A stretch of 64,000 nucleotides of DNA, from NCBI GenBank assembly GCA_022793875.1, contig JAAWDR010000030.1, forward strand, positions 2,869 through 66,868. Direction: 5' to 3'. The translations under genes were made by a program, and so were the position numbers. The notes under the pieces are model-generated. The model did not search any database and was not told where the DNA came from. It saw only the letters and a list, made by a program, of their open reading frames with translations. Source of the stretch: Clostridia bacterium (GTDB lineage Bacteria > Bacillota > Clostridia > TANB77 > CAG-508). Shown here in pieces: positions 1 to 64,000 of the stretch (positions are counted from its first letter, which is position 1; each line of letters starts with the position of its first letter).

Positions 1-533
1 TCTTTTCTTGATTGCATTTTTCCAGGTATTACTGTTCCTGCTGGTGATGTTGTTGTATCTGCGAATTTTGGTGTTGCTGATGAACGTTGAATTCCTGTGT
101 TCATGTATGCTCCATTGTCATAACATACATATACCATGTCATGACCTCTTTCCATTGCTCCTGATAATGATTGAATTCCTATATCATATGTTCCACCATC
201 TCCACCAAATGCGATGAATTTTGTATGTTCATCTTCTGGTAATTTTCCTTGTCTTTTTAATGATTTGTATGCAGCTTCTACTCCTGATAATGTTGCTCCT
301 GCACATTCAAAAGCTGTGTGTATAAATGAGTCTGTCCAAGCTGTATATGGATATATAAATGTTGATACTTCCATACATCCTGTTGCTCCTGCAATTACTG
401 CATGGTCTTCTTCTTTTAATGCTCTTAATATATGTCTTGCAACTACTGGTGCTCCACATCCAGCACACATTCTATGTCCTTCTGTAAATCTTGAAGGCTT
501 ATTTGCTACTACTTCTTTAAAATTGTATGCCAT
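1..533 (-). CDS. porB: 2-oxoacid:ferredoxin oxidoreductase beta (TPP-binding) subunit, truncated by window edge
   Basis: Not in ORF track because it runs off the window. Hand translation of the minus strand from ATG 533-531 gives [29 protein letters not shown]...[39 protein letters not shown] (CxxC and GDGG TPP motifs). Starts 2 nt after the alpha-subunit stop. Confidence 0.85.
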
Positions 534-535
534 AA

Positions 536-1726
536 TTATTTAGCCTCCTTTCTTAACCCTAAGTATCTATAAGGATTTTCTACTTTTCCACTTGAAGCGA
601 TGTCACTTAAATCTGTAAATACTGATTCAATTTCTTTTTCAGTAGTATCTCTACCACCAATTCCATATATATAATTTACAACAGGTACATTTTCTTTTGA
701 TAAATACATGCTAGATGTTACATCTTCAAATAATGCTCCACCAGCAGCATTTAAAGAGTCAGCTTTATCTAATATTGCAACAGCTTTTAAATGACTTAAT
801 GCTTTTGCAACTTCTTCTCCAGGGAATGGTCTGTAAACTCTTATTTTTAATAATCCAGCTTTTACACCATTTTCTCTTAATTTATCAACTACAGCTTTTG
901 TAGTACCAGCTGTTGAGTTCATACAAACTATTGCAATTTCTGCATCATCTAATTTGTATTCTTCAAATAATCCATAATGTCTTCCTGTCCAATTTTCAAA
1001 TTCTTTAGATACATCTAATATAACTTGTTTTGCAGCTCTCATAGCATCTGCTTGTTGTGTTTTATGTTCAAATAAGTATGCTTGAAGATCTAAAGGTCCT
1101 ACTGCGATAGGTTCTTTTTTATTTAATAAGTAATGTTCTGGATGATATTCTCCAATAAATTTTTTTACTTCTGAATCTTCTTCTAATTCAATATTTTCAA
1201 TTGAATGTGATGTTATAAAACCATCTTGGCATATCATTATAGGTAATTGAACATCTTTGTTTTCTGCAATTTTGTGAGCCATTAGGTTATTGTCATATGC
1301 TTCTTGATTATTTTCAGAAAATAACATTATCCAACCAGCATCTCTAACACCCATTGCATCTGAATGATCACAATGAATATTTAATGGACCTGATACAGCT
1401 CTGTTAACTAAATTTAAAACTATAGGAAGTCTTAAACTTGAAGCAATATAAATCATTTCCCACATTAAAGATAAACCATTTGCAGATGTTGCTGTCATTG
1501 CTCTTGAACCAGCTGATTGTGCTCCAATACAAGCACTCATTGCACTGTGCTCACTTTCAACTGCTACAAATTCAGTATCAACTGTACCATTTGCAACAAA
1601 TGTTGAAAAATATTGAGGAATTTCTGTTGATGGTGTAATTGGGAATGCAGCAACAACATCAGGATTTATTTGTTTCATAGCTGTCGCAACAGCTTCATTA
1701 CCACTTAATCTTTCTCTTATACTCAT
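536..1726 (-). CDS. porA: pyruvate/2-oxoacid:ferredoxin oxidoreductase alpha subunit
   Basis: 396-aa ORF with POR/VOR alpha-type sequence ([29 protein letters not shown]). TAATG overlap with the delta stop. Operon order is gamma-delta-alpha-beta. Confidence 0.9.
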
Positions 1727-2031
1727 TATTCAGTAACACCTTCTTCCTTCATTTCTATTGCACCAAATGGGCATGCTTTTGCACAAACTCCACATCCTTT
1801 GCAATAATCATAATTATAATCTGTTCTTTTTAATGTATCTTTACATACAGGAATTGCGTTATCAGGGCAAACAGGGAAACATAGTCCACATTGTTTGCAT
1901 TTCTCTTCAATCCATACAGGTCTCATACTTCTCCAGTCACCTGTTTTGAATTCTTTTGCATTTCCTGCTGTATAAATATTTCCACCTATTGTTAATTCTT
2001 CTATAGGTGTTGTTTTATTTATATTTGTCAT
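1726..2031 (-). CDS. porD: oxidoreductase delta subunit, 2x[4Fe-4S] ferredoxin
   Basis: Two CxxCxxCxxxCP clusters (CKQCGLCFPVCP, CKGCGVCAKACP) in a 101-aa ORF. Confidence 0.9.
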   Translation of the reverse strand: MTNINKTTPIEELTIGGNIYTAGNAKEFKTGDWRSMRPVWIEEKCKQCGLCFPVCPDNAIPVCKDTLKRTDYNYDYCKGCGVCAKACPFGAIEMKEEGVTE

Positions 2032-2049
2032 AGCTTTTCCTTTCTAATT

Positions 2050-2080
2050 TGTGTCAAAAGGGACGTCCTTTTTTGACACA
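2050..2080. repeat. 31-nt palindrome TGTGTCAAAAGGGACGTCCTTTTTTGACACA, short member of the GGGAC/GTCCC repeat family
   Basis: Read directly. Lies in the porC-porD intra-operon spacer. Same arms and core as the 5255, 21909, 21993 and 58309 elements. Confidence 0.8.
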
Positions 2081-2087
2081 GATTTTA

Positions 2088-2666
2088 TTAAATTTTCTTA
2101 ACTTCTTTTAATGCCATTTCTAATGCTTTCATGTTACCTTCAATAACTTCTGGTTTTTTAGCAAATTTATGTTTAAATGAACCTTTCATATCTTCTAGAA
2201 ATGCCTCATCTGTCATAATTCCACTTACTTTTACTATTGCTGCAAGCATTGGTGTATTTGGAAAATATTTTCCAAGTGTTTCTACTGATATTTTTCTTGC
2301 ATCTATAGTGTAAATGTTACCATTGTATCCTTTTAAAACTTTTTTTAGATATTCTGGTGATTTTGTTGTATTAATTATAATTGCCCCTGTTTCTTTTAAT
2401 CCTTCTGTAACTGGGACTGATTCTAAAAGAGTGTCATCAACTACAATTACGTAATCTGGTTCATATATGTTGCTGTGAACTGTTATTGGTTTATCACTAA
2501 TTCTGTTATATGCTGTAATCGGTGCTCCCATTCTCTCTGGCCCATATTCTGGAAATCCTTGAATATATTTTCCAGTATTAAATGCTGCATCGGCTAGTAA
2601 TAATGATGCTGTTTTTGCTCCTTGTCCTCCTCTACCATGCCATCTGATTTCTATTAAGTTGTTCAT
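2088..2666 (-). CDS. porC: oxidoreductase gamma subunit
   Basis: 192 aa. N-terminal IEIRWHGRGGQGAKTAS motif is typical of POR gamma. First gene of the operon. Confidence 0.85.
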   Translation of the reverse strand: MNNLIEIRWHGRGGQGAKTASLLLADAAFNTGKYIQGFPEYGPERMGAPITAYNRISDKPITVHSNIYEPDYVIVVDDTLLESVPVTEGLKETGAIIINTTKSPEYLKKVLKGYNGNIYTIDARKISVETLGKYFPNTPMLAAIVKVSGIMTDEAFLEDMKGSFKHKFAKKPEVIEGNMKALEMALKEVKKI

Positions 2667-3029
2667 GTATATGCCTCCTTTTTTATTACGGTTGTACCGT
2701 GTTTGTTATGTGTTTAGTATATTCTAAATATATGTTGATGTCAAGGGATTTTTTTGTACAATTGGGTCGAAAAAATTTTTGAAAGATTTTTTCTATTTTT
2801 CATTATCTATTAATATTTACTAAAAAATTGTCGACTATTAAGATATTATGTAAAAAAAGTGATTAATTAAAAGGCTATTATTATTGTCTTAAAAAGAAAA
2901 AATATATATAATTAAAATAGTGTTGACATTGGTTTCAACAAAATATTAAATTGTATTAAAATGACATAAATGTCTATAGCATAAGTTATAGAAAAATGTG
3001 AAAAATAAACAAAAGAAGGAGAAAAGAAC

Positions 3030-4367
3030 GTGAAAAAATTTAAAAAGGGAACTAATGGGATAACATTAATCGCTTTAATAATAACAATAATAATTTTGAT
3101 ATTATTAGTAGGAATAACAATATCAAGTTTAACAGGAAGTGGATTATTTCAAAAAGCAGAAGATGCTGTAAAAGCAAGTGATAGAGCAAATGTAAAAGAG
3201 CAATTGAAATTAGCAGTAATGGCATCAATAAATGAAGATGGAAATATAGACAAAGATGAATTAAGAAAAGAATTAGAAAAGTTAAAAAATAGAGGTACAA
3301 TAGATAGTTATGAGCAAGGAGAAGAAGATTCGGAGATATTATATACTGCAACAAAAGGAAAAGATTTATATGAAATTAAAGAAAATAGAGAAGTAGAGAT
3401 AAAAGAAAATTATAATAAATTAGATGTAAAAGTAGGAGACTATGTAAATTACACACCAGATAAGCCAACATCAGAACAATTAACAGAATTAAATAGTGAA
3501 ATAAACAACTATTCAGGAAGTTCAGGGCAAAATTTAAGTCAGGCATCAGAAATGAAATGGAGAGTATTAGAAATAGATGAGAAGACTGGAAAACCAACAA
3601 AGTTAATAAGTGGAAAAGAAACAAATGAAAGCTTAAAATTATATGGAGCAAATGGATATAATAATGCAGTATATTTATTAAATAGAGCATGTGAAATATT
3701 ATACAGTAAAAATGGAATAGGCAAAGCAAGAAGTATAACGATAGAAGATTTGGAAGTACATTATAGTGAAGCAGGTAATAATGCAAGAGACACATATAAA
3801 TATAATAATAATACTGCAAATGGAAATAAATATGGAGATATAAGTAGATTTACAGGAAGCAATGCATATTATCCTAAAATATCATTAGAAGAGAACAATA
3901 TAGGAGTAAATACAATGCCATTAGATGAAAATAATAGAAATCCATTAAAAACTGATGGACTAGACATTAGTGAACAAGATAAAATATATACAGGAAATGG
4001 TCAAGCAAATACAAGTGGAATAACATTAAAGCAGACATATTATAGCTTAGGTTCATTATCAGATTTGTCAAAAGCATATGAAGAAAGTATATATTATGAG
4101 CTATTTCATAGTGCAATAAGTGTTTCACATTGGTTAGCATCTCGTAGTGTTATTACATGGGCAGGATATAGTTATTGTGATTTTCGTGCGCGTTATGTTA
4201 ATTATAGTCACCTTAGTGTTCGTAATTTATTTGGTTCTCTTTACTATAATGATGGTTATACAGATAGAATGAGACCAATAGTTTTACTAGAAAATGATAT
4301 TAAAATGGAATGTGAAGGAAAGTTTGAGGACAGTTTATATAGTATATGGAGTTTTGTGAATATATAA
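3030..4367 (+). CDS. prepilin-like N-terminus protein, paralog 1 (C-terminal WLASR...RPIV module)
   Basis: GTG start 8 nt after AAGGAG. N-terminus is MKKFKKGTNG|ITLIALIITIIILILLVGITISSLTG (G then hydrophobic helix, Ala not Glu at +5). Shares a 49-nt identical block with the 4506 gene. Confidence 0.75.
   Translation: MKKFKKGTNGITLIALIITIIILILLVGITISSLTGSGLFQKAEDAVKASDRANVKEQLKLAVMASINEDGNIDKDELRKELEKLKNRGTIDSYEQGEEDSEILYTATKGKDLYEIKENREVEIKENYNKLDVKVGDYVNYTPDKPTSEQLTELNSEINNYSGSSGQNLSQASEMKWRVLEIDEKTGKPTKLISGKETNESLKLYGANGYNNAVYLLNRACEILYSKNGIGKARSITIEDLEVHYSEAGNNARDTYKYNNNTANGNKYGDISRFTGSNAYYPKISLEENNIGVNTMPLDENNRNPLKTDGLDISEQDKIYTGNGQANTSGITLKQTYYSLGSLSDLSKAYEESIYYELFHSAISVSHWLASRSVITWAGYSYCDFRARYVNYSHLSVRNLFGSLYYNDGYTDRMRPIVLLENDIKMECEGKFEDSLYSIWSFVNI
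4128..4262 (+). other. candidate orphan DGR variable region (adenine-depleted patch)
   Basis: About 22% A over about 120 nt versus roughly 45% in the rest of the gene (hand count). Four CGT Arg codons here while flanking Arg codons are AGA. No matching TR in the window. Confidence 0.35.
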
Positions 4368-4505
4368 TAGTTGAGAAAACGTAACAGTATAAGACAATAG
4401 AATATTATGTAAAAAAGTGAACAATAAAAATAGTTGTTTTTATTGTGGCAAAAAATATCTAATTATATAATTATAAAAAAATAAATAGAAGAAGGTGAAA
4501 AAAAT

Positions 4506-5075
4506 ATGGAAAAGTTCAAAAATGCTAATAGAGGTATAACATTAGTAGCATTAGTAATTACAATAATTATATTATTAATTTTAGCTGGTATATCAATATC
4601 AAGTTTAACAGGAAGTGGATTATTTCAAAAAGCAGAAGATGCAAGAACAGAATATAGAGAAGCTGAAAATAGAGAAAACTCAATACTAGGAGAATATGAA
4701 AATTACATTAATAATTTAGGAAATAATTTATCTGATGGAGATAAAATTGTACATTTTTCTATAGATGGAGTAGAGTACTCATGTGAAAAGGGAAAAAGAT
4801 GGAAAGATTTTGTTGATTATGAAGCGTATGGAGGAGATGAAGTAGTAGCTTATTTAGATACATCACATTTTGGTGGTGAACATGATGAGAATCAAAAAAT
4901 ATATTGGATAGATTGGAGTACTTTCGAAGGTGGTGCGATAAGTATGGTTGCTTATTTTGTTAAATTAGACGGGGAATATATTTATTCAAATTCAGAAATT
5001 GTTTCTGGAAAGTATATTATATCTGATGAAGTTACTTCAATTTATAATTATGGAAATTGTTATATAAAATTTTAA
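4506..5075 (+). CDS. prepilin-like N-terminus protein, paralog 2
   Basis: MEKFKNANRG|ITLVALVITIIILLILAGISISSLTGSGLFQKAEDA...ENSILGEYENYINNLGN. The first ~70 codons are near-identical to the DGR target 13848..15035. The C-terminus is unrelated. Confidence 0.75.
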   Translation: MEKFKNANRGITLVALVITIIILLILAGISISSLTGSGLFQKAEDARTEYREAENRENSILGEYENYINNLGNNLSDGDKIVHFSIDGVEYSCEKGKRWKDFVDYEAYGGDEVVAYLDTSHFGGEHDENQKIYWIDWSTFEGGAISMVAYFVKLDGEYIYSNSEIVSGKYIISDEVTSIYNYGNCYIKF

Positions 5076-5090
5076 CAAAATTCTGTTTTT

Positions 5091-5120
5091 AAAAAGCAAG
5101 AAAAAATTTCTTGCTTTTTG
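5091..5120 (+). terminator. intrinsic terminator after paralog 2
   Basis: AAAAAGCAAGAAAAAATTTCTTGCTTTTTG stem-loop with a T-run. Confidence 0.7.
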
Positions 5121-5254
5121 TCTTTTTATATAGTAAAATTAAGATAGCCGTTCGAGCGAAGCGAGTTACGGATATCTTATACAAATGAACGATAGTGAAT
5201 TTGTAATCAAAAGAGAGATAAGTAATAGCGAATTTGTAACAATAAAAAATAAAT

Positions 5255-5312
5255 GAGGGCTGTCCCTTTTGGCTGATTTTTGTGCCAAAAAAGGGCGTCC
5301 CTATTGACACAG
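5255..5312 (+). repeat. Rep-1 element (GAGGGCTGTCCCTTTTGGCTGATTTTTGTGCCAAAAAAGGGCGTCCCTATTGACACAG)
   Basis: Homologous copies at 21993-22046 (+), 21909-21964 (-) and 58309-58376 (+). Ends 12 nt before the smc ATG. Confidence 0.8.
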
Positions 5313-5323
5313 AGGAGTAAAAA

Positions 5324-8300
5324 ATGTATTTAAAAAGATTAGAATTACAAGGATTCAAATCCTTTGCAGATAAAACAATATTAGAACTAAGACCAGGAAT
5401 AACAACAGCAATTGGACCTAATGGTTCAGGGAAAAGCAATATATCAGATGCAATAAGATGGGTACTAGGGGAGCAAAGTATGAAGTCCCTAAGAGGAGCA
5501 AAATCTTTAGATGTTATATTTGCAGGAACGCAAAACAGAAAATCTTTAGGATTTGCAGAAGCATCTTTGGTGTTTGATAATAGTGATGGGGAATTGCCAA
5601 TTGAATATACAGAGGTAACAGTCACAAGAAAGATATATAGAAGTGGAGAAACAGGATATTATATAAATAAAGTTCCATGTAGATTAAAAGATGTATTAGA
5701 ATTGTTTATGGATACAGGGATTGGTAAAGATGGATATTCAATAATTGGACAAGGTAAAATTGATGAAATTCTAAGTAATAAATCAGAAGATAGAAGACAT
5801 ATTTTTGAAGAAGCTGCAGGAATTGTTAAATATAGAACAAGAAAAGAAGAGTCAGAGAAAAAGTTAGAGCATACAAAATTAAATCTTCTTAGAATAAATG
5901 ATATCTTATCTGAAATTGAAGGGAATTTAGAACCATTGCAAATACAAGCTGATAAAGCTAAAAAGTATTTGAATTTGAGAGAAGAATTAAAAAGTATTGA
6001 GATAGGATTATTTGTATACAATATAGAAAAATACAAAAAAGATTTACAAGAGTTGGTACAATCCATAGATGTAATGACATCTCAATGTAAAGATGAAGAA
6101 GAAAAATTAGAAACAGTAAAATCATTAAAAGAAGAACTAAAGACTAATATTGATAAAATTACAGAAGAGATTGAAAGTATGTCTAATATAGGGTTTGAAA
6201 GTAAAAAACAAATCGAAATATTAAATTCAGATATTAATGTAGCAAAAACAAAGATTGCAAATAATAATGAAAACAGTGAAAGATATGCAAAAGAAATTGA
6301 AGAACAAAATGCTAGAATTACAGAACTAAATGAAGAAATTGAGCAAAAAGAGAGTAAGAAAGATAATTTAAAGAAAAACAAAGAAAAGTTTGAGAATGAG
6401 TTAAAGGAAAAACAAGAAGAATTAGATAAATTAACACAAAAACTTTCTTCAAAAGAATTGGAAATTGAAGGATATAAGCAAACAGTAGAACAAAATACTG
6501 ATAAAAAATATGAGTTACAATCAGAAATTAATACACAAAATGTAAATTATCAAAACTATGAAAAAAGAGAAGCACAAATAAAACAAGAAATTCAAGTTAC
6601 AATTTCTGAATTAGATGGAACAAGACTTAATAAAGAAGATATTTATAAACAATTTACTGAAATTCAAAATAAGAAGAATAAAATTCAAAAATCACTAGAT
6701 GATGTAGCAAAACAAAGAGAAGAAGCAAGTAAAAAAATAAAATCTTATGAGAATGATATAAATAACTTAGCTGGTGAGATGAGAATAAAGGAGTCAAGAC
6801 TTAAATTTTTAATTGAAACAGAAAAAGAAAAAGAAGGATATATAAAAAGTGTTAAATCTTTATTGCAAGATTGTGAAAATGTAAAAGATCTAGGAAAAGG
6901 TATGCATGGAGTTTTAGCAAATATTATAGATGTTCCTGATGACTTAGAAACATCAATTGAAATGTGTTTAGGAGCAAGTCTTCAAAATATAGTAACAGAA
7001 ACTGAAGAAGATGCTAAAAAATTAGTTGAGCATCTAAGAAAAAACAATTTAGGAAGAGCATCATTTTTACCAATTTCATCAGTTAAAGGTAAAAAATTAG
7101 ACAAAATTAAAGGAAATGAAAAAGGTGTAATTGGTATTGCATCAGATTTAGTAAAATACAATAAAAAATATGAACAAATTATATTAAATTTACTTGGTAG
7201 GACAGTTATTGTTGATACAATGCAAACAGCTATTAAAGTAGCAAAACAAAATGGATACATATTCAGAATAGTAACAGTTGAAGGGGATTTAATAAATCCA
7301 TCAGGAGCAATAACAGGTGGTTCTGTTGCTAAGAAAACAGTAAACATACTGGGTAGAGGTAAAGAAATTGAAAAGCTAGAAAAAGAAATCAATAACTTAA
7401 AACAAAAAATTCAAAAACTACAAAATGACAAATTAAATTATGAAGAATCAATTGAAGGAATTTTAGAGTTATCAGCAAACTTAGAAAAAGAAATGCAAGA
7501 AATAGATATTACATATGCTACTGAAAAACAAAAGGTTATTTCAATTGATGAAAATATTGAAAAACTAGAAAAACGTTTAGCTAGATTAAAAGAAGAACAA
7601 CAAAGCCTTGAAAAACAAAAAGAAGAAGCAGTATCTTTAAAAGGAAACATACAAGTAGAAATAAATAAAATTGTTGAGCAAAATCAAGAATTATCAAAAG
7701 TTATAACAGAATTTGCTGAACTTAATAAAGATGACCAAAAATATATAGATGATTTAAATTTTGATATAATAAATTTAAAAATTTCTGTATCATCATTTGA
7801 TGAAAGTGAAGCTTCAATTGAAGAAATTAAAGAAAGAATTAATCAAGAATTAGAAAATACAAAAATAAGTATTGAAAATAAAAAGAACCAAATAGAGCAG
7901 ATTGCAATAGAGAATGAAAAGCTAGAAAAATCAATAAATGAAACATTACAAAAAATTGAAGAAATAAAAGCAGAAGTTCAAAACAGTAGTAATAAAATAG
8001 AAGAATTGAAACAACAAAGAACTGAAAAAAGTGAGACACTTTCAAAACAAGAAGATGAAATTACAGACAAATTCAAAGTAATTGAAGATTTAAAAGGTCA
8101 ACTTGTAAAATTAGATGTAAAGAAAACAAAGATAGAAGAAGATATTAATGAAATTTATAATAAGATGTGGGAAGAGTATGAACTTACACCAAATAATGTA
8201 GGAGAATACCAAAGACCAGAGAATGTTCAATTAACACAAAGAAGAGTAAATAGTCTAAGAAATGAAATTAAAGAACTTGGAAGTGTTAATGTAGATTCTA

Positions 8301-8872
8301 TAGAAGAATACAAAAACTTAAAAGATAGATATGACTTTATGAGTGAACAAAGACTTGATTTAGAAAATACAATGAGCAAACTTAGAAGTGTAATTTCTGA
8401 TATGACACAAATTATGAGAGAACAATTTAAGGAAAAATTTAAAGTAATAAATAAAAATTTTGGAGAAGTATTTGCTGAATTATTTGGTGGAGGAAAAGCA
8501 GAACTTATATTAGAAGATGAAAATAATATACTAGAATGTGGAATAGAAATTACAGTACAACCGCCAGGAAAAAAATTACAAAGCATGACATTGTTGTCAG
8601 GAGGAGAAAAGGCATTTACAGCAATAGCATTATTATTTGCAATTTTAAAAATAAACCCAGCACCTTTCTGCGTATTGGATGAGATTGAAGCTGCTCTTGA
8701 TGATGTTAATGTATTTAGATATGCTGAATATTTGAAAAAATTTGCTGAACATACACAATTTTTAGTAATTACTCATAGAAAAGGAACAATGGAAGTTGCT
8801 GATACTGTTTATGGTGTTACTATGGAGGAAAGCGGTATTTCTAAATTGTTGTCGATGAAAATGTCCCATTAG
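5324..8872 (+). CDS. smc: chromosome segregation protein SMC
   Basis: 1182 aa. N-terminal Walker A GPNGSGKSN, long coiled coils, hinge, and C-terminal LSGGEKA signature plus Walker B FCVLDEIEAALD. Confidence 0.97.
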   Translation: MYLKRLELQGFKSFADKTILELRPGITTAIGPNGSGKSNISDAIRWVLGEQSMKSLRGAKSLDVIFAGTQNRKSLGFAEASLVFDNSDGELPIEYTEVTVTRKIYRSGETGYYINKVPCRLKDVLELFMDTGIGKDGYSIIGQGKIDEILSNKSEDRRHIFEEAAGIVKYRTRKEESEKKLEHTKLNLLRINDILSEIEGNLEPLQIQADKAKKYLNLREELKSIEIGLFVYNIEKYKKDLQELVQSIDVMTSQCKDEEEKLETVKSLKEELKTNIDKITEEIESMSNIGFESKKQIEILNSDINVAKTKIANNNENSERYAKEIEEQNARITELNEEIEQKESKKDNLKKNKEKFENELKEKQEELDKLTQKLSSKELEIEGYKQTVEQNTDKKYELQSEINTQNVNYQNYEKREAQIKQEIQVTISELDGTRLNKEDIYKQFTEIQNKKNKIQKSLDDVAKQREEASKKIKSYENDINNLAGEMRIKESRLKFLIETEKEKEGYIKSVKSLLQDCENVKDLGKGMHGVLANIIDVPDDLETSIEMCLGASLQNIVTETEEDAKKLVEHLRKNNLGRASFLPISSVKGKKLDKIKGNEKGVIGIASDLVKYNKKYEQIILNLLGRTVIVDTMQTAIKVAKQNGYIFRIVTVEGDLINPSGAITGGSVAKKTVNILGRGKEIEKLEKEINNLKQKIQKLQNDKLNYEESIEGILELSANLEKEMQEIDITYATEKQKVISIDENIEKLEKRLARLKEEQQSLEKQKEEAVSLKGNIQVEINKIVEQNQELSKVITEFAELNKDDQKYIDDLNFDIINLKISVSSFDESEASIEEIKERINQELENTKISIENKKNQIEQIAIENEKLEKSINETLQKIEEIKAEVQNSSNKIEELKQQRTEKSETLSKQEDEITDKFKVIEDLKGQLVKLDVKKTKIEEDINEIYNKMWEEYELTPNNVGEYQRPENVQLTQRRVNSLRNEIKELGSVNVDSIEEYKNLKDRYDFMSEQRLDLENTMSKLRSVISDMTQIMREQFKEKFKVINKNFGEVFAELFGGGKAELILEDENNILECGIEITVQPPGKKLQSMTLLSGGEKAFTAIALLFAILKINPAPFCVLDEIEAALDDVNVFRYAEYLKKFAEHTQFLVITHRKGTMEVADTVYGVTMEESGISKLLSMKMSH

Positions 8873-8916
8873 GGACGTTTCTTTTTGGGACATTTTGTCC
8901 CATTGGGGACACATCT
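8858..8916 (+). repeat. Rep-2 element (AAAATGTCCCATTAGGGACGTTTCTTTTTGGGACATTTTGTCCCATTGGGGACACATCT)
   Basis: Three near-identical copies (8858, 42468, 48513). This copy contains the last 4 codons and the TAG stop of smc. Confidence 0.85.
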
Positions 8917-8942
8917 TATATTGAGAATAGAAATTTTAGGCG

Positions 8943-8982
8943 AAAAAAAACGATGGAATTTAGTTATTTTCCATCGTTTTTT
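8943..8982. terminator. bidirectional terminator between smc and the small minus-strand ORF
   Basis: AACGATGGA...TCCATCGTT stem flanked by an A-run and a T-run. A diverged copy lies at 9325-9362. Confidence 0.7.
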
Positions 8983-9010
8983 GTGCATTTCAATTATTAT
9001 ATTACTTTAG

Positions 9011-9259
9011 TTACATGATTGTAAATCCAGAAAGGCGAGCTTGGATTTTGCAGTCTTTTAATTTCATTTCGGTTTCAACAGGATAAACAGGAAATTCCGA
9101 AAGATAAAAGTTAACATTTTTCTTTCTTTTTCTTTTACCTTTTATCGGATGAGCCTCTTTTAACCAGTTTACAAACCGGATATACTTTTCGTAGCTATCC
9201 GTTGTTGCAGTTAAAGTTGTCTGGGGTCCTTTTAAAGTAATTTTATACATAATTTTCAT
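9011..9259 (-). CDS. small hypothetical protein, tandem paralog A
   Basis: 82 aa, MKIMYKITLKGPQTTLTATTDSYEKYIRFVNWLKE. RBS AGGAGGCAT. Minus-strand promoter TTGTAA-17-TATAAT at 9285-9313. GC visibly above the surroundings. Confidence 0.55.
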   Translation of the reverse strand: MKIMYKITLKGPQTTLTATTDSYEKYIRFVNWLKEAHPIKGKRKRKKNVNFYLSEFPVYPVETEMKLKDCKIQARLSGFTIM

Positions 9260-9385
9260 GCCTCCTATATATTGATATAGAACAATTATAACACAATTTT
9301 ATAGTTTTTACAATAGTTGACATAAAAAACGGCAGAATTTAGTTACTTTCCACCGTTTTTTTGTGCATTTCAATTATTATATTAC

Positions 9386-9589
9386 TTAAGCTGTGAGTCC
9401 GATACGGCGAGCTTTGGTTCTGCAAGCTATCAGCCGCTTTTCAGATGCGATAGGATATGCATCAATATCAACATCTCCATTTGTCGGATTATACTCATGT
9501 AACCATTTTATGAACCGGACATACATCTCGTAATTATCCGTTTCAGCGGTTAGTGTTGTTTCAGGTCCTTGCAAAGTAATTTTGTACAT
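9386..9589 (-). CDS. small hypothetical protein, tandem paralog B
   Basis: 67 aa, MYKITLQGPETTLTAETDNYEMYVRFIKWLHE. Same RBS, promoter (TTGCAT-17-TATAAT, 9622-9650) and terminator architecture as paralog A. Confidence 0.55.
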   Translation of the reverse strand: MYKITLQGPETTLTAETDNYEMYVRFIKWLHEYNPTNGDVDIDAYPIASEKRLIACRTKARRIGLTA

Positions 9590-9653
9590 AATTTTTATGC
9601 CTCCTATATATTGATAAAATAATTATAACATAAATTTACAACTAATGCAATAG

Positions 9654-10229
9654 TTAACATAAGAAAAATTTTGAAAGTCCAATAAAAATTAGTAAAATTC
9701 CAGATATTAGTGACCATATATTTTCAGGTAATTTATAAAGTTTATTAATATTTTTACCCAAAAGACTACCAATGCTTAAAAAGAACAACTGAAAAATACT
9801 AACTAATATAGGAAATAATCTTAAATTTATATTACTAATACTTCCTCCTATTCCAATACATAAACTATCTAAAGAAAGAGCTATTGCTAAAAATATTGAT
9901 TCTCTTGAATCTATAATTTTAGACTTATCTAAATCTGAAGATATAGGGTTATTGAATATATTTGAAAAATCTTCTTTTAATGCTTGCAAACATATATAAA
10001 CTCCCATAAAAATTAGAATAGAGCTACCAATTAATTTGGTTAAAAAATGAGGAAAAATTGATTCTATAATGTTTCCTAGAAATATTGATATATAAGTTAC
10101 TGTTATAGAAATGATAAATAATAGTATTTTTCCTATTAAAGAAATTTTTGTATTTTTAATTCCATATGTAATTCCGATTCCTAGTGAATCGATGCTACTT
10201 GAAATTGCTAAAATAAAAGAACTTAACAT
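9654..10229 (-). CDS. YtaF/MntP-family (DUF204) membrane protein
   Basis: 191 aa, about 6 TM. Duplicated SxDSLGIG / SLDSLCIGIG half-motifs are typical of the MntP/YtaF family. Confidence 0.6.
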   Translation of the reverse strand: MLSSFILAISSSIDSLGIGITYGIKNTKISLIGKILLFIISITVTYISIFLGNIIESIFPHFLTKLIGSSILIFMGVYICLQALKEDFSNIFNNPISSDLDKSKIIDSRESIFLAIALSLDSLCIGIGGSISNINLRLFPILVSIFQLFFLSIGSLLGKNINKLYKLPENIWSLISGILLIFIGLSKFFLC

Positions 10230-10358
10230 AATAACACCTCTTACAACATATTATGAAAAGATATATGAAATTGCTATTGATTTTTTTATGTTAATTATGA
10301 TATACTTGCATAGTAAATATAAATAGTGTTTCCGCTATGTATAGCAGAAAGGGACATC

Positions 10359-10613
10359 ATGAGATATTTGAATTTAATAAAATGTACTTTCATTTCTTCT
10401 ACATATGTGGTTTTTGATTTTACCATTGAGGAAAGTTGTGATGGAAAAGAGGTGGTTGCTAGAGGTAATATTATAATTAATAGGGAATTTAAAAATACAG
10501 CAAGCATAATACGTAGATGTAACGAAATTATTGAGAGAGAAGTTGAAGAAACTAAAAAAAGGTGCATTGAAAAAGCAAAATGGATTTTTGAAAGTGATGT
10601 ACATGTTATCTAG
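10359..10613 (+). CDS. hypothetical protein
   Basis: ORF-track frame trimmed to the internal ATG after AAAGGGA. No recognisable family. A hairpin terminator follows at 10626-10674. Confidence 0.3.
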   Translation: MRYLNLIKCTFISSTYVVFDFTIEESCDGKEVVARGNIIINREFKNTASIIRRCNEIIEREVEETKKRCIEKAKWIFESDVHVI

Positions 10614-10775
10614 ATAATTGGCTATAAAATAGGAACTATTTAATAAAAATAATTTATTAAATGGTTCCTATTTTAGTTATAGCGAATTTGCCATAATAAA
10701 AAAGATAATTAGATGTAATAAAAAAGTACAAGCCACATATAATTTAATAATTCATAAGAAAAAGGAGTGAATTTT

Positions 10776-13442
10776 ATGTGGCATACACAAAGAAAAGATG
10801 AAGTTTTAAAAAACTTAGGAACAAATGAAAAAGAAGGTTTAGTAGAAGAAGAGGTAAAAAAAAGGCAAGAAAAAGATGGAAAAAATAGGTTACAGGAAAA
10901 GAAAAAAGACAGTTTTCTAATCAAATTTTTAAAACAATTTAATGATTTTATGATTATCATATTGATAATTGCTTCAATTGTGTCAGCTTTTGTTTCGAAA
11001 ATGCAAGGAGAAAATGACTATGTAGATTCTATTATAATTATTGGAATAGTAGTTTTCAATGCATTAATGGGAGTTATACAAGAAGCAAAAGCAGAAAAGG
11101 CAATTGAATCATTAAAACAAATGACACCTCAAATTGCAAAAGTTATTAGAAATGGCAAAAAAATTGAGATTAATGCTGAAGAATTGGTAAAGGGAGATAT
11201 TATAGAACTAGAAGCTGGAAATTTTGTTCCTGCTGATTGTAGAATTTTAGAAAGTCACAATTTAAAAATAGAGGAATCGTCTTTAACAGGAGAAACAGAG
11301 CCAGCGTTAAAAGATGCAGATATGATTTGTAAAAAAGATATAACACTTGGTGATATGAAAAATTCAGCTTTTATGGCAAGTATTACAGTAAATGGACATG
11401 GAAGAGCGGTAGTTACAGAAATTGGAATGAATACAAAAGTTGGACAAATTGCTAATATGATTATTGAAGATACAGAACCAGAAACCCCATTACAGAAGAA
11501 ATTAGGAGAAGTAGGGAAAATACTTGGATTAGCATGTCTTGTTATTTGTATAATAATATTTGTAATTGGGTTAATTAAACATATAGAACCTGTTGAAATG
11601 TTTATGACTTCTGTTGGACTTGCAGTTGCAGCTATACCAGAAGGTCTTCCAGCAATAGTAACAATTATGCTTTCTATTGGTGTTACAAAAATGGCAAAAA
11701 AGAATAGTATAATTAGAAAATTGCCAGCAGTAGAAACACTTGGAAGTAGTAGTGTAATTTGCTCAGATAAAACAGGAACATTAACTCAAAATAAAATGAC
11801 AGTTGTAGATGTAAAAGGAAAGAATAAAAAATTTATAATAGAATTAGCATCATTATGCACAGATTGTGAGATTTCTGTGGAAAATGGAAATAAGAATGTT
11901 TCTGGAGAACCAACAGAAAAAGCGATTGTAGAAGAAGGTATAAATATTGGTGCTATAAAAAGTGAATTAGAAGTATTGCTACCTAGAATTAATGAAATAC
12001 CATTTGATTCTAACAGAAAAATGATGACAACAATACATAAAATAGGAAATAAATATAGAGTAATAACAAAAGGAGCACCAGATGTTTTACTACAAAAATG
12101 TACAAAAGAAGTTTTAGATATTAATGAAATGAATAATCAATATAGTATAAGAGTGCAAGCTTTAAATATTTCTAAAATACAAAATGATAATAAACAAATG
12201 GCACAAAATGCGTTAAGAGTAATTGCAGTTGCTTATAAAGATGTAGATTATTTGCCAACTAAGATAGACTCGGCAAATATAGAAAATAATTTAACTTTTG
12301 TAGGTCTTATTGGGATGATAGATCCGCCAAGAGATGGAGTGAAAGAGGCTGTAAGGACATGTAAAGAAGCAGGAATAAAGACAGTTATGATTACAGGAGA
12401 TCATTTAGAAACAGCAAGAGCTATAGCTAGAGATTTAGGAATTTTAGAATCAAAAGATAAAGCTATTACAGGACAAGAGTTAGATAAGATGACACAAGAA
12501 CAATTAGAAAAAAATATAAGAGATTATTCAGTGTTTGCAAGGGTAACTCCTGAGCATAAAGTAAGAATTGTAAAAGCATGGCAAAGAAAAGATGCAGTAG
12601 TTGCAATGACAGGAGATGGAGTAAATGATAGCCCAGCATTAAAAAATGCTGATATTGGAATTGCAATGGGAAAAAATGGTACAGATGTTGCTAAAAATGC
12701 AGCTGATATAATCCTTACAGATGATAACTTTGTAACAATAGTAGAGGCTGTAAAACAAGGTAGAAACATATATGATAATATTAAGAAAGCGATACATTTT
12801 TTAATTGCTACAAATATAGGAGAAATAGTAACGATTTTTGTTGGATTGATATTAGGACTAAAATCACCATTACTTGCAATTCAATTATTATGGATAAATT
12901 TGGTTACAGATTCATTACCAGCAATAGCTTTAGGTTTAGAAAAGCCTGAAAAAGATATAATGAATAGGAAACCTGTAAGCCGTAAAAAAGGAATTTTTGC
13001 TGATGGGTTATGGAATAAGATTATTGTAGAGGGTGTAATGATTGGAATTTTAACACTTGTTGCATTTAGTGTTGGTAATAAATATTATGGATTAGAAGTT
13101 GGTAGAACAATGGCATTTTTATCAATAGGTTTATTGGAATTGATACATAGTTTTAATATTAAAAGTGACAAGTCAATATTTGGAAATAATTTATTTGAAA
13201 ATAAATATTTGGTAGGAAGCTTTGTTTTAGGTGTATTTATTCAGGCTATCGTAGTAGTTATACCATTTTTAGCAAATATATTTGAAGTTGTTCCTTTAAA
13301 TTTGACTCAATGGATTATTACTGCTTGTATTTCTATGCTTCCTATTCCAATTGTAGAATTGCAGAAGAGAATGGATGTGAAAAATGGAGTAAGTTTAAGA
13401 AAAAATAACAAAATATATAATTGTATCAGTAAAAAAGTTTAA
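10776..13442 (+). CDS. calcium-translocating P-type ATPase (PMCA/SERCA-like)
   Basis: DKTGTLT phosphorylation site, TGES, TGDHLETA, MTGDGVNDSPALK. ATG at 10776 is preferred (8 nt after AAGGAG) over the GTG at 10767. Confidence 0.93.
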   Translation: MWHTQRKDEVLKNLGTNEKEGLVEEEVKKRQEKDGKNRLQEKKKDSFLIKFLKQFNDFMIIILIIASIVSAFVSKMQGENDYVDSIIIIGIVVFNALMGVIQEAKAEKAIESLKQMTPQIAKVIRNGKKIEINAEELVKGDIIELEAGNFVPADCRILESHNLKIEESSLTGETEPALKDADMICKKDITLGDMKNSAFMASITVNGHGRAVVTEIGMNTKVGQIANMIIEDTEPETPLQKKLGEVGKILGLACLVICIIIFVIGLIKHIEPVEMFMTSVGLAVAAIPEGLPAIVTIMLSIGVTKMAKKNSIIRKLPAVETLGSSSVICSDKTGTLTQNKMTVVDVKGKNKKFIIELASLCTDCEISVENGNKNVSGEPTEKAIVEEGINIGAIKSELEVLLPRINEIPFDSNRKMMTTIHKIGNKYRVITKGAPDVLLQKCTKEVLDINEMNNQYSIRVQALNISKIQNDNKQMAQNALRVIAVAYKDVDYLPTKIDSANIENNLTFVGLIGMIDPPRDGVKEAVRTCKEAGIKTVMITGDHLETARAIARDLGILESKDKAITGQELDKMTQEQLEKNIRDYSVFARVTPEHKVRIVKAWQRKDAVVAMTGDGVNDSPALKNADIGIAMGKNGTDVAKNAADIILTDDNFVTIVEAVKQGRNIYDNIKKAIHFLIATNIGEIVTIFVGLILGLKSPLLAIQLLWINLVTDSLPAIALGLEKPEKDIMNRKPVSRKKGIFADGLWNKIIVEGVMIGILTLVAFSVGNKYYGLEVGRTMAFLSIGLLELIHSFNIKSDKSIFGNNLFENKYLVGSFVLGVFIQAIVVVIPFLANIFEVVPLNLTQWIITACISMLPIPIVELQKRMDVKNGVSLRKNNKIYNCISKKV

Positions 13443-13456
13443 ATAATTAAATTTAG

Positions 13457-13633
13457 GTTTCGATATTTTTTAATATAACATTATCAGATACCCCAAAACT
13501 AAGTTTAATATGGGATTATATTCCAAGAGAATTATCAAAAGAGAATTCAAAATTTGTATATGGGCATGTACTTATATTGTCTTTATTTTTGTCGAAATTT
13601 GCAAAAAGTCTTGAAAAACAAAAAAAGTTATGA
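13457..13633 (+). pseudogene. start-less remnant resembling the C-terminal part of an AAA/DUF4143-type ATPase
   Basis: Hand translation gives ...SDTPKLSLIWDYIPRELSKENSKFVYGHV.... There is no in-frame start codon upstream. Family assignment is from memory only. Confidence 0.3.
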
Positions 13634-13847
13634 GATACTTTAGAAGTAAAATTATTATATTTTTACAAATAAGAACTTTGAAAAAAGAATAATCCATAAA
13701 ATAATATTTAAGTTTTTATAAAGTATATATTTATTTATAAATGATAAAAACTTAAAAATATTATAAAAAATAAGTATATTTATTTGTAAAAATATAAATA
13801 ATAAAAGAAAAAATAGAAATAAGGAACAAAGGAGGAAAAATTATAAA

Positions 13848-15035
13848 ATGAAAAAGCAAAACAAAGGTATAACACTTGTAGCATTAGTAATTACAATTAT
13901 CATATTATTAATTTTAGCGGGAATCTCAATAAGTGCATTAACAGGAAGTGGATTATTCCAAAAGGCAGGAGATGCCAAAAATAGTTATGAAGAAGCAGAA
14001 AGAAGAGAAAATTCAATATTAGGAGAATATGAAAACTATATTGATAATTTAGGAAATGGTGGAAGTACAGGAAGTTTACCATCAAATGCAGAAACAACAC
14101 CATATTTACCAGACTCAAGTAGTAAAATAATAGAAAATTCAAATTTAGAAACAGGATTAGTAGTAGCAGATAAAAATAATAATGAATGGGTATGGATAGT
14201 AGTGCCAAAATCAGTAACAGCAAGTGCAACAACAGATTTAGAAATAGAAAATGCATTACAAACATATGCAACAGATTATAGAAGTTCTTGGACAGATGAA
14301 TGGTATGAAGGATGTGGATTAACAGAAGCACAATATAATGAAAATAAAAGTAAAATGTTGCAAAGTATAAAAGCAAATGGAGGATTTTGGATAAGTAGAT
14401 ATGAAGCAGGAATAGAAGGAAGTGTGCAAAATCCATCTTTAGCAAGAACAGAGCCAGGAGAACTAACAACATCGTCACCAAAGGCAGTAAGTAAGCCAGA
14501 CCATATACCATATAATTGGGTAACATGTAGTCAAGCACAAAATCTAGCAAGTCAAATGAGTCCAGAGACAACAAAAACAAGTAGTTTATTATTTGGAATA
14601 CAATGGGATTTAGTGTGTAAGTACCTAGAGGGAAAAGACGGATTAACAACAGCAGATATAAATGAAGATAGTTCAAGTTGGGGAAATTATAGTAATAATT
14701 CATTAAATATAACAAGTGCAAAAGCTATGGGAGCAGAATTCAATACATCAACATATCAACTAGGAGAGTGGCAAAATGTTACTGAGAAACCAGCAAATAA
14801 ACTAAGTCTATTAACAACAGGAGCATCAATAGGAACTAAGAAGATGAATATATATAATTTTGCAAGTAATGAAGCAGAATGTACATTAGAAAAGGCGACC
14901 AGCAGCAGCGATCCATGTAGCATTAGGGGAGGCATTTACAGCCTTACAGGTTCCGACTATCCAGCTTCTGCTCGCAACGACTATGATCCTTCTAGCGGTA
15001 ACGACGTCATTGGTTTGCGCGTTTCACTTTATTAA
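13848..15035 (+). CDS. DGR variable (target) protein: prepilin-like N-terminus plus FGE/C-type-lectin-fold domain
   Basis: N-terminus MKKQNKG|ITLVALVITIIILLILAGISISALTG. SUMF1/FGE-like motifs GFWISRYEA, NWVTCSQAQNLA, LLFGIQWDLVCKYL, NIYNFASNEAECT, SIRGG, VIGLRVS. The last 47 codons match the TR. Confidence 0.9.
   Translation: MKKQNKGITLVALVITIIILLILAGISISALTGSGLFQKAGDAKNSYEEAERRENSILGEYENYIDNLGNGGSTGSLPSNAETTPYLPDSSSKIIENSNLETGLVVADKNNNEWVWIVVPKSVTASATTDLEIENALQTYATDYRSSWTDEWYEGCGLTEAQYNENKSKMLQSIKANGGFWISRYEAGIEGSVQNPSLARTEPGELTTSSPKAVSKPDHIPYNWVTCSQAQNLASQMSPETTKTSSLLFGIQWDLVCKYLEGKDGLTTADINEDSSSWGNYSNNSLNITSAKAMGAEFNTSTYQLGEWQNVTEKPANKLSLLTTGASIGTKKMNIYNFASNEAECTLEKATSSSDPCSIRGGIYSLTGSDYPASARNDYDPSSGNDVIGLRVSLY
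14892..15034 (+). other. DGR variable region (VR)
   Basis: Gap-free alignment to 16536-16678 (offset 1644). Mismatches fall almost exclusively at TR adenines. Confidence 0.9.
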
Positions 15036-15138
15036 AGTAGGACTGAACTCTAAAGCCGTGACTATAACATTATAAAAAAATTAGTTTTAAAAGTACAGAT
15101 TATGAAAAGAGTAATCTAACGAATTTAATACGTTAGAG

Positions 15139-15206
15139 GTGAAAATTTTTGTTTATCGCTAAATTTGACGAAGTCAAAAGTTTAGCGGTAAAAGAAAAAT
15201 TTTCAC
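15139..15206 (+). other. long imperfect nested hairpin downstream of the VR
   Basis: GTGAAAATTTTTGTTTATCGCTAAA pairs with TTTAGCGGTAAAAGAAAAATTTTCAC (12+3+7 bp). It encloses the inner hairpin TTTGAC-GAA-GTCAAA. Confidence 0.5.
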
Positions 15207-15217
15207 TCAAGCGGTGG

Positions 15218-15242
15218 CGCCACCCAAGCGGTGGCGTTTTTT
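15218..15242 (+). terminator. GC-rich intrinsic terminator between the target gene and the accessory/RT genes
   Basis: CGCCACC-CAAGC-GGTGGCG followed by TTTTTT. Preceded by a direct repeat of CAAGCGGTGGCG that could form an alternative pairing. Confidence 0.6.
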
Positions 15243-15294
15243 GTGCGTTTAGCACAAAGAACGTCACCAAAATAAAAAAAGGAGGTACGCCAAA

Positions 15295-15549
15295 ATGGCA
15301 TTTAGTAAAATGATAGAATTATTACAAAAGAAAGATGAAGGAAAAATAATACTAGTAAATGCAGGAGCATTTTATATAGCAAGAGGAAAAGATGCAGAAC
15401 TAAATACACAAAGAATATATCTAAGAATAATGAAAAATAACAAATGGATAGATGAAAGAAAATTCAGAATAGTAATGGAGCAAATATATGAAATAGGAAA
15501 AATACTAGGAGGACTATATAAACACTATGCCAAAAACAATCCGAAATGA
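15295..15549 (+). CDS. DGR accessory protein candidate (MutS-domain-I-like N-terminus, Avd-like C-terminus)
   Basis: 84 aa. GGAGG lies 9 nt upstream. KIILVNAGAFYIARGKDAE resembles the MutS N-terminal GDFYE..G.DA motif. C-terminal EQIYEIGKILGGLYKHY resembles an Avd helix. Overlaps the RT start by 23 nt. Confidence 0.55.
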   Translation: MAFSKMIELLQKKDEGKIILVNAGAFYIARGKDAELNTQRIYLRIMKNNKWIDERKFRIVMEQIYEIGKILGGLYKHYAKNNPK

Positions 15550-16462
15550 ATTTGAAAAGCATTTAACATATGAAAAATTAATGGAAGCACACAAAAAATC
15601 AAAAAAAGGAAAAGGATACAGAAAAGAAATAATAGAATTTAACTTAAAACAAGAAGAATATATAATATGGTTATTAGAACAATTAAAAACACAGAAATAC
15701 AAACATGGGGGATATACAACATTTTATGTAACAGAACCAAAATTAAGAAAAATAGAAAAATCAAGATACATAGATAGAATAGTACATAGATGGGTAGTAG
15801 ATAACTTTTTAGAACCAGCATTTGTACCACAATTTGTAAATACATCATTTGCATGTCTAAAAAATAAAGGAATGCACAAAGCATGTTTATATGTTCAAAA
15901 CACAATGAAGCACTGTAAAAACATATGGAATGAGCATTATATACTAAAAATGGATGTATCAAAATATTTTGATACTATAGATAAAAAAATATTATTAAAA
16001 ATTATAGAAAAGAAAATAAAAGATAAAAAGCTATTATGGTTATTAAATGAAATAGATCAATTTATAAAACACAAATTACATATAAAATATTATTGTAGAT
16101 ATTTAGATGACAGTATAGTAATAGTAAAAACAAAGCAAGAAGCAAAAGATGCATTAATAAAAATACAAAAATATTTAAAAGAAAATTTAGAGCTAGAATT
16201 AAATAAAAAAACACAAATATTTAAAAATAAACAAGGAGTAAACTTTTGTGGATATAAAATAAATGAATATAGACTAAAAATAAGAGACAAAGGAAAAAGA
16301 AAATTAAAGAAAAAAGTAAAAAAATTAAAAGAACAAATAAAATTAGGGAAAATTACAAGCAAAGAAGCGCATAAATATTTAGCAGGCCATATGGGATATA
16401 TAAAATATGCAAATACAAGAAACTTAGAAAATAAATTATTTTATTTAGAAAGTGAACAATAA
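15527..16462 (+). CDS. DGR-type reverse transcriptase
   Basis: RT motifs FYVTEPKLRKIEKSRYIDRIVHRWV (1), SFACLKNKGMHKA (2), ILKMDVSKYFDTID (3), YCRYLDDSIVIV (5), NFCGYKI (7). The cognate TR/VR pair is adjacent. Confidence 0.9.
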   Translation: MPKTIRNEFEKHLTYEKLMEAHKKSKKGKGYRKEIIEFNLKQEEYIIWLLEQLKTQKYKHGGYTTFYVTEPKLRKIEKSRYIDRIVHRWVVDNFLEPAFVPQFVNTSFACLKNKGMHKACLYVQNTMKHCKNIWNEHYILKMDVSKYFDTIDKKILLKIIEKKIKDKKLLWLLNEIDQFIKHKLHIKYYCRYLDDSIVIVKTKQEAKDALIKIQKYLKENLELELNKKTQIFKNKQGVNFCGYKINEYRLKIRDKGKRKLKKKVKKLKEQIKLGKITSKEAHKYLAGHMGYIKYANTRNLENKLFYLESEQ

Positions 16463-16535
16463 AATATATTTAATATACCAAAAACTAAAAAAGCGAAATT
16501 CAAAATAAAGATTTCAAAATATTAGGGATAAATCG

Positions 16536-16678
16536 AAAACGACCAACAGCAACAATCCATGTAGCAATAGGGGAGGCAATTACAACAATACAGGTTCCAA
16601 CAATCCAGCTTCTAACCGCAACAACAATGATCCTTCTAACAGTAACGACAACATTGGTTTACGCGTTTCACTCTAATA
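16536..16678 (+). other. DGR template repeat (TR)
   Basis: AAY-rich. In the VR frame it reads TTNSNNPCSNRGGNYNNTGSNNPASNRNNNDPSNSNDNIGLRVSL*. Lies 74 nt downstream of the RT stop. Confidence 0.9.
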
Positions 16679-16820
16679 TTATTTCAGATTATATATTTTA
16701 AGGAATATATACAGTAAAAATATTAGTATTAAAGAGATTTATTCCTTCCTAAATAGGTAAAAATGAATCAGTAGTGTTTGTATTTGTAAATTTGTTAATC
16801 GAATATATGAATAGTACGAA

Positions 16821-16853
16821 TATACAGAATTATAGCAATTATAATTCTGTATA
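16821..16853 (+). terminator. 13-bp perfect hairpin downstream of the TR
   Basis: TATACAGAATTAT-AGCAATT-ATAATTCTGTATA. Probable 3' boundary of the DGR transcript. Confidence 0.5.
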
Positions 16854-16944
16854 TAAAATTATAAAAAGTATTTTCAAAGATAACTTGGCAGTTTATTTTA
16901 AAGCAATGATTTGTAAAAAATTAATTAATATATAGGAGAGAAAA

Positions 16945-17190
16945 TTGAATTTAGTTTATATACAAGGAAAAATAATAAGTGACATAGAATTTAAATTTAT
17001 AATAAAAAGCAAAAACAAATCAATATCAATATTTAAATTAGAACTTACAAATAATTCAATAGTAACAATAAAGGCATATAATGAATTAGCAGATTATTGC
17101 TATAGTAAGTTAAATAAAGATGATATAATATTAATAGAAGGAAAATTAAACTCAAAATTAGAAATAATTCTTCAGATAATTGAACTGTAA
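16945..17190 (+). CDS. hypothetical small OB-fold/SSB-like protein
   Basis: TTG start after GGAGAG. The pattern VYIQGKII...IEGKL loosely resembles SSB/PriB OB folds. Weak assignment. Confidence 0.35.
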   Translation: MNLVYIQGKIISDIEFKFIIKSKNKSISIFKLELTNNSIVTIKAYNELADYCYSKLNKDDIILIEGKLNSKLEIILQIIEL

Positions 17191-17245
17191 CTATAATTAA
17201 TGAAAAAATTATAAATTTCAAAAAATTATAAATTTCAAAAAATCC

Positions 17246-17274
17246 ATTGCAAAATCAAAAAAAATATGGTAAAA
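17246..17274 (+). promoter_or_regulatory. sigma-A-type promoter of the rpsF-ssb-rpsR operon
   Basis: TTGCAA (17246-51), 17-nt spacer, extended -10 TGgTAAAAT (17266-74). Confidence 0.5.
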
Positions 17275-17375
17275 TAGCTATGTTAAAAACAAAGAAGCAT
17301 AGCTATTTTTATTTTTAACAAATCTCTACTTAACTTAAAAGTTAGGTTGTATAATCCATAGGGAGGTGAAAGATA

Positions 17376-17660
17376 ATGAATAAATACGAAAGTATTATCA
17401 TTGTTAATCCAAATGTTGATGAAGCAGGTATAAAAGCTTTAGAAGAAAAATTTACAGGATTAATAAATGAAAATGGAAAAGTAGAATCTGTTGAGAACAT
17501 GGGTAAAAAAAGATTAGCTTATGAAATCAAAAAATTCAAAGAAGGTACATATATGTTATTTAACTTTGAAGCAAAACCAGATTCAGTAGCAGAACTTGAA
17601 AGAGTTTACAGAATTACAGATGATATAATAAAATTCATCGTTGTAAGAAAAGAAGACTAA
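17376..17660 (+). CDS. rpsF: 30S ribosomal protein S6
   Basis: MNKYESIIIVNPNVDE...KRLAYEIKKFKEGTYMLFNF. Conserved rpsF-ssb-rpsR synteny. Confidence 0.95.
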   Translation: MNKYESIIIVNPNVDEAGIKALEEKFTGLINENGKVESVENMGKKRLAYEIKKFKEGTYMLFNFEAKPDSVAELERVYRITDDIIKFIVVRKED

Positions 17661-27036: not shown

Positions 27037-27474
27037 ATGAAATTTGTAGTGCAGAGGGTAAAAGAAGCACAAGTTAATGTTGAAGGTAAAACAGTTGGAA
27101 AAATTGATAATGGATTTTTAGTGTTAATAGGTGTAACTCATACAGACACAAAGGAAATTGCTGATTATTTAATAAAAAAATTGGTTAATTTAAGAGTTTT
27201 TAAAGATGATAATGGAAAAATGAATTTATCCTTAAATGATATAAATGGTTCATTACTTTTAGTATCTCAATTTACATTATATGCAGATTGTTCAGGTGGT
27301 AATAGACCATCTTTTATAGAAGCGGCAAAGCCTGATATGGCTAATGAATTATATGAGTATATTATTAGTGAATGTAAAGAAAAAATTTCTAAAGTAGAAA
27401 CAGGGATTTTTGGAGCTGAAATGAAAGTAAGCTTAATAAATGATGGTCCAGTAACTATAATTTTGGAAAAGTAA
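27037..27474 (+). CDS. dtd: D-aminoacyl-tRNA deacylase
   Basis: MKFVVQRV...GFLVLIGV...[17 protein letters not shown]...NDGPVTI. Confidence 0.93.
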
Positions 27475-27556
27475 TTGACATAATTTGATTAATGTAATAT
27501 AATGCTTATGTAAATTATTAACAATTCTCGTGATTAAATTCAATAAGGAGGAGAGT

Positions 27557-27928
27557 ATGGTAGGAAAACTTCGGGTACATGAGGCAAAGATAATTGATAT
27601 CAGAAAATCTGGTCAGGGCGATGGTAAGTTTTGTGTTGTAACAATTGAATATGAGAGGAGATCTAGAAAATATGATTTCCTTCTATATGAAGATGATTAT
27701 AAAACAAAAAGATTCCTTAGATTTATCAATGTAGACAATATTGATATGTTGATGGGAAGAACTGTAAATTACATTGCGGCTGAGGATTTGAGAGAACCTG
27801 GTGTGGAAAAACTCTGGCTATTGTGTGATAAAAGAAGAACTCAGTTCTATGATGTTGAGACTGGGCAAATTATTAGTCGAGCAAAAGTAATAAAGATGAT
27901 TCATAATCTTGTATTTAGTGAATTTTAA
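27557..27928 (+). CDS. hypothetical protein (GC-elevated)
   Basis: ATG follows the AAGGAGGAG RBS. No recognisable family. Confidence 0.45.
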   Translation: MVGKLRVHEAKIIDIRKSGQGDGKFCVVTIEYERRSRKYDFLLYEDDYKTKRFLRFINVDNIDMLMGRTVNYIAAEDLREPGVEKLWLLCDKRRTQFYDVETGQIISRAKVIKMIHNLVFSEF

Positions 27929-28264
27929 GTACCATTGTAAGGGCGTTCTAGAAATAGAGCGCTCTTTTTAAGTTTTAATATAAATAAAAATATTGAAATT
28001 TAAATAACATATATAATTGAAAATATAGAAGTGGTGCAATAAAAGCATCACTTCTATTGACTTATGTATACTATTATGATAGAATATTTTCAATGTTATT
28101 GATAAATTCATTTTTGCAATTGCAAGAAAGGAGAAAAATATGAAATTTGAAAAAGTGAGGTTGTTAGTATTACGGTTAAGATTAAGAGAGCGTGGATTTT
28201 ATGAAGATATTTCTTTTAAAGACAAGTTAGTAGAGAAAAAATTTAAAAAAATGTAACAAAATGG

Positions 28265-29014
28265 ATGTCGGATTTACAAAGATATAAGCAAATTCAAGTT
28301 GACAAATTTAAGGATTTGTTTACTTCTTTAAATGAGGTTGTTTTTCCAATTACAATAATAGACTATTGGCATTGTTCATCATATAGTTTATCCATGGAAT
28401 TTACAGATAATAATGGACATATTTATTATATGTCAAATAGAAATATTTGCAATCATAATAGTTTTGATGAATATTTAATTGGAAGAAGCAATAGCCAATT
28501 AGAGCCATTTGTAGATAGGGAGTTTCATTATAAAATTTGTGAAGATAAAACTATAGAATTATTAATGTCTAGTGCTATGAAATTGGACGAATATGGATTG
28601 AATGATGAGTTCATAGTAGATTTTTATTATAATGAAGAAAAACAGAAAACAGAGGCATTGTTAGAAGCATATTTATATCACGATAAAATCAAAATTATAT
28701 ATCCAACAATAAGTGATGAATTTGACAAAAAAGTTTTAGAGTATCTTTTTAGTATCAGTAAAAAGTCAGATTATTATTATGATGTTTTTCCGATATTGGA
28801 GTGGATAGCAACAGAAATACCTGACAAAGAAATCTCAGTTTCAATAATTGCAGATGTAGGAGAAGATACCGAAGAAGTTAGCTCTGAAATACAAGTTATT
28901 GATGGTATAGTACAAAGATATGTTGTTACTAGAATAATAAGTGAAAATGAAGTTCAGAAATTTACTGTAAAATTAGCCAAGAGTTTGGAGAGCTTTTTAA
29001 AGGAAAAAGTGTAA
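28265..29014 (+). CDS. hypothetical protein
   Basis: 249-aa acidic ORF. Promoter-like TTGACT-17-TAGAAT near 28054-28082. A 38-aa ORF (28140-28256) sits upstream. Confidence 0.5.
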   Translation: MSDLQRYKQIQVDKFKDLFTSLNEVVFPITIIDYWHCSSYSLSMEFTDNNGHIYYMSNRNICNHNSFDEYLIGRSNSQLEPFVDREFHYKICEDKTIELLMSSAMKLDEYGLNDEFIVDFYYNEEKQKTEALLEAYLYHDKIKIIYPTISDEFDKKVLEYLFSISKKSDYYYDVFPILEWIATEIPDKEISVSIIADVGEDTEEVSSEIQVIDGIVQRYVVTRIISENEVQKFTVKLAKSLESFLKEKV

Positions 29015-29024
29015 ATAAATGACT

Positions 29025-29053
29025 AAAAAACATGGATTATATCCATGTTTTTT
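29025..29053. terminator. bidirectional terminator between convergent genes
   Basis: AAAAAACATGGAT-TAT-ATCCATGTTTTTT. Confidence 0.7.
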
Positions 29054-29061
29054 AGTTAAAA

Positions 29062-29622
29062 TTATGAGGCTAACATTAGTAATGTAGCAATTAGATTATT
29101 AAGGCTATGCATAGATATTGTTACCCATATGTCTTTTGTTTTGTAATATCGATATCCATAATATAAAGGTCTAATCATATAAAACCATATATAGTAAAAT
29201 GCATTAGGGTCATTAATAACATGAGCAGCTGCAAATACTACAGAAGTAATGATAATATATGGTAATTTATTTTTTATGAATTTAGATGGTAAATACCGAA
29301 ATATATATTCTTCTATAATTGGTACAATAATAATTATGATTATTGAATTCAAAATTGGTGCAGTATTGAAAGACTCATTTATACTTGATTGATTTGCTGA
29401 TATACCAATCATAAAGAATGATGTGACAAAAATAGAAAGTAATAAAACTGGAATAAAAAATAAAATTTCTTGTGCAATCTTTTTTAATTCTTGTTTTATT
29501 TTTTTGTCTATTTTTTCTTCTTTTGGCTCAAGCATTTTATAAGCATAATCTATCATATATAGTATATAGCCTAAAAGAAGAATAATAATTAAGGTAGTAT
29601 AACAAATAACTTGCAATATCAA
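29062..29622 (-). CDS. CPBP family intramembrane glutamic endopeptidase (N-terminus possibly frameshifted)
   Basis: EEYIFRYLP, FAAAHV and MHSLNNL motifs. An upstream ATG at 29737 has a GGAGG RBS but lies in another frame. Confidence 0.75.
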   Translation of the reverse strand: MILQVICYTTLIIILLLGYILYMIDYAYKMLEPKEEKIDKKIKQELKKIAQEILFFIPVLLLSIFVTSFFMIGISANQSSINESFNTAPILNSIIIIIIVPIIEEYIFRYLPSKFIKNKLPYIIITSVVFAAAHVINDPNAFYYIWFYMIRPLYYGYRYYKTKDIWVTISMHSLNNLIATLLMLAS

Positions 29623-30037
29623 TGGTAAATGTGATTCAGTAAAAGTAATAAGTATGAAAATAAAATAAAAATGCTAAAAAATTCCGAGTTTTATCTTTCC
29701 TCATAAACTTAAAAAAATGTTCTTCCATAATATGCATTTAGTTTACCTCCATTAATTATGAAATTGTTTGACTTCTTAACCATTATGTTTTCAAGTCTAA
29801 ATATAAAAATTTTATAGATATTATATCATGAATTTATGTAAAATGCAATTAATATACTTTAATATTTTTTAATAATTTGTTAATTATAAAGGTTTATTTT
29901 TTAGCGTTTTGAGTAAGTTTTGTGTATTGTATGTATATAGTCTTTACAAGTTTATAAAGATAATAAAAAAGCAGTAATCTAAATAGATTACCGCTTTGCA
30001 TATAAGTCTTTGACCTTTGTTCCAAATGAGCCATTTT

Positions 30038-30439
30038 TTATCTTTTTGAAAATTGTGGAGCTTTTCTAGCTTTTTTAAGACCGTATTTTTTTCTTTCTTT
30101 CATACGAGGATCTCTAGTTAAGAATCCATTTGTTTTTAAAGCAGGTCTAAATTCACTATTTGCTTCATTTAAAGCTCTAGCAATACCATGTCTGATTGCT
30201 CCAGCTTGACCTGTAAATCCTCCACCTTGTACTGTACAAATAACATCATATTTATCTAATGTATTTGTAACTGTAAGTGGTTGTCTTACTATAACTTTTA
30301 AAGTTTCTAATCCGAAAAATTCTTCTATATCTTTACCATTGATTGTTATTTTTCCAGAACCTTCTATTAATCTTACTCTAGCGATTGAAGATTTTCTTCT
30401 ACCTGTTCCTAAGTAAGCTATTTTTTCTGTTTTAGCCAT
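30038..30439 (-). CDS. rpsI: 30S ribosomal protein S9
   Basis: [12 protein letters not shown]...[19 protein letters not shown]...[17 protein letters not shown]. Confidence 0.95.
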
Positions 30440-30440
30440 C

Positions 30441-30878
30441 TTACTTTACCTCCCATACTTCTGGTTTTTGTGCTTGGTTTTCATGTTCATTTCCTGCATA
30501 AACTCTTAATTTCTTTAATTGAGCTCTTCCTAAAGAGTTGTGTGGTAACATTCCTTTAATAGCTAATGTCATAGCTTTTTCTGGATTTTTTTCTAACATA
30601 ACTCTTGCAGGTGTTTCTTTCATTCCACCAATGTATCCTGAGTGATGTCTATACATTTTTTGGTCTAATTTGTTTCCTGTTAATATTACATCTTTTACAT
30701 TTAATATTATAACGTGATCACCTGTATCAATGTTAGGTGTAAATGTTGGTTTGTGTTTTCCTCTTAATAATTTAGCAGCTTCTGTTGCAACTCTACCTAA
30801 TGGTTTGTTGGCTGCATCGATTATGTACCATTTGCTTTCTATTTCAGCCTTTTTTGGGCTATATGTTGTATTGTTCAT
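30441..30878 (-). CDS. rplM: 50S ribosomal protein L13
   Basis: [33 protein letters not shown]...GMLPHN.LGR. Sits in rplM-rpsI synteny. Confidence 0.95.
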
Positions 30879-31188
30879 GGTAATAATTACCCTCCTATTT
30901 TTATAAATTTATATGAAATTTAAATTAAAACTACCGGGGAGAAGTTTTATATTTAAACTACATTTTAACATAATTGCTTAAATATTTTATTACAAAATTG
31001 GCAATTTGTCAATGTTTTTTTGGAAAATTGTAACAAAAATTTGTAAAAGTATTGATTAAAATTTAGATAAAAATTATAATGTAAAAAGAAATCATAATAT
31101 AGGTATAATAAATTATAAATTTAAATATTAATTATTATAGAGAATAGAAGACAGAGGCTAGATATTAGAGAGTAGAGTAGGAGGAAAA

Positions 31189-32844
31189 ATGATAAGAAGA
31201 CATAGAGGAAAACATTTTAAAACCAAAAGCGATAATAAAGTAAAAAAAGAAGGCTTTATGCAAGGTGTTATAACATTAATGTTTTCACAAATTTTAATAA
31301 AAGTATTAGGACTAGTATATACATTATATTTAACAAACAGAAATGGATTTGGAGATAAAGGAAATGGTATATGTGCAAGTGGATATCAAATATATGCATT
31401 ATTACTTACAATATCTTCAATAGGAGTGCCAAGTGCGATATCAAAGTTGGTTTCAGAAAGAGTCGCAGTAGGAGACAATAAAGGAGCACATAGAATTTTT
31501 AAAATAGCATTTGCAACATTTGCAATAATAGGTTTAGTTGGAAGTTTATTATTATTCTTTGGAGCACATGTAATTGCAACAAGTTGGCTTCAAATACCAG
31601 AATCAGAAATGACATTAGTCGCATTATCACCAGCTATATTTTTTGTTACAGTTGCATCTGTAATGAGAGGATATTTTAATGGAAGACAAAAAATAAGTGT
31701 TGGAGCTAAATCTCAATCGTTAGAACAAGTATTTAAAACATTGCTTACAATTATAGTAGTTGAGATTGTTGCTGTATTATCAAATGTTTCAACAGAATGG
31801 ATGGCAGCAGGTGCAAATTTAGCAACTACACTTGCAACATTTTTAGGATTTAGTTATTTAATTTTATATTATAGAACAGAAAGAAAAGAAATAGGAGCTG
31901 AAGTAAAAAATACAGTAAATTACAAATATGAAAGAGTTTCCACAATAGTAAAAAGAATTTTATTAGTATCAATACCAATTACATTAACAGCAATAATGTC
32001 ATCAATAAATAAAAATATTGATTCATTTACAGTTGTAAGAAACTTAAAGAATTTTATGTCAGAAGATGCAGCAACATCATTGTATGGAATTTTAGGTGGA
32101 AAGGTTGATACTTTAACAAGTTTGCCTTTGGCAATAAATGTAGCTTTTGCTACTGCATTAGTTCCAGCTATATCTGCTGCGAAAGCACGAAGAGACAAGA
32201 AAACAATAAGTGAAAAAACATCATTTTCATTGTTAGTATCAATGTTAATTGGATTACCATGTACAGTTGGAATGTTTATTTTCGCAGGACCAATATTGAA
32301 TTTGCTATTTCCAAATGCAAATGATGGAGCTTTAATATTACAAATAAGTGCATTAACAGTAATATTTACAATTCTTGATCAGACAATAAATGGAGTATTG
32401 CAAGGATATGGAAAATTAATGATACCAACATTCTCTTTAGCAGTAGGAGTTTTTGTTAAATTCATTTTAAATATAACTTTAGTTCCAAATCCAAAGTTCG
32501 GAGTATATGGAGCAGCAATAGGTTCAGTAGCTTGCCATGCTGTTGCATTTTGTATAGCAATTACAGCTCTTCGAAGAAATATAAAATTGAATTTAACATT
32601 TTCAAAGTTTGTGCTTAAACCAGTAATTGCAACAATTATAATGGGAATATGTTCATATTTTACATATTTTGCTTTAAAAGGAATAATAATTGAAAGAATG
32701 GCTACAATAATAGCAATACTTGTTGCAGTTGTAATGTATGCATTATCAGTATTAGTATTAAAAATTTTTACAAAAGAAGAGTTTAAAATGATGCCAGCAG
32801 GAGATAAAGCCATTAAAATTTTAGAAAAAGTTAAAATTTATTAG
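31189..32844 (+). CDS. MOP-superfamily flippase, SpoVB/MurJ-like polysaccharide biosynthesis protein
   Basis: 551 aa, about 14 TM. N-terminal GVITLMFSQILIKVLGLVYTLYLTN...G.Y.IYALLLTISSIGVPSAISKLVSE is typical of SpoVB-type proteins. Confidence 0.75.
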   Translation: MIRRHRGKHFKTKSDNKVKKEGFMQGVITLMFSQILIKVLGLVYTLYLTNRNGFGDKGNGICASGYQIYALLLTISSIGVPSAISKLVSERVAVGDNKGAHRIFKIAFATFAIIGLVGSLLLFFGAHVIATSWLQIPESEMTLVALSPAIFFVTVASVMRGYFNGRQKISVGAKSQSLEQVFKTLLTIIVVEIVAVLSNVSTEWMAAGANLATTLATFLGFSYLILYYRTERKEIGAEVKNTVNYKYERVSTIVKRILLVSIPITLTAIMSSINKNIDSFTVVRNLKNFMSEDAATSLYGILGGKVDTLTSLPLAINVAFATALVPAISAAKARRDKKTISEKTSFSLLVSMLIGLPCTVGMFIFAGPILNLLFPNANDGALILQISALTVIFTILDQTINGVLQGYGKLMIPTFSLAVGVFVKFILNITLVPNPKFGVYGAAIGSVACHAVAFCIAITALRRNIKLNLTFSKFVLKPVIATIIMGICSYFTYFALKGIIIERMATIIAILVAVVMYALSVLVLKIFTKEEFKMMPAGDKAIKILEKVKIY

Positions 32845-32957
32845 AAAAAAAGAAGGATTTTAGCGAAAGTTGGCGAATAGTTCTATTAGAGTACAGTTAT
32901 TGCTAAGTTCAGGCGATAAAAGTACATAAATATTCAATCTTATAGGAGGTAATTTAA

Positions 32958-33236
32958 ATGAACAAAGCTGAATTAGTAGCAGCAGTAGCTGCAAAAACAG
33001 GAGCTACAAAAAAAGCAGCTGAAGAATCAGTAAACGCTTTTGTAGAAGTAGTTACAAACACATTAGTAGAAGGAGAAAAAGTTCAATTAGTTGGATTTGG
33101 TTCTTTTGAAGTTAGAAAAAGAGCAGCAAGAAAAGGTAGAAACCCACAAACTAAAGAAGAAATCAAAATACCTGCATCAAAATCTCCAGTATTCAAAGCT
33201 GGTAAAGCATTAAAAGATTTAGTAAATAATAAATAA
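32958..33236 (+). CDS. hup: DNA-binding protein HU
   Basis: MNKAELV...[45 protein letters not shown]. Confidence 0.93.
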
Positions 33237-33579
33237 TTTGTGAGTATAAATATATGAATTCATAGGAAGAGGATTAGAAATAATCTTCTTTTTTTTATAT
33301 AATAGGAAAGTGATACTTTCCTATTATATAAAACTCAATTGTACAGAAATTTTCTAACGAAAATTTCGCACACGAACAAATTAACTCTGAATATCTTTAA
33401 ATAAGAGTTATAATTCACAGTTAAAAAATTATTATATATTAAGTATTTTCAAATAAAATAAAAAGAGAGTTATGAATTGTAATAATAAAAAAATGTAGAA
33501 ACTTAAATATCAAATATTGAAAAATATAAAAATTATATATATAATATATAAAAAGTCAAATTTGAAGGAGAAAGTGAAA

Positions 33580-34107
33580 ATGAAAGAAAATAAAGGAATA
33601 ACAATGGTAGCATTAGTTATAATAATTATATTATTATTAATATTAGTGGGAGTATCAACAGGCACAGGAGGAAATTTAATAAAACAAACTAAATTAGAAA
33701 ATTTGAAAACAAATATGTTATTAATAAAAGTAAAAGCAAAAGAATATGTAGAAAATGCAAATTTTAATTTAGGAACAACATTTGAAAAGTTAACAGATGA
33801 AACTGAAAAGAATAATAGAATACAAAAAGCAAGAGAGGAATTAAAAGGAGAAGATGTTACAAGTACTATATCTTCATATAATATTAATATAAATGATAGT
33901 TCTGAAAATGTATATTATTATAAATTAGATACACAGACTTTATTAAATATAGGATTATCAAATTTAAAATCAGATGAAAAAGAAGGTTGGTATATAATCA
34001 GATATGATATAGTGAATGCTGAAGTTGAAGTATATAATTCAAAGGGATTTGAAAGTAATAATACTAAATATTATTCATTAAGCGATTTACAAAATATTGA
34101 AATATAA
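33580..34107 (+). CDS. prepilin-like N-terminus protein, paralog 4
   Basis: Internal ATG after the GAAGGAG RBS gives MKENKG|ITMVALVIIIILLLILVGVSTG. The ORF-track start at 33517 adds an implausible Ile/Lys-rich leader. Confidence 0.7.
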   Translation: MKENKGITMVALVIIIILLLILVGVSTGTGGNLIKQTKLENLKTNMLLIKVKAKEYVENANFNLGTTFEKLTDETEKNNRIQKAREELKGEDVTSTISSYNININDSSENVYYYKLDTQTLLNIGLSNLKSDEKEGWYIIRYDIVNAEVEVYNSKGFESNNTKYYSLSDLQNIEI

Positions 34108-34119
34108 GAAGGAAATAAG

Positions 34120-34746
34120 ATGAAAGAAAAAGAACAAGAGAGGTTACAAAATTTAAAGCAAATAGAAAATGAATTACATGTAAGAGGATTTGAAAAAATA
34201 TGTGGAATAGATGAGGCAGGAAGAGGTCCTTTAGCAGGACCAGTAGTAGTAGCAGGAGTAATAATGCCAAAAGATTCAATGATAGAAGGTGTAAATGACT
34301 CTAAAAAAGTTTCGGAAAAGAAAAGAGAATTGCTATATGATAGAATTCTAGAAGAAGCAGTAAGTTATTCAGTAGCAATAATTGGTCAAGATGTAATAGA
34401 TGATATAAACATATTAAATGCTACAAAACAAGGTGTAACAAGTGTTGTAAAAGGTTTTGATGTGAAACCAGATTTAATAGTAATAGATGCTTTGCAACAT
34501 ATTGATACAGATGGAGTGCCATATGAATCAATAATTAAAGGTGATGCAAAATGTTATTCAATAGCAGCTGCATCAATAATTGCAAAAGTTACAAGGGATA
34601 GAATTATGAGAGAATGGGATGATGTGTATCCTCAATATGGTTTTATACAACATAAAGGTTATGGAACAGCAAAGCATATTCAAGCTATTAAAGAATATGG
34701 ATTAAGCCCAATACATAGAAGGAGTTTTACTAAAAATTTTATATAA
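34120..34746 (+). CDS. rnhB: ribonuclease HII
   Basis: GIDEAGRGPLAGPVVVAGV...DSKK...IIAKVTRDR...GYGT.KH. Confidence 0.93.
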   Translation: MKEKEQERLQNLKQIENELHVRGFEKICGIDEAGRGPLAGPVVVAGVIMPKDSMIEGVNDSKKVSEKKRELLYDRILEEAVSYSVAIIGQDVIDDINILNATKQGVTSVVKGFDVKPDLIVIDALQHIDTDGVPYESIIKGDAKCYSIAAASIIAKVTRDRIMREWDDVYPQYGFIQHKGYGTAKHIQAIKEYGLSPIHRRSFTKNFI

Positions 34747-34786
34747 TGTGAATTTTGAATTTAAAAAAATTTTTGGAAGTGATTAG

Positions 34787-36091
34787 ATGAATATATTAGA
34801 GATAATTGATAAGAAAAAAAATAAACAAGAATTAGCAAAAGAAGAAATAGAGTTTTTTATTAGTGCTTATGTAAAAGAAGAAATTGCAGATTATCAGGCA
34901 GCAGCATTAGTTATGGCAATATTTTTAAATGGTATGACAAAAGAAGAGACGACAAATTTGACAATAGCTATGGCAAATTCAGGAGAAATATTAGATTTGT
35001 CAAAATTAAATAAAACAATAGTTGATAAACATTCGACAGGTGGAGTGGGAGATAAAGTATCAATATGTCTTTTACCATTAGTTGCATCACTCGGAGTTCC
35101 TGTTGCAAAAATGTCTGGTAGAGGTCTTGGCTTTACAGGTGGAACAGTAGACAAAATGCAATCAATACCAGGATATAAAACAGATATAGATATCCACAAT
35201 TTTATAGAAAATGTGGAAAATATAGGCATAAGTATGATTTCACAGACATTAAATTTAGCACCAGCAGATAAAAAATTATATGCTCTAAGAGATAGTATTT
35301 CGTGTGTCGAGAGCATTCCACTAATTGCATCAAGCATTATGAGTAAGAAAATAGCAAGTGGAGCAGAAAAAATAGTGCTAGATGTAACTGTTGGAAATGG
35401 TGCATTTATGAAAAATATTGAAGATGCAAAAATGTTAGCAAATGAGATGATTGAAATTGGAAAATTGGCAAATAGAGAAACTGTATGTATTTTAACAAAT
35501 ATGGATGAGCCATTGGGATATATGGTTGGTAATAATTTAGAAGTAATTGAAGCAATACAATTTTTAAAAGGAAGTATGCCAGAAGATTTGAAACAAGTAG
35601 TATTAGAATTAGGTTCATATATGATTAAGCTTGCTGGATTAGGAAATAATTTAGAAGAGAATAAATTACGAATGTTAGAAAAAATAAATAGTGGTGGAGC
35701 ATTTAATAAGTTTGTAGAGATGGTAAAAAATCAAGATGGAGATATTTCATATTTAATTGATACAAATAAATTTGATAAAGCACAATATATAGAAGAAGTA
35801 ATATCAACAAAAGATGGATATGTACAAGAAATAAATGCTGAAAATATTGGGAAAATTGCATGTGGCTTGGGAGCAGGAAGAATAAGGAAAGAAGATATTA
35901 TTGATTATAGTGTTGGGTTAAAGTTATGTAAGAAGGTTTCTGAAAAAGTAACAAAAGGAGAGACTCTTGGAATTGTATATGCAAATGATATGAAAAAATT
36001 AGAAATAGCTAAAAAGCAATTATTGGATACAGTAGTAATATGTGATAAAGAAGTTCAGAGATTTCCAACAATTTTTGGTATTTGTAAATAA
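34787..36091 (+). CDS. pdp: pyrimidine-nucleoside (thymidine) phosphorylase
   Basis: DKHSTGGVGDKVS, KMSGRGLGFTGGTVDK, LYALRD, SIMSKKIA motifs. Confidence 0.9.
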   Translation: MNILEIIDKKKNKQELAKEEIEFFISAYVKEEIADYQAAALVMAIFLNGMTKEETTNLTIAMANSGEILDLSKLNKTIVDKHSTGGVGDKVSICLLPLVASLGVPVAKMSGRGLGFTGGTVDKMQSIPGYKTDIDIHNFIENVENIGISMISQTLNLAPADKKLYALRDSISCVESIPLIASSIMSKKIASGAEKIVLDVTVGNGAFMKNIEDAKMLANEMIEIGKLANRETVCILTNMDEPLGYMVGNNLEVIEAIQFLKGSMPEDLKQVVLELGSYMIKLAGLGNNLEENKLRMLEKINSGGAFNKFVEMVKNQDGDISYLIDTNKFDKAQYIEEVISTKDGYVQEINAENIGKIACGLGAGRIRKEDIIDYSVGLKLCKKVSEKVTKGETLGIVYANDMKKLEIAKKQLLDTVVICDKEVQRFPTIFGICK

Positions 36092-36252
36092 ATCATTGAA
36101 ATTGTTATTAAATTGGTGTTATAATAATAAAAGAGATACTAGTTAATTGTCTACTTATTGGTCTTGAAATTCAATATTAATTATATAAACTTTTTTAATA
36201 AATAATATAAATAGTTAACTAGTAATAAAGATAAAAGAAAGAGGAAGTAAAT

Positions 36253-36387
36253 ATGAAAAAAGAAATAAATAATAAAGAACAAAAGAGATTAGATAAAGGA
36301 CAAATATTTGTAAAAATAATGGCAGGAATATTGGCTGCATTAATGTTATTTTCAGTGGCTGCTTCATTAATATTTGCATTAGTGTAA
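36253..36387 (+). CDS. small membrane protein candidate (44 aa)
   Basis: Below the ORF-track cutoff. GAGGAAG RBS. MKKEINNKEQKRLDKGQIFVKIMAGILAALMLFSVAASLIFALV (one TM). Confidence 0.3.
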   Translation: MKKEINNKEQKRLDKGQIFVKIMAGILAALMLFSVAASLIFALV

Positions 36388-36468
36388 ATTTTTATATTGC
36401 AGTAAAATAAGTTATTGAAATTTTAGTGATATTAAACTGTAGTAAATATAATAAAAAGAAGGTGTATT

Positions 36469-37413
36469 ATGGTAGGTAGTATAAATAGTAGTGGAACGAG
36501 TTCATATAGTGAAAGTTTGTTAGATGTATTAAGAAGTGTAAGTGAAAATCCATTAAATTTAGTTACAATAATATTAGATGCAGTAATAGTATTATTTTTA
36601 TTATATTGTTTTGTTAGGATAGTAAAAGGTTCAAGGGCATGGCAATTAATAAAAGGTATTGCATTTTTAATTATTGCCACATGGATTAGTAGATTGCTTA
36701 ATTTGTATATACTAAATTCAATTTTAACAGGTATTATGAATTGGGGAGTAATTGCAATAATTGTAATATTCCAACCTGAGCTTAGAAGAGCTTTAGAACA
36801 ATTGGGTACAAATAAATTTACAAGGTTTTTTGGATTAAATAGTGATATTGCGACAAAAACAAAAGAGGATATTTATAAAGTTGTAATTGCTGCAACAGAA
36901 CTTGCAAAATCAAAAACAGGAGCCTTAATTGTTATAGAAAGAGATATTAATATTCAAGATATAATTTCAACTGGAGTTCCAATGAATTCAGAAGTATCAC
37001 CTCAACTTTTAGTAAATATTTTCGTACCAAAAACACCATTACATGATGGAGCTGTTATTATAAGTAACAATAAAATTGCAGCAGCAGCATGTGTGTTGCC
37101 ATTAGCAGATGATCCAGATATTGCAAAAGAATTAGGAACAAGACACAGAGCTGCAATAGGTGTTTCAAAAGAATCTGATAGTATAGTAGTTGTTGTATCA
37201 GAAGAAACTGGAAAAATTTCTGTAGCAAAAGATGGAACATTAATAGCAGATGTAAGAGAAGATGTATTAAAGAAAATATTAATAAGTAATATAGTAACGA
37301 AGAGATTTACAGAAAAAACTTTAGAAAATAAAAGTAAGTTTTCTAAACTTAAACAGAGATTAGTTAAAGAAAAGGAAAAAGAAGAAATAAAAGAAAAATA
37401 TGAAGATAATTAG
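36469..37413 (+). CDS. cdaA: diadenylate cyclase CdaA
   Basis: Three N-terminal TM helices, then DAC domain motifs TGALIVIERD, PLHDGAVII, GTRHRAAIGVSKESD. Lys/Glu-rich C-terminal tail. Confidence 0.9.
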   Translation: MVGSINSSGTSSYSESLLDVLRSVSENPLNLVTIILDAVIVLFLLYCFVRIVKGSRAWQLIKGIAFLIIATWISRLLNLYILNSILTGIMNWGVIAIIVIFQPELRRALEQLGTNKFTRFFGLNSDIATKTKEDIYKVVIAATELAKSKTGALIVIERDINIQDIISTGVPMNSEVSPQLLVNIFVPKTPLHDGAVIISNNKIAAAACVLPLADDPDIAKELGTRHRAAIGVSKESDSIVVVVSEETGKISVAKDGTLIADVREDVLKKILISNIVTKRFTEKTLENKSKFSKLKQRLVKEKEKEEIKEKYEDN

Positions 37414-37415
37414 TT

Positions 37416-37437
37416 AAGTCGCTTATAGGCGACTTTT
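37416..37437 (+). terminator. terminator after cdaA
   Basis: AAGTCGC-TTATAG-GCGACTT followed by T residues. Confidence 0.6.
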
Positions 37438-37455
37438 AATATAGAAAGGATAAAA

Positions 37456-38196
37456 ATGAGAAATATAAAGTTAGTTATAGAATATGATGGCAAGGAATTT
37501 AATGGATGGCAAAAGCAGCCCAATAAGTTAAATATACAAGGAACAATAGAACAAGCAATAAAATCTATTACAGGTGAAGAGGTAGAACTGAATGCTTCAG
37601 GAAGAACAGATGCTGGAGTTCATGCTTTTGGGCAAGTTGCTAATTTTAAAACGAACTCAAATATTCCAATAGATAAATTTGCAATAGCATTAAATTCTAA
37701 TTTAAAAAAATCAATTAGAATAATATCAGCAGAAGAAGTAGGAGAGAGATTTCATAGTAGATTATCATGCAAGAAAAAAACATACAGATATATAATTAAT
37801 AATTCTGAAATATCTTCAGCGATATATAGAAATTTAGAAACACATATACCACAAAAATTGAATGCAAAGAAAATGAAACAAGCTGCAAAATACTTTGAAG
37901 GGGAACATGACTTTAAAGCATTTAAATCAAGTGGAACAAGCAGTAAAAGTAGTGTAAGAACTATATATAAAGCAGAAGTTGTTGAAATGCCTAATAGTAG
38001 AATTTATATAGAATTAACAGGTAATGGATTTTTATATAATATGGTAAGAATAATTTCAGGAACGTTAGTTGAAGTTGGTTTAGAGAAAATTGATGCAAAG
38101 GAAGTAGAAAGAATTATAGAATTAGGTGATAGAAATTTAGCAGGAAAAACACTACCACCAAATGGATTATATTTGCTTAATGTAGAGTATGAATAA
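37456..38196 (+). CDS. truA: tRNA pseudouridine(38-40) synthase TruA
   Basis: IEYDG..F.GWQKQPN...SGRTDAGVHA.GQVANF...FLYNMVRII.G.L. Confidence 0.93.
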   Translation: MRNIKLVIEYDGKEFNGWQKQPNKLNIQGTIEQAIKSITGEEVELNASGRTDAGVHAFGQVANFKTNSNIPIDKFAIALNSNLKKSIRIISAEEVGERFHSRLSCKKKTYRYIINNSEISSAIYRNLETHIPQKLNAKKMKQAAKYFEGEHDFKAFKSSGTSSKSSVRTIYKAEVVEMPNSRIYIELTGNGFLYNMVRIISGTLVEVGLEKIDAKEVERIIELGDRNLAGKTLPPNGLYLLNVEYE

Positions 38197-38307
38197 AAAT
38201 GAGTAACCATAATTTTAAAAGAGCATAAAATATAGTAAAAAGTAAATTTATAAAGTTAAAATTTTTAAATAAATTACTTTATAAACACTGTAGTGAAGGG
38301 AGAAGTT

Positions 38308-38934
38308 ATGAATACTTTATTACTAATATTTTTTGCTTTACCAATAGCAGTAATAATAATATCAATAGCATTACAGAAAATTTTCAGATGTCCATTTTTA
38401 GTAGCAGCAATTATATTTGCAATATTTTTAGTTGTAACATTTGCATTAGGAAATTTAGTATTTTTAGTTGCAACAATAGCATATACAATATTAGCATTTA
38501 TAACAGCAGTGATAACAAAAATAATATGTAGGATAATAGAGGAACTTGATAATAGAGAAAGTTGTGAATGTAGAAGAGAAGATTGTAGATGTAGGAGAAA
38601 AAGATGCAGAAGAGAGAGTTATAGATGTGAAAATAGTAATTGTAGAGATGATAATGATGTTCAATTATTATCTATAAATGGGGAATGTTCATGTAATAAC
38701 AGTAATAATAATGGGAATTTATTGACAATAAGTAGTAATGGTTGCAATGGAGTAGAAAATGAATTACTTACTATAAATACAAATTGTAATAGAAATAACA
38801 ATGATAATAATAACTCATGTTCTTGTAGATGTAATACGTCTAATGATGCAATTTCTGTTAGAGCTAATGTATTTCCAAATAACAATACTAATGGAAGAAG
38901 TGGAAATTTTTGCGGGTGTTTTAGAAGGAGATAA
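38308..38934 (+). CDS. membrane-anchored Cys/Arg/Asn-rich repeat protein
   Basis: ATG after GAAGGGAG. Two to three TM helices, then CECRREDCRCRRKRCRRESYRCENSNC and three LL(S/T)I..N.C repeats. No recognisable family. Confidence 0.5.
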   Translation: MNTLLLIFFALPIAVIIISIALQKIFRCPFLVAAIIFAIFLVVTFALGNLVFLVATIAYTILAFITAVITKIICRIIEELDNRESCECRREDCRCRRKRCRRESYRCENSNCRDDNDVQLLSINGECSCNNSNNNGNLLTISSNGCNGVENELLTINTNCNRNNNDNNNSCSCRCNTSNDAISVRANVFPNNNTNGRSGNFCGCFRRR

Positions 38935-38991
38935 ATCTCTTTCTTTTTTTTGATTTTGCTTGCATATTTTTTGGTTTTATGTTAAACTAAA

Positions 38992-39105
38992 GAGACAAGT
39001 GGGACAGTCCAAATTTGTCTCACTTAGAGTGTCTAAAAAAATAGAAAAATGTCGAATAAACAAAAAGTGAGACAAATTTGGACTGTCCCAACTGTCTCAA
39101 AGGAG
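38992..39105. repeat. Rep-3 inverted pair (GAGACAAATTTGGACTGTCCCAACTGTCTCAAAGGAG units)
   Basis: Left unit 38992-39023 is the reverse complement of the right unit 39068-39099. A third unit lies at 53270-53307. The right unit runs into the RBS of the 39114 gene. Confidence 0.8.
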
Positions 39106-39113
39106 AGAAAATT

Positions 39114-39980
39114 ATGTTAGAAATTATTGAAGATACATTAATGGATGCAGTAAAATTACTTCCATTTTTATTTATTACATACTTGATAATGGAATATATA
39201 GAACACAAAATGGGAGAAAAATCAAAAAATATGATAAGAAAATCAGGAAAAGCAGGACCAATAATAGGAAGCATATTAGGAATATTTCCACAATGTGGAT
39301 TTTCTGTATCAGCAACAAACCTTTATGCTGGACGAGTTATAACATTAGGAACATTAATTGCAGTATATTTGTCAACATCAGATGAGATGTTACCAATATT
39401 TATATCAGAGGCAGTTTCACCAATAATAATATTAAAAATATTAGGAATAAAGTTAATAATTGGTATAATTGCTGGAATAATAATAGATTTAGTAATGCAA
39501 TTATTTACTAGTAAAAATAAATTAGAAAAAGAAGAAAATGAAATAGAACATATATGTGAAGAAGAACATTGTCATTGTAATGAGAAAGGGATAATAAAAT
39601 CAGCTATTTTTCATACTTTGAATATATTGGTATTTATTATATTAATTACATTTGTAATTAATATTGTTGTACATTTTATAGGAGAAGAAGTAATTGCAAG
39701 TTGGATATTAAATAAACCAGTGATGGGTCCAATGATTTCTTCATTAATAGGATTGATTCCAAATTGTGCAGCATCTGTTATTATTACAAATATGTATTTG
39801 GAAAATGTTATTTCACTTGGAAGTTTGATATCTGGTCTATTAACAGGTGCAGGAGTTGGACTAGCTGTATTGTTTAAAACAAATAATAAATTAAAAGAAA
39901 ATCTAGGTATAGTGGTTTTGCTATATACAATTGGTGTTATATCTGGAATTATAGTAGAATTAATAGGAATTACAATATAA
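39114..39980 (+). CDS. putative metal/permease membrane protein (ArsP_2/DUF2899-like, 10 TM)
   Basis: MLEIIEDTLMDAVKLLPFLFITYLIMEYIEH...PQCGFS...IPNCAASV. Family recognised from memory. Confidence 0.65.
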   Translation: MLEIIEDTLMDAVKLLPFLFITYLIMEYIEHKMGEKSKNMIRKSGKAGPIIGSILGIFPQCGFSVSATNLYAGRVITLGTLIAVYLSTSDEMLPIFISEAVSPIIILKILGIKLIIGIIAGIIIDLVMQLFTSKNKLEKEENEIEHICEEEHCHCNEKGIIKSAIFHTLNILVFIILITFVINIVVHFIGEEVIASWILNKPVMGPMISSLIGLIPNCAASVIITNMYLENVISLGSLISGLLTGAGVGLAVLFKTNNKLKENLGIVVLLYTIGVISGIIVELIGITI

Positions 39981-39985
39981 AAAAA

Positions 39986-40061
39986 GGGGATTAAGGGGAC
40001 GGGTCTTCAAATCCCTCTTTAACTAAAAGAGGGATTTGAAGACCCGTCCCCTTAATCCCTC
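39986..40061. terminator. ~33-bp perfect hairpin between convergent genes
   Basis: GGGGATTAAGGGGACGGGTCTTCAAATCCCTCTT / AAGAGGGATTTGAAGACCCGTCCCCTTAATCCC, flanked by an A-run and a T-run. Contains GGGAC/GTCCC. Confidence 0.8.
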
Positions 40062-40069
40062 TTTTTAAT

Positions 40070-42352
40070 TTATTGATTCAAATTATTTCTTCCTTTTAAA
40101 TCAACAATTATAGAATCACCATTATCAAAGAAAGTATTTGAACTTGTTGTATTTGTTTGATTTATATTTCTTTGAAGTAATTCATTATTATAATTATTAT
40201 GACTTGTAAAAGAATTTGTATATTTTTCAAAATCAAATGTTTTTGTTTTCTTAGGTTCTTTATATTTTGAATCTAAGTAATTAAGTTTTCCTTCACCAAC
40301 CATTAATCTACCACCAATATCCCTAATTTTAAATGTACAGTTTCTTTGAGATAAAGTTTGAAGTTTTCCAGGCTTAAAGTAAGGTACAAATTTCCATTCA
40401 ACATTACCATGTTTTGAATCATATTTCATCTTATCAAAATCAATAGTATTACCAAATGTCCACTCTCTTCTTGTACCAAATTCTTGACTCCACCATTCTA
40501 ATTCTTGAATTGTAGCTCCACCCATAAATATTTTACTAGCACAGTTTGATAAAATAGTCTGTTTAAAGTTTTGCTTAGAGTTAGCAGGTTCTAATTGTTC
40601 AAGGTTTTGAGCAGAAATTGTAGTACCGATTTTATATTTTCTATACATTGTAAATATTGGTTCTGTTGCTTTACAAATGAAATCAGGAAATTCGTCTATG
40701 TATAAGAAGTTTGGAACTCTAGAATTTTCATTTCCAGGTCTTCTTAAAACTGCATTTTGCATTGAAATTAAGAAGAATAATCCAAATGCTTTATGGCTAG
40801 AAGCACCTAAATCTCCACGTCTTGTACATACAAAAGTAATATCAGCATTTGCAAGCATGTTATCAAAGTTTATATTATTGTTTCTATTGCATAGTATTGT
40901 TTTTACTCCAGGTAATCTTAATAGTCTGTCTAGTTGACTAATTGCAACATCTATATATTTTTCAGTAGTTTCTTTTCCTGAACCATTTTTATAAAAGTTC
41001 TTTTTAAAATATGCTAATTGTACATTGTATTTTTCTTTTAGTTCTTCATTATGAGCTAAAATTTCACACATTTTTTCAACTAATTCAAAGTTTGTGAACA
41101 TTTTTAACATATCTTCTAGATTAGGTAACTTTCCATCATTCATTCTAGGATACATTTCTTTAAGTAATATAGCAACATTTTCAATTGCTTGAATTACAAC
41201 TGATTCTCTATAGGCTTCTTCTGATTCATTATTAGATATATCAAACATTGTTTTTAATACAGAAGATATTGTAATTGCTATTTTATTTGAATCATCATAA
41301 ACAAAAGGATTTAGTCCAATAGAGTTACTATCTGATGGATCTATAATATTATAAGATAATCCAAAGTTTTTACAAACATTTATCATATGGTCTGAGATTT
41401 CTCTGTCAGGTGATAACACTGTTATACCACAATTTTTATAAGTAATTCCTCCTGAAGTATCTAATATCATTTTTTTCATATATCCTTTATAAACATCTTC
41501 ACTACCATAAGTTGGTGATAACATGTTTAAATTAAAGTTGTTATTTAAATATTCATTGTCATAAGGAGCATTTAATACAGCAATTCCAGTTTTTAAAGCT
41601 GTAAATCCCATTTCTTTTGAAACTTCTCTAAAGAAGAATTTTCTATCTAAATCTCTGGCTATTAATGGTTCATAAATTAGTGATGTTTTACCAGAACCAG
41701 AACCACCACATACAAACATTGATTGGTATCTAGATTCTTCTGGAATTATTATAGATTTTGCTGTTTCAAAGTCTTGGCATAAGTAAACTTCGCAAGTATA
41801 TGGACCATGACCTTTTGATTTATCTGATAAATCTATACCACCATAATCCCAAATAGAACGAACCATGTCTTTAGTATCATTAACACCAAAATATAAAAAT
41901 TTGAATATTTTTGGTATTATGAAAGCTGGAAATAGTATTGTTAATGATGTTAAAGCAGGTCTTACTAATTCTGAGAAGTCAGTAATTAAATCTACATATC
42001 CAGGGTTAAATATTAATAATAACCATACCCCTAAATTAAGCCATTGTGTAAACATTGATATTGCGATAACACTTAATCCAATTACAAAAGTATAAAAGAG
42101 TGCGACTTTTGTGGTTCTTGTTTTTGCAAATTCAGATGGGCCTGAAAATAAAAATGCAAATACTGGACAAGCAAGTGCAAATGTATATTTTAAAGGTCCC
42201 CAATATGAGTATGATATTCCTGTGAATAACATTAATAAAATTTCTACTATTCTATCAACAGCAAAATATATTGTTAATAGAGTTAATATATATGTTGCAA
42301 AGGTATTTCTAGTAGTACCTAGCTTTTTTAAAAAATTATCTATTATTTTCAT
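40070..42352 (-). CDS. VirD4/TraG/TraD-like type IV coupling-protein-family ATPase (orphan)
   Basis: N-terminal TM helices, Walker A FVCGGSGSGKTS, Walker-B-like NFLYIDEFPDF, SAQNLEQL, SNCASKIFMGG. No relaxase or T4SS genes adjacent. Confidence 0.75.
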   Translation of the reverse strand: MKIIDNFLKKLGTTRNTFATYILTLLTIYFAVDRIVEILLMLFTGISYSYWGPLKYTFALACPVFAFLFSGPSEFAKTRTTKVALFYTFVIGLSVIAISMFTQWLNLGVWLLLIFNPGYVDLITDFSELVRPALTSLTILFPAFIIPKIFKFLYFGVNDTKDMVRSIWDYGGIDLSDKSKGHGPYTCEVYLCQDFETAKSIIIPEESRYQSMFVCGGSGSGKTSLIYEPLIARDLDRKFFFREVSKEMGFTALKTGIAVLNAPYDNEYLNNNFNLNMLSPTYGSEDVYKGYMKKMILDTSGGITYKNCGITVLSPDREISDHMINVCKNFGLSYNIIDPSDSNSIGLNPFVYDDSNKIAITISSVLKTMFDISNNESEEAYRESVVIQAIENVAILLKEMYPRMNDGKLPNLEDMLKMFTNFELVEKMCEILAHNEELKEKYNVQLAYFKKNFYKNGSGKETTEKYIDVAISQLDRLLRLPGVKTILCNRNNNINFDNMLANADITFVCTRRGDLGASSHKAFGLFFLISMQNAVLRRPGNENSRVPNFLYIDEFPDFICKATEPIFTMYRKYKIGTTISAQNLEQLEPANSKQNFKQTILSNCASKIFMGGATIQELEWWSQEFGTRREWTFGNTIDFDKMKYDSKHGNVEWKFVPYFKPGKLQTLSQRNCTFKIRDIGGRLMVGEGKLNYLDSKYKEPKKTKTFDFEKYTNSFTSHNNYNNELLQRNINQTNTTSSNTFFDNGDSIIVDLKGRNNLNQ

Positions 42353-42467
42353 TATTTATATGCCCCTTTTTAATTATCATATTTTTCTATAAAAATTTAT
42401 AATCATACATATATATATTATCCTACAAAATGGCGAAAAAAACAAGTATTTTTGCAAAAAAAGTTGC

Positions 42468-42526
42468 AAAATGTCCCATTGGGGACGTTTCTGTTTGGGA
42501 CAAAATGTCCCATTAGGGACACATTT
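42468..42526 (+). repeat. Rep-2 element, copy 2
   Basis: AAAATGTCCCATTGGGGACGTTTCTGTTTGGGACAAAATGTCCCATTAGGGACACATTT, in a divergent intergenic region. Confidence 0.85.
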
Positions 42527-42626
42527 ATTAAAATATTAAATAAACTACAAATTATAATAGTTTTTTTGAATAAATTTTCCAATAAAAACATATAATATTT
42601 AAAATTAGTTGAATGGAAGTGATATT

Positions 42627-42860
42627 ATGCAAGAAGAATATCAAAAAGAAGGAAAAGTAAAAGATATGAGTGAATTAGAAAGAGAAATAGAATTAATTAG
42701 AAATATTATAAAAACAAGAGAAGAATTAAAAGACAATAATAAAAATTTTGAATTTGCAGAAAATGACCTAGTTGACTACTATATTTACGAAATTAAAGCA
42801 AATCAGTCAAAATTAGATTATTTAATAAAACTAGCAAAAGCAAGTCGGAATAACAATTAG
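42627..42860 (+). CDS. DUF2508 (YaaL) family protein
   Basis: LVDYYIYEIKANQSKLDYLIKLAK matches the DUF2508 C-terminal signature. Sits next to bofA as in Bacillus (yaaL-bofA). Confidence 0.7.
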   Translation: MQEEYQKEGKVKDMSELEREIELIRNIIKTREELKDNNKNFEFAENDLVDYYIYEIKANQSKLDYLIKLAKASRNNN

Positions 42861-42970
42861 TATGATAAATCAAATAAAATATGAAAATTACGATGAAGAA
42901 ATAGGCTAGATGAATATTTGTCCATATTCAATCATAAAAATGTATAAAATAGATTTGAAAGAGGTTGAAT

Positions 42971-43231
42971 ATGGATACAAATTTACTTACGTATTTAGCA
43001 TGTATTTGCTTTTTATTTATTTTTGGAAAAGTTTTTATAGTTCCAATTAAAAAAATTTTGAAGTTAGTAATTAATTCAATTTTAGGTGGAGTTGCAATAT
43101 ATTTAATTAATTTAATAGGTGGGACGTTTGGATTTCATATAGGACTTAATATTTTTACAAGTGTTTTAATTGGATTATTGGGATTACCAGGGACTGTTTG
43201 TTTGGTAATTGTAAAATTATTTATAGGATAA
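42971..43231 (+). CDS. bofA: pro-sigma-K processing inhibitor BofA
   Basis: 86-aa two-TM protein. ...LVINSILGGVAIYLINLIGGTFGFHIGLN.FT..LIGLLGLPG is typical of BofA. Confidence 0.8.
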   Translation: MDTNLLTYLACICFLFIFGKVFIVPIKKILKLVINSILGGVAIYLINLIGGTFGFHIGLNIFTSVLIGLLGLPGTVCLVIVKLFIG

Positions 43232-43355
43232 TTAAGCATATTTTTATTTTGTTAACTTTTTTAGTATAATTTTATATTTTTATTGCAATAATTAACATAA
43301 GATGTTATACTTGAAAAGTAACTAAATAGTTTAGCAGAAAGTGGAGGAAAACAGT

Positions 43356-43631
43356 ATGGATAATCGGCAGAAAGAAAATAGTGTAACAGCATCATACATG
43401 AGAAAATCAAAGAGCTGGATATTTGAAGTTTGTGATAGCAATAACAAACTAATAGACATTAAATATATTAAAACATTCAAATTAGATTTCTCAGGTAAAT
43501 TATTCAAATCATATGTAGAAATGTTATCAAAAAATTTTGAAAAAGATGGAATTACGCAAAAGCAGATTGAAGAAGCTATATTAAAAGAAGCAAAAGAATG
43601 TAATATTAAACCTCCCAAATATTTGAGATAA
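43356..43631 (+). CDS. hypothetical protein
   Basis: ATG after a GGAGGAAAA RBS. No recognisable family. Confidence 0.4.
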   Translation: MDNRQKENSVTASYMRKSKSWIFEVCDSNNKLIDIKYIKTFKLDFSGKLFKSYVEMLSKNFEKDGITQKQIEEAILKEAKECNIKPPKYLR

Positions 43632-43643
43632 GTATTAAGATTA

Positions 43644-43678
43644 ATAAACCTTAGTAGTGCTTTACTACTAAGGTTTAT
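43644..43678. terminator. bidirectional terminator (15-bp perfect stem)
   Basis: ATAAACCTTAGTAGT-GCTTT-ACTACTAAGGTTTAT, between convergent genes. Confidence 0.75.
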
Positions 43679-43682
43679 GCTT

Positions 43683-45524
43683 TTATTCTACAGTAACAGA
43701 TTTAGCTAAATTTCTAGGTTTATCAACATCTAATCCCTTTTCTTTTGAGATATAATAAGCCAGTAATTGAAGAGGAATAATTGATAATATTGGAGATACA
43801 AATTGATTAGTATCTGGAATATTAATAACAACATTAAACATGTCATTATCTAGCTTTTGATTTGTTATAACTAAAGTTTTTGCACCACGAGTAATAACTT
43901 CTTGAATATTACTAATAGTTTTCTTTATTAAATCTTTATCTGTTAAGATACTAATAACAGTAATTCCATTTTCAATTAAAGCAATAGGACCATGTTTTAA
44001 TTCGCCAGCTGCATAGCTTTCAGAGTGAATATAAGAAATTTCTTTTAGTTTTAAAGAACCTTCTTTACTTACAGTTTCATCAATTCCTCGACCTAAGAAG
44101 AATATATCTTTTTCTTGATAAATTTGTTTAGCAAAATTTTTTATTTGATTATTGCATGTTAATGTCTCTTCAATTTTTTTAGGCAAATCTAAAATATCAC
44201 TTTTTAGTTTATTTAGAATATCTTTATCTTTTTTCTCCAAAACTTCAGCAAAATATATAGCTAAAATATTAATTAATATAACTTGAGAAGTATAAGCTTT
44301 GGTTGAGGCTACAGCTATTTCTGGTCCAGCATGTGTATAAATAGAGTAATCTGCTTCTCTAGTTATAGAGCTTCCAATAACATTAGTAATTGCAATTGTT
44401 TTAGAGCCTTGTTCTTTTGAAAGTTTTAATGCTGCAATAGTGTCAGCTGTTTCTCCAGATTGAGAGATAAAAATGCATAAAGTTTTTTCATCTAATATAG
44501 GATTTCTATATCTGAATTCTGATGCAATATCTACTTCAACAGGAATTCTACAAAGTTTTTCAATTGTATTTTTTCCACTTAATCCAGCATGCATTGCTGT
44601 ACCACATGCAACTATATAAATTTTGTTTAAATTTTGTAAATATTCTTTTGTTAAGTTAAGTTCTTCAAATTCACATTTGGAATTTAAATTAATTCTAGAA
44701 CCTATAGTTTCTCTAATTGCTTTAGGTTGTTCATAAATTTCCTTAAGCATGAAATCATCATATCCATCTTTTTCAGCACTTGAAGAATTCCATTCAATAT
44801 TTTGAACTTTTTTATTAATTTTATCTAAATTTTTATCAAAAAACTCAATATTATTTCTTGTTAATAATGCAAATTCAAAATCATTTAGAAGATAGAAATT
44901 TCTAGTATAAGAAAGTATAGCTGGTATATCAGAAGATAAATATTTTTCATCTTCGCATGTACCAATAACTAAAGGACTATCTTTTCTTACAACAATCATG
45001 TTATCAGTGTAAAGAGATGAAATTACTTCTATTGCAAAACTTCCTTTTAAATCCATACAAGCATTTTTTACAGCTCTTAGATATTTTTGTTTGTCATTTT
45101 TTTCGTCTTTTGTAAAATAGTAGTGTATCAAATTTGGTATAACTTCTGTATCTGTTTGAGAATAAAAGGTATAACCATTTTCAGTTAAAAATTTTCTTAA
45201 TTCATTGTAATTTTCAATAATTCCATTATGTACTACACTAAAAGTTTTTGAATTATCTTGATGCGGATGTGAATTTTCTTTTGAAGGTACTCCATGAGTT
45301 GCCCATCTTGTATGTGCAATACCTATTGTTCCTTCTAATTCATTAATTCCATCTAAATTTGATAAATTTTTTACTCTTCCTTTATCTTTCATTAAAGATA
45401 AGCCTTTTTTTTCTATTGTTGAAATTCCAGCTGAGTCATATCCTCTGTATTCCAATCTATTTAAACCTGCCAAAAGTATAGGGCAAGCTTTTTTTGTTCC
45501 TATGTAACCTACAATTCCACACAT
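43683..45524 (-). CDS. glmS: glutamine--fructose-6-phosphate aminotransferase
   Basis: MCGIVGYIG N-terminal nucleophile, two SIS domains, C-terminal KPRNLAKSVTVE. Confidence 0.97.
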   Translation of the reverse strand: MCGIVGYIGTKKACPILLAGLNRLEYRGYDSAGISTIEKKGLSLMKDKGRVKNLSNLDGINELEGTIGIAHTRWATHGVPSKENSHPHQDNSKTFSVVHNGIIENYNELRKFLTENGYTFYSQTDTEVIPNLIHYYFTKDEKNDKQKYLRAVKNACMDLKGSFAIEVISSLYTDNMIVVRKDSPLVIGTCEDEKYLSSDIPAILSYTRNFYLLNDFEFALLTRNNIEFFDKNLDKINKKVQNIEWNSSSAEKDGYDDFMLKEIYEQPKAIRETIGSRINLNSKCEFEELNLTKEYLQNLNKIYIVACGTAMHAGLSGKNTIEKLCRIPVEVDIASEFRYRNPILDEKTLCIFISQSGETADTIAALKLSKEQGSKTIAITNVIGSSITREADYSIYTHAGPEIAVASTKAYTSQVILINILAIYFAEVLEKKDKDILNKLKSDILDLPKKIEETLTCNNQIKNFAKQIYQEKDIFFLGRGIDETVSKEGSLKLKEISYIHSESYAAGELKHGPIALIENGITVISILTDKDLIKKTISNIQEVITRGAKTLVITNQKLDNDMFNVVINIPDTNQFVSPILSIIPLQLLAYYISKEKGLDVDKPRNLAKSVTVE

Positions 45525-45544
45525 AGTTAATCCTCCTTGATTTT

Positions 45545-45712
45545 AATAAATATTGAGAATTGAAAGTTTGCAATACTTAATTTATTAATTTTTGTTCTAA
45601 TATTTCTATTAGTTTTTAATTAATAATAATGACTTTAAGTGTAGCCACTAGAGAATCCGCCGAATATTTCGATATCTCTAGACCTCGTCAACCAATATGG
45701 TCCTGGCGCTTA
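45545..45712 (-). ncRNA. glmS ribozyme: glmS ribozyme/riboswitch
   Basis: Minus strand reads A|GCGCCAGGAC...GACGAGG..AUAUCGAAAUAUUCGGCGGAU..GGCU, matching the conserved glmS core directly upstream of glmS. The 3' boundary is approximate. Confidence 0.8.
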
Positions 45713-45934
45713 TTATTTTTTTGACTCCTTTCTTAAATAATAATATAAATGCAACTTTCATAATATAATTGTTTTCATAAATAAAATTCTTATTTCAACA
45801 ATTATATTTTATTATATTACTACATATATAAATTTTGTGCAAGTCTAATTTACACTTACACAAAGATGTTGATTTTGTTAGCTAAAATAGTGTATAATGT
45901 AAGTATAGATTATATTTAAGAAAGGAAATAAAAG

Positions 45935-46447
45935 ATGGGAAATATGAATGTATTAATAAACAAAGCAAGAATAGAAAAAAGATTAGACGAAATGGCAAAA
46001 GAAATTGAAAAAGACTATGAAGGAAAAGATATAGTATTTTTAGGAATATTAAAGGGTTCAGTACCATTTATGTGGGAATTGGCAAAAAGAATAAAAAACA
46101 ATGTAATATTTGAGTTTATAGAATTATCAAGTTATAAAGATAATAAAGACACAGGAGTATTAACATTTCATAAAGATATAAAAGATAGTATAGAAGGAAA
46201 AGATGTAATAATAATTGAAGATATAGTTGATACAGGTAAAACAATAAGTTATTTATTAAAACATCTAAAAGAGAAAAATCCAAATAGTGTTAAGGTGGCA
46301 ACTTTGCTAAGTAAGCCTTCTAAAAGGGTTATAGAACTTAATATTGATTATGAAGGTTTTAAAGTTGAAGATAAATTTGTTATAGGGTTTGGATTAGATG
46401 ATAATCAAAATTTGAGAAACTTGCCATATATTGGTTATATTGAATAA
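45935..46447 (+). CDS. hpt: hypoxanthine phosphoribosyltransferase
   Basis: LKGSVPFM..L......VIIIEDIVDTGKT PRPP-binding motif. 170 aa. Confidence 0.9.
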   Translation: MGNMNVLINKARIEKRLDEMAKEIEKDYEGKDIVFLGILKGSVPFMWELAKRIKNNVIFEFIELSSYKDNKDTGVLTFHKDIKDSIEGKDVIIIEDIVDTGKTISYLLKHLKEKNPNSVKVATLLSKPSKRVIELNIDYEGFKVEDKFVIGFGLDDNQNLRNLPYIGYIE

Positions 46448-46727
46448 GTTTGTTATATTAACTATCTATAGTAGATTGTACCTCGGATAACCTACGGGCC
46501 CGAGGTCATTTTTTTTACATTAAGGAGAAGATATTTGAAAAAGTATTAAAACTGTACAGACAAAACATAGGTACAAATTTCATTAAAAATGTGGGAGCTA
46601 CAATATGTAGCTCCCATTAACTATTCGGAAACATATTGATTTCAATTACAAAAATAGTATATAATAATTATAGTAAAAGTAAGATATAAAAAATAAGTTT
46701 TAAATAATAAAATGAAGGGATATATAT

Positions 46728-48527
46728 ATGTTTAATATAGAAGAAGAACTAAAAAAGTTACCAGGAAAACCTGGAGTATATGTAATGAGAGACAAAGATG
46801 ACAATATCATATATGTAGGAAAAGCAATATCATTAAAAAATAGAGTAAGGTCATACTTTAGAAAAACAAACAAGACAGAAAGAATAAAAAAGATGGTTAG
46901 CTTAATAGATCACTTTGAATATATTGTAGTTGATAATGAAGCAGAAGCATTAATATTAGAATGTAATTTAATAAAGAAAAACAGACCTAAATTTAATGTT
47001 TTATTAAAAGATGACAAAACATATCCATATATTAAAATAGATGTAAAATCAGAATACCCAAATGTATTTATAACAAGGAAATTAGTAAATGATGGAGCAA
47101 AATACTTTGGACCATATGCAAATCCAGGGGCAGCAAAAGAAATGTTAGATTTTATAAAACAAAAGTACAAAATACGTCAATGTAAAAATTTTAAATCAAC
47201 AACAAGAGCATGCCTAAATTATCATATAAAAAGATGTTTAGCACCATGTGTTGGATATGTAACACCAGAAGAATACAGAAAACAAATAGATGAAATAATA
47301 GACTTATTAGAAGGAAAAACAGACAAAATAATAAAAGAATTAGAAATAGAAATGCAAAAAGCATCTGAAAGCTTAGATTTTGAAAAAGCAGCAGAATTAA
47401 GGGATAGGAGATTAGCAATAGAAAGAGTATCAGAGAAACAAAAAGTATCTAACATATCAGAAAATAATATAGATGTAATAGGATTATATAAATCAGAAAT
47501 AGAAGTATGTATTGAAATCTTTTTTGTACGTGGAAGCAAAATGATAGGAAGAGAGCACTACTTTTTTAAAGAACTAAAAGATATGGAAGATAGCGAAATT
47601 CTAACAGGATTTATAAAACAATACTATTTAGACAATCCAAATATTCCAAGCAAAATAATGTTAAGAGAAGAATTACCTGAAAAAGACATAATAGAGCAAT
47701 GGTTATCTACAATTTTAGGAAAAAAAGTGGAATTGAAGAGTCCAAAAAAAGGTGAAAAGTTAAGATTTGTTGAAATGGCAGAAAATAATGCAAAAGTAAC
47801 ATTAGAAAATAAAGAAAAAGATAAATCAGAAATATTAATGGAGCTAAAAGAAGTTTTAAAAATGGACAAATTACCACGAAAAATAGAGACTTATGATATA
47901 TCAAATATATCTGGACAATTTATGGTAGCAGCAATGTGTGTAATGGAAGATGGAATTATAAAAAAGAATTTGTCAAGAAGATTTAAAATAAAAACAGTAC
48001 TAACACAAGATGACCCAAAATGTATGGAAGAAGTGGTAACAAGAAGACTTGCACATTCATTAGAAAGTGCAACAGAACAAGAAAAAAAAGGATTTGGAAA
48101 ATTGCCTGATGTAATATTTGCAGATGGAGGGATAACACAAATAAGAGCAATAAAGACAGCAATATCTAAATACGAAGGACAAAAATTATATATAAGGGTA
48201 TTTGGAATGGTAAAAAATGATAAGCATCAAACAAGAGCATTAATAGATGAAAATAGACAAGAGATACCAATATCAGAAAACTTAATGAACTTGATAACTA
48301 AGTTTCAAGATACAGTACATGATACAGCAATTAGCTATCACAGAAAGTTAAGAGAACAATCAATTACACATTCTGAATTAGATGATATTAAGGGAATTGG
48401 TGAGGCAAAGAAGAAGGCTTTATTGAAGCACTTTGGTAGTGTAGAGAAAATTAAGCATGCTACAAAAGAAGAGTTGATGCAAGTAAAGGGCATAACAGAA
48501 GAATTGGCAGAGAAAATGTCCCAATAG
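46728..48527 (+). CDS. uvrC: excinuclease ABC subunit C
   Basis: GIY-YIG (PGVYVMRD..IIYVGKA), UVR domain, RNase-H-like domain, C-terminal (HhH)2. Confidence 0.97.
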   Translation: MFNIEEELKKLPGKPGVYVMRDKDDNIIYVGKAISLKNRVRSYFRKTNKTERIKKMVSLIDHFEYIVVDNEAEALILECNLIKKNRPKFNVLLKDDKTYPYIKIDVKSEYPNVFITRKLVNDGAKYFGPYANPGAAKEMLDFIKQKYKIRQCKNFKSTTRACLNYHIKRCLAPCVGYVTPEEYRKQIDEIIDLLEGKTDKIIKELEIEMQKASESLDFEKAAELRDRRLAIERVSEKQKVSNISENNIDVIGLYKSEIEVCIEIFFVRGSKMIGREHYFFKELKDMEDSEILTGFIKQYYLDNPNIPSKIMLREELPEKDIIEQWLSTILGKKVELKSPKKGEKLRFVEMAENNAKVTLENKEKDKSEILMELKEVLKMDKLPRKIETYDISNISGQFMVAAMCVMEDGIIKKNLSRRFKIKTVLTQDDPKCMEEVVTRRLAHSLESATEQEKKGFGKLPDVIFADGGITQIRAIKTAISKYEGQKLYIRVFGMVKNDKHQTRALIDENRQEIPISENLMNLITKFQDTVHDTAISYHRKLREQSITHSELDDIKGIGEAKKKALLKHFGSVEKIKHATKEELMQVKGITEELAEKMSQ

Positions 48528-48571
48528 GGACGTTTCTTTTTGGGACATTTTGTCCCATTGGGGACACATCT
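48513..48571 (+). repeat. Rep-2 element, copy 3
   Basis: Contains the last 4 codons (KMSQ) and the TAG stop of uvrC. Confidence 0.85.
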
Positions 48572-48743
48572 TTAAAATTGTAATATTAGTTGTGCTGCAG
48601 GAATGCCTCTGAGACCTAATACAGAGTATTCTGAATACAAGTGTGTAAAAGTGGAAGAAAACAAAGATGCAAAAAAGTGATAGCACAAAAAATTAGTAAC
48701 AAAAATCCCTATCTGTACAGGATAGGGATTTTGCTATATAGAA

Positions 48744-48776
48744 ATGTCCTTTTAGGGACTGTCCTCAAAAGGACAT
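48744..48776. repeat. Rep-4 palindrome ATGTCCTTTTAGGGACTGTCCTCAAAAGGACAT
   Basis: Sister copy at 62815-62844. Abuts the stop codon of the minus-strand gene 48776..50341. Confidence 0.75.
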
Positions 48777-50341
48777 CACTTTGATACCAAATATAAATTA
48801 TTTCCAACCTCATAACGAGAATCTGGAGCAACATAAATTTTTTCAAAATTCTCAAAATCAGTATTATCTTTAATTTCTTGAATAACAGCATCATTATCCA
48901 AATAATTCTTAATAGAAAGGATAAAAGAATCTTCATTATTCAAGCTTTCATCATTAACAATATATTGCATTTCATCATTAAACATATTTATAATCAAAGT
49001 TTTTTCATAAATCATCATTTCAGGAACACTTTGCATATGGTTAAAGAAATTATCGTAAACATATACAAAAGATTTGTCTTTATTTTTTTCAGCTATATCT
49101 AAGCACTTTTGATAATCTTTATATAAGAAGATAGGCTCAGAGAATACAAAACCAACAATTACTAAAGCTAAAGAGATAAAACTAATTATAACATTTCTAA
49201 ATTTAATTTTTTCTAATAAAGCATCTAGTACTAAAATAAATGTAATAGCAACAAAAGGAATGATTGGCATTATATATCTTAATTCTTGGAATGATGTCAT
49301 TTTTACTGATATCACAAAGAAGAATATACTAGGTATAGTAAATAATGCAATAACAGTTTTTTCTCTACTTTTCTTAAATAGATATCCAACAGCAATAGCA
49401 AATAATACTAGAACACTAATTATTAATATTGTATTATTTTCATTTATAGAAAAGGCATAAGCTAAGTGTTTTATGTATTGCCAGAAGTGTTCAAGATATC
49501 CTGTATTTCCTAAATTTGATAATCCTCTACTTGAAAATAGTAAGTGTTTTATACATGGTACAAATAGTAAAATTCCTACAACTGCATAAATAATATGATT
49601 AATAAAATATTTTCTTATAATTATTTTATCTTGTTTTGTCCTAATCATTTTTATTAGTATTATTAAAAATACAAATATTGCAAATACTGCAAAGAAATAT
49701 TGTGTAAGAAATCCTAGAACAGTAGTTATACCTAAAATAATTGACATTTTCTTATCCATTTTAAAATCATTTTTATATATTTTTAAAGTTAAATAAAAAT
49801 ATAGTAATACGAAAAATGTTAATAGCATGTACATTCTTTGGAATAGAACCATTGAAATTGTTCCCATAGAAAGTCCATAAAATAGGATACTTGGAAATGC
49901 TAAATTTTCTTTGTCCAGTATTTTTAGTATTTTCTTGATTACAAAGCAACTTAAAATAAATGCTATTATATTTACAACAAATACACTATATAGTGAGAAT
50001 GCACCACCAAATAATATAGTAGAAAAATGTACAAGTGAATAGAATACTGGTGGATGATTATCCCATGCTTGATTTATATATACTGATGCTAAATTGAAGT
50101 AGTTTATTGGTTTTAGGCTCATATAATCTGTTACATAAGAGCGAGATAGCCATACAGGATGGTCGCTATCAACATATTGTGACATTAGTCCATTTACATT
50201 ACTTACTGAAGATGATAGTGTATATCCTTCATCTTCATGTAGTCCTACCTTTTGTGTTTGATAATAAAAGATTATTCCACTTATTATGGCTATTAAAATT
50301 ATTATTAATATGTTTCTGATTTTTTCTTTATTTTTTAACAT
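48776..50341 (-). CDS. GT39/ArnT-like membrane glycosyltransferase candidate
   Basis: 521 aa, multi-TM, with LHEDEGYT in the first loop (DE motif of GT-C enzymes). Confidence 0.55.
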   Translation of the reverse strand: MLKNKEKIRNILIIILIAIISGIIFYYQTQKVGLHEDEGYTLSSSVSNVNGLMSQYVDSDHPVWLSRSYVTDYMSLKPINYFNLASVYINQAWDNHPPVFYSLVHFSTILFGGAFSLYSVFVVNIIAFILSCFVIKKILKILDKENLAFPSILFYGLSMGTISMVLFQRMYMLLTFFVLLYFYLTLKIYKNDFKMDKKMSIILGITTVLGFLTQYFFAVFAIFVFLIILIKMIRTKQDKIIIRKYFINHIIYAVVGILLFVPCIKHLLFSSRGLSNLGNTGYLEHFWQYIKHLAYAFSINENNTILIISVLVLFAIAVGYLFKKSREKTVIALFTIPSIFFFVISVKMTSFQELRYIMPIIPFVAITFILVLDALLEKIKFRNVIISFISLALVIVGFVFSEPIFLYKDYQKCLDIAEKNKDKSFVYVYDNFFNHMQSVPEMMIYEKTLIINMFNDEMQYIVNDESLNNEDSFILSIKNYLDNDAVIQEIKDNTDFENFEKIYVAPDSRYEVGNNLYLVSK

Positions 50342-50504
50342 TTTATTATACCTTCCTTTTTTTTCACATTATAACATTAAATATAGTATTTAACAATAAA
50401 AAATAATAAAAACATTAAACTATAGCTAAGTTCAAATAAAAGTATTTTTTAGAACTTAAATATAGAATAATGTTTTCTTGTATCTAAATACCTTTCAAAT
50501 TAAT

Positions 50505-51329
50505 TTATATTTTTTCAATTTCTTCTTTTGTTAATCCAGTAATAGATATAATTAAATCAATATCTAGTTTTTGTGCTTTCATTTTTCTAGCAGTTTCAAT
50601 TTTATTTTGTTCATAGCCTTTCTCATATCCATATTGTTCTTGAGATTTCATTTCCATTATATATTTTAGTCTTAATTCAGCCATTTCTCTTTCATATTTA
50701 TCTTGACTTATTTCTTTTAAAACATTTTTAGCTTTTTGGATTGCTTCATCATTTTTATCCATAGTCTCATCCTCCGGATTTCTAATAAAATTAACCCACT
50801 TTTCTATTTGAAAATTATTTTCCTTATCTTTATATTTTTCAAACTTAGGCAACTCTATTATACAAAACTCTAACTTGCCTGTCAAGGAAATATTTACATT
50901 TTTATCATTTAGTATTCTCCATTTCGAAATATAAGAATCAATATTTTCAGTTGATTTTAAATTATAATTTGATATTAATATAATTATTACTTTTCTTGAT
51001 TTTAAATAGTCTTCTCCTGATTTTACAGTATTATAATACATACTACTCCAATAATATAAAAGTCTATCTTCCATATTATTCTTATCAACAATCTGCATTT
51101 CAATATCAACATCAATTCTTTCATCGATTTTGGCTTTGATATCTAATATGCCAACTTTGCTATCTGATAAATCTTTTTCCAATATTGGATTATTATCTAA
51201 TTCAACATATGTGATTTCTTTTCCTAAAATCGCACTTAATAAATCTTTTGTAATTTCTTCATTTCCTACATGTCCAAATATTCTTTTGAAAACATAGTCA
51301 TTTTTTGGGTCTAATATAGTATTTTCTAT
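50505..51329 (-). CDS. Rpn-family PD-(D/E)XK recombination-promoting nuclease/putative transposase (start ambiguous)
   Basis: The track ORF starts at TTG 51182, but the frame stays open upstream. That stretch encodes the family N-terminus ILDPKNDYVFKRIFGHVGNEEITKDLLSAILG. The only codon at RBS distance (AAAGGAGG + 9 nt) is ATA at 51329. Confidence 0.7.
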   Translation of the reverse strand: MENTILDPKNDYVFKRIFGHVGNEEITKDLLSAILGKEITYVELDNNPILEKDLSDSKVGILDIKAKIDERIDVDIEMQIVDKNNMEDRLLYYWSSMYYNTVKSGEDYLKSRKVIIILISNYNLKSTENIDSYISKWRILNDKNVNISLTGKLEFCIIELPKFEKYKDKENNFQIEKWVNFIRNPEDETMDKNDEAIQKAKNVLKEISQDKYEREMAELRLKYIMEMKSQEQYGYEKGYEQNKIETARKMKAQKLDIDLIISITGLTKEEIEKI

Positions 51330-51541
51330 AAGCTTTAGCCTCCTTTGTCAATTTGTTTTCAATTTGATTTTTTTTGATTAAATTTTGGCAGAAATGCCAC
51401 GATTTTTTTGAATAAATTTTTAATATTTATAAAGATATTTAAAATACTTAATTATATTAACATAATCTTGTGTATTTAGCAATAAAATTTTGTAATATTT
51501 TTTTTAAAGTAGCATATATATTATAAATGGAGGGGAAAAAT

Positions 51542-51739
51542 ATGGAGAATGTGTTTAATGTCAGGTATGATGCAAAATTGGACAAGGTAGAAATTCCAAA
51601 GGAAAAATATTCAAACAAAATTTTAAACTTAATACAAAAAAATAAATTTATTACACTAGTTTTTTCTAGTTTTATAGCTTTGTCTGCAATAAATTTTTAT
51701 TTGATATATAGTTTTATGAAAATTTTGGAAAATATTTAA
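51542..51739 (+). CDS. hypothetical small membrane protein
   Basis: ATG after GGAGGGG. One C-terminal TM helix. Confidence 0.35.
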   Translation: MENVFNVRYDAKLDKVEIPKEKYSNKILNLIQKNKFITLVFSSFIALSAINFYLIYSFMKILENI

Positions 51740-51788
51740 AAAAAGAAAAAATATGTAGTATAATTATTAGACACGAAGGAGTGATAAT

Positions 51789-52073
51789 ATGAGCATTAAA
51801 TATAATGTAATTATACAAAAAGAAGAAAATTGGTATGTAGGTGGCTGTATGAGTTCAAAATATTCAGTACTGCCACCTAGTAAAGTAGTAAAAGCAATGG
51901 GCAAACTTGGATTTGAAAAATGCTCACAAAAGGTCAGGCATGCAAAATATATTAATTATCAAACAGGAAAAATATTTATAATTCTTATGCAGAATGAAAT
52001 TGCAAAAGCAACTTTTAAAAGCGTCTTAGAACAAGCAGATATTGAATTAGAAGAATTTTTTTTAAATCTATAA
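51789..52073 (+). CDS. hicA: HicA-like toxin domain with a HicB-like N-terminal leader (fusion/degenerate)
   Basis: PSKVVKAMGKLGFEKCSQKVRHAKY...EIAKATFKSVLEQADI matches the HicA fold, but GSH is VRH here. The first 20 aa (KYNVIIQKEENWYVGGC) resemble a HicB N-terminus. Confidence 0.6.
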   Translation: MSIKYNVIIQKEENWYVGGCMSSKYSVLPPSKVVKAMGKLGFEKCSQKVRHAKYINYQTGKIFIILMQNEIAKATFKSVLEQADIELEEFFLNL

Positions 52074-52404
52074 ATTTATTAAAATATTAAATCTTAAAAA
52101 ATCCCTTTAAAAAGTAAATAAAATATGGTAAAATTGTATTGATTTAAAGAAAAGAGTGTATGTATATGGAAATTAATACAATAATAAATACATTGTTGAA
52201 TATAGAAAAACAATATAAACAAAATGATTATAATCGGAGTTAATACAGAAAAAAATAATTTTAAAATAAATAGTAAAATACAATGTATTCAAATAGAAAT
52301 ATCTAGAAAATATAGAAAAGAACAATTAGTAGAAACATTAGGAGCATTTGAAAATGTAATAGAAAAATGAATAATATTATTTAAAGGAGATATGAATAAA
52401 AAAG

Positions 52405-53271
52405 ATGATGAAATTAGCAAATGAGTGGAAAGATTATAAAATATTAGATATGGCAGATGGACAGAAATTAGAAAAATGGGGGGATATAGTCTTATCAAGA
52501 CCAGACCCACAAATAATATGGAAAGAAAAAAGTTTTCCAAAGAAATGGAAAGAAATAAATGCTACATATCACAGAAGCAGTTCAGGTGGTGGTTCATGGG
52601 AGTTTAACAAAAAAATACCAGGGCAATGGCAAATAAAATACAAAAATTTAACATTTAATATAAAACCAATGGGATTTAAGCATACAGGATTATTTCCAGA
52701 ACAAGCAGTTAATTGGGATTGGATGATAAATAAAATAAAAGCTGAAAAGAGAGAAATAAAAGTTTTAAATTTATTTGCATATACAGGAGGTGCAACAGTG
52801 GCATGTGCATCAGCAGGAGCAAATGTATGTCATGTTGATAGTTCAAAAGGAATGACAACATGGGCTAAAGAAAATATTGAAAGCTCAGGATTAAAAGATA
52901 GACCTGTAAGATATATTGTTGATGATGTTGTAAAATTCGTAAATAGAGAAATAAGAAGAGGCAACAAATATGATGCAATAATAATGGATCCACCATCATA
53001 TGGAAGAGGAGCAAATGGGGAAGTTTGGCAATTTGAAAATAATATATATGATTTAGTTGAATTATGTACAAATGTATTATCAGATAAGCCATTATTTTTC
53101 TTAATAAATTCATATACAACAGGAATTTCAAGTAAAGTTCTAGAAGATATTTTGAATTTAACAGTTAGTAAAAAATATAAAGGAAAGATAGAATCAGGAG
53201 AAATTGGAATTCCGATGGAAGATTCAAAATTAGTTTTGCCATGTGGAATTTATGGAAGATGGGAAAAATGA
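52405..53271 (+). CDS. class I SAM-dependent methyltransferase (RlmI-like catalytic domain)
   Basis: VLNLFAYTGGATVACASAG...VDSSKG...YDAIIMDPPSYGRG. Confidence 0.75.
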   Translation: MMKLANEWKDYKILDMADGQKLEKWGDIVLSRPDPQIIWKEKSFPKKWKEINATYHRSSSGGGSWEFNKKIPGQWQIKYKNLTFNIKPMGFKHTGLFPEQAVNWDWMINKIKAEKREIKVLNLFAYTGGATVACASAGANVCHVDSSKGMTTWAKENIESSGLKDRPVRYIVDDVVKFVNREIRRGNKYDAIIMDPPSYGRGANGEVWQFENNIYDLVELCTNVLSDKPLFFLINSYTTGISSKVLEDILNLTVSKKYKGKIESGEIGIPMEDSKLVLPCGIYGRWEK

Positions 53272-53307
53272 GACAGATTTGGACTGTCCCACTTGTCTCA
53301 AAGGGGG
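53270..53307 (+). repeat. Rep-3 unit
   Basis: GAGACAGATTTGGACTGTCCCACTTGTCTCAAAGGGGG. Overlaps the TGA of the methyltransferase and supplies the RBS for the 53313 gene. Confidence 0.8.
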
Positions 53308-53312
53308 AAATT

Positions 53313-54002
53313 ATGCAAAATTTAAAAGTATTATATGAAGATAATCATATTATAGTAGTAGAAAAAATGCCTAATATTCCATCACAATCAGATAAAACTG
53401 GTGATACAGATATGCTAACAATTGTAAAACAATATATAAAAGAAAAGTATAATAAACCTGGAAATGTATATTTAGGTTTAGTTCATAGATTAGATAGGCC
53501 AGTTGGTGGAATTATGATTTTTGCTAAGACATCTAAAGCAGCAGGAAGACTTAGCGAACAAGTAAGAGATAAAGTTTTTAAAAAGAAATATTTGTCTGTA
53601 GTAGATGGAAAACTAGAAAAAAGAAGTGGAACATTAGAAGATTATTTATATAAAGATGAACGAAATAATATGAGCAAAGTTGTAGATAAAAATAAGAAAA
53701 ATGCTAAAATAGCTAAATTAGATTATGAAGTGATTATATATAATGAAGTGAAAAATTTGAGTTTGTTAAAGGTAAATTTACATACAGGAAGACATCATCA
53801 AATTCGTGTTCAACTTTCAAATTTTGGTCATAGTATATTTGGTGATCAAAAATATGGAAACAGAGGTCAGGGAAAACAAATTGCTTTATGGGCATATGAA
53901 TTGACAATTAAACATCCAATAACACAAGAAGATATGACATTTAAAGATTTGCCTGAAAGTGTTGGTACATGGTGTATTTTAAAAGATATAAATATTTTGT
54001 AA
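53313..54002 (+). CDS. RluA-family pseudouridine synthase
   Basis: ATG after AAAGGGGG. HRLDRPVGGIMIFAKT and GRHHQIRVQL motifs. Confidence 0.9.
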   Translation: MQNLKVLYEDNHIIVVEKMPNIPSQSDKTGDTDMLTIVKQYIKEKYNKPGNVYLGLVHRLDRPVGGIMIFAKTSKAAGRLSEQVRDKVFKKKYLSVVDGKLEKRSGTLEDYLYKDERNNMSKVVDKNKKNAKIAKLDYEVIIYNEVKNLSLLKVNLHTGRHHQIRVQLSNFGHSIFGDQKYGNRGQGKQIALWAYELTIKHPITQEDMTFKDLPESVGTWCILKDINIL

Positions 54003-54182
54003 AAGGAGATAGATTAGATATAGTTAATCTATGTCTTTTTTTACGAAAGTGTCAAAATACTTTATGAAGATTTTGAAAAAAAATAATATAAATTAAAGAT
54101 GATGTTTGATAAAAATAAAGAGAACAATTAGATTAAAAATGTTAAACTTAATTTAACAAAAGATGAAAAGTGTGGTGAGGAA

Positions 54183-54806
54183 ATGATAGATAAAATTACT
54201 CAAACGCTAACTAATAAAATTAAAAAAGAAATGCCAGAAATAGATGAAGAAAGAGCAGAGATAATAAATTATGGTTTACAAATTCTTTTAGGTGAAGTGC
54301 CAAAAGTTTTTATAATGTTAGGAATTGCATACCTTTTAGGAGTATTTAAATTAAGTTTAATTACATTTTTAATATTAATGCCATATAGAGGAGCATCAGG
54401 AGGATTTCATTTAAGAACACATATAGGATGTATAGTTTCTACATGTACATTTTACTGTGGAGTATCGCTTTTAGCAAAGAATATTATATTAGATGACATA
54501 GCAAAATATTTTTTAGTTATTTTTGTAAATATATTTGGAATAATTATGATAAAACTTTATGCACCAGCAGATACAGAAGATGTACCAATAATAAGTAAAA
54601 AAGTTAGAATGCAAAAACAAGTCTTATCTTATATTTTTTTAGTAATAGGTTTGATTATCGCAAGTATTATTAAAAATAATATAATTTCAAATATAATAAT
54701 TTTTGGTTATATAGCACAAACATTTATGATTACAAGACTTGCATATAGAATGACCAATAGTAAATATGGATATGAGGTATATGAAAATGCTTCAAACCAA
54801 ATTTAG
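54183..54806 (+). CDS. agrB: accessory gene regulator B (AgrD-processing peptidase)
   Basis: 207-aa membrane protein with the RGASGGFHLRTH motif. A small AgrD-like ORF follows. Confidence 0.85.
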   Translation: MIDKITQTLTNKIKKEMPEIDEERAEIINYGLQILLGEVPKVFIMLGIAYLLGVFKLSLITFLILMPYRGASGGFHLRTHIGCIVSTCTFYCGVSLLAKNIILDDIAKYFLVIFVNIFGIIMIKLYAPADTEDVPIISKKVRMQKQVLSYIFLVIGLIIASIIKNNIISNIIIFGYIAQTFMITRLAYRMTNSKYGYEVYENASNQI

Positions 54807-54872
54807 TTAATATTAAAATACAATCCGGATGTATTTTTATATTATAGATATATAACAAAGGAGGAAACCTTT

Positions 54873-54992
54873 ATGTTAAAATTATTAGCAAAAGTAGCAG
54901 AAAAATATGCAAAAACAACTAATACAGCTTGTTTTATTTGGACTACATTACATCAACCAAAAATGCCAGCTAGTTTAGTAAAAAAAGATTAA
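54873..54992 (+). CDS. agrD: AgrD-like autoinducing peptide precursor (39 aa)
   Basis: Below the track cutoff. GGAGG RBS. MLKLLAKVAEKYAKTTNTACFIWTTLHQPKMPASLVKKD has an amphipathic leader, a Cys (candidate thiolactone CFIWT) and a QPxxP recognition tail. Confidence 0.7.
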   Translation: MLKLLAKVAEKYAKTTNTACFIWTTLHQPKMPASLVKKD

Positions 54993-55074
54993 TTAGTTTT
55001 TAATTTTAAGTATAAGTAATCGACATATTTGTACTTAAAACACAATATACTTAATGTTATTATAAACAATCCAC

Positions 55075-55105
55075 TAAAAAAGAACAGATTTAACTGTTCT
55101 TTTTT
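55075..55105. terminator. bidirectional terminator between agrD and the kinase gene
   Basis: AAAAAAGAACAG-ATTTAA-CTGTTCTTTTTT. Confidence 0.75.
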
Positions 55106-55121
55106 AGTTAAAAATAAAATA

Positions 55122-56471
55122 CTAATAATAAATTTCTAATTGTTGAGAAAAATATTTGTCATTTTTAGTAGTATGTAAATTAATGTTATTGTTTTTCTTT
55201 AATATTTGTCTAATTTCCCATAGACCAAGTCCAGAATGATTTTCTTTTCCACTAATACCTTTATTAAAAATATTATCAATATCAACATCCTTATCTTTAT
55301 ACGTATTTTCAATTAAAATTATATTTCTATTATTTTTAGCTTCATTTCTAAAATCTATATTTAATACTTTTTCATCACATTCAGAGGTTGCTTCAATAGC
55401 ATTATCTAATAATATACCTAAAATTCTAGTAAAATCATATATTTTCATATGTAATTCATTTAAATCTAATAAAAATGTAAGATTAATTTTAATACCTTTT
55501 CCTTCTGCTTCACTATATTTTGTTGTAAGTAAACTATATACTCCTGGATTGTTTATAATATCAGGGTTTAAAATATATAAATTACTAACTTTGCTACAAT
55601 CTTCTTCTAATTGTGAATAATATTTTGATAATCCTTCCATATCATTTGTTTTTATATAACCACCAATTGTTGTAACAATATTATCAAAGTCATGTTTAAA
55701 GCCTCTAACACTATCATGCAAAATATGTAATGTTTTATTATATTCTTCAACACTTTCTAATTTTTGTGTTGTTGTAAATAATTTTATTATTTTTATTAAG
55801 CTATATAAACTTAATCCAAAATATATTAATAAACAAATAATATTAAAAAATGTAAACGAGAAAGGAAGAATATCTGTATAATTGGTAATTAAGAAAACTT
55901 GAACTATTATACTAAATAAACCAAAAACAAGATTTAATAATATTATGAATTTATCTTTTTTATTAAAATTATCTATTATATTAAGTGTAATATTTTTATA
56001 TTTTATAATTAATATTAAAATATAAATTATTGAATAGAAAATTGAAGCATATAAAATTCTATATATAGGAATAACTTGTGCATCAATATAAGTAATATTA
56101 AGTAAGTTTAAATATGGATTAATAATTATTTTTTCAATCATCATAAAAAATATACTAGGAAATACTGATGCAACAACAGTTTTTACTATATTCATTTTAA
56201 ATATGAAATATATTATTATAAATGCGAATATATAGTTAAAAATTATATTGAATGGTCTTGGTATAAATAATGCGTTAATAATTGCAACTGAAGATGTTAT
56301 TATAATATATAAATATTTTTGTTTCTTAACATAATTTATATTGAATAAACTACTTACTATTTCAAATGTTAATGGTGCTTCAATAAAAATCATAAAGAAT
56401 ATAGATAAAATACCTATTAGATTCTCATTTGGTGTACTAATAGCAGTCCATATATTATTTAAAATTTCCAC
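55122..56471 (-). CDS. agrC: AgrC/VirS-type membrane sensor histidine kinase
   Basis: About 6 TM, H-box RGFKHDFDN, GHKL motifs LLDNAIEA and HSGLGLWEIRQIL. Confidence 0.85.
   Translation of the reverse strand: MEILNNIWTAISTPNENLIGILSIFFMIFIEAPLTFEIVSSLFNINYVKKQKYLYIIITSSVAIINALFIPRPFNIIFNYIFAFIIIYFIFKMNIVKTVVASVFPSIFFMMIEKIIINPYLNLLNITYIDAQVIPIYRILYASIFYSIIYILILIIKYKNITLNIIDNFNKKDKFIILLNLVFGLFSIIVQVFLITNYTDILPFSFTFFNIICLLIYFGLSLYSLIKIIKLFTTTQKLESVEEYNKTLHILHDSVRGFKHDFDNIVTTIGGYIKTNDMEGLSKYYSQLEEDCSKVSNLYILNPDIINNPGVYSLLTTKYSEAEGKGIKINLTFLLDLNELHMKIYDFTRILGILLDNAIEATSECDEKVLNIDFRNEAKNNRNIILIENTYKDKDVDIDNIFNKGISGKENHSGLGLWEIRQILKKNNNINLHTTKNDKYFSQQLEIYY

Positions 56472-64000: not shown

Follow-up and report, generated by a model that had tools for sequence, protein, structure and literature searches.

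A Glu5-less, probably pilin-type N-terminal head shared by four genes of uncultured gut Clostridia

Four genes in the 64-kb window (the whole stretch of DNA analysed) probably encode type IV pilin-type proteins with class III signal peptides, belonging to a very large, lineage-specific family that lacks Glu5 in uncultured gut Clostridia, a reading to which we assign a probability of roughly 0.6. Given that their head is common to the pilins of a pilus operon in related MAGs and to a clade-wide family, the best reading of the window genes is as modular pilins or as surface proteins with a pilin anchor. The proposed architecture is a short basic leader ending in Gly, followed by an invariant I-T-L-(I/V)-A-L hydrophobic helix. 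An A24 prepilin peptidase would cut after the Gly, presumably with methylation, the helix would hold the protein in the membrane and dock onto the PilB/PilC/PilMNO machinery, and the C-terminal module, on the pilus or next to it, would be exposed as a ligand-binding head. These modules would comprise a DGR-diversified lectin-type domain (13848), a second variable-looking domain (3030) and small modules (4506 and 33580). The paralogs may diversify by the reuse and exchange of a 5′ cassette (promoter box, leader, head and sometimes a helix extension) via duplication and short gene conversion. The four genes are as follows:

3030..4367, + strand: gene 3030, 445 aa, leader M1-G10 and helix 11-65, then a small alpha/beta module to ~residue 125 and a large unannotated C-terminal domain at 138-445
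4506..5075, + strand: gene 4506, 189 aa, leader M1-G10 and a long predicted helix to ~residue 73, then a small C-terminal module whose fold was not recognised
13848..15035, + strand: gene 13848, 395 aa, head and helical extension as in 4506, a Gly/Ser linker and a C-terminal FGE-sulfatase-type domain (PF03781 on record for homologs)
33580..34107, + strand: gene 33580, 175 aa, of pilin size, with a weak ComGD-like match

The head family and its position 5

The motif (K/N/R)G|IT(L/M)(I/V)AL(I/V)I occurred in exactly four open reading frames (3030, 4506, 13848 and 33580) in a six-frame regular-expression scan of the 64-kb window, in agreement with the first-pass annotation, which had seen a common prepilin-like head on these coding sequences. 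All four proteins carry a short basic leader with G at −1, I at +1, T at +2 and A at +5, and ~20 hydrophobic residues follow directly after the predicted cleavage site; the head of gene 33580 is more divergent (GITMVALVIIII). The earlier description of a four-member family holds for the window alone, with the head family comprising tens of thousands of cluster representatives. A head profile of 47 positions matched 27,334 of these (50% identity clusters) at E ≤ 1e-3 and 3,046 at E ≤ 1e-10, with E-values down to 1e-23, and the match lay at the extreme N-terminus (start residue 1–24) in all of the best 150 profile matches. Among 485 collected head-family members, G occupied −1 in 96% and I occupied +1 in 99%. 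Conservation starts exactly at the Gly, preceded by leaders of a few to tens of residues (median 9–10 in the 485 members). Far from being a generic hydrophobic anchor, the head is a specific module with a fixed position. Its fusion partners include Laminin_G_3, F5_F8_type_C, LRR_5, Flg_new and FGE-sulfatase domains (PF13385, PF00754, PF13306 and PF09479 on head-family members, PF03781 on homologs of gene 13848), and relatives hold many head copies per genome, with single 20-kb loci containing as many as four heads and MAGs containing several such loci. The head-family members met here had no product name, and a literature search with the head motif strings found no papers.

In bacterial type IV filaments, the docking of subunits and the neutralisation of charge are regarded as requiring Glu at mature position 5 (PMC10191384). 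Glu5 is absent from the window proteins, all four of which have Ala in its place, as had been remarked at the outset along with the question of whether Ala5 marks a clade. A profile search with the N-terminus indicates that it does: +5 is A in 96% and E in none of the 485 members, and Ala5 is likewise found in 98/98 operon pilins, making it a clade-wide feature and no quirk of the four window genes. The Pfam N_methyl model (PF07963; IPR012902) aligns over the head with E ~1e-3, genes 4506 and 13848 scoring 18.3–18.6 bits and falling below the gathering score of 21.2 bits, and it gave no match for 3030 or 33580. In the PDB, the operon-pilin profile matches the class III heads of MshA and geopilin best; these matches are sub-significant and confined to the head part, and align in register with the cleavage Gly. 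Because the Pfam/InterPro pilin signature does not reach its threshold on the head, the set of 27,334 representatives of surface proteins would be invisible to current pilin and modular-pilin surveys.

Modules, mosaic structure and a common promoter block

The AF2 model of gene 3030 (pLDDT 89) consists of a long N-terminal helix, then a helix and four strands, and then a separate large domain, with helices at residues 11–32, 38–65 and 75–87 and strands at 93–125. In this model, the small module ahead of the large domain appears pilin-like, as in Streptococcus sanguinis PilB (PMC8179133). Foldseek with the whole model returned no significant match, pilin or other, and Pfam found no domain in 3030 and its family. 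The C-terminal domain is hypervariable among paralogs elsewhere and ends in a YWLASR...RPVV-type stretch, and the C-terminus resembles a variable region; a template repeat to match was not found in the 64-kb window, and the C-terminus has no similarity to the template repeat that the window does hold. That repeat belongs to the DGR of gene 13848, whose parts are as follows:

14896..15034, + strand: variable repeat (VR), 139 nt, within gene 13848
15295..15549, + strand: Avd-like accessory gene with weak bAvd / DivGenRetAVD matches
15527..16462, + strand: reverse transcriptase (RVT_1)
16540..16678, + strand: template repeat (TR), 139 nt

The VR and TR share 84% identity, with 20 of the 22 mismatches at TR adenines. 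Together with the adjoining reverse transcriptase and Avd-like gene, this VR/TR pair marks 13848 as the DGR target, the one diversified family member that the first-pass annotation had proposed. Both 13848 and 4506 seem to have a helix and linker only, without a globular pilin module, and gene 33580 stands alone, upstream of rnhB.

The AF2 model of gene 4506 has a helix at residues 8–73 at moderate confidence and is unusable past it (mean pLDDT 51); the ortholog in a relative, L181, lies upstream of smc. The features that bear on the origin of 3030 and 4506 are as follows:

2843..2862, + strand: upstream box of 3030, ATATTATGTAAAAAAAGTGA, starting 64 nt before a TATAAT
2884..2912, + strand: promoter-like site P1, TTGTCT-17-TATAAT, homologous to a site upstream of 4506
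2923..2952, + strand: promoter-like site P2, TTGACA-18-TAAATT
3118..3166, + strand: 49-nt tract in 3030, identical to 4594-4642, codons ISSLTGSGLFQKAEDA
4402..4420, + strand: upstream box of 4506, ATATTATGTAAAAAAGTGA
4421..4446, + strand: 10-bp hairpin, ACAATAAAAA / TTTTTATTGT, as read from the sequence
4466..4471, + strand: predicted −10 hexamer TATAAT, 64 nt from the box start, as at 3030
4594..4642, + strand: 49-nt tract in 4506, identical to 3118-3166
5090..5120, + strand: terminator-like hairpin and T-run, 3′ of gene 4506

The 49-nt block, which had been noticed from the start, lies beyond chance, with an identical run of this length having P ~3e-4 under random placement given 17 differences over 111 aligned nt. 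On either side of this patch, 4506 resembles 13848, with which it is homologous through ...NLGN and to which it is unrelated thereafter. The complete divergence that had been described after this point is borne out, while the term near-identical was a little generous for the stretch before it, with 33 mismatched nucleotides in 192 and 8 mismatched residues in 64. The two genes have in common the head and a 40-residue helical extension, and diverge at a linker. To judge from these alignments, the 49-nt tract is a likely gene-conversion patch, and 4506 a segment mosaic of 3030 and 13848.

Upstream, the 15-mer ATATTATGTAAAAAA is exact at 2843 and 4402 and is followed by (A)GTGA; like the 49-nt block, it lies beyond chance. 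The shared box had been reported ahead of 3030 and 4506, and its exact 12-mer core has only these two sites in the window. Perfect copies of the box precede head genes at four independent places, compared to ~0.3 expected from the background rate. Homology of the 4506 upstream region with L181 starts at 4397, and the hairpin, whose 3′ arm contributes a TTGT −35-like element, is kept in L181 and in a second relative, L001. Site P2 precedes 3030 and the P0191 gene of L001, and is absent upstream of 4506. We set aside the box as a minus-strand terminator (hairpin and T-run), as no minus-strand gene ends there; the lack of a hairpin at 3030 and the constant 64-nt distance to a plus-strand TATAAT also speak against it. 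Genes 3030 and 4506 have in common a promoter-like block of ~75 nt, running from the box to TATAAT, as well as the leader and head that follow it, and continue in unrelated sequence beyond. The initial idea of head-plus-linker cassettes joined to different domains is supported by this arrangement, with the cassette reaching further upstream, through the promoter block, than had been drawn.

A pilus operon in relatives and the competing readings

In related uncultured gut Clostridia MAGs, the head occurs on pilins of 127–200 aa in a conserved pilMN-pilO-pilin-pilD-like-pilB-pilT-pilC operon, and the lineage's main pilins, encoded there, start with the very head seen in the window. The operon in L082, for example, comprises a PilN-containing PilMN, a PilO-like protein, three Ala5 pilins, a PilD-like protein (A24_N_bact, 4.7e-30), two minor pilins, PilB (T2SSE, 1.4e-93), PilT (T2SSE, 9e-45) and PilC (T2SSF, 1e-26). 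The operon genes were found in 69–79 of 79 species-representative loci. One to three pilins lie upstream of pilD in 74 of these loci and all 98 carry Ala5, with Ser or Asp at +5 in the minor pilins. The PilD-like protein of the operon gave no Peptidase_A24 match even at E ≤ 10, and a stand-alone canonical Peptidase_A24 (PF01478, ~2-5e-18, with a GxGDVKL motif) is present in at least three of these MAGs. Among the matches listed, MAGs with dispersed head genes also have the operon, as indicated by assembly prefixes in common. The dispersed genes sit among housekeeping genes, outside pilus loci, with no dedicated second ATPase/platform pair seen near them; the 64-kb window itself has no pilus genes, and the operon is known from relatives.

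The same head and processing could also serve proteins that are not pilus subunits, being instead membrane-anchored by the helix or part of short pseudopilus- or bindosome-like assemblies, in which case many surface proteins would use the head as a common tag for export and anchoring, in the manner of the Sulfolobus bindosome. This would accord with the very large family and its very diverse C-terminal domains, the many copies per genome in relatives (up to four heads per 20-kb locus), the apparent lack of a globular pilin module in 13848 and 4506, the missing canonical docking salt bridge without Glu5 (PMC10191384) and the archaeal precedent (PMC3047682). We nevertheless consider it unlikely, given that the identical head on small operon pilins beside pilB, pilT and pilC implies a real retractile filament, that 3030, like S. 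sanguinis PilB (PMC8179133), places a seemingly pilin-like small module before its large domain, and that the dispersed genes have no second ATPase/platform pair of their own nearby. An uncleaved N-terminal signal-anchor (type II topology), inherited by paralogy and with a superficial, pilus-independent likeness to prepilins, would suit Ala at +5, Ile at +1, the sub-threshold N_methyl score, the scatter of the genes among housekeeping genes rather than pilus loci, and pilus machinery known from relatives with none within the 64 kb. This is improbable in our view, as conservation begins exactly at the Gly despite variable leader length, the head is near-invariant over 27,334 cluster representatives with otherwise unrelated sequence, the same head occurs on every one of the 98 pilins within pilus operons, and the class III cleavage site lines up in both the PDB and the Pfam matches. 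A chance resemblance of hydrophobic stretches of low complexity is conceivable for an AT-rich genome (~26% G+C, with I, L, K and N codons dominating), and hydrophobic bias without nucleotide identity blocks had been weighed in the first-pass annotation as the undoing of the family. It is already refuted by the four matching reading frames in six frames of 64 kb, the 49-nt exact block, the profile E-values down to 1e-23 and the homology running into the promoter region.

Counting against the pilin reading that we favour are the absence of Glu5, the N_methyl scores below gathering, the operon PilD-like protein without an A24 match, the lack of a pilus gene in the window, the seeming lack of a globular module in 13848 and 4506, and the blank Foldseek result for 3030. 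In addition, each genome has many head genes, large ones among them, and most of these cannot all be housed in one filament. The modular design of the head proteins agrees with the published modular-pilin concept (PMC8179133), with a head followed by a non-pilus domain seen through PF03781 on 13848 homologs and, modelled with confidence, at residues 138–445 of 3030.

Glu5 has been treated as a near-rule for bacterial type IV pilin assembly; if the presumed major pilins are all Ala5 beside pilB, pilT and pilC, then Glu5 is dispensable and this widespread gut lineage offers a natural system in which to ask what replaces it. The window would also illustrate how an adhesin repertoire grows, in that a promoter-plus-head cassette undergoes duplication and patchwise gene conversion and is coupled to new binding domains; the one in 13848 is diversified further by a DGR. 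More tentatively, and with considerable doubt, the pilus of this lineage may have been rebuilt around an Ile1/Ala5 N-terminus that now serves as a general display tag, by which each genome presents dozens of surface proteins unrelated to one another, DGR-hypervariable lectins among them, via one machinery. The portable promoter-plus-head cassette would then recombine with new domains in a bacterial counterpart of the archaeal bindosome, with a filament that lacks the salt bridge between Glu5 and the N-terminus; the lineage so described is one of small-genome gut Clostridia.

Comparison with known systems

The closest parallels are the modular type IV pilins of S. sanguinis, in which PilB is a pilin with a vWA domain and PilC a pilin with a lectin (PMC8179133, PMC9934059). 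As in these proteins, an N-terminal class III/pilin module is followed by a short linker and a "grafted" ligand-binding domain, with many grafted domains on one head type and a proposed role in adhesion by display on the pilus. However, S. sanguinis PilB and PilC have canonical Glu5 heads with the IPR012902 signature, whereas the window family has Ala5 and falls below the threshold for this signature, and InterPro-based surveys would therefore miss it. The window genes are also dispersed rather than located in a pilus operon, two of the four are without a recognisable globular pilin module, and one is DGR-diversified.

The operon in relatives, with pilM/N/O, pilin(s), pilD, minor pilins, pilB, pilT and pilC, resembles those of monoderm Firmicutes type IVa pili (Clostridioides difficile, Clostridium perfringens and S. 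sanguinis). It differs from them in its major-type pilins, uniformly Ala5 (98/98), in the Ser or Asp at +5 of its minor pilins, and in a PilD-like protein without a detectable A24 domain, with a canonical A24 peptidase encoded elsewhere. Tip minor pilins without Glu5, namely GspK/PilK and S. sanguinis PilA, are still processed and assembled, and cap the filament tip (PMC10191384, PMC9934059). In those systems, Glu5 is lacking from one capping subunit only, whereas here it is lacking throughout the pilin repertoire, the presumed major subunit included.

The heads of Sulfolobus bindosome substrates are not known to have a conserved Glu5. The bindosome comprises sugar-binding proteins with class III signal peptides (PMC3047682), and is also a case of functional surface proteins bearing a pilin-type signal, which there depend on a type IV filament-like assembly system. 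It is archaeal and has its own BasEF ATPase/platform pair, in contrast to the present lineage, where no dedicated second system was seen.

Among DGR variable proteins with C-type-lectin/FGE-type folds, such as Bordetella phage Mtd and Treponema TvpA, gene 3030 compares only through its VR-like hypervariable C-terminus, with no TR in the window and no Foldseek match. Gene 13848 is like these proteins in its C-terminal VR and adenine-specific mismatches but, unlike Mtd and TvpA, it carries its DGR target on a pilin-type N-terminus.

Four head genes and their C-terminal modules

The first-pass annotation had proposed a four-member family sharing a prepilin-like head, i.e., a leader ending in Gly followed by an IT(L/M)(I/V)AL hydrophobic N-terminus, and a six-frame scan of the window (~26% G+C) located the motif G-[I]-T-[LM]-[IV]-A-L in four ORFs and no others, named here by start coordinate:

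3030–4367, + strand, gene 3030, 445 aa, head motif
4506–5075, + strand, gene 4506, 189 aa, head motif
13848–15035, + strand, gene 13848, 395 aa, head motif
33580–34107, + strand, gene 33580, 175 aa, head motif

All four begin with 5–10 mostly basic residues ending in (K/N/R)G, followed by ITL(I/V)AL(I/V)ITIIILLIL(A/V)G. The most divergent head is that of 33580 (ITMVALVIIIILLLILVG), a pilin-sized protein with a weak ComGD-like match (E 0.0038).

The 13848 protein has >7,000 full-length homologs, all with the same head, and PF03781 (FGE-sulfatase) is on record for some of them. The suggested diversification of one family member by a DGR was borne out for this gene, with 20 of 22 mismatches between the variable repeat (14896–15034) and template repeat (16540–16678) falling at template adenines, and an Avd-like gene and reverse transcriptase lying between the two. 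The 3030 family (656 homologs) contains no Pfam domain. Its AF2 model is confident (pLDDT 89) and comprises a helix (residues 11–65), a small helix-plus-four-strand module to ~residue 125, and a large domain (138–445; window 3441–4364) with pLDDT mostly >90 and no Pfam family. Foldseek found no match to the model in PDB or BFVD, and the large domain may be an undescribed fold serving as a variable binding domain. Close homologs differ mainly at the C-terminus, YWLASR...(L/F)RPV(V/I)SL. Four tandem paralogs in L180 (10001–15396) share ~90% nucleotide identity, dropping to 63–67% in a hypervariable ~180 nt near the 3′ end, which by this comparison looks like a variable region. No template repeat for this C-terminus was found in the window, nor any template repeat or reverse transcriptase in the part of the L180 contig examined, and the window template repeat is unrelated to it. 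The C-terminal module of 4506 is common to only a handful of homologs, and its model is unreliable beyond the helix.

Mosaic structure of 4506 and the upstream block

A 49-nt block reported as identical in 3030 and 4506 is indeed present (3118–3166 = 4594–4642). The reported divergence of 4506 from 13848 was likewise recovered: the two share the head and a ~40-residue helical extension up to ...EYENYI(N/D)NLGN and are unrelated beyond, similarity ending at a Gly/Ser-rich linker. Pairwise differences were counted in three segments from the Gly codon.

Table. Nucleotide differences between 4506 and two other head genes.
Segment; 4506 vs 13848; 4506 vs 3030
A (63 nt); 7; 16
B (48 nt); 10; 1
C (81 nt); 16; 48 (no better than random)

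Thus, 4506 resembles 13848 on either flank of a short patch in which it is identical to 3030, the gene next to it, a pattern that, read from sequence, is characteristic of gene conversion over a short tract. A run of this length has P ~3e-4 with 17 differences placed at random, and the 10 differences that 13848 carries within the patch show that its nucleotides are not generally constrained.

The 5′ similarity claimed for 3030 and 4506 includes a box, the 15-mer ATATTATGTAAAAAA, at 2843 and 4402. From the box start to TATAAT is exactly 64 nt in both 3030 (2907–2912) and 4506 (4466–4471), a -35-like TTGT-type element lies 17 nt ahead of TATAAT, and the two genes are homologous over ~75 nt from box to TATAAT. 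By these features the common region is a promoter block, with hexamer assignments that are tentative because DNA this rich in A and T yields many promoter-like matches (34 versus 20 expected). Beyond the homologous part, 3030 has additional sequence in which TTGACA-18-TAAATT forms another promoter-like site. The full-length upstream leader also precedes P0191, a head gene on mouse-gut contigs (L001–L003). Upstream of 233 head genes in the loci examined, the exact 12-mer box core occurred in gene orientation six times, in four independent places where the background rate predicts ~0.3, and never in reverse orientation, which argues that the box is real and linked to the head gene family; it would be a regulator site or an upstream promoter element. 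Directly after the box, overlapping the -35-like element, lies a 10-bp A/T-rich hairpin (window 4421–4446, L001 ~9800–9830, L181 ~5915–5940), which together with the box T-run has a terminator-like appearance on the minus strand.

In the relative L181 (GCA_948436985.1), the 4506 ortholog is likewise upstream of smc, and the 3030 gene is absent. Homology with the window sets in at 4397, 5 nt ahead of the box; the box is the exact point at which synteny (window 4397 / L181:5894; 4506 ortholog, smc, MntP, P-type ATPase) is lost. In place of 3030, L181 carries a ClpB-like gene and an ORF of 80 aa, which makes 3030 a variable insertion at this site.

Ala5 and the pilus operon of relatives

A 47-position profile built from the four heads, searched against 1.84 billion representatives, gave 27,334 matches at E<=1e-3 and 3,046 at E<=1e-10, the best 150 all starting at residue 1–24. 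Among 485 collected members, a sample biased toward the query, Gly occupies -1 in 96%, Ile +1 in 99%, and Ala +5 (counted after the Gly) in 96%; the remainder have Ser, Ile, Thr, Val, Gly or Asn at +5, and none has Glu. Loci retrieved by a PilD-like protein provided a sample free of this bias, in which 98/98 pilin genes just upstream of that protein have Ala5, upholding the suggestion of a clade feature. The two downstream minor pilins carry Ser (73), Asp (62), Thr (2) or Glu (1).

These loci hold a type IV pilus operon, ordered in L082 as PilM-N fusion, PilO-like, a 156-aa protein, three pilins (159–168 aa), PilD-like, two minor pilins, PilB, PilT and PilC, with Pfam matches to PilN (9e-5), A24_N_bact (4.7e-30), T2SSE (1.4e-93 and 9e-45) and T2SSF (1.1e-26). 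It is present in 69–79 of 79 loci spread over different species-representative MAGs. All of these carry the label uncultured Clostridia, Clostridium sp. or Bacillota and originate from the guts of humans, mice, rabbits, chickens and ruminants. In two of these relatives, PilB spans two overlapping reading frames (L061:13063–14506, L083:3116–4568). Against PDB, the best matches of an operon-pilin profile were sub-significant and fell on MshA (E 0.069) and geopilin, whose class III heads align with it in register (MKRQQG/FTLIELV vs mknnkG/ITLIALV).

The candidate processing enzymes are as follows:

L082:10534–11349 (also L058, L061, L072, L081, L083; L095–L173 near 8001–8813), PilD-like protein
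L075:19152–19904 and L067:964–1716, separate canonical A24 peptidase, PF01478

The PilD-like protein retains the Cys-rich N-terminal (zinc/methylase-type) A24 domain. It gave no match to Peptidase_A24 with the cutoff relaxed to E<=10, and its candidate second Asp motif is not conserved in L081. Scanning 2.6 Mb of relatives' DNA for GxGD[..]K recovered a membrane protein of 250 aa, distinct from the PilD-like one, in L067, L071 and L075 (partial copy in L038). It carries both Asp motifs and an unambiguous PF01478 domain (2-5e-18) and lacks the A24 N-terminal domain. This suggests that the two PilD activities are split between two genes; one MAG (prefix CANQTU01) has both a peptidase fragment and the operon.

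Probable modular pilins without Glu5

We favour the window head proteins being pilus-linked modular pilins (probability roughly 0.6). Many assemblies are common to the head and operon lists, among the matches listed. The large dispersed head proteins may enter the filament or sit at its tip. Processed head proteins might also be displayed outside pili, membrane-anchored and bindosome-like (PMC3047682); the sequences are compatible with each of these fates, and we consider this one rather unlikely. That the hydrophobic head is simply an uncleaved anchor seems more improbable still. The separate PF01478 peptidase gives the lineage a plausible enzyme for the predicted cleavage.

As modular pilins, the window genes fit the published concept of functional domains grafted onto a pilin module (PMC8179133), except that the head here lacks Glu5. 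A literature search of incomplete coverage found no paper on this head or on Glu5-less major pilins. In known systems, Glu5 salt-bridges the N-terminus of the next subunit, and the tip-capping minor pilin is the only subunit without it (PMC10191384, PMC9934059). Here, in contrast, the whole repertoire lacks Glu5, presumed major pilins included, so that the lineage's filament must be held together differently.

Follow-up and report, generated by a model that had tools for sequence, protein, structure and literature searches.

CLec2/DUF1566-type variable regions (VRs), the class of Legionella LdtA, lie C-terminally and run from a YW(S/L)(S/A)... start to a ...VR(C/P)V end about 45 residues away; Wu et al. 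(2018) reportedly place them in category d. VRs need not adjoin their retroelement. Remote, non-adjacent DGR targets are known from Treponema denticola and others (Wu et al. 2018, PMC5758913; PMC4891356), and are defined by a match to the template (TR) with A-to-N differences only (PMC5758913). A large DGR survey, in which annotated VR regions were systematically C-type lectin folds, was unable to detect targets not adjoining the RT (PMC8144416). Because DGR surveys define targets by TR match, relics of the kind proposed here go uncounted. On pili, the type V tip adhesins of Bacteroides are diversified by DGR (bioRxiv 10.1101/2024.11.15.621889).

Here we describe an adenine-poor patch near the 3′ end of a gene for a pilin-like surface protein, which we hold with good confidence to be a fossil, orphan DGR variable region. 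The gene lies in the window (the whole stretch of 64,000 nt that was analysed) from a mouse-gut Clostridia bacterium. The features concerned are as follows.

3030–4367, plus strand: prepilin-headed surface protein gene, from the ORF list (445 aa, GTG start, TAA stop)
3030–3134, plus strand: type IV prepilin-like head, read from the sequence as a short basic leader, Gly and hydrophobic helix (KG, then ITLIALIITIIILILLVGITISS)
3417–4364, plus strand: conserved 316-residue C-terminal domain (residues 130–445), from phmmer, alignment A3 and the AlphaFold2 model
4131–4283, plus strand: segment with homology to the family's DGR variable region (WLASR...RPIV), from the TRs of relatives L033 and L107 and codon columns
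4140–4262, plus strand: adenine-depleted NNY core, read as a putative fossil A-to-N footprint from composition, codon counts and GC
4263–4283, plus strand: site where the VR would have its 3′ constant (IMH-equivalent) end, AT-rich here (GAT AGA ATG AGA CCA ATA GTT)
13848–16678, plus strand: DGR1, not the cognate element, with target, VR at about 14892–15034, fused accessory ORF, RT and TR at 16536–16678

Like the known remote targets (PMC5758913; PMC4891356), the patch is a C-terminal VR-type segment of a surface protein, apart from any RT/TR cassette in a DGR-bearing genome. Unlike them it has no matching TR, has lost the 3′ recognition end and shows no variation, which points to a relic and not a target.

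The gene is intact and keeps a constant position between POR genes and smc in strains from independent gut metagenomes, and in all of them the next gene 3′ is another pilin-like gene, followed by smc. Upstream of the POR genes, strains other than that of the window carry a Y1_Tnp transposase gene and prophage-like genes (amidase, holin) a few kb 5′ of the 445-aa gene (L001:5728-6498 and L002:5728-6498), so that this neighbourhood varies from strain to strain. The prepilin-like head has its leader, Gly and helix all in place, with Ala and not Glu at +5. Pfam N_methyl does not match the 445-aa protein, and paralogs score below threshold (up to 18 bits against a cut-off of 21.2); the family profile A3 finds weak PDB matches to type IV pilins including geopilin and PilE1 (E 0.007–0.04). 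Dozens of genes in the genome have prepilin-type heads. The genome also encodes type IV pilus machinery, namely a prepilin peptidase (Peptidase_A24, C3:82137-82340) and two T2SSE (PilB/PilT-like) ATPases (C3:49752-51810), all above Pfam cut-offs.

A phmmer search with the C-terminal domain returns 1191 cluster representatives at E<=1e-3, from gut Clostridia and nearly all with a prepilin-type head. AlphaFold2 models the 316 residues confidently (pLDDT 94.9), and Foldseek of this model finds no match in the PDB or BFVD at E<=0.001; a model of the sub-domain is of low confidence and likewise gives no Foldseek fold match. Sequence searches of Pfam, NCBIfam and the PDB with the domain find no relative, and our literature search on the WLASR motif found nothing relevant. 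By Foldseek, on which this comparison is based, the VR-bearing domain shows no structural similarity to the C-type lectin/FGE fold of the Mtd, TvpA and AvpA type. The patch module is like the CLec2/DUF1566-type VRs by motif alone; unlike them it has no Pfam DUF1566 match at E<=0.1, and Foldseek pairs it with no C-type lectin structure. One member of A3, P0028, seems by eye to be the source of a Pfam FGE-sulfatase match in that alignment; its N-terminal part, which precedes the family's domain in the same polypeptide, reads like an FGE-type lectin domain.

The patch stands apart from its own gene in composition. At 4128–4262 A makes up 23.0% and T 43.7%, against 47.5% and 25.3% in the remaining gene (3030–4367), and sliding composition across the gene shows AT skew falling from +0.3/+0.45 outside to −0.36 at 4140–4259, with abrupt boundaries at about 4140 and 4260. 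Third codon positions are 73% T and 16% A in the patch, against 30% and 57% in the other codons of the gene. For codon statistics we took a 40-codon core (4143–4262) and compared it with the other 405 codons of the gene. NNY codons occupy 33 of the 40 core positions against 139 of 405 elsewhere (34%; Fisher p=4.4e-9), A-free codons 17 of 40 against 31 of 405 (p=3e-8), and Lys, Glu, Gln and Met, 21.7% of residues elsewhere in the gene, are absent from the core (p ~5.5e-5). In four-fold boxes the third base is T or A at 12:4 in the core and 15:91 elsewhere. The four core Arg codons are all CGT and the twelve outside it all AGA, in a genome that uses AGA for 84% of Arg and CGT for 5%; a GCG codon lies at 4188. 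Among 37,110 in-frame 40-codon windows across the genome, just three other sites combine A<=0.233 with NNY>=0.825: the DGR1 VR itself, and the VR-like C-terminal ends of two paralogs of its target. The depletion of adenine in the patch is thus genuine and well beyond what chance would give.

Each element of a DGR mutagenesis footprint can be read in the patch: NNY codons at variable sites, an A-free scaffold, and no Lys, Glu, Gln, Met or stop codons. Scaffold residues F385, R388, V390, S393, L395, F401 and S403 of the window protein are retained in A-free codons. A template must avoid adenines where the protein must stay constant, which accounts for the CGT, CTT, GTT, TCT and GCG codons here. 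An A-containing stretch of four codons inside the patch, ACA TGG GCA GGA, counts against a fossil VR, as does the failure to find any close ortholog beside a cassette.

We then have homologs from 80 loci, taken from uncultured gut Clostridia genomes, for comparison. Across 71 homologous WLASR...RPVV segments, A is 0.10–0.40 (mostly 0.10–0.25) against 0.40–0.51 in the gene body, and NNY codons about 0.8 against about 0.42. Three relatives (L033, L078 and L107) have a full cassette of TR, accessory genes and RT directly behind the target gene, and their pairs cover the WLASR...RPV columns, placing the patch at a position homologous to templated VRs. In L033 the VR (10688–10834) and the TR 1 kb downstream (11798–11944) differ at 3 non-A and 23 A sites; in L107 the VR (43–189) and TR (1160–1306) differ at 14 A sites and no others; in L078, whose contig also carries accessory ORFs and an RT, the TR starts near 11715. 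In L033 and L107 the TRs begin at the TGG of WLASR, stop just past RPV and encode Asn-rich strings, for example WLASRYANCNSTNANFGLRNVNNSNLNGNNMFNSNGTTNSNNNRVRPV. Live cassettes of the family comprise target, MutS-domain-I-like ORF, Avd-like ORF, TR and RT. In L033 and L107 the RT gene (RT matches at L033:15033-15704 and L107:1483-2436) is encoded on the other strand from target, accessory genes and TR; in L078 all share one strand. The L033 match covers just residues 1–224 of the L078 RT, and a 462-aa ORF (12959–14347, minus strand) lies between the L033 TR and this match.

The window protein shares its prepilin-type head with L033 and L078 (of the L107 target, just the C-terminal end is present), and with all three the 316-residue domain, the WLASR...RPVV module and the scaffold residues. 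Unlike the window gene, which is followed by a pilin-like gene and smc, these three have a cassette, 0–3 non-A mismatches and GC-rich VRs. When codon columns from 46 family members are set against the L033 TR, the high-entropy, NNY-rich columns coincide with AAY codons of that TR, and the conserved scaffold columns (W, S, R, V, C, A, F, G, L, R, V, L, G, F, S, R, P, V) carry A-free codons in 50–100% of members, against 0–20% outside the module. Columns of the 3′ end are A-free in 60–93% of members (CGC/CTT CGC CCT GTA GTT). In live relatives this end reads CGC GTT/CTC CGC CCC GTA G, with the TR as its source in L033 and L107; the window gene lacks such a GC-rich 3′ end (IMH) common with a TR, and has GAT AGA ATG AGA CCA ATA GTT in its place.

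The patch had been picked out by a sequence-only reading of the window, which estimated A at about 22% in the patch and 45% in the rest of the gene, pointed to CGT and GCG codons amid AGA usage, and took the local A loss for a DGR A-to-N footprint in a C-terminal WLASR module where a VR would sit. The counts above agree closely with those estimates, the reading's translation and its downstream GAT AGA ATG AGA are correct, and the sliding-window composition that it proposed gives the drop in skew reported here. Its placing of a VR in the WLASR module is matched by the adjacent TRs of L033, L078 and L107, and the footprint is supported by A loss, NNY codons, A-free scaffold codons and the TR/VR pairs of relatives.

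Could such a bias arise with no DGR at all, from the amino-acid needs of a beta-rich module, from local selection for T-ending codons, or by chance? Selection for binding can yield surfaces rich in Y, S, G, N and D, and T-rich third positions do occur elsewhere in the genome, where 3 of 6660 windows reach 73%. The fold, however, does not need the bias, since L096, L063, L051 and L034 keep the fold-defining residues with a patch that is A-rich, contains Lys and Glu and has NNY near background. The bias in the window gene also matches the AAY codons of relatives' TRs column by column, and Arg as CGT in four of four cases, against AGA in twelve of twelve, within one gene goes beyond protein needs. 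We find an origin of this kind very unlikely, and return to the fossil VR and the template it would have had.

The genome holds three RT-bearing DGR cassettes, on the DGR1 contig, C51 and C10, each with its own TR/VR pair. Besides DGR1, listed above, the coordinates of the third are:

C10:4315-7264, minus strand (genes): third DGR, with TR at 5238–5352 and VR at 5509–5623

No TR among them fits the patch: that at 16536–16678, which the sequence-only reading had also failed to align, and those on C51 and C10 were all rejected as its template. An A-tolerant ungapped scan of the 1.83-Mb assembly (78.6% complete) finds no cognate TR, the best match having 16 incompatible positions in poly-A-like DNA; five overlapping 50-nt sub-window scans and blastn-short of the patch against the same assembly find none either, nor does a degenerate pattern scan of 60 related genomes. 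TRs of relatives show nothing past distant homology to the patch. Degenerate TR pattern scans of metagenome contigs (two) and of viral contigs matched nothing, the VR itself included, and are weak negatives. No RT of the L078 class above 39% identity occurs in the genome. A cognate TR that differs almost only at template adenines is thus missing from both the assembly and the 60 relatives, an absence that is strong but, at 78.6% completeness, not absolute.

Ten protein variants, from NCBI, ENA, JGI and Logan assemblies of independent gut metagenomes, are 97–100% identical, and within the patch differ only by S373C (AGT>TGT), A387V (GCG>GTG) and R398H (CGT>CAT), which are ordinary point changes. 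The patch DNA is identical in 8 independent metagenome contigs, and between the window and L001 only one of 17 differences in the 1338 nt of the gene (1.3%) falls in the patch (0.7%). The patch changes at the background rate, with no hypervariability between strains in the 10 assembled variants or the 8 contigs. As a positive control in the same species, the DGR1 VR (14892–15034), compared with L009–L018, falls into two haplotypes, its 5′ half differing between them at about 12 TR-adenine sites. The suggestion of an orphan VR therefore stands in part: no TR was found, and the patch is an orphan, but the variants, with three ordinary point changes, do not show a working, actively diversified VR. 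The population variation that the sequence-only reading had suggested looking for is missing, as 10 variants and 8 contigs give no A-site pattern, unlike the DGR1 VR; having neither TR nor strain polymorphism, an active VR fails the refutation test which that reading had set for itself.

Base composition offers a measure of age. The patch has a GC of 0.33 and a third-position C/(C+T) of 0.06, against 0.12 for the genome background; live or recent VRs have GC of 0.46–0.59 and C/(C+T) of 0.38–0.53. Genome G061 has a single live TR, to which eleven paralog VRs align in register with 11–47 non-A mismatches, and more mismatches go with lower GC (rho −0.78, p=0.003) and higher A (rho 0.88, p=0.0002). 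These paralog VRs read as a decay series, with the window patch apparently at its old end. Scarce NNC codons could instead reflect an AAT-based ancestral TR and not decay. The bin E14__bin6 holds the live VR and TR of L107 (G061:C66) and at least 11 paralogs (L024, L026, L027, L029, L046, L067), four of them in tandem in L029.

These data also bear on whether the patch might be a live remote VR, diversified in trans from a cognate TR that lies on a phage or plasmid or in the fifth of the genome missing from the assembly. In its favour are a completeness of 78.6%, the three DGRs of the genome and the remote targets documented for other DGRs (PMC5758913). Yet at least 8 independent metagenomes and 10 protein variants have the patch in identical or almost identical form, with ordinary changes; the GC-rich 3′ end has given way to AGA ATG AGA CCA ATA, GC and NNC have decayed to background, and 60 relatives yield no TR. 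We consider a live VR highly improbable on these grounds.

A mosaic gene, into which a short foreign segment of other codon usage recombined with no retroelement mutagenesis in the lineage, would fit the abrupt composition boundaries at about 4140 and 4260 and the patchy spread of the family in the genus, in which 14 of 41 genomes hold members, all at <=38% identity. In all homologs, nevertheless, the patch keeps its alignment register relative to the remaining domain, and the nearest relative (L019, 53% identical, on a 1.8-kb contig without context) carries the same patch at the corresponding site. The P0011–P0014 subgroup, at 48–53% identity in alignment A3, also has the xxCDF insertion. Any donor segment would have had to be made as a VR by a DGR; recombination would then change how the patch was inherited, not how it arose, and we give it very little credence as a rival. 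Inversion of ordinary coding DNA is rejected: reverse-complemented, the patch would show C>G, which local genes do not, and as it stands it is read in frame and aligns with homologs in relatives.

The putative fossil VR has company in its genome. The TR and VR of DGR1 differ at 22 A sites and 2 non-A sites, with no further target in the genome. Its target (13848–15035, FGE-type VR) is like the window protein in having the same kind of head and a C-terminal VR with NNY codons; unlike it, DGR1 has its own TR and a VR that differs between strains, and the C-terminal domains are unrelated. Against the C51 and DGR1 targets, hhalign of the family shows no relation past the heads. The DGR1 RT lacks about 26 residues that hold the ...IGTMTSQ... 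motif in the L078 RT; either this deletion is recent or the VR haplotypes are older than it. A second DGR, on C51, has its own TR/VR pair. The C10 DGR adjoins ORFs that resemble phage-tail and lysin genes; TR and VR, 115 nt long, are 91% identical, and the target, of 588 aa, ends in ...GGNFFNGGSAGLFYWYFNYSSSSSYWYIGARLLKYQ. Paralogs of the DGR1 target at C52:1660-3177 (plus strand) and on C28 (minus strand, contig end) have GC-rich, A-poor, NNY-rich tails with an FGE-type C-terminus (...MNIYDFAGN..EWTLEK...RGG.Y...FRSTFY). The C28 tail has 25 non-adenine mismatches to the DGR1 TR, and a scan with that TR finds no C52 site within 25. From their composition, both tails look to be further orphan VR-like relics.

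From what is observed in the patch, namely its composition, its homology to template-matched VRs and the lack of template and variation, we infer the following history, together with a role for the protein. The ancestor gene would have been a DGR target whose final ~50 codons (WLASR...RPVV) were replaced time and again by cDNA from an Asn-codon-rich TR. Random bases opposite template adenines would have left NNY at variable positions, with A-free codons (CGT, CTT, GTT, TCT, GCG) at the scaffold, and such TR-driven mutagenesis would exclude Lys, Glu, Gln, Met and stop codons. The gene would then have parted from its cassette by duplication, transfer or cassette loss, and the VR, frozen as a single fixed sequence, would have evolved at the background rate, C-to-T decay wiping out its GC-richness and its GC-rich 3′ recognition end. 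The protein probably presents a fixed-specificity, ligand-binding surface on a type IV pilin-like stalk.

Remote DGR targets were already known; what is new here is a TR-less relic recognizable by composition and homology, in an unannotated family without a detectable lectin fold. Most family copies appear frozen, with an RT within 10 kb in just 5 of 81 loci, and the genus yields no ortholog of the window protein above 38% identity. We tentatively suggest, as an idea somewhat short of even odds, an undescribed class of DGR variable protein: a 316-residue domain, without a detectable C-type lectin fold or any other known one, on type IV pilin-like stalks of gut Clostridia, in which one live cassette seeds paralogs whose VRs freeze one by one, giving a standing library of fixed specificities with age read from decay, and the window gene as an old member. 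Like the type V tip adhesins of Bacteroides, the window protein would be a hypervariable-type binding module on a pilus-type protein of a gut commensal; unlike those, its head is type IV-like and not type V, it comes from another phylum, its variable domain is unrelated, and it is frozen where they are active.

Short-patch composition (A loss, NNY codons, A-free scaffold) can thus flag former DGR targets that TR-based finders overlook. The family suggests that DGRs shape surface-protein repertoires lastingly, by duplication and freezing of copies as well as by ongoing variation, and with it the pilin-like heads of one genome would carry two unrelated kinds of variable module. Pili that display retroelement-made binding sites in gut Firmicutes are an idea that this family makes testable.

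Follow-up and report, generated by a model that had tools for sequence, protein, structure and literature searches.

The window analysed here, a 64,000-nucleotide stretch of DNA from a Clostridia bacterium, carries three copies of a short palindromic repeat, Rep-2, all on the + strand. Copy 1 (8860..8917) lies across the end of smc (5324..8872, + strand, 1182 aa), copy 3 (48515..48572) across the end of uvrC (46728..48527, + strand, 599 aa), and copy 2 (42470..42527) is intergenic, between divergent genes at 40070..42352 (- strand) and ~42628 (+ strand); no ORF reads into this last copy. The original prediction had described three near-identical copies, and each was found where it had been placed: a 57-mer of the repeat is exact at 8858-8914, has one mismatch at 48513-48569 and shows more differences in copy 2 (42468-42526), with zero matches expected in shuffled sequence. 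The 59-nt element and consensus proposed there correspond to a real repeat, but with a central spacer one base too long. Setting the limits by conservation across 40 copies, from -3 to +55 relative to the first G of GTCCC, we obtain an element of 58 nt that reads AAT-GTCCC-ATTG-GGGAC-GTTTCTTTTT-GGGAC-ATTTT-GTCCC-AtnG-GGGAC-ACATCTT.

In Rep-2, a GGGAC half-site separates two GTCCC-N4-GGGAC hairpins that point the same way. Each hairpin unit follows the pattern T-GTCCC-N4-GGGAC-NNN-TCTT with a 5-bp stem, so that the element is a head-to-tail doublet with a modular period of 34 nt, and four loci (L019, L022, L029 and L030) contain three units. Across the 40 copies the GTCCC/GGGAC stems are invariant, the loops vary, and the left flank is variable beyond AAT. 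A conserved CT lies 4 nt 3' of each hairpin, at +19/+20 (38/40 and 38/40) and +53/+54 (33/40 and 38/40). The paired hairpins of the earlier description hold for every copy in the window, where GTCCC-N4-GGGAC occurs exactly six times, two per copy, against zero expected. A TTTT/AAAA loop swap had also been noted in copy 2; the length is indeed kept, but the true change is an exact inversion of the 5-nt central spacer (GGGAC-AAAAT-GTCCC versus GGGAC-ATTTT-GTCCC). Likewise, alternative pairings of the central GTCCC with either neighbour are present as proposed, but copies 1 and 3 are predicted to reach minimum energy with a 10-11 bp stem (AAAATGTCCC/GGGACATTTT) together with the second hairpin, the long stem being predicted to pair with the intervening half-site and not with the second hairpin unit.

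At both housekeeping genes the repeat supplies the last codons and the stop. The final codons of smc are AAA ATG TCC CAT TAG (…KMSH*), of which ATG TCC CAT TAG is Rep-2 sequence and the preceding AAA (Lys) is ancestral; those of uvrC are AAA ATG TCC CAA TAG (…KMSQ*), with ATG TCC CAA TAG from Rep-2. In each case the TAG is made of the last two bases of the first hairpin loop (ATTA in smc, AATA in uvrC) and the first G of GGGAC (8870-8872 and 48525-48527). The tails of 120 close SMC homologues almost always read …SMKLK, …SMKLKQ or a similar variant, and …KMSH occurs among them in the window's own protein only. Repeat-free smc loci end ATG AAG TTA AAA CAA TAA (L041) and ATG AAA TTG AAT AAA TAA (L044), while UvrC tails are hypervariable past …VKGITEKIAE across the clade and a repeat-free uvrC locus (L035) ends …AEQIMK*. 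Because repeat-free orthologues end differently, the smc and uvrC tails are repeat-derived, in agreement with the original prediction for both genes; repeat-free orthologues also ending in KMS(H/Q), which it named as the contrary outcome, are absent for SMC and UvrC alike. We accordingly give next to no probability to the alternative that KMSH and KMSQ are ancestral and that the two gene ends resemble each other by coincidence or convergence, since the orthologue tails and the existence of empty sites refute it and the identity between the two ends runs 45 nt past the stop codon.

Filled and empty sites are known for both genes, in comparisons between genomes ~85-93% identical to one another and not between near-isogenic strains. 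Directly 3' of copy 1, TTGAGAATAG (8921..8930, + strand) is probably a relic of the original last smc codons and stop, pushed downstream by the insertion, as judged from a by-eye alignment with the TTG AAT AAA TAA of L044. A stem-loop with a T-run (CGATGGAA…TTCCATCG TTTTTT; 8951..8982, + strand) follows and is likely the original smc terminator, which in the empty site L041 stands directly after the stop codon; Rep-2 therefore lies inside the smc 3' UTR. A relic of the old uvrC end was sought 3' of copy 3, but nothing there resembles the empty site L035 convincingly. A near-isogenic empty site for copy 2 was sought through an identical neighbouring protein, and the only contigs recovered came from the same strain (L046) or were broken before the repeat (L047). 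Beyond smc and uvrC, the stop codon and last residues are repeat-derived in at least seven other genes in relatives.

The original prediction had also proposed a genome-wide search that records positions relative to stop codons. Our scan found Rep-2 in 31 stretches from only three species-representative MAGs (~29 matches in CAOKJC01, 5 in CAOJKK01 and 2 in CANRBK01), and the window holds three copies in 64 kb. Viral contigs and plasmids yielded no matches, and there is thus no sign that Rep-2 is carried by mobile replicons. Every copy is intergenic or placed at a gene boundary. In 23 of the 40 copies (58%) a same-strand stop codon starts between -6 and +7 (0-based, counted from the first G of GTCCC), with one further copy having its stop codon at +41, and all eight copies with a TAG-forming first loop are read into by an ORF. 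Another 12 of the 40 are inverted and sit 1-5 nt upstream of a Shine-Dalgarno site. REPs are known to favour positions beside stop codons. Compact intergenic spacers can be ruled out as a sufficient cause of the stop adjacency, because the median intergenic gap between co-directional genes is ~100 nt where no repeat is present. Local GC skew at the copies is positive at 25 and negative at 15, which indicates that orientation is not strand-specific and rules out strand specificity of the IS608 kind. The 40 junctions show no visible target-site duplication.

In relatives, Rep-2 flanks a gene for a 259-aa RAYT-like Y1/HUH transposase (L024 2344..3123, - strand), which scores 58.6 bits against Pfam Y1_Tnp (cutoff 23). 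Its best NCBIfam match is REP_Tyr_transpos at 69.1 bits, below the curated cutoff of 80, with IS200 at 18.7. The AlphaFold model (pLDDT 87.4) finds its best PDB fold match in 4ER8, the E. coli TnpA-REP bound to a REP hairpin (E=4e-7), with the IS608 and ISDra2 transposases behind; 4ER8 is not significant in a sequence search of the PDB (E=0.88), and only the fold comparison is informative here. The motifs H60-V-H62 and Y119-IHQ-N123-P124 (Y-x3-NP) are invariant in 47 homologues. Residues 140-259 are predicted by the model to be helical, with weak HTH_26 and HTH_3 matches (E 0.03-0.06) and no Bac_DnaA_C match.

The order mreB-mtaB-small ORF-RAYT-radA-disA is kept from 100% down to 53% RAYT identity, and only one RAYT type is present across the loci examined; in this set of loci the gene is single-copy and vertically inherited, and is not itself mobile. 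Two inverted Rep-2 copies flank it, in full form at L024, L018, L036/37, L038 and L048, partly decayed at L039 and degenerate at L040. The Rep-2 right end, GGGGACAC, is the end nearest RAYT in copies that have G as the last base of the second hairpin loop. Many RAYT contigs are ~1 kb long, a length in keeping with assembly breaks at the flanking repeats. A tblastn search located no RAYT gene within the window, and the nearest relative, a MAG with ~93% identity over smc, both shares the smc insertion and carries RAYT. The link between Rep-2 and the enzyme is drawn through relatives.

This association bears on two readings in which Rep-2 belongs to another class of DNA element. Rep-2 is small, non-coding and dispersed, with loosely inverted ends (ATGTCCC… and …GGGACACAT), as would suit a MITE that arose from a DDE-type insertion sequence and moved through terminal inverted repeats. 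We regard that origin as very unlikely: target-site duplications are seen at 0 of 40 junctions, no DDE transposase was seen beside any Rep-2 copy, the interior is built of two, sometimes three, direct hairpin units with a 34-nt period, and the sole consistently associated gene encodes a Y1 transposase. An array of operators for a dimeric DNA-binding regulator or nucleoid protein could account for two perfect 14-bp GTCCC-N4-GGGAC palindromes 34 bp apart with invariant half-sites. Such an array would be expected at promoters, yet the copies lie at 3' ends and inside operons, dozens of them beside functionally unrelated genes; the AAT, GTTTCTTTTT and ACATCTT flanks are conserved more than a simple operator needs, and the RAYT flanks show the architecture of a REPtron, which together make an operator function exceedingly improbable.

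The folding of the repeat raises the question of a role in RNA. Rep-2 RNAs are predicted to fold at -27 to -29 kcal/mol (z ~-5), with DNA and RNA folds together spanning z ~-5.5 to -2.9, and hairpin 1 with its AAA/UUU extension followed by CUUUUU has a terminator-like score. The Rfam comparison that had been suggested for the repeat came back empty, with no family at the gathering threshold over the whole window, any Rep-2 copy included; around copy 1, nothing appeared at E≤5 apart from a best sub-threshold match of 18.7 bits (E 0.53). The strong folds, the terminator-like hairpin and the stop codons abutted by 23/40 copies could be read as an RNA-level cis element selected at gene ends, which might, for example, act as an intrinsic terminator or attenuator, stabilise 3' ends or stall ribosomes by a hairpin at the stop codon, the transposase being incidental. 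In E. coli, REPs no further than 15 nt from a stop codon lower translation, according to the summary in PMC12306157. We nevertheless consider this origin unlikely. Twelve of the 40 copies are antisense to their flanking genes and copy 2 lies between divergent genes; covariation gives the RNA structure no support, because the stems never vary; smc retains its own terminator downstream of copy 1; and many sense copies lie within operon-like gene pairs, 26-93 nt upstream of the next start. A cis-acting RNA would also leave unexplained both the identical 58-mers at unrelated loci and the inverted RAYT flanks in seven or more lineages. An effect on RNA is more plausible as a secondary property than as the element's origin.

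Taken together, we consider it likely that Rep-2 is a lineage-specific REP/TIR-type repeat of a REPtron-like system with a single-copy, vertically inherited Y1 RAYT/TIRYT enzyme, and that it spreads by mobilisation of single-stranded DNA hairpins. Like the REPtrons of E. coli, Pseudomonas and Stenotrophomonas, the system has a short palindromic repeat in dozens of copies, mostly just 3' of ORFs and enriched near stop codons, a single-copy vertical Y1/HUH gene with inverted repeat flanks, and an enzyme whose best structural match is 4ER8. The conserved CT adjoining each Rep-2 hairpin is a candidate counterpart of known cleavage sites, and known RAYTs cleave at a CT 5' or 3' of the REP (PMC8266576). 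Unlike these REPtrons, Rep-2 lacks a GTAG, GTGG or CGTC tag (positions -3 to -1 are AAT and the stem starts with GTCCC), its invariant stems span just 5-6 bp, its host belongs to a low-GC Clostridia lineage, and the 259-aa enzyme carries a predicted C-terminal helical/HTH-like extension and falls below the NCBIfam REP_Tyr_transpos cutoff. Nor is the doublet a REPIN, in which inverted REPs form one long hairpin: both Rep-2 units are direct, with the loop ATTG and the same flanks, and they stand head-to-tail with an extra half-site in place of head-to-head or tail-to-tail. Head-to-tail hairpin arrangements are reported to be rare among REPs. We also considered the CGTC-tagged REP superfamily, as the reverse strand reads A-CGTC-CCCAATGGGAC, but there CGTC lies in the stem and not in an unpaired tag, and the stem and loop sizes are unlike those of published families (PMC3733652).

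The TIRtron/TIRYT systems share further traits. The TIRs that flank TIRYT genes carry the motif GGGGWSAS (Di Nocera et al. 2013, PMC3733652), which the Rep-2 right end GGGGACAC fits; in both systems a RAYT-like gene with a C-terminal extension, putatively HTH-like in the present case, lies between inverted repeats other than GTAG REPs, and TIR families are moderately abundant and occur in dimers or clusters. Quentin et al. 2018 (PMC6006769) equated TIRYT with TnpA-Y1 subclass 2.1 / RAYT group 1, a group reported from Clostridia (PMC5581495), and found no REP-like hairpins adjacent to subclass 2.1 genes (PMC6006769). The RAYT described here resembles this HTH-bearing class, which surveys report without REPs; in contrast, its Rep-2 flanks are clear hairpin sequences, and further copies are scattered through the genome. 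With IS200/IS605 elements and PATEs, their non-autonomous derivatives, the system shares the Y1 HUH catalytic fold and hairpin DNA ends recognised as single strands. Unlike in IS200/IS605, the RAYT gene is neither multi-copy nor mobile but syntenic across species and scores only 18.7 bits against NCBIfam IS200, and Rep-2 has no strict target tetranucleotide or strand orientation. Palindromic repeats that are tolerated in ORFs and add amino acids are also seen in Rickettsia RPEs, Neisseria Correia elements and intragenic REPs in repair genes, with uvr and recombination genes among the reported hosts (PMC3733652). In contrast to these, Rep-2 touches only the last 2-4 codons and gives a stop, instead of being inserted in frame internally.

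Copy number, shared sequence and the filled and empty sites suggest that Rep-2 is mobile, and we model the transposase mechanism by analogy on the TnpA-REP enzymes of E. coli, Stenotrophomonas and Marinomonas. In this model, the Rep-2 hairpins would form in single-stranded DNA, and the transposase would recognise the invariant GTCCC/GGGAC stems and cut and rejoin the strand close by, the CT 4 nt past each hairpin being the candidate cleavage site; the doublet would thereby be copied to new sites. Copies would survive where harm is small: either they cap an ORF at its extreme end, or they lie past a stop codon but ahead of the Shine-Dalgarno site that follows. After insertion within the last few codons the ORF would read into the element and could stop there by any of three routes: a TAA from a flanking T and the element's first AA, or a TAG from a one-base loop variant of ATTG, either ATTA in one frame or ATAG in another. 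The outcome would be that 2-4 C-terminal residues are swapped for …MSH*, …MSQ* or …VP*. Hairpins abutting a stop codon would, once in the transcript, probably also act on the mRNA as a secondary effect, by protecting its 3' end, causing weak termination or stalling ribosomes.

Rep-2 thus adds a new family to a known kind of element, in a narrow group of uncultured gut Clostridia; the original prediction left it without an identity, which is here given as a REP-type repeat associated with a RAYT-like transposase. The finding extends clear REP-plus-RAYT systems to uncultured low-GC Clostridia, with a repeat that has no GTAG tag and a RAYT resembling a class for which cognate hairpin repeats had not been found. 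As the repeat supplies stop codons and last residues, C-terminal differences between orthologues and many contig breaks in this lineage are given a simple cause. With 58% of copies in contact with a stop codon despite repeat-free spacers of ~100 nt at the median, the tendency of REPs towards stop codons becomes sharper and easier to test, and a system this compact, in which an enzyme of 259 aa would act on a 58-nt substrate at candidate CT sites, is suited to tests of DNA recognition.

The precise placement of the left end on stop codons is not accounted for by any demonstrated target rule. A bolder reading, which we hold to be possible but rather doubtful, is that the HTH-bearing RAYT class (group 1 / subclass 2.1) has its long-missing cognate repeats in Rep-2 and sister GGGAC palindromes, these perhaps being adapted to stop codons: the left end and the unconstrained loops would give a stop in all three frames after at most one mutation, and the placement would reflect a targeting rule or a selected translational function and not tolerance. 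If this is true, the ends of housekeeping genes in these gut Clostridia, last residues and 3' UTRs alike, would be systematically rewritten by the system.

All three predicted copies of Rep-2, a 58-nt repeat built of two head-to-tail hairpins, are present on the plus strand of the window (copies 1, 2 and 3 at 8860-8917, 42470-42527 and 48515-48572). A 57-mer search of the window returned two matches at one mismatch or fewer, with none in shuffled sequence, and the six GTCCC-N4-GGGAC hairpins of the window (0 expected; GC content ~26%) lie paired inside these three copies only. Scanning one genome per species across 185,579 species for GTCCC-N4-GGGAC-N10-GGGAC-N5-GTCCC-N4-GGGAC recovered 31 stretches confined to three uncultured Clostridia MAGs, the matches per MAG being ~29 in CAOKJC01, 5 in CAOJKK01 and 2 in CANRBK01. 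The pattern had no matches in viral contigs and plasmids. An Rfam search of the window gave nothing over Rep-2, its sole matches being an RT-14 RNA motif (16671-16817, plus strand, 97 bits), expected to have a reverse transcriptase as its partner, directly downstream of a 311-aa ORF (15527..16462), and a glmS ribozyme (45573-45721, minus strand, 77 bits) upstream of a 613-aa glmS-like ORF (43683..45524). The gene adjoining copy 2 (40070..42352, minus strand) has a precomputed Pfam match to TraG-D_C, which suggests a conjugative-element remnant.

Forty distinct copies show Rep-2 to run from -3 to +55, counted from the first G of GTCCC, with the consensus AAT GTCCC ATTG GGGAC GTTTCTTTTT GGGAC ATTTT GTCCC AtnG GGGAC ACATCTT. 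Because the search pattern itself contained the five GTCCC/GGGAC pentamers, these are invariant by design; the spacers and flanks around them are strongly conserved and the two 4-nt loops variable. Both hairpins are direct repeats of a single unit, T-GTCCC-N4-GGGAC-NNN-TCTT, and some copies (in the relatives' loci L019, L022, L029 and L030) extend the 34-nt period to a third unit. A CT is conserved 4 nt past each hairpin (+19/+20 and +53/+54). The AAT at -3 to -1, which pairs with ATT at +30 to +32, is kept in seven of nine sense copies that do not use it for TAA and is therefore element sequence. The original prediction had the central GTCCC pairing with either neighbor in mutually exclusive hairpins; these pairings are possible as alternatives, but in both DNA and RNA, copies 1 and 3 are instead predicted to fold into hairpin 2 and a stem of 10-11 bp, AAAATGTCCC/GGGACATTTT (z ~ -5). 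Three of the 40 copies (copy 2 of the window and those in L002 and L026) have AAAAT rather than ATTTT as the spacer from GGGAC to GTCCC, an exact inversion of the kind that formation of this hairpin in single-stranded DNA would predict.

In 23 of 40 copies, the gene upstream on the same strand has its stop codon at the left end of Rep-2. Counting 0-based from the first G of GTCCC to the codon's first base, the stop is a TAA at -4 (T-AA-T-GTCCC) in 12 copies, lies at -6 and -2 in one copy each, and is a TAG at +7 in six (loops ATTA, AATA or ACTA) or at +6 in two (loop ATAG), while one gene runs on into hairpin 2, whose TAG at +41 stops it. Twelve more copies are inverted, with their left end 1-5 nt from the next gene's Shine-Dalgarno site and the preceding gene's stop, where readable, 5-12 nt beyond the last GGGAC, near the right end. 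Without exception, an ORF reads into each copy whose first loop is TAG-capable, and the consensus loop ATTG occurs where the ORF had already ended. Spacers that lack repeats and separate co-directional genes are ~100 nt long at the median, so under uniform insertion only a few percent of copies would fall so near stops. With respect to local GC skew, the copies are oriented 25:15.

The window's own genes bear out the proposal that Rep-2 forms the C-terminal codons and stop of smc and uvrC. The smc ORF (5324..8872, plus strand) ends AAA ATG TCC CAT TAG and uvrC (46728..48527) ends AAA ATG TCC CAA TAG, each TAG comprising the final TA of the hairpin 1 loop and the first G of GGGAC. Among 120 close homologues, SMC tails read ...SMKLK, ...SMKLKQ, ...SMKLNK and the like, and ...SMKMSH is found in the window's protein only. 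Repeat-free smc loci read ...ATG AAG TTA AAA CAA TAA (L041) and ...ATG AAA TTG AAT AAA TAA (L044), with a terminator or spacer directly after the stop. In the window, TTGAGAATAG (8921-8930), 3 nt past copy 1, looks like the displaced original smc end, and the likely old smc terminator lies downstream of it (8951-8982). A ~380-nt stretch in this region is apparently duplicated locally (8977-9010/9357-9390 and 9138-9277/9477-9616; copies 80-97% identical), carrying a terminator-like hairpin and the end of a short minus-strand ORF. For uvrC, repeat-free locus L035 ends ...AEQIMK*, and ...KMS(H/Q)* is common to relatives at ≥92% identity and one at 89%. Clade UvrC tails are hypervariable past ...VKGITEKIAE, and several are translated related repeats: L032 carries a Rep-2 in decay (4770-4832), L049 a perfect inverted doublet of ~100 nt into which both convergent genes run (2370-2465), and L050 tandem 39-nt units (2375-2460). 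With different REP-like families in different relatives, the uvrC 3' end is a recurrent landing place for repeats. None of the repeat-free smc and uvrC loci ends in KMS(H/Q), which speaks against an ancestral origin of these residues. The repeat-driven change in smc and uvrC replaces ~2-4 residues, leaving protein length nearly the same.

Rep-2 is associated with a RAYT-type enzyme, a single-copy Y1/HUH tyrosine transposase. In L024, from CAOKJC01, two inverted Rep-2 copies bracket a 259-aa ORF that matches Pfam Y1_Tnp (58.6 bits, cutoff 23); its best NCBIfam match is REP_Tyr_transpos (69.1 bits, below the cutoff of 80), with IS200 far lower (18.7). H60-x-H62 and Y119-x3-N123-P124 are invariant in 47 homologues, Y-x3-NP being the RAYT class signature (PMC6006769). 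The best PDB match of an AlphaFold model of the 259-aa protein (pLDDT 87.4) is 4ER8, E. coli TnpA-REP on a REP hairpin (E=4e-7), followed by IS200/IS605 transposases. The arrangement recurs in L018, from a second species, around a homologue with 50% identity, and the mreB–mtaB–small ORF–RAYT–radA–disA neighborhood is kept in homologue contigs at 84, 81, 69, 67 and 53% identity. There, the upstream Rep-2 copy has the RAYT gene's orientation and touches the small ORF's TAA, an inverted copy downstream touches the radA Shine-Dalgarno site, and the flanking repeats decay gradually with distance. This is REPtron architecture, in which members of a genome-dispersed repeat family flank a single, domesticated Y1 transposase gene (PMC6006769, PMC5581495, PMC3733652). 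No RAYT gene was found in the 64-kb window; its closest relative in the scan, L031, which has smc 93% identical and the smc insertion in common, belongs to the RAYT-carrying MAG. The adjacent radA is split at one position (...CGG AAT TAA TAA TGA GG..., then another frame) in four assemblies (L024 ~1733-1760, minus strand; L036 ~5262-5275; L038; L039) and intact in L018 and L040; the split gene either has a conserved frameshift or is a pseudogene common to the four.

Near-identical Rep-2 copies are dispersed, filled and empty sites exist, and the repeat donates stop codons. We propose that RAYT acts on Rep-2 hairpins in single-stranded DNA and, by analogy with known RAYTs, which cleave at CT beside REP (PMC8266576), would cut at the conserved CT beyond each hairpin. 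Insertions in last codons would survive because Rep-2 offers or easily acquires a stop, and those in the opposite orientation only between stop and Shine-Dalgarno site, since two frames of the bottom strand are open. Hairpin 1 followed by GUUUCUUUUU is terminator-like, and in E. coli a REP at most 15 nt from a stop makes the gene before it less well translated (as cited in PMC12306157), so RNA-level side effects are likely. Selection for such effects is, however, an unlikely origin of Rep-2, as it accounts for neither the antisense copies nor the RAYT flanks.

The window holds further repeats. A sister palindromic family, TGTGTCAA(A/T)AGGGACG(T/C)CCTTTTTTGACACA, has a core (...TAGGGACG...CTTTTTTG...) similar to Rep-2 and in part forms inverted doublets (2043-2085, 5255-5311, 21910-22046 and 58306-58376). 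ORF 20673..21920 has its TAG stop inside the family's CAATAGGGAC, the other arm of the doublet abuts the Shine-Dalgarno site of ORF 22050..22700, and one copy lies just upstream of that of smc. Three more GGGAC-centered palindromes are TGTCCTTTTAGGGACTGTCCTCAAAAGGACA (48742-48785 and 62804-62847), abutting the TGA stop of ORF 48776..50341 (minus strand), GAGACAAGTGGGACAGTCCAAATTTGTCTC (38992-39025, 39065-39098 and 53266-53299), and one of ~80 nt with GGGGACGGGTC between convergent genes (39983-40063). A separate ~77-nt repeat (ATTAAGATAGCCGTTCGAGCRAAGCGAGTTACGGATATCTTAT...) recurs beside Rep-2 copies (window 5136-5212; L004 5255-5328; L019 4690-4765; L024 2227-2315), in L024 within the copy downstream of RAYT, and may be another small element targeting Rep-2-type repeats. 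Four ORFs have similar 5' regions (3042-3248, 4518-4724, 13851-14057 and 33587-33658) whose encoded N-terminus, hydrophobic and containing ...KGITLVALVITIIILLILAG..., resembles the leaders of type IV pilins or pseudopilins.

None of the papers searched lists a REP family for Firmicutes or Clostridia; RAYT group 1 has been reported from Clostridia (PMC5581495). The closest systems are REP/BIME–RAYT, more specifically the TIRtron/TIRYT variant, whose flanking repeats share GGGGWSAS (Di Nocera et al., PMC3733652); the right end of Rep-2 likewise reads GGGGACAC where the loop of the second hairpin has G as its last base. TIRYT has been equated with subclass 2.1, long proteins with a C-terminal HTH (Quentin et al., PMC6006769) said to be without nearby REP-like hairpins (PMC6006769). 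The 259-aa RAYT has weak HTH matches only, and subclass 2.1 is a candidate class. Rep-2 is a new family within an established type of element, distinguished from canonical REPs by having no GTAG tag, by 5-bp stems that are invariant (with pentamers fixed by the search pattern), by a head-to-tail doublet, and by its fusion to stop codons.

Follow-up and report, generated by a model that had tools for sequence, protein, structure and literature searches.

In the diversity-generating retroelement (DGR) of phage BPP-1, whose parts are ordered mtd-avd-TR-brt, the template repeat (TR) is mutagenised specifically at its adenines and transferred into the 3′ end of the gene for a ligand-binding tail fibre. 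Avd is a partner in this process, and a structured RNA, Sp/RT-10, adjoins the 3′ end of the TR. The published signature of DGR reverse transcriptases (RTs) is the motif [I/V/L]GxxxSQ, whose first residue (I181 in the BPP-1 enzyme, bRT) contacts the incoming dNTP (PMC7826257). DGRs that contain a MutS-domain-I-like gene (MSL), such as the Legionella DGR, constitute Architecture D of Wu et al. 2018 (PMC5758913). The RNA family RT-14 (Rfam RF02921; Weinberg et al. 2017) has been assigned no role, although its authors speculated that further RT motifs belong to DGRs (PMC5737381).

The locus analysed here lies in a 64,000-nt stretch of Clostridia DNA (hereafter, the window), in which a complete DGR had been predicted from the letters alone at 13848-16678. 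The assignment to DGRs is borne out by an adenine-specific TR/VR pair, by the position of the variable repeat (VR) at the 3′ end of the target gene, by bRT as the closest solved relative of the RT, and by a match to an Avd model. The element is a chromosomal DGR of the type that carries both MSL and Avd, a type that is abundant in uncultured, AT-rich gut Clostridia. It is not complete, however: the RT has lost the motif IGNYTSQ through an 84-nt in-frame deletion, and MSL and Avd are reduced to an 84-aa fusion. The predicted extent was also too short, since it missed an RT-14 RNA and an SSB-like open reading frame (ORF), both of which are intact. Because the signature motif of the RT and most of two helper genes have been lost, we regard this copy as probably frozen, and the reading that we favour is that it is likely an MSL-type DGR which was active until recently and has become non-autonomous. 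The features are as follows.

13848-15035, forward strand: target gene, 395 aa, with a pilin-like hydrophobic N-terminus and the VR at the extreme C-terminus
14892-15034, forward strand: VR, with the mutagenised tract at about 14896-15028
15012-15034, forward strand: IMH-like 3′ block of the VR (GGTTTGCGCGTTTCACTTTATTA), which differs from the TR copy at 15029 and 15032
15216-15238, forward strand: terminator-like GC hairpin and T-run 3′ of the target gene, inside a hairpin-rich spacer (15115-15268)
15295-15549, forward strand: 84-aa MSL-Avd fusion remnant, comprising MutS_I-like (MSL) residues 1 to about 34 and the last about 50 aa of bAvd
15527-16462, forward strand: DGR-type RT allele, 311 aa, with an in-frame 84-nt (28-aa) deletion and YLDD retained
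16043-16054, forward strand: deletion junction, the sole surviving copy of the 12-nt direct repeat TTAAATGAAATA
16536-16678, forward strand: TR, AAY-rich, starting 73 nt past the RT stop
16671-16817, forward strand: RT-14 RNA motif (RF02921), beginning within the final 8 nt of the TR
16820-16854, forward strand: perfect 15-bp hairpin (100% complementary), directly 3′ of RT-14
16945-17190, forward strand: predicted minimal SSB-type OB-fold protein (mini-SSB), 81 aa, conserved downstream of the TR across the clade

In this clade the canonical order starts with the pilin-like target, followed by MSL, Avd, RT, TR, RT-14 RNA and mini-SSB, and the layout target-MSL-Avd-RT-TR-OB is found in a related cassette (L011) and in about 80 genome loci. 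(L011 was ruled out as being the same genome, as the shared flanks are only about 85-89% identical.) The order of target, accessory gene, RT and TR, originally described as less common, is thus the norm of the clade and that of Architecture D with MSL. Like Architecture D DGRs, the element has a MutS-domain-I-like gene alongside avd, an adenine-specific TR/VR pair and all parts on one strand, and its intact relatives encode a DGR-type RT with IGxxxSQ. Unlike them, the window copy has MSL and Avd fused by deletion and an RT without the signature motif. The clade furthermore adds the mini-SSB ORF and RT-14 after the TR, neither of which is among the accessory classes in PMC5758913. With the BPP-1 DGR the element shares an Avd partner and adenine-specific mutagenesis from a TR, directed at the 3′ end of the gene for a ligand-binding protein, and RT-14 is the positional analogue of Sp/RT-10. 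On the other hand, it is chromosomal and not phage-borne, its TR follows the RT, it has the extra MSL and SSB-like genes, and its target is pilin-like.

The closest solved relative of the RT is Bordetella phage bRT (8ub7, E=2.9e-29); among the other PDB classes, a group II RT matches at 2e-15 and a retron-type RT at 5e-11. Its NCBIfam scores are all far under the cutoffs for group II (130 against 300), retron (73 against 235) and Drt3a (71 against 200) enzymes, PADLOC returned generic RT-domain matches only, and an Rfam scan found neither a group II intron RNA nor a retron RNA. By these comparisons of sequence, the RT is nearer to the RTs of DGRs than to those of group II introns, retrons, Abi or DRT systems. 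No second RT was found in the window by tblastn.

A computed alignment of TR and VR reproduced the gap-free match at an offset of 1644. It contains 24 mismatches, where about 23 had been counted by hand. When these are tabulated by mismatch class the proposed adenine bias holds: 22 of the 24 lie on TR adenines (13 A>G, 7 A>T and 2 A>C), and the remainder are the same two C>T exceptions that had been named, at 16616/14972 and 16673/15029. No VR adenine carries a mismatch. Given 55 A in the 143 nt of the TR, the hypergeometric probability of at least 22 of 24 mismatches falling on A is P=4.6e-9. The TR/VR homology ends abruptly on either side, with the VR end one codon ahead of the target stop, and the TR translation and the common 3′ block also match their earlier description. 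The window contains no further TR/VR-type pair and no extra VR copies; three other pilin-like genes match the target at the N-terminus only.

The RT is best understood by comparison with an intact allele (P0002/L012), whose DNA is otherwise 100% identical to that of the window RT and which has IGNYTSQ. The segment missing from the window RT is LNEILYAQKREKGIEIGNYTSQMFANIY, which includes this signature motif. The gene matches the intact allele over a 528-nt prefix and a 420-nt suffix, which together exceed its 936-nt length by 12 nt, and the 84-nt loss reads as a slippage deletion between the 12-nt direct repeats. IGNYTSQ is invariant in 80 of the 81 family RTs, and about 80 relatives are 336-340 aa long. 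Owing to the deletion, [I/V/L]GxxxSQ is absent from the window RT, as is any equivalent of about residues 161-196 of bRT, including I181 and Q187. From the absence of this motif, RT function is presumably lost. The deletion was ruled out as an assembly artefact, as it is present in more than 20 independent SPAdes/Logan contigs and the intact allele was assembled too. It is found on at least two haplotypes and so may be recurrent, in which case each lineage could have been frozen separately.

The small ORF upstream of the RT, which had been counted as part of a complete DGR, is a MutS-like/Avd fusion remnant and not an avd gene. L011 has both genes intact (MSL 150 aa, Avd 124 aa), and alignment to them puts the junction of the small ORF at about 15391-15402, where there is a microhomology, AGATGC(A/G)G; relative to L011, about 562 nt are missing. 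In Pfam it matches bAvd positions 61-106 of 107 (29 bits against a cutoff of 40) and MutS_I positions 10-50 of 113, and in NCBIfam it matches DivGenRetAVD at positions 61-104 only (30.5 against a cutoff of 80). The window cassette thus contains no intact Avd, only this remnant. It also has no separate MSL gene beside avd, such as is present in L011 and in most of the 80 relatives. The 84-aa length of the fusion is kept in all lineages. Five SNPs are clustered within 43 nt of the fused ORF, a pattern that looks like gene conversion from a paralogous avd.

The part of the cassette downstream of the TR is better preserved. The RT-14 covariance model matches over positions 1-144 with 97.3 bits (gathering score 48.1), and RT-14 abuts the TR 3′ end in all 14 family loci tested, or 15 of 15 including the window. 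The window RNA shares with the Rfam family a full-length match beside an RT gene; what sets it apart from a family without an assigned role is the constant placement at a DGR TR, which supports the speculation of Weinberg et al. on RT motifs. The 15-bp hairpin that follows may mark the end of the DGR RNA. By tblastn, 74 of the 80 family loci have the mini-SSB ORF at a constant spacing from the RT, and three of the six misses have too little flank. Its AF2 model (pLDDT 92.6) has SSBs as all of its top 50 PDB fold matches (TM 0.7-0.88, probability 1.00), and the model thus predicts an SSB-type OB fold. The Pfam SSB score is weak and below cutoff for the window protein and above cutoff for the L011 copy, and, as read from the sequence, the protein is without a C-terminal acidic tail. 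No description of an SSB-like DGR accessory was found in the literature searched, which is not proof of novelty.

Five VR alleles occur in closely related contigs, embedded in cassettes that are at least 99.7% identical. Each allele differs from the TR by 21-27 changes at A sites and 2-4 at non-A sites; 41 of 48 tract adenines vary in at least one allele, against 7 of 85 non-A positions. Moreover, the VR alleles reflect a C/T SNP of the TR at 16586. Since the five alleles are adenine-biased relative to the TR and a point polymorphism of the TR was inherited, these patterns show that TR-to-VR transfer (mutagenic retrohoming) took place in the lineage of the element, as past and not present activity. 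Of the 24 mismatches, four recur unchanged in every one of the five alleles: 16538 and 16539 (AA>GG), 16673 (C>T) and 16676 (A>T). The last two are the differences at 15029 and 15032 in the shared GC-richer 3′ block. We read these four as boundaries of the tract (IMH versus IMH*) and not as products of mutagenesis; the IMH/IMH* role of the block itself is proposed by analogy with BPP-1.

All five VR alleles are carried by the fusion-bearing background, so retrohoming appears to have gone on after most of Avd and MSL was lost, and a damaged Avd/MSL therefore need not be equated with a dead element. The RT-deleted contigs that cover the VR (about 15) have only three of the alleles, VR1, VR2 and VR3, and VR1 is retained even where the target has another N-terminus. 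The RT-deleted haplotypes that carry VR1 and VR2 are just 4 SNPs apart outside the VR, yet the two alleles disagree at 13 VR sites, of which 11 are TR-A positions; this divergence could reflect activity after the RT deletion. The TR/VR pattern, with wild cards at its A positions, had no match in the JGI metagenome collection.

These observations can be combined into a history. In intact relatives, the RT would reverse-transcribe the TR and the adjoining RT-14 RNA, with Avd and MSL as partners, and template adenines would be miscopied in the process. The cDNA, possibly coated by the cassette mini-SSB, would then replace the last about 130 nt of the gene for the pilin-like surface protein. In the window copy, a deletion of about 560 nt would have joined the first about 34 aa of MSL to the last about 50 aa of Avd, and the 84-nt slippage deletion would later have removed RT motif 4 (IGNYTSQ), which is part of the dNTP pocket. 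TR, VR, RT-14 and mini-SSB are intact in this copy, which would now be a non-autonomous frozen DGR whose VR is a record of its last retrohoming event. Decay has gone further among relatives, one of which has a frameshift on the deleted allele (L093) and another of which is without the cassette (L102).

A different reading is that the element is non-autonomous yet still diversifying, with its TR/RT-14 RNA and VR served in trans by the RT, Avd and MSL of another DGR or an infecting phage. The cassette with the fusion has had its VR rewritten four or more times, the A-site differences between VR1 and VR2 lie on RT-deleted haplotypes, and genomes of the clade often have two or three cassettes. The 5′ part of the TR, the MSL N-terminus and the Avd C-terminus are near-identical to those of L011, and the SNP cluster in the fused ORF would fit exchange with a paralogous avd. 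We nevertheless consider this unlikely. The only second locus found in a cassette-bearing assembly, traced via a second OB-fold gene of the same MAG, lies beside gyrA in the same-species assembly that holds L001 and also carries the RT-deleted cassette. MSL, Avd, RT and TR are all gone from this locus, whose VR has long been dead. With neither an RT nor a TR there, support for a trans-complementing paralog is lost for this genome. Furthermore, the RT search names one HFJ60 protein only, VR alleles among RT-deleted contigs number just three, and a recurrent RT deletion would allow lineages to be frozen one by one.

It is less probable still, and in our judgement quite improbable, that the DGR is complete and autonomously active, with the 311-aa RT and the 84-aa protein as functional variants. 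Both ORFs are open and in frame, the catalytic YLDD is kept, the fusion ORF has a constant length, and retrohoming took place after the fusion. Against this, the whole of a family-invariant motif 4 is deleted with its flanks, and the fusion retains just profile positions 61-106 of a four-helix-bundle protein. In addition, the intact RT allele coexists in the population while the deleted allele decays on, as in L093. Finally, that the repeats are a duplication diverged through ordinary mutation or selection, and no DGR product, is a formal possibility only and scarcely credible: positive selection would likewise focus changes in variable codons, but the mismatches fall on TR and not VR adenines, the five alleles have the same asymmetry within near-identical flanks, and RT, Avd and RT-14 form the context.

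More speculatively, three linked readings can be put forward, although that all of them hold jointly is doubtful: VR rewriting past the loss of Avd and MSL, RT deletion as a lock, and mini-SSB and RT-14 as DGR parts that had not been assigned before. In the first, rewriting would have continued in this clade once some 60% of Avd and some 75% of MSL were gone; intact Avd and MSL would then either not be needed or be provided routinely in trans by one cassette for another. In the second, the 84-nt RT deletion would recur, as its presence on at least two haplotypes suggests, and could serve a population as an irreversible switch by which a useful VR is kept. In the third, mini-SSB would handle the cDNA, in agreement with the recent model based on the lagging strand and ExoI, and RT-14 would handle priming.

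Automatic DGR finders would probably call this locus complete, given an RT domain, an Avd match and an adenine-biased TR/VR pair; the missing RT motif and the fusion-type ‘avd’ are visible only by alignment to relatives. DGR census studies that take detection as activity may therefore over-count. The related contigs form a population series in which the RT is first intact, then lacks motif 4, then has a frameshift as well, until the cassette is gone altogether; VR alleles are attached to each stage, and the series is a natural experiment on the switching-off of a DGR and its effect on the diversified gene. The analysis also gives Rfam RT-14 a position, against the 3′ end of the TR of a DGR, and yields a candidate accessory protein, a mini-SSB conserved in a large DGR clade of gut Clostridia.

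The target protein is annotated by JGI as a PulG-like pseudopilin, and has a weak Pfam N_methyl match (18.3 bits against a cutoff of 21.2) and, as read from the sequence, Ala in place of the conserved pilin Glu5. Among 46 homologs, 24 match N_methyl (E<0.01) and 19 match FGE-sulfatase, which the target itself does not. A profile search gave weak matches to pilins at the N-terminus and to SUMF2 at the C-terminus (E=0.028), and Foldseek found no match at E<0.6 for the AF2 model (pLDDT 70, low over the VR part), which gives no direct confirmation of the C-type-lectin fold expected of a DGR target. Downstream of the target gene, one related locus (L105) has a 21-nt deletion at the region of the terminator-like hairpin.

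The window carries a recently active diversity-generating retroelement (DGR) of the type with a MutS-like accessory gene (MSL); in this genome, its reverse transcriptase (RT) and accessory genes are broken. The original prediction, made from the sequence alone, had correctly recognized a DGR, and its repeat pair is real. In the pairwise alignment proposed as a check, which is ungapped, 22 of 24 mismatches between the template repeat (TR) and variable repeat (VR) fall on TR adenines (13 to G, 7 to T and 2 to C; 55 adenines in 143 nt; hypergeometric P = 4.6e-9), and none on VR adenines. The other two, both C>T, are located exactly where predicted. The VR forms the last 143 nt of the target gene, similarity drops sharply at both edges of the repeats, and no further copy exists within the 64-kb window. 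However, the element was also described as complete, which it is not, since the RT lacks 28 aa including the signature motif and the small ORF is a remnant of fused MSL and Avd (a DGR accessory protein). Moreover, while the TR, VR and RT had been found, an RT-14 RNA and a downstream ORF had been missed.

Parts of the element (window coordinates)
13848-15035: target gene, with the VR at 14892-15034
15295-15549: fusion ORF
15527-16462: RT gene
16536-16678: TR
16671-16817: RT-14 RNA
16945-17190: SSB-like ORF

The closest solved relative of the window RT is the Bordetella phage DGR RT (bRT; 8ub7, E=2.9e-29), of which residues ~161-196 are skipped in the alignment. The window RT has 311 aa, versus 336-340 aa in database relatives, with a clean 28-aa gap, LNEILYAQKREKGIEIGNYTSQMFANIY. 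At the DNA level, 84 nt were lost between two copies of TTAAATGAAATA, and outside this loss the gene matches an intact 339-aa allele (P0002/L012) at every position. The lost segment includes IGNYTSQ, a version of the DGR signature [I/V/L]GxxxSQ, whose first residue (bRT I181) adjoins the incoming dNTP (PMC7826257). Of 81 family RTs, 80 have this motif unchanged; the sole exception, the otherwise intact RT (4001-5020) of a related cassette, L011, has IVNYTSQ (Gly-to-Val). The window contains no second RT.

The 84-aa product of the small ORF aligns to the bAvd profile over its final 45 positions only, and to MutS_I positions 10-50. L011 encodes a target, a 150-aa MutS_I protein, a 124-aa bAvd and an RT, and alignment to it resolves the window ORF into MSL residues 1 to ~34 followed by the last ~50 Avd residues, a lesion in which ~562 nt were deleted at the microhomology AGATGC(A/G)G. 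Five SNPs within 43 nt of the fused ORF (15438-15480; three synonymous, plus a 2-nt change giving V59S) separate a second cassette background, haplotype B, from the window, and their clustering suggests short-tract gene conversion by a paralogous avd.

Scanning species-representative genomes yielded a family of 80 loci, at most three per genome, from uncultured gut Clostridia such as Clostridium sp. CAG:567 and CAG:354. Nearly all encode MSL (~135-150 aa), Avd (~120 aa) and RT (~336 aa), followed by a small ORF 330-470 nt past the RT stop, a layout matching Architecture D (MSL plus avd) of Wu et al. 2018 (PMC5758913). Loci with upstream sequence also contain a VR, which per 100 nt shows 13-28 mismatches at A sites and 0-1 at non-A sites. 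The RT-14 match (Rfam RF02921, 97.3 bits) starts within the last 8 nt of the TR, a position kept in 14 of 14 relatives tested. Weinberg et al. (PMC5737381) placed RT-10 in the TR-RT spacer of phage BPP-1 and surmised that other RT motifs are likewise DGR components; in position, RT-14, which abuts the TR, is therefore analogous to the BPP-1 spacer RNA. The ORF just downstream of TR and RT-14 has a counterpart in 74 of the 80 loci (in L011, 5480-5731) and encodes a minimal SSB-type OB-fold protein of ~70-83 aa without an acidic tail. The predicted structure of the window protein is an OB domain (pLDDT 92.6), and each of its 50 best PDB matches is a bacterial SSB (TM up to 0.88). Our literature search found no paper describing an SSB-like DGR accessory, and we regard this protein as a candidate for one. 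In the window, its gene happens to be followed directly by the housekeeping rpsF-ssb-rpsR operon (17376-18472).

Contigs with exactly the same deleted RT come from many samples, and together with close relatives they carry five VR alleles.

VR alleles and the contigs carrying them
VR1: window and five other contigs; a sixth (L008) is one SNP apart
VR2: L002, L003, L005, L006
VR3: L094-L096
VR4: L102, L105
VR5: L103, L104

Compared with the TR, an individual allele has changes at 21-27 A sites and 2-4 non-A sites. Of the 48 adenines in the tract, 41 vary in one or more alleles, versus 7 of the 85 other positions, and the change rate per allele is 57% at AAY-codon adenines, 17.5% at other adenines and 2.4% at non-A positions. 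Four mismatches fixed in all five alleles (16538, 16539, 16673 and 16676) mark the tract ends. The TR itself is polymorphic at 16586 (C in the window, T in L012 and L093), and this is mirrored in the VRs, with C in VR1 and VR2 and T in VR3-5, a direct demonstration of information transfer from TR to VR. As every VR-allele lineage has the MSL-Avd fusion, in a cassette (14601-16900) at least 99.7% identical outside the VR, retrohoming continued after the MSL-Avd deletion; either the fusion remnant suffices or helpers acted in trans.

VR1 and VR2, both on RT-deleted haplotypes only four SNPs apart, have 15 substitutions in common, finely interleaved with 13 sites at which they differ (11 at TR adenines), whereas independent allele pairs share only 2-7 substitutions and differ at 28-34 sites. 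Since a full retrohoming event would re-randomize every adenine, partial rewriting seems to be what links the two alleles. The pattern could stem from patchy incorporation of cDNA with mismatch repair (compare PMC12875486), from separate freezing following recurrent deletions or from selection on variable codons.

The RT deletion occurs on at least two haplotypes (A/A' and B), and intact RT survives on haplotype B (L012, L098, L099). Either the deletion has therefore arisen more than once, as could plausibly happen with 12-nt repeats spaced 84 nt apart, or recombination has moved it. RT-deleted contigs carry only VR1, VR2 and VR3, the target's 90% cluster in a 15-billion-protein collection has just two VR protein alleles, and VR1 is kept in a target gene with a different N-terminus. 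Decay has continued: in L093, an added frameshift near window 16324 cuts the deleted RT (442-1242) to 266 aa. L102 lacks the accessory-RT-TR cassette, through deletion, rearrangement or mis-assembly, and keeps Ca-ATPase and target, switching to pheS-pheT at 6189-6845 (after window 15108). The assembly containing this RT-deleted cassette on contig L001 also has a second DGR locus, beside gyrA (L106-L111; GCA_965113515.1 contig CBCOVE010000018.1 and others), which keeps only a Big_2-type target, RT-14 and mini-SSB; MSL, Avd, RT and TR are replaced by two unrelated ORFs (171 and 72 aa) without Pfam matches. Its VR is identical in four samples and has drifted heavily, with 46 non-A differences from the L011 TR. 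The few VR alleles, ongoing decay, RT-less gyrA locus and lack of another RT in the window favour an element that is now frozen. This decay series, the placement of RT-14 beside the TR and the candidate SSB-like accessory are what the analysis adds. Separately, L105 has a 9-nt in-frame target deletion (window-equivalent 14840-14848) and a 21-nt deletion in the hairpin/terminator spacer (15206-15226).

The neighbouring genes are housekeeping (PFOR, SMC, MntP, Ca-ATPase, rpsF-ssb-rpsR, RNase HII), and thus the element is chromosomal, not prophage-borne. The target N-terminus is pilin-like: N_methyl matches 24 of 46 homologs and falls slightly under the cutoff in the window protein. FGE-sulfatase, a C-type-lectin-like DGR scaffold, matches 19 of 46 homologs and is not detected in the window protein; Foldseek returned no match for the target model, which is too uncertain in its VR part. 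Three more genes (3030-4367, 4506-5075 and 33517-34107) share the pilin-like N-terminal ~65 aa (DNA 66-85% identical there), but their C-termini are unrelated and they lack a VR. Downstream of the target, the spacer (15115-15268) is hairpin-dense: a hairpin at 15115-15137 is followed by an extended imperfect palindrome (15139-15206) and then by a terminator-like hairpin (15216-15238) overlapping a second stem (15230-15268). Any of these might be a counterpart of the cruciform near the IMH in BPP-1.

Elsewhere in the window, two intergenic repeat families (8822-8917, 42432-42527 and 48477-48572; 5241-5310, 21977-22046 and 58306-58375) form multi-hairpin, REP- or terminator-like GTCCC/GGGAC palindromes at gene ends, and L102 also holds one copy of these repeats. 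A 140-nt direct repeat (9138-9277 and 9477-9616; 80% identical, 339-nt spacing) lies upstream of an mntP-like gene (9654-10229, minus strand) and has no Rfam match at gathering score. Finally, a glmS ribozyme/riboswitch (RF00234, 77 bits; 45573-45721, minus strand) is found upstream of a 613-aa ORF (43683-45524).

Follow-up and report, generated by a model that had tools for sequence, protein, structure and literature searches.

Pilin-like protein at a DGR locus

The DNA analyzed here, a stretch of 64,000 nucleotides referred to as the window, raises the question of how a protein diversified by a DGR could be presented outside the cell, because the gene at 13848-15035 had been proposed to join a prepilin-like N-terminus to a hypervariable lectin-like domain that a fiber might display. 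Taking the evidence together, we lean toward reading its product as a modular type IV pilin-like adhesin displayed on pili in an uncultured, low-GC, spore-forming lineage of gut Clostridia, with a mutator that has become a relic in this genome. The gene and its parts are as follows.

13848..15035 (including the stop codon), forward strand: DGR target gene from the ORF list, encoding a 395-aa modular pilin-like protein
13848..13868, forward strand: short basic leader MKKQNKG with Gly at -1, a predicted class III (prepilin-type) signal by in-register alignment to solved pilins, with putative cleavage after Gly7
13869..14051, forward strand: pilin-type alpha1 module (aa 8-68) by homology to an operon pilin, comprising the hydrophobic helix ITLVALVITIIILLILAGISI and then an amphipathic helix, with Ala rather than Glu at +5
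14052..14150, forward strand: Gly/Ser/Pro-rich linker (aa 69-101), seen in the alignment and differing in length among paralogs
14151..14378, forward strand: conserved beta/alpha subdomain (aa 102-177; NNNEWVW..VPK..WTDEWY..GCG), defined by invariant alignment columns
14379..15032, forward strand: FGE-sulfatase-type (CLec-like) domain (aa 178-395), from family-level Pfam hits, with a degenerate core motif
15115..15245, forward strand: strongly structured 3' region from the terminator scan, two hairpins followed by an intrinsic terminator (15216-15238 plus a T run)

The ORF has a good RBS and contains the N-terminus given in the original prediction, MKKQNKG followed by ITLVALVITIIILLILAG, as well as all of its motifs (GFWISRYEA, NWVTCSQAQNLA, LLFGIQWDLVCKYL, NIYNFASNEAECT, SIRGG, and IGLRVS). 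An identical protein (P0001) is encoded on 12 contigs, and the family has more than 7000 relatives; since tblastn of 50,697 phage records with a canonical family member gave no match, the target family is cellular rather than phage-borne. The 3' region folds with a z-score of -7.3 and is kept downstream of several family members.

The N-terminal module is homologous to the pilin of type IV pilus operons

The window N-terminus, a short basic leader ending in Gly and followed by an alpha1N of ~20 hydrophobic residues as in class III signals, could be aligned in register with G/FTLIE of solved pilins, and the leader Gly was at least 90% conserved in the target family. Helices were predicted at residues 6-32 and 36-69, and profile searches of the PDB matched the module to Geobacter PilA-N, MshA, and PilE1. 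The window protein scored 18.3 bits against N_methyl (PF07963), below the curated cutoff of 21.2, and matches at an E value of <0.01 were obtained for 41 of 118 target-family members and 66 of 142 module-bearing proteins. The module is made of alpha1 only, the globular beta-sheet head of pilins being absent. Canonical pilins need Glu at +5 for assembly; Ala at this position is invariant in the family alignment and occurs in 107 of 111 module-bearing ORFs.

The prepilin-like character of the N-terminus, as originally predicted, gained support from a source beyond that prediction, namely, that type IV pilus operons in related MAGs have the same ~65-aa module, by itself, as their pilin gene. Searches with the first 68 aa gave as best homologs stand-alone proteins of 68 to 80 aa consisting of the module only, and in complete pilMN-pilA-pilD-pilB-pilT-pilC operons of related gut MAGs such a mini-pilin, 70 to 77 aa long, is encoded as pilA. 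A complete operon surrounded five of the seven stand-alone proteins examined (four of the six looked up, plus P0125 in L046), and type IV pilus operon genes lay beside stand-alone homologs in L046, L103, and L105 to L110. The window module shares 67% identity over 66 aa with the operon-encoded pilin of L107, which itself reaches 23.0 bits against N_methyl, above the 21.2 cutoff. Other operon products were recognized by their profiles, with PilB scoring 348 bits as T2SSE, the PilD N-domain scoring 105 bits, PilC matching T2SSF, and PilT also being present, and the minor pilin-like genes of the operon encode Asp or Ser at +5. By this homology, a pilin module makes up the first ~65 residues of the window protein, and we infer that the leader would be cleaved after Gly7 and the product incorporated into a fiber.

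None of the genes that would carry out these steps is in the window. Searching its 64 kb by tblastn with the A24 peptidase and the PilMN, PilD-like, PilB, PilT, and PilC proteins of related loci returned no match, which bore out the statement that it lacks prepilin peptidase, assembly ATPase, and platform genes. A scan of the first 90 loci (1.35 Mb of flanking DNA) likewise gave no Walker motif of the PilB type; a cut PilB gene was recognized in L046, and the type IV pilus operon was reached only by following the mini-pilins. Most target-family members are not adjacent to pilus genes, and one family gene lies 4 kb from a type IV pilus operon in MAG MGBC163007 (L046). An A24 prepilin peptidase gene, 81 to 98% conserved across the clade, is located 5 to 7 kb from family members in three genomes (L002, L006, and L023). 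We had considered this adjacency as strong linkage and dropped it, because the gene belongs to a conserved pheST-HAD-A24-pepP-efp block that is often without pilin-like genes; the adjacency is thus only supportive. In the nearest relative (L002/L012), the A24 gene carries a 1-nt insertion that shifts the frame.

Further module-bearing genes

The window contains three additional ORFs bearing the module, which the original prediction had missed.

3030..4367, forward strand: 445-aa paralog sharing the pilin-type module, its C-terminus being unrelated (module match)
4506..5075, forward strand: 189-aa paralog in which the pilin-type module is again joined to an unrelated C-terminus (module match)
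33517..34107, forward strand: more divergent pilin-like ORF with a likely start at 33580 (MKENKG/ITMVAL) and a weak ComGD-like hit (module match)

The C-terminus of the 445-aa paralog had no match in the PDB, Pfam, or NCBIfam. More widely, the module heads 16,244 cluster representatives of 72 to 479 aa with varied C-terminal domains, and genomes carry dozens of paralogs each.

A probable lectin-like C-terminal domain, its core motif degenerate in the window protein

The C-terminus had been described as an FGE/SUMF1-like CLec domain, and this assignment is supported at the level of the family, in which 50 of 118 members matched PF03781 (E value of <0.01); relatives at ~50% identity, P0025 (27.6) and P0028 (26.1), exceeded the gathering cutoff of 23.3 over model positions 127-253. 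The window protein taken singly had no PF03781 match at an E value of <1 and does not keep the core motif GNxWEW: GNEWEW of the family is replaced by SNEAEC, and both Trp residues of the near-invariant NEWEW are lost, including the second, which is at least 90% conserved in the family. SUMF2 and FGE were the only non-pilin matches in the PDB profile search. AlphaFold models reached a pLDDT of 60 for the full-length protein with 35 sequences and 72 for the domain only with 118 sequences, the subdomain at aa 102-177 being modeled at 80 to 96 and the VR half at <35, and Foldseek searches of these models (variable part at a pLDDT of <35) against the PDB, run twice, and BFVD gave no match at an E value of ≤0.001. 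The family-level sequence evidence points to a C-terminal domain of the FGE-sulfatase/CLec-like type.

Diversification signature and decay of the cassette

A direct repeat of 139 nt with 84% identity links the 3' end of the target gene to a template downstream of it, in the following arrangement.

14896..15034, forward strand: variable region (VR), codons 350-395 (direct repeat with TR)
15010..15028, forward strand: candidate IMH (TTGGTTTGCGCGTTTCACT), suggested by sequence comparison and located at the VR 3' end; the TR has A for G at 15017
15295..15549, forward strand: fusion ORF of 84 aa created by a 558-nt deletion, joining MSL (MutS-like accessory) residues 1-34 to the last ~50 residues of Avd
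15527..16462, forward strand: DGR reverse transcriptase (RT) of 311 aa without motif 4; the RVT_1 match is split into two stretches
16540..16678, forward strand: template region (TR), intact, with 16 AAY codons (direct repeat with VR)
16671..16817, forward strand: RT-14 RNA motif (Rfam RF02921; cmscan) directly 3' of the TR, presumably the structured part of the DGR RNA
16945..17190, forward strand: OB-fold/SSB-like ORF of 81 aa with weak OB and SSB Pfam hits, a candidate accessory gene traveling with the cassette

The VR is C-terminal within the domain, as predicted, and spans 46 codons rather than the 47 originally given. Mismatches between VR and TR fall almost only at template adenines, as expected of a DGR: 20 of 22 are at TR adenines (the other two are C-to-T changes), and since adenine makes up 51 of the 139 TR bases, at least 20 of 22 would arise by chance with a P value of ~2e-7 (binomial). 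Similarly, 27 of the 29 VR differences from sister strain L002 are at TR adenines. We also considered that one TR might serve many paralogs in MAG CAKPOI01 and rejected this, the adenine fraction being high only in the cassette-adjacent VRs (0.87 and 0.94) and 0.35 to 0.78 in the others.

The decay of the cassette was a feature that the original prediction had missed. The accessory protein is not intact, given that the fusion ORF matched only positions 61-106 of the 107 in Avd, plus a weak MutS_I match, in Pfam/NCBIfam searches, whereas separate MSL (155 to 179 aa) and Avd (124 to 134 aa) genes exist in L096, L064, and L014. A 28-aa in-frame deletion in the RT removes GLEIGNYTSQMFANIYL (motif 4, [LI]GxxxSQ), which the 336-aa RT of L017 has, and the same 311-aa RT ORF was recovered in independent assemblies. 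The OB-fold/SSB-like ORF follows the TR in L014, L017, and L027 and is absent in L066, where the target abuts rpsF without a cassette; decayed cassettes are numerous in related MAGs. Among consensus assemblies from a near-clonal lineage, the target gene is 100% identical, VR included, in L091, L096, L097, L098, and the window. We had regarded this identity as strong proof of inactivity and withdrew that view, because the strains are near-clonal with recombination patches; it is moderate evidence that the VR is frozen in this clone. The DGR of this genome is a relic, with its MSL-Avd fusion, an RT lacking motif 4, and a VR invariant among clone assemblies. The TR and RT-14 RNA (a full-length match of 97.3 bits, the gathering score being 48.1) are intact in this relic; with its mutator broken, further diversification would need RT and Avd in trans.

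Outside the VR, the target gene differs from that of sister strain L002 at 25 of 1048 nt with a dN/dS of ~0.9, which suggests that the gene itself may be decaying; the linker (aa 69-101) has a dN/dS of 1.3 in the same comparison. Strains that differ in their flanking genes with dS values of 0.16 to 0.41 have the N-terminal 210 nt of the target gene in identical form.

Proposed display mechanism and its alternatives

The homology to pilins suggests that pili could display variable adhesins, with the mutator of this genome now broken. In the mechanism that we propose, the hydrophobic helix of the target protein would insert in the membrane, an A24 prepilin peptidase would remove the leader, and the pilus machinery would lift the protein into filaments composed mostly of the mini-pilin, in which it would probably occur as a subunit that is rare or placed at the tip. 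Its ligand-binding face, diversified by the DGR, might thereby be held beyond the cell wall, and dozens of paralogs per genome combined with DGR mutagenesis could furnish a large adhesin repertoire; for the window protein itself, display on pili is what we infer. More tentatively, these elements might be joined in a single system, which we consider possible although doubtful: a retractile type IV pilus of ~65-residue, alpha1-only, Glu5-less pilins, loaded with dozens of interchangeable modular pilins, many of them with DGR-rewritten lectin-like heads. The repertoire would then have two layers on one fiber, paralog choice multiplied by retroelement hypermutation, and the function of PilD would be split between an operon-encoded N-domain protein and the stand-alone A24 peptidase.

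One alternative to the pilus mechanism is that the N-terminus would be an uncleaved signal anchor, its helix tethering the lectin-like domain to the outside of the cytoplasmic membrane as in the "membrane-bound" class of cellular DGR targets, and that the likeness to pilins would reflect shared helix ancestry alone, with neither processing nor polymerization. A transmembrane segment or signal peptide at the N-terminus is reported for most cellular DGR targets (Roux et al. 2021, PMC8144416), and the missing Glu at +5, the N_methyl score under the cutoff, the distance of most family loci from pilus genes, and the frameshifted A24 gene of the nearest relative all agree with such an anchor. Conservation of Gly-1 and ~20 near-invariant positions over 65 residues, in thousands of proteins with unrelated C-termini, would nevertheless be abnormal for simple anchors, and the module alone is the pilin gene of a type IV pilus operon; moreover, the ~30-aa linker would seem too short to cross a Gram-positive wall from the membrane. 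We consider the anchor unlikely. A further possibility is that A24 would cut the leader and the protein would not polymerize, serving as a membrane-associated or wall-spanning receptor or being released by the pilus machinery in the manner of a secretion piston. The bindosome, made of archaeal sugar-binding proteins that carry class III signal peptides, and the T2SS-like use of type IV pilus genes may offer analogies for this, and the highly conserved stand-alone A24 in a housekeeping context rather than a pilus operon, the lack of Glu at +5, and a count of more than 16,000 module-bearing clusters, seemingly high for pilus subunits alone, could be accommodated by it. The operon, however, combines the retraction ATPase PilT with a module-only pilin and so indicates a real filament, into the core of which the module is built to fit, which leaves processing without polymerization, by our estimate, rather improbable.

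The loss of function might also extend beyond the mutator, such that the DGR, the target, and perhaps the peptidase are being lost in this species and the ORF, intact as it is, no longer functions. Several observations already described fit this explanation, namely, the MSL-Avd fusion together with the motif-4 deletion in the RT, the frozen VR, the loss of both core-motif Trp residues, the dN/dS of ~0.9 outside the VR, the A24 frameshift in the sister strain, and the many decayed cassettes in related MAGs. On the other hand, the 395-codon ORF is intact with its RBS and terminator and is identical in 12 contigs, and its first 210 nt are the same between strains despite the flanking dS of 0.16 to 0.41, so that we regard this outcome as improbable, somewhat more so than processing without polymerization. 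Such decay is compatible with the pilus mechanism, our preferred explanation, for the family as a whole.

Implications

DGR targets of gut Firmicutes are abundant and have so far been filed only as membrane-anchored binding proteins; if the N-terminus is a working type IV pilin module, they would gain a concrete mechanism of display, and DGR-driven variation of adhesins, known from type V pili in Bacteroides, would reach type IV filaments in Clostridia as well. A working module would also define a very large modular-pilin family (>16,000 clusters) on an unusually small Glu5-less pilin, which bears on how type IV filaments assemble. Should the single system outlined above prove true, DGRs would for the first time be linked to type IV filaments. 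With its broken DGR, the window locus is poorly suited as an experimental model, and relatives of the L064/L096 type, whose cassettes are intact, would be the better choice.

Comparison with known systems

The architecture had been judged not to match any described DGR target, which is mostly right for the DGR literature, where we found no paper linking DGRs with prepilins, pseudopilins, or type IV pili: "pilin" and N_methyl are absent from the text and supplements of Roux et al. (PMC8144416), and "pilin" is absent from the main text of Wu et al. (PMC5758913). The judgment needs qualifying in that a 2024 survey lists a "GspG-type pilin" among rare VR-bearing domains and a modular-pilin dataset holds eight proteins of N_methyl plus SUMF domain. 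Those eight have the architecture IPR012902-IPR005532, which we take to be an N-methyl motif joined to a SUMF/FGE domain. They are counted in the dataset of PMC8179133 and PMC9934059.

Within the DGR field, the "membrane-bound" cellular targets (Roux et al. 2021, PMC8144416) resemble the window protein in pairing a hydrophobic segment at the N-terminus with a CLec VR at the C-terminus, and MSL-type cassettes (architecture D; Wu et al. 2018, PMC5758913) have the same order of target, MSL, avd, RT, and TR, the window cassette being broken. The window protein also shares with TvpA-type proteins a putative lectin-like domain of the FGE-sulfatase type that ends in the VR, together with a conserved ...RGG...R...GFR... 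scaffold separating variable positions coded as Asn. TvpA of Treponema denticola, a lipoprotein, and other FGE-type DGR variable proteins have their VR at the extreme C-terminus. The window protein differs from TvpA in its pilin-type N-terminus and the extra subdomain at aa 102-177, and the likeness in fold is predicted from sequence.

Among type IV filaments, Geobacter PilA-N (PDB 9egp and 7tgg) was the entry that the module matched best in sequence within the PDB (E values of 0.0015 to 0.004). The mini-pilins are similarly short, with ~62 to 70 mature residues and no globular head, whereas PilA-N has Glu at +5 and pairs with PilA-C, no such partner being evident here. The modular type IV pilins PilB (vWA) and PilC (lectin) of Streptococcus sanguinis, in which a class III signal and pilin module are followed by a short linker and a binding module, have been proposed as likely tip-exposed in filaments (Raynaud et al. 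2021, PMC8179133; PMC9934059). The window protein has this same layout, with a module at aa 1-68, a Gly/Ser/Pro linker, and an FGE-type domain, the pilin module being without the usual beta-sheet head; it differs in having an alpha1-only module, Ala at +5, a DGR-hypervariable graft, and dozens of paralogs per genome. The tip adhesins of Bacteroides type V pili, hypervariable adhesins presented on a pilus, are alike in that a DGR-diversified CLec is fused to a pilin-type carrier in a gut bacterium (Macadangdang et al., bioRxiv 10.1101/2024.11.15.621889). Those adhesins have a lipoprotein signal and assemble by strand exchange in a Gram-negative host; for the window protein, in which display is predicted from sequence, the carrier is instead the alpha1 module of a type IV pilin in Gram-positive-type Clostridia.

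A DGR target gene with a pilin-type N terminus

The ORF at 13848-15035 (+) encodes a 395-aa protein with the N terminus MKKQNKGITLVALVITIIILLILAGISISALTG; all of the motifs named for this protein in the original prediction were present in its translation, and the existence of a pilin-like/lectin-like target gene of a diversity-generating retroelement (DGR) in the window was confirmed. A direct repeat of 139 nt links the 3' end of this ORF (14896-15034) with a downstream copy (16540-16678), and 20 of the 22 mismatches are located at adenines of the downstream copy, a pattern with a chance probability of ~2e-7 (binomial on mismatch counts) at an adenine content of 37%. This repeat pair is a DGR variable region (VR) and template region (TR) pair. 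The VR spans codons 350-395, while the TR read in the VR frame contains 16 AAY codons and 30 mutable codons, the AAY codons corresponding to variable columns of the family alignment. On the 3' side of the VR, the sequence from 15100 to 15250 (+) forms a pair of hairpins followed by a terminator (z = -7.3 versus shuffles). Several other family members keep parts of this structure on their 3' side, and its role may be in target recognition or solely in ending transcription.

An identical copy of the target was found in an NCBI MAG protein labelled "Clostridia bacterium," for which a JGI source gives the name type II secretory pathway pseudopilin. More than 7,000 relatives were scored, the best of which align full length at ~50% identity. 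Scanning one genome per GTDB species yielded 344 relatives, all hosted by uncultured Clostridia MAGs from guts of human, mouse, rabbit, and chicken, with at least 17 family loci in a single genome (MAG CAKPOI01). Alignments of 35 and 118 family members revealed a conserved N terminus (G|ITL[IV]AL[IV]ITII.LLILAG), a conserved subdomain (NNNEWVW..VPK and WTDEWY.GCG), the further motifs GGFWI.RYEA, LMFGIQWDL, and NIYDFAGNEWEWT, and a C-terminal scaffold (PC..RGG...GS..P.S.R....GFR..LY).

The N-terminal module and the type IV pilus operon

With residues 1 to 68 as the query, 1,791 proteins were retrieved, and the best matches were stand-alone proteins of 68 to 80 aa consisting of exactly this module (mini-pilins). 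Five of the seven mini-pilins examined (P0125 in the related locus L046 and four of the six that were retrieved by protein id) were situated inside one conserved type IV pilus (T4P) operon with the order rsmB, pilM/N (537 to 546 aa), two small membrane proteins, mini-pilin, PilD-like gene, two minor-pilin-like genes, PilB, PilT, and PilC. Pfam matches on the operon included T2SSE for PilB (348 bits) and PilT, T2SSF for PilC, and A24_N_bact (105 bits). The operon mini-pilin scored 23.0 bits against N_methyl, above the cutoff, and shares 67% identity with the window module over 66 residues. Considering this operon location and homology, the target N terminus is, by sequence comparison, homologous to a bona fide T4P pilin of the lineage. 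Moreover, MAG MGBC163007 (L046) carries a 447-aa target-family gene 4 kb upstream of the T4P operon.

As had been claimed for a prepilin peptidase, assembly ATPase, and platform gene, homology searches found no prepilin peptidase, PilB, PilT, or PilC homolog anywhere in the 64-kb window. A 250-aa Peptidase_A24 gene with both catalytic Asp motifs (IDYKLQIIPN and GFGDVKL) occurs in the conserved block pheS-pheT-(ABC2)-HAD-A24-pepP-efp, and in three genomes family genes lie 5 to 7 kb from it:

L006-8: four pilin-like genes between ABC2 and HAD
L023: two pilin-like family genes upstream of pheS
L002/L012: ortholog of the window's target gene upstream of pheS

Since this block often occurs without pilin-like genes, we take the adjacency as supportive only. 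The A24 clade is large (81 to 98% identical), and some members are labelled "prepilin peptidase" at NCBI. The PilD-like gene of the operon in L107 (10342-11148) keeps the Cys-rich A24_N_bact domain and has KNIKL where GDVKL is expected in the second catalytic motif, while the stand-alone A24 peptidase in L006 (13186-13938, 250 aa) has both Asp motifs without the Cys-rich N-domain; on this comparison, PilD appears to be split into two genes in the lineage. In L006, a human-gut contig, the four-gene pilin-like cluster and the HAD-A24 pair are separated by a gene (10613-12460) for a 615-aa multi-pass membrane protein that matches nothing in Pfam.

The target's own N-terminal module scores 18.3 bits against N_methyl, under the cutoff of 21.2, and profile alignment places it in register with G|FTLIE of Geobacter PilA-N, MshA, and PilE1. 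Of 111 module-bearing ORFs, 107 carry Ala instead of Glu at position +5; in the minor pilin-like genes of the operon this residue is Asp or Ser, and no GFTLxE pilin was found in 1.35 Mb of related loci. The A24 gene of L002/L012 (18227-18980), the genome closest to that of the window, is frameshifted by a 1-nt insertion (GGGCGGAGC versus GGTGGAGC) and may be a real pseudogene.

The C-terminal domain

Family-level sequence homology supports an FGE-type CLec domain at the target C terminus. Matches to Pfam FGE-sulfatase (PF03781) at E <0.01 were obtained for 50 of 118 relatives, with the family proteins P0025 (27.6 bits) and P0028 (26.1 bits) exceeding the curated cutoff of 23.3 at model positions 127 to 253. 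Against PDB sequences, the N terminus of the family profile matched pilins only and its C terminus SUMF2/FGE only (SUMF2, E = 0.034). The entry IPR005532 we take to be the SUMF/FGE domain. The window protein itself had no match to the Pfam model at E <1; two AlphaFold runs gave pLDDT values of 60 and 72 (<35 for residues 332 to 395), and Foldseek searches against PDB and BFVD returned nothing significant. The window copy has SNEAEC in place of the near-invariant NEWEW, and the loss of both tryptophans probably explains the missing Pfam match and the failed structural test.

Decay of the cassette and history of the VR

Reference cassettes in related loci comprise the target, a MutS-like gene (MSL; 155 to 179 aa), the accessory gene Avd (124 to 134 aa), RT (336 aa), the TR, and an 80-aa OB-fold gene, matching the MSL-type architecture of Wu et al. 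2018 (PMC5758913). In the window, a 558-nt deletion has left MSL residues 1 to 34 continuous with the C-terminal ~50 residues of Avd, and the RT lacks 28 residues, including the DGR-typical motif 4, IGNYTSQ. The identical 84-aa and 311-aa ORFs recur in independent assemblies, and L096 retains intact MSL and Avd. The TR has survived intact, with these elements on its 3' side:

16671-16817, +, RT-14 RNA (RF02921), full-length match directly 3' of the TR, 97.3 bits versus a gathering score of 48.1
16945-17190, +, ~80-aa OB-fold/SSB-like gene after the TR (counterparts: L014 13353-13601; L017 13537-13779; L027 3241-3453)

The RT-14 RNA probably makes up the structured portion of the DGR RNA. In L014 and L017 its 5' ~80 nt are likewise kept behind the TR, and L027 has a 47-nt fragment of it behind the target. 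The OB-fold/SSB-like gene is missing from L066, where the target directly adjoins rpsF and no cassette is present; it may represent a DGR accessory gene not described before. Cassettes beside family members are decayed, each differently, in L014, L017, L027, L062, and the window (15295-16462), through a truncated RT, a broken MSL or Avd, or an RT-14 remnant only; the mutator seems to have been lost repeatedly while targets persist.

Among the near-clonal strains represented by the window, L091, L096, L097, and L098, which show recombination patches, the target gene including the VR is 100% identical. A comparison with L002, the sister lineage, shows 29 differences over the 140 positions of the VR region, of which 27 fall at TR adenines, and 25 over the remaining 1,048 positions, indicating that the DGR was active after the two split. 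It is most likely now inactive in cis, and the window locus is a DGR relic. Outside the VR (13848-14895 versus L002 10001-11048), the target has a dS of 0.026 and a dN/dS of ~0.9, with its first 210 nt identical, while the flanking ATPase and SMC genes have dS values of 0.16 and 0.41, 6 to 16 times higher; synteny stops 73 nt past the target stop codon (window 15108). The low dS together with this dN/dS suggests recent exchange of the target gene between strains (recombination or transfer) and points to weak constraint outside the VR. Two further features of the window were noted, the first of them ordinary and the second perhaps a remnant of a conjugative element:

45573-45721, -, glmS ribozyme (RF00234), 77.2 bits, upstream of glmS (43683-45524, -)
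40070-42352, -, TraG/VirD4-type coupling protein, 760 aa (TraG-D_C, T4SS-DNA_transf)

Proposed display and comparison with known systems

The original interpretation is partly supported, and its pilin reading is strengthened by the operon homology. What the data establish is how the protein is built, that its module is homologous to an operon pilin, that A24 peptidases and T4P operons occur in the lineage, and what the DGR did in the past. Three rival readings carry less weight: an uncleaved anchor is unlikely, processing without polymerisation is distinctly improbable, and decay of the whole system in the window's species is very unlikely. If the target is, as partly supported, a modular type IV pilin bearing a DGR-diversified adhesin, the leader would be cleaved after Gly7, and the protein would be extracted by the pilus machinery and built into mini-pilin filaments as a minor or tip subunit, whereby the filament would display a diversified lectin face.

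Within the literature collection searched, no paper meaningfully joined DGRs with prepilins, pseudopilins, or type IV pilins. Roux et al. 2021 (PMC8144416) found a TM segment or signal peptide at the N terminus of most cellular DGR targets, and pilins and N_methyl are unmentioned in the text and supplements of that study. Type V pilus tip adhesins of Bacteroides are DGR-diversified (Macadangdang et al. 2024, 10.1101/2024.11.15.621889). The dataset of Raynaud et al. (PMC8179133; PMC9934059) contains the IPR012902-IPR005532 architecture in 8 proteins; thus, the architecture had been catalogued in passing, with no analysis of it and no connection drawn to a pilus operon.

Against 1.84 billion cluster representatives, the module profile matched 31,458 at E ≤1e-3 and 16,244 at E ≤1e-10. 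The best 150 matches were 72 to 479 aa long, with the module N-terminal or nearly so in each, and N_methyl was matched by 66 of 142 scanned module-bearing proteins. The C-terminal parts behind it were varied (Big_2, Flg_new, fn3, Glug, MBG_2, and FGE-sulfatase) or unannotated. The window holds three further module-bearing ORFs with unrelated C-terminal regions (lengths are those of the encoded proteins):

3030-4367, +, 445 aa
4506-5075, +, 189 aa
33517-34107, +, ~175 aa

These three had no significant domain match, with weak matches to pilin models only (PilA, ComGD), mainly in the N-terminal part. Compared with canonical pilins, the module is without a globular head and has Ala rather than Glu at +5, while in length it resembles alpha1-only pilins. 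Its occurrence on many C termini follows the same pattern as the modular type IV pilins of Raynaud et al. 2021 (PMC8179133; PMC9934059).
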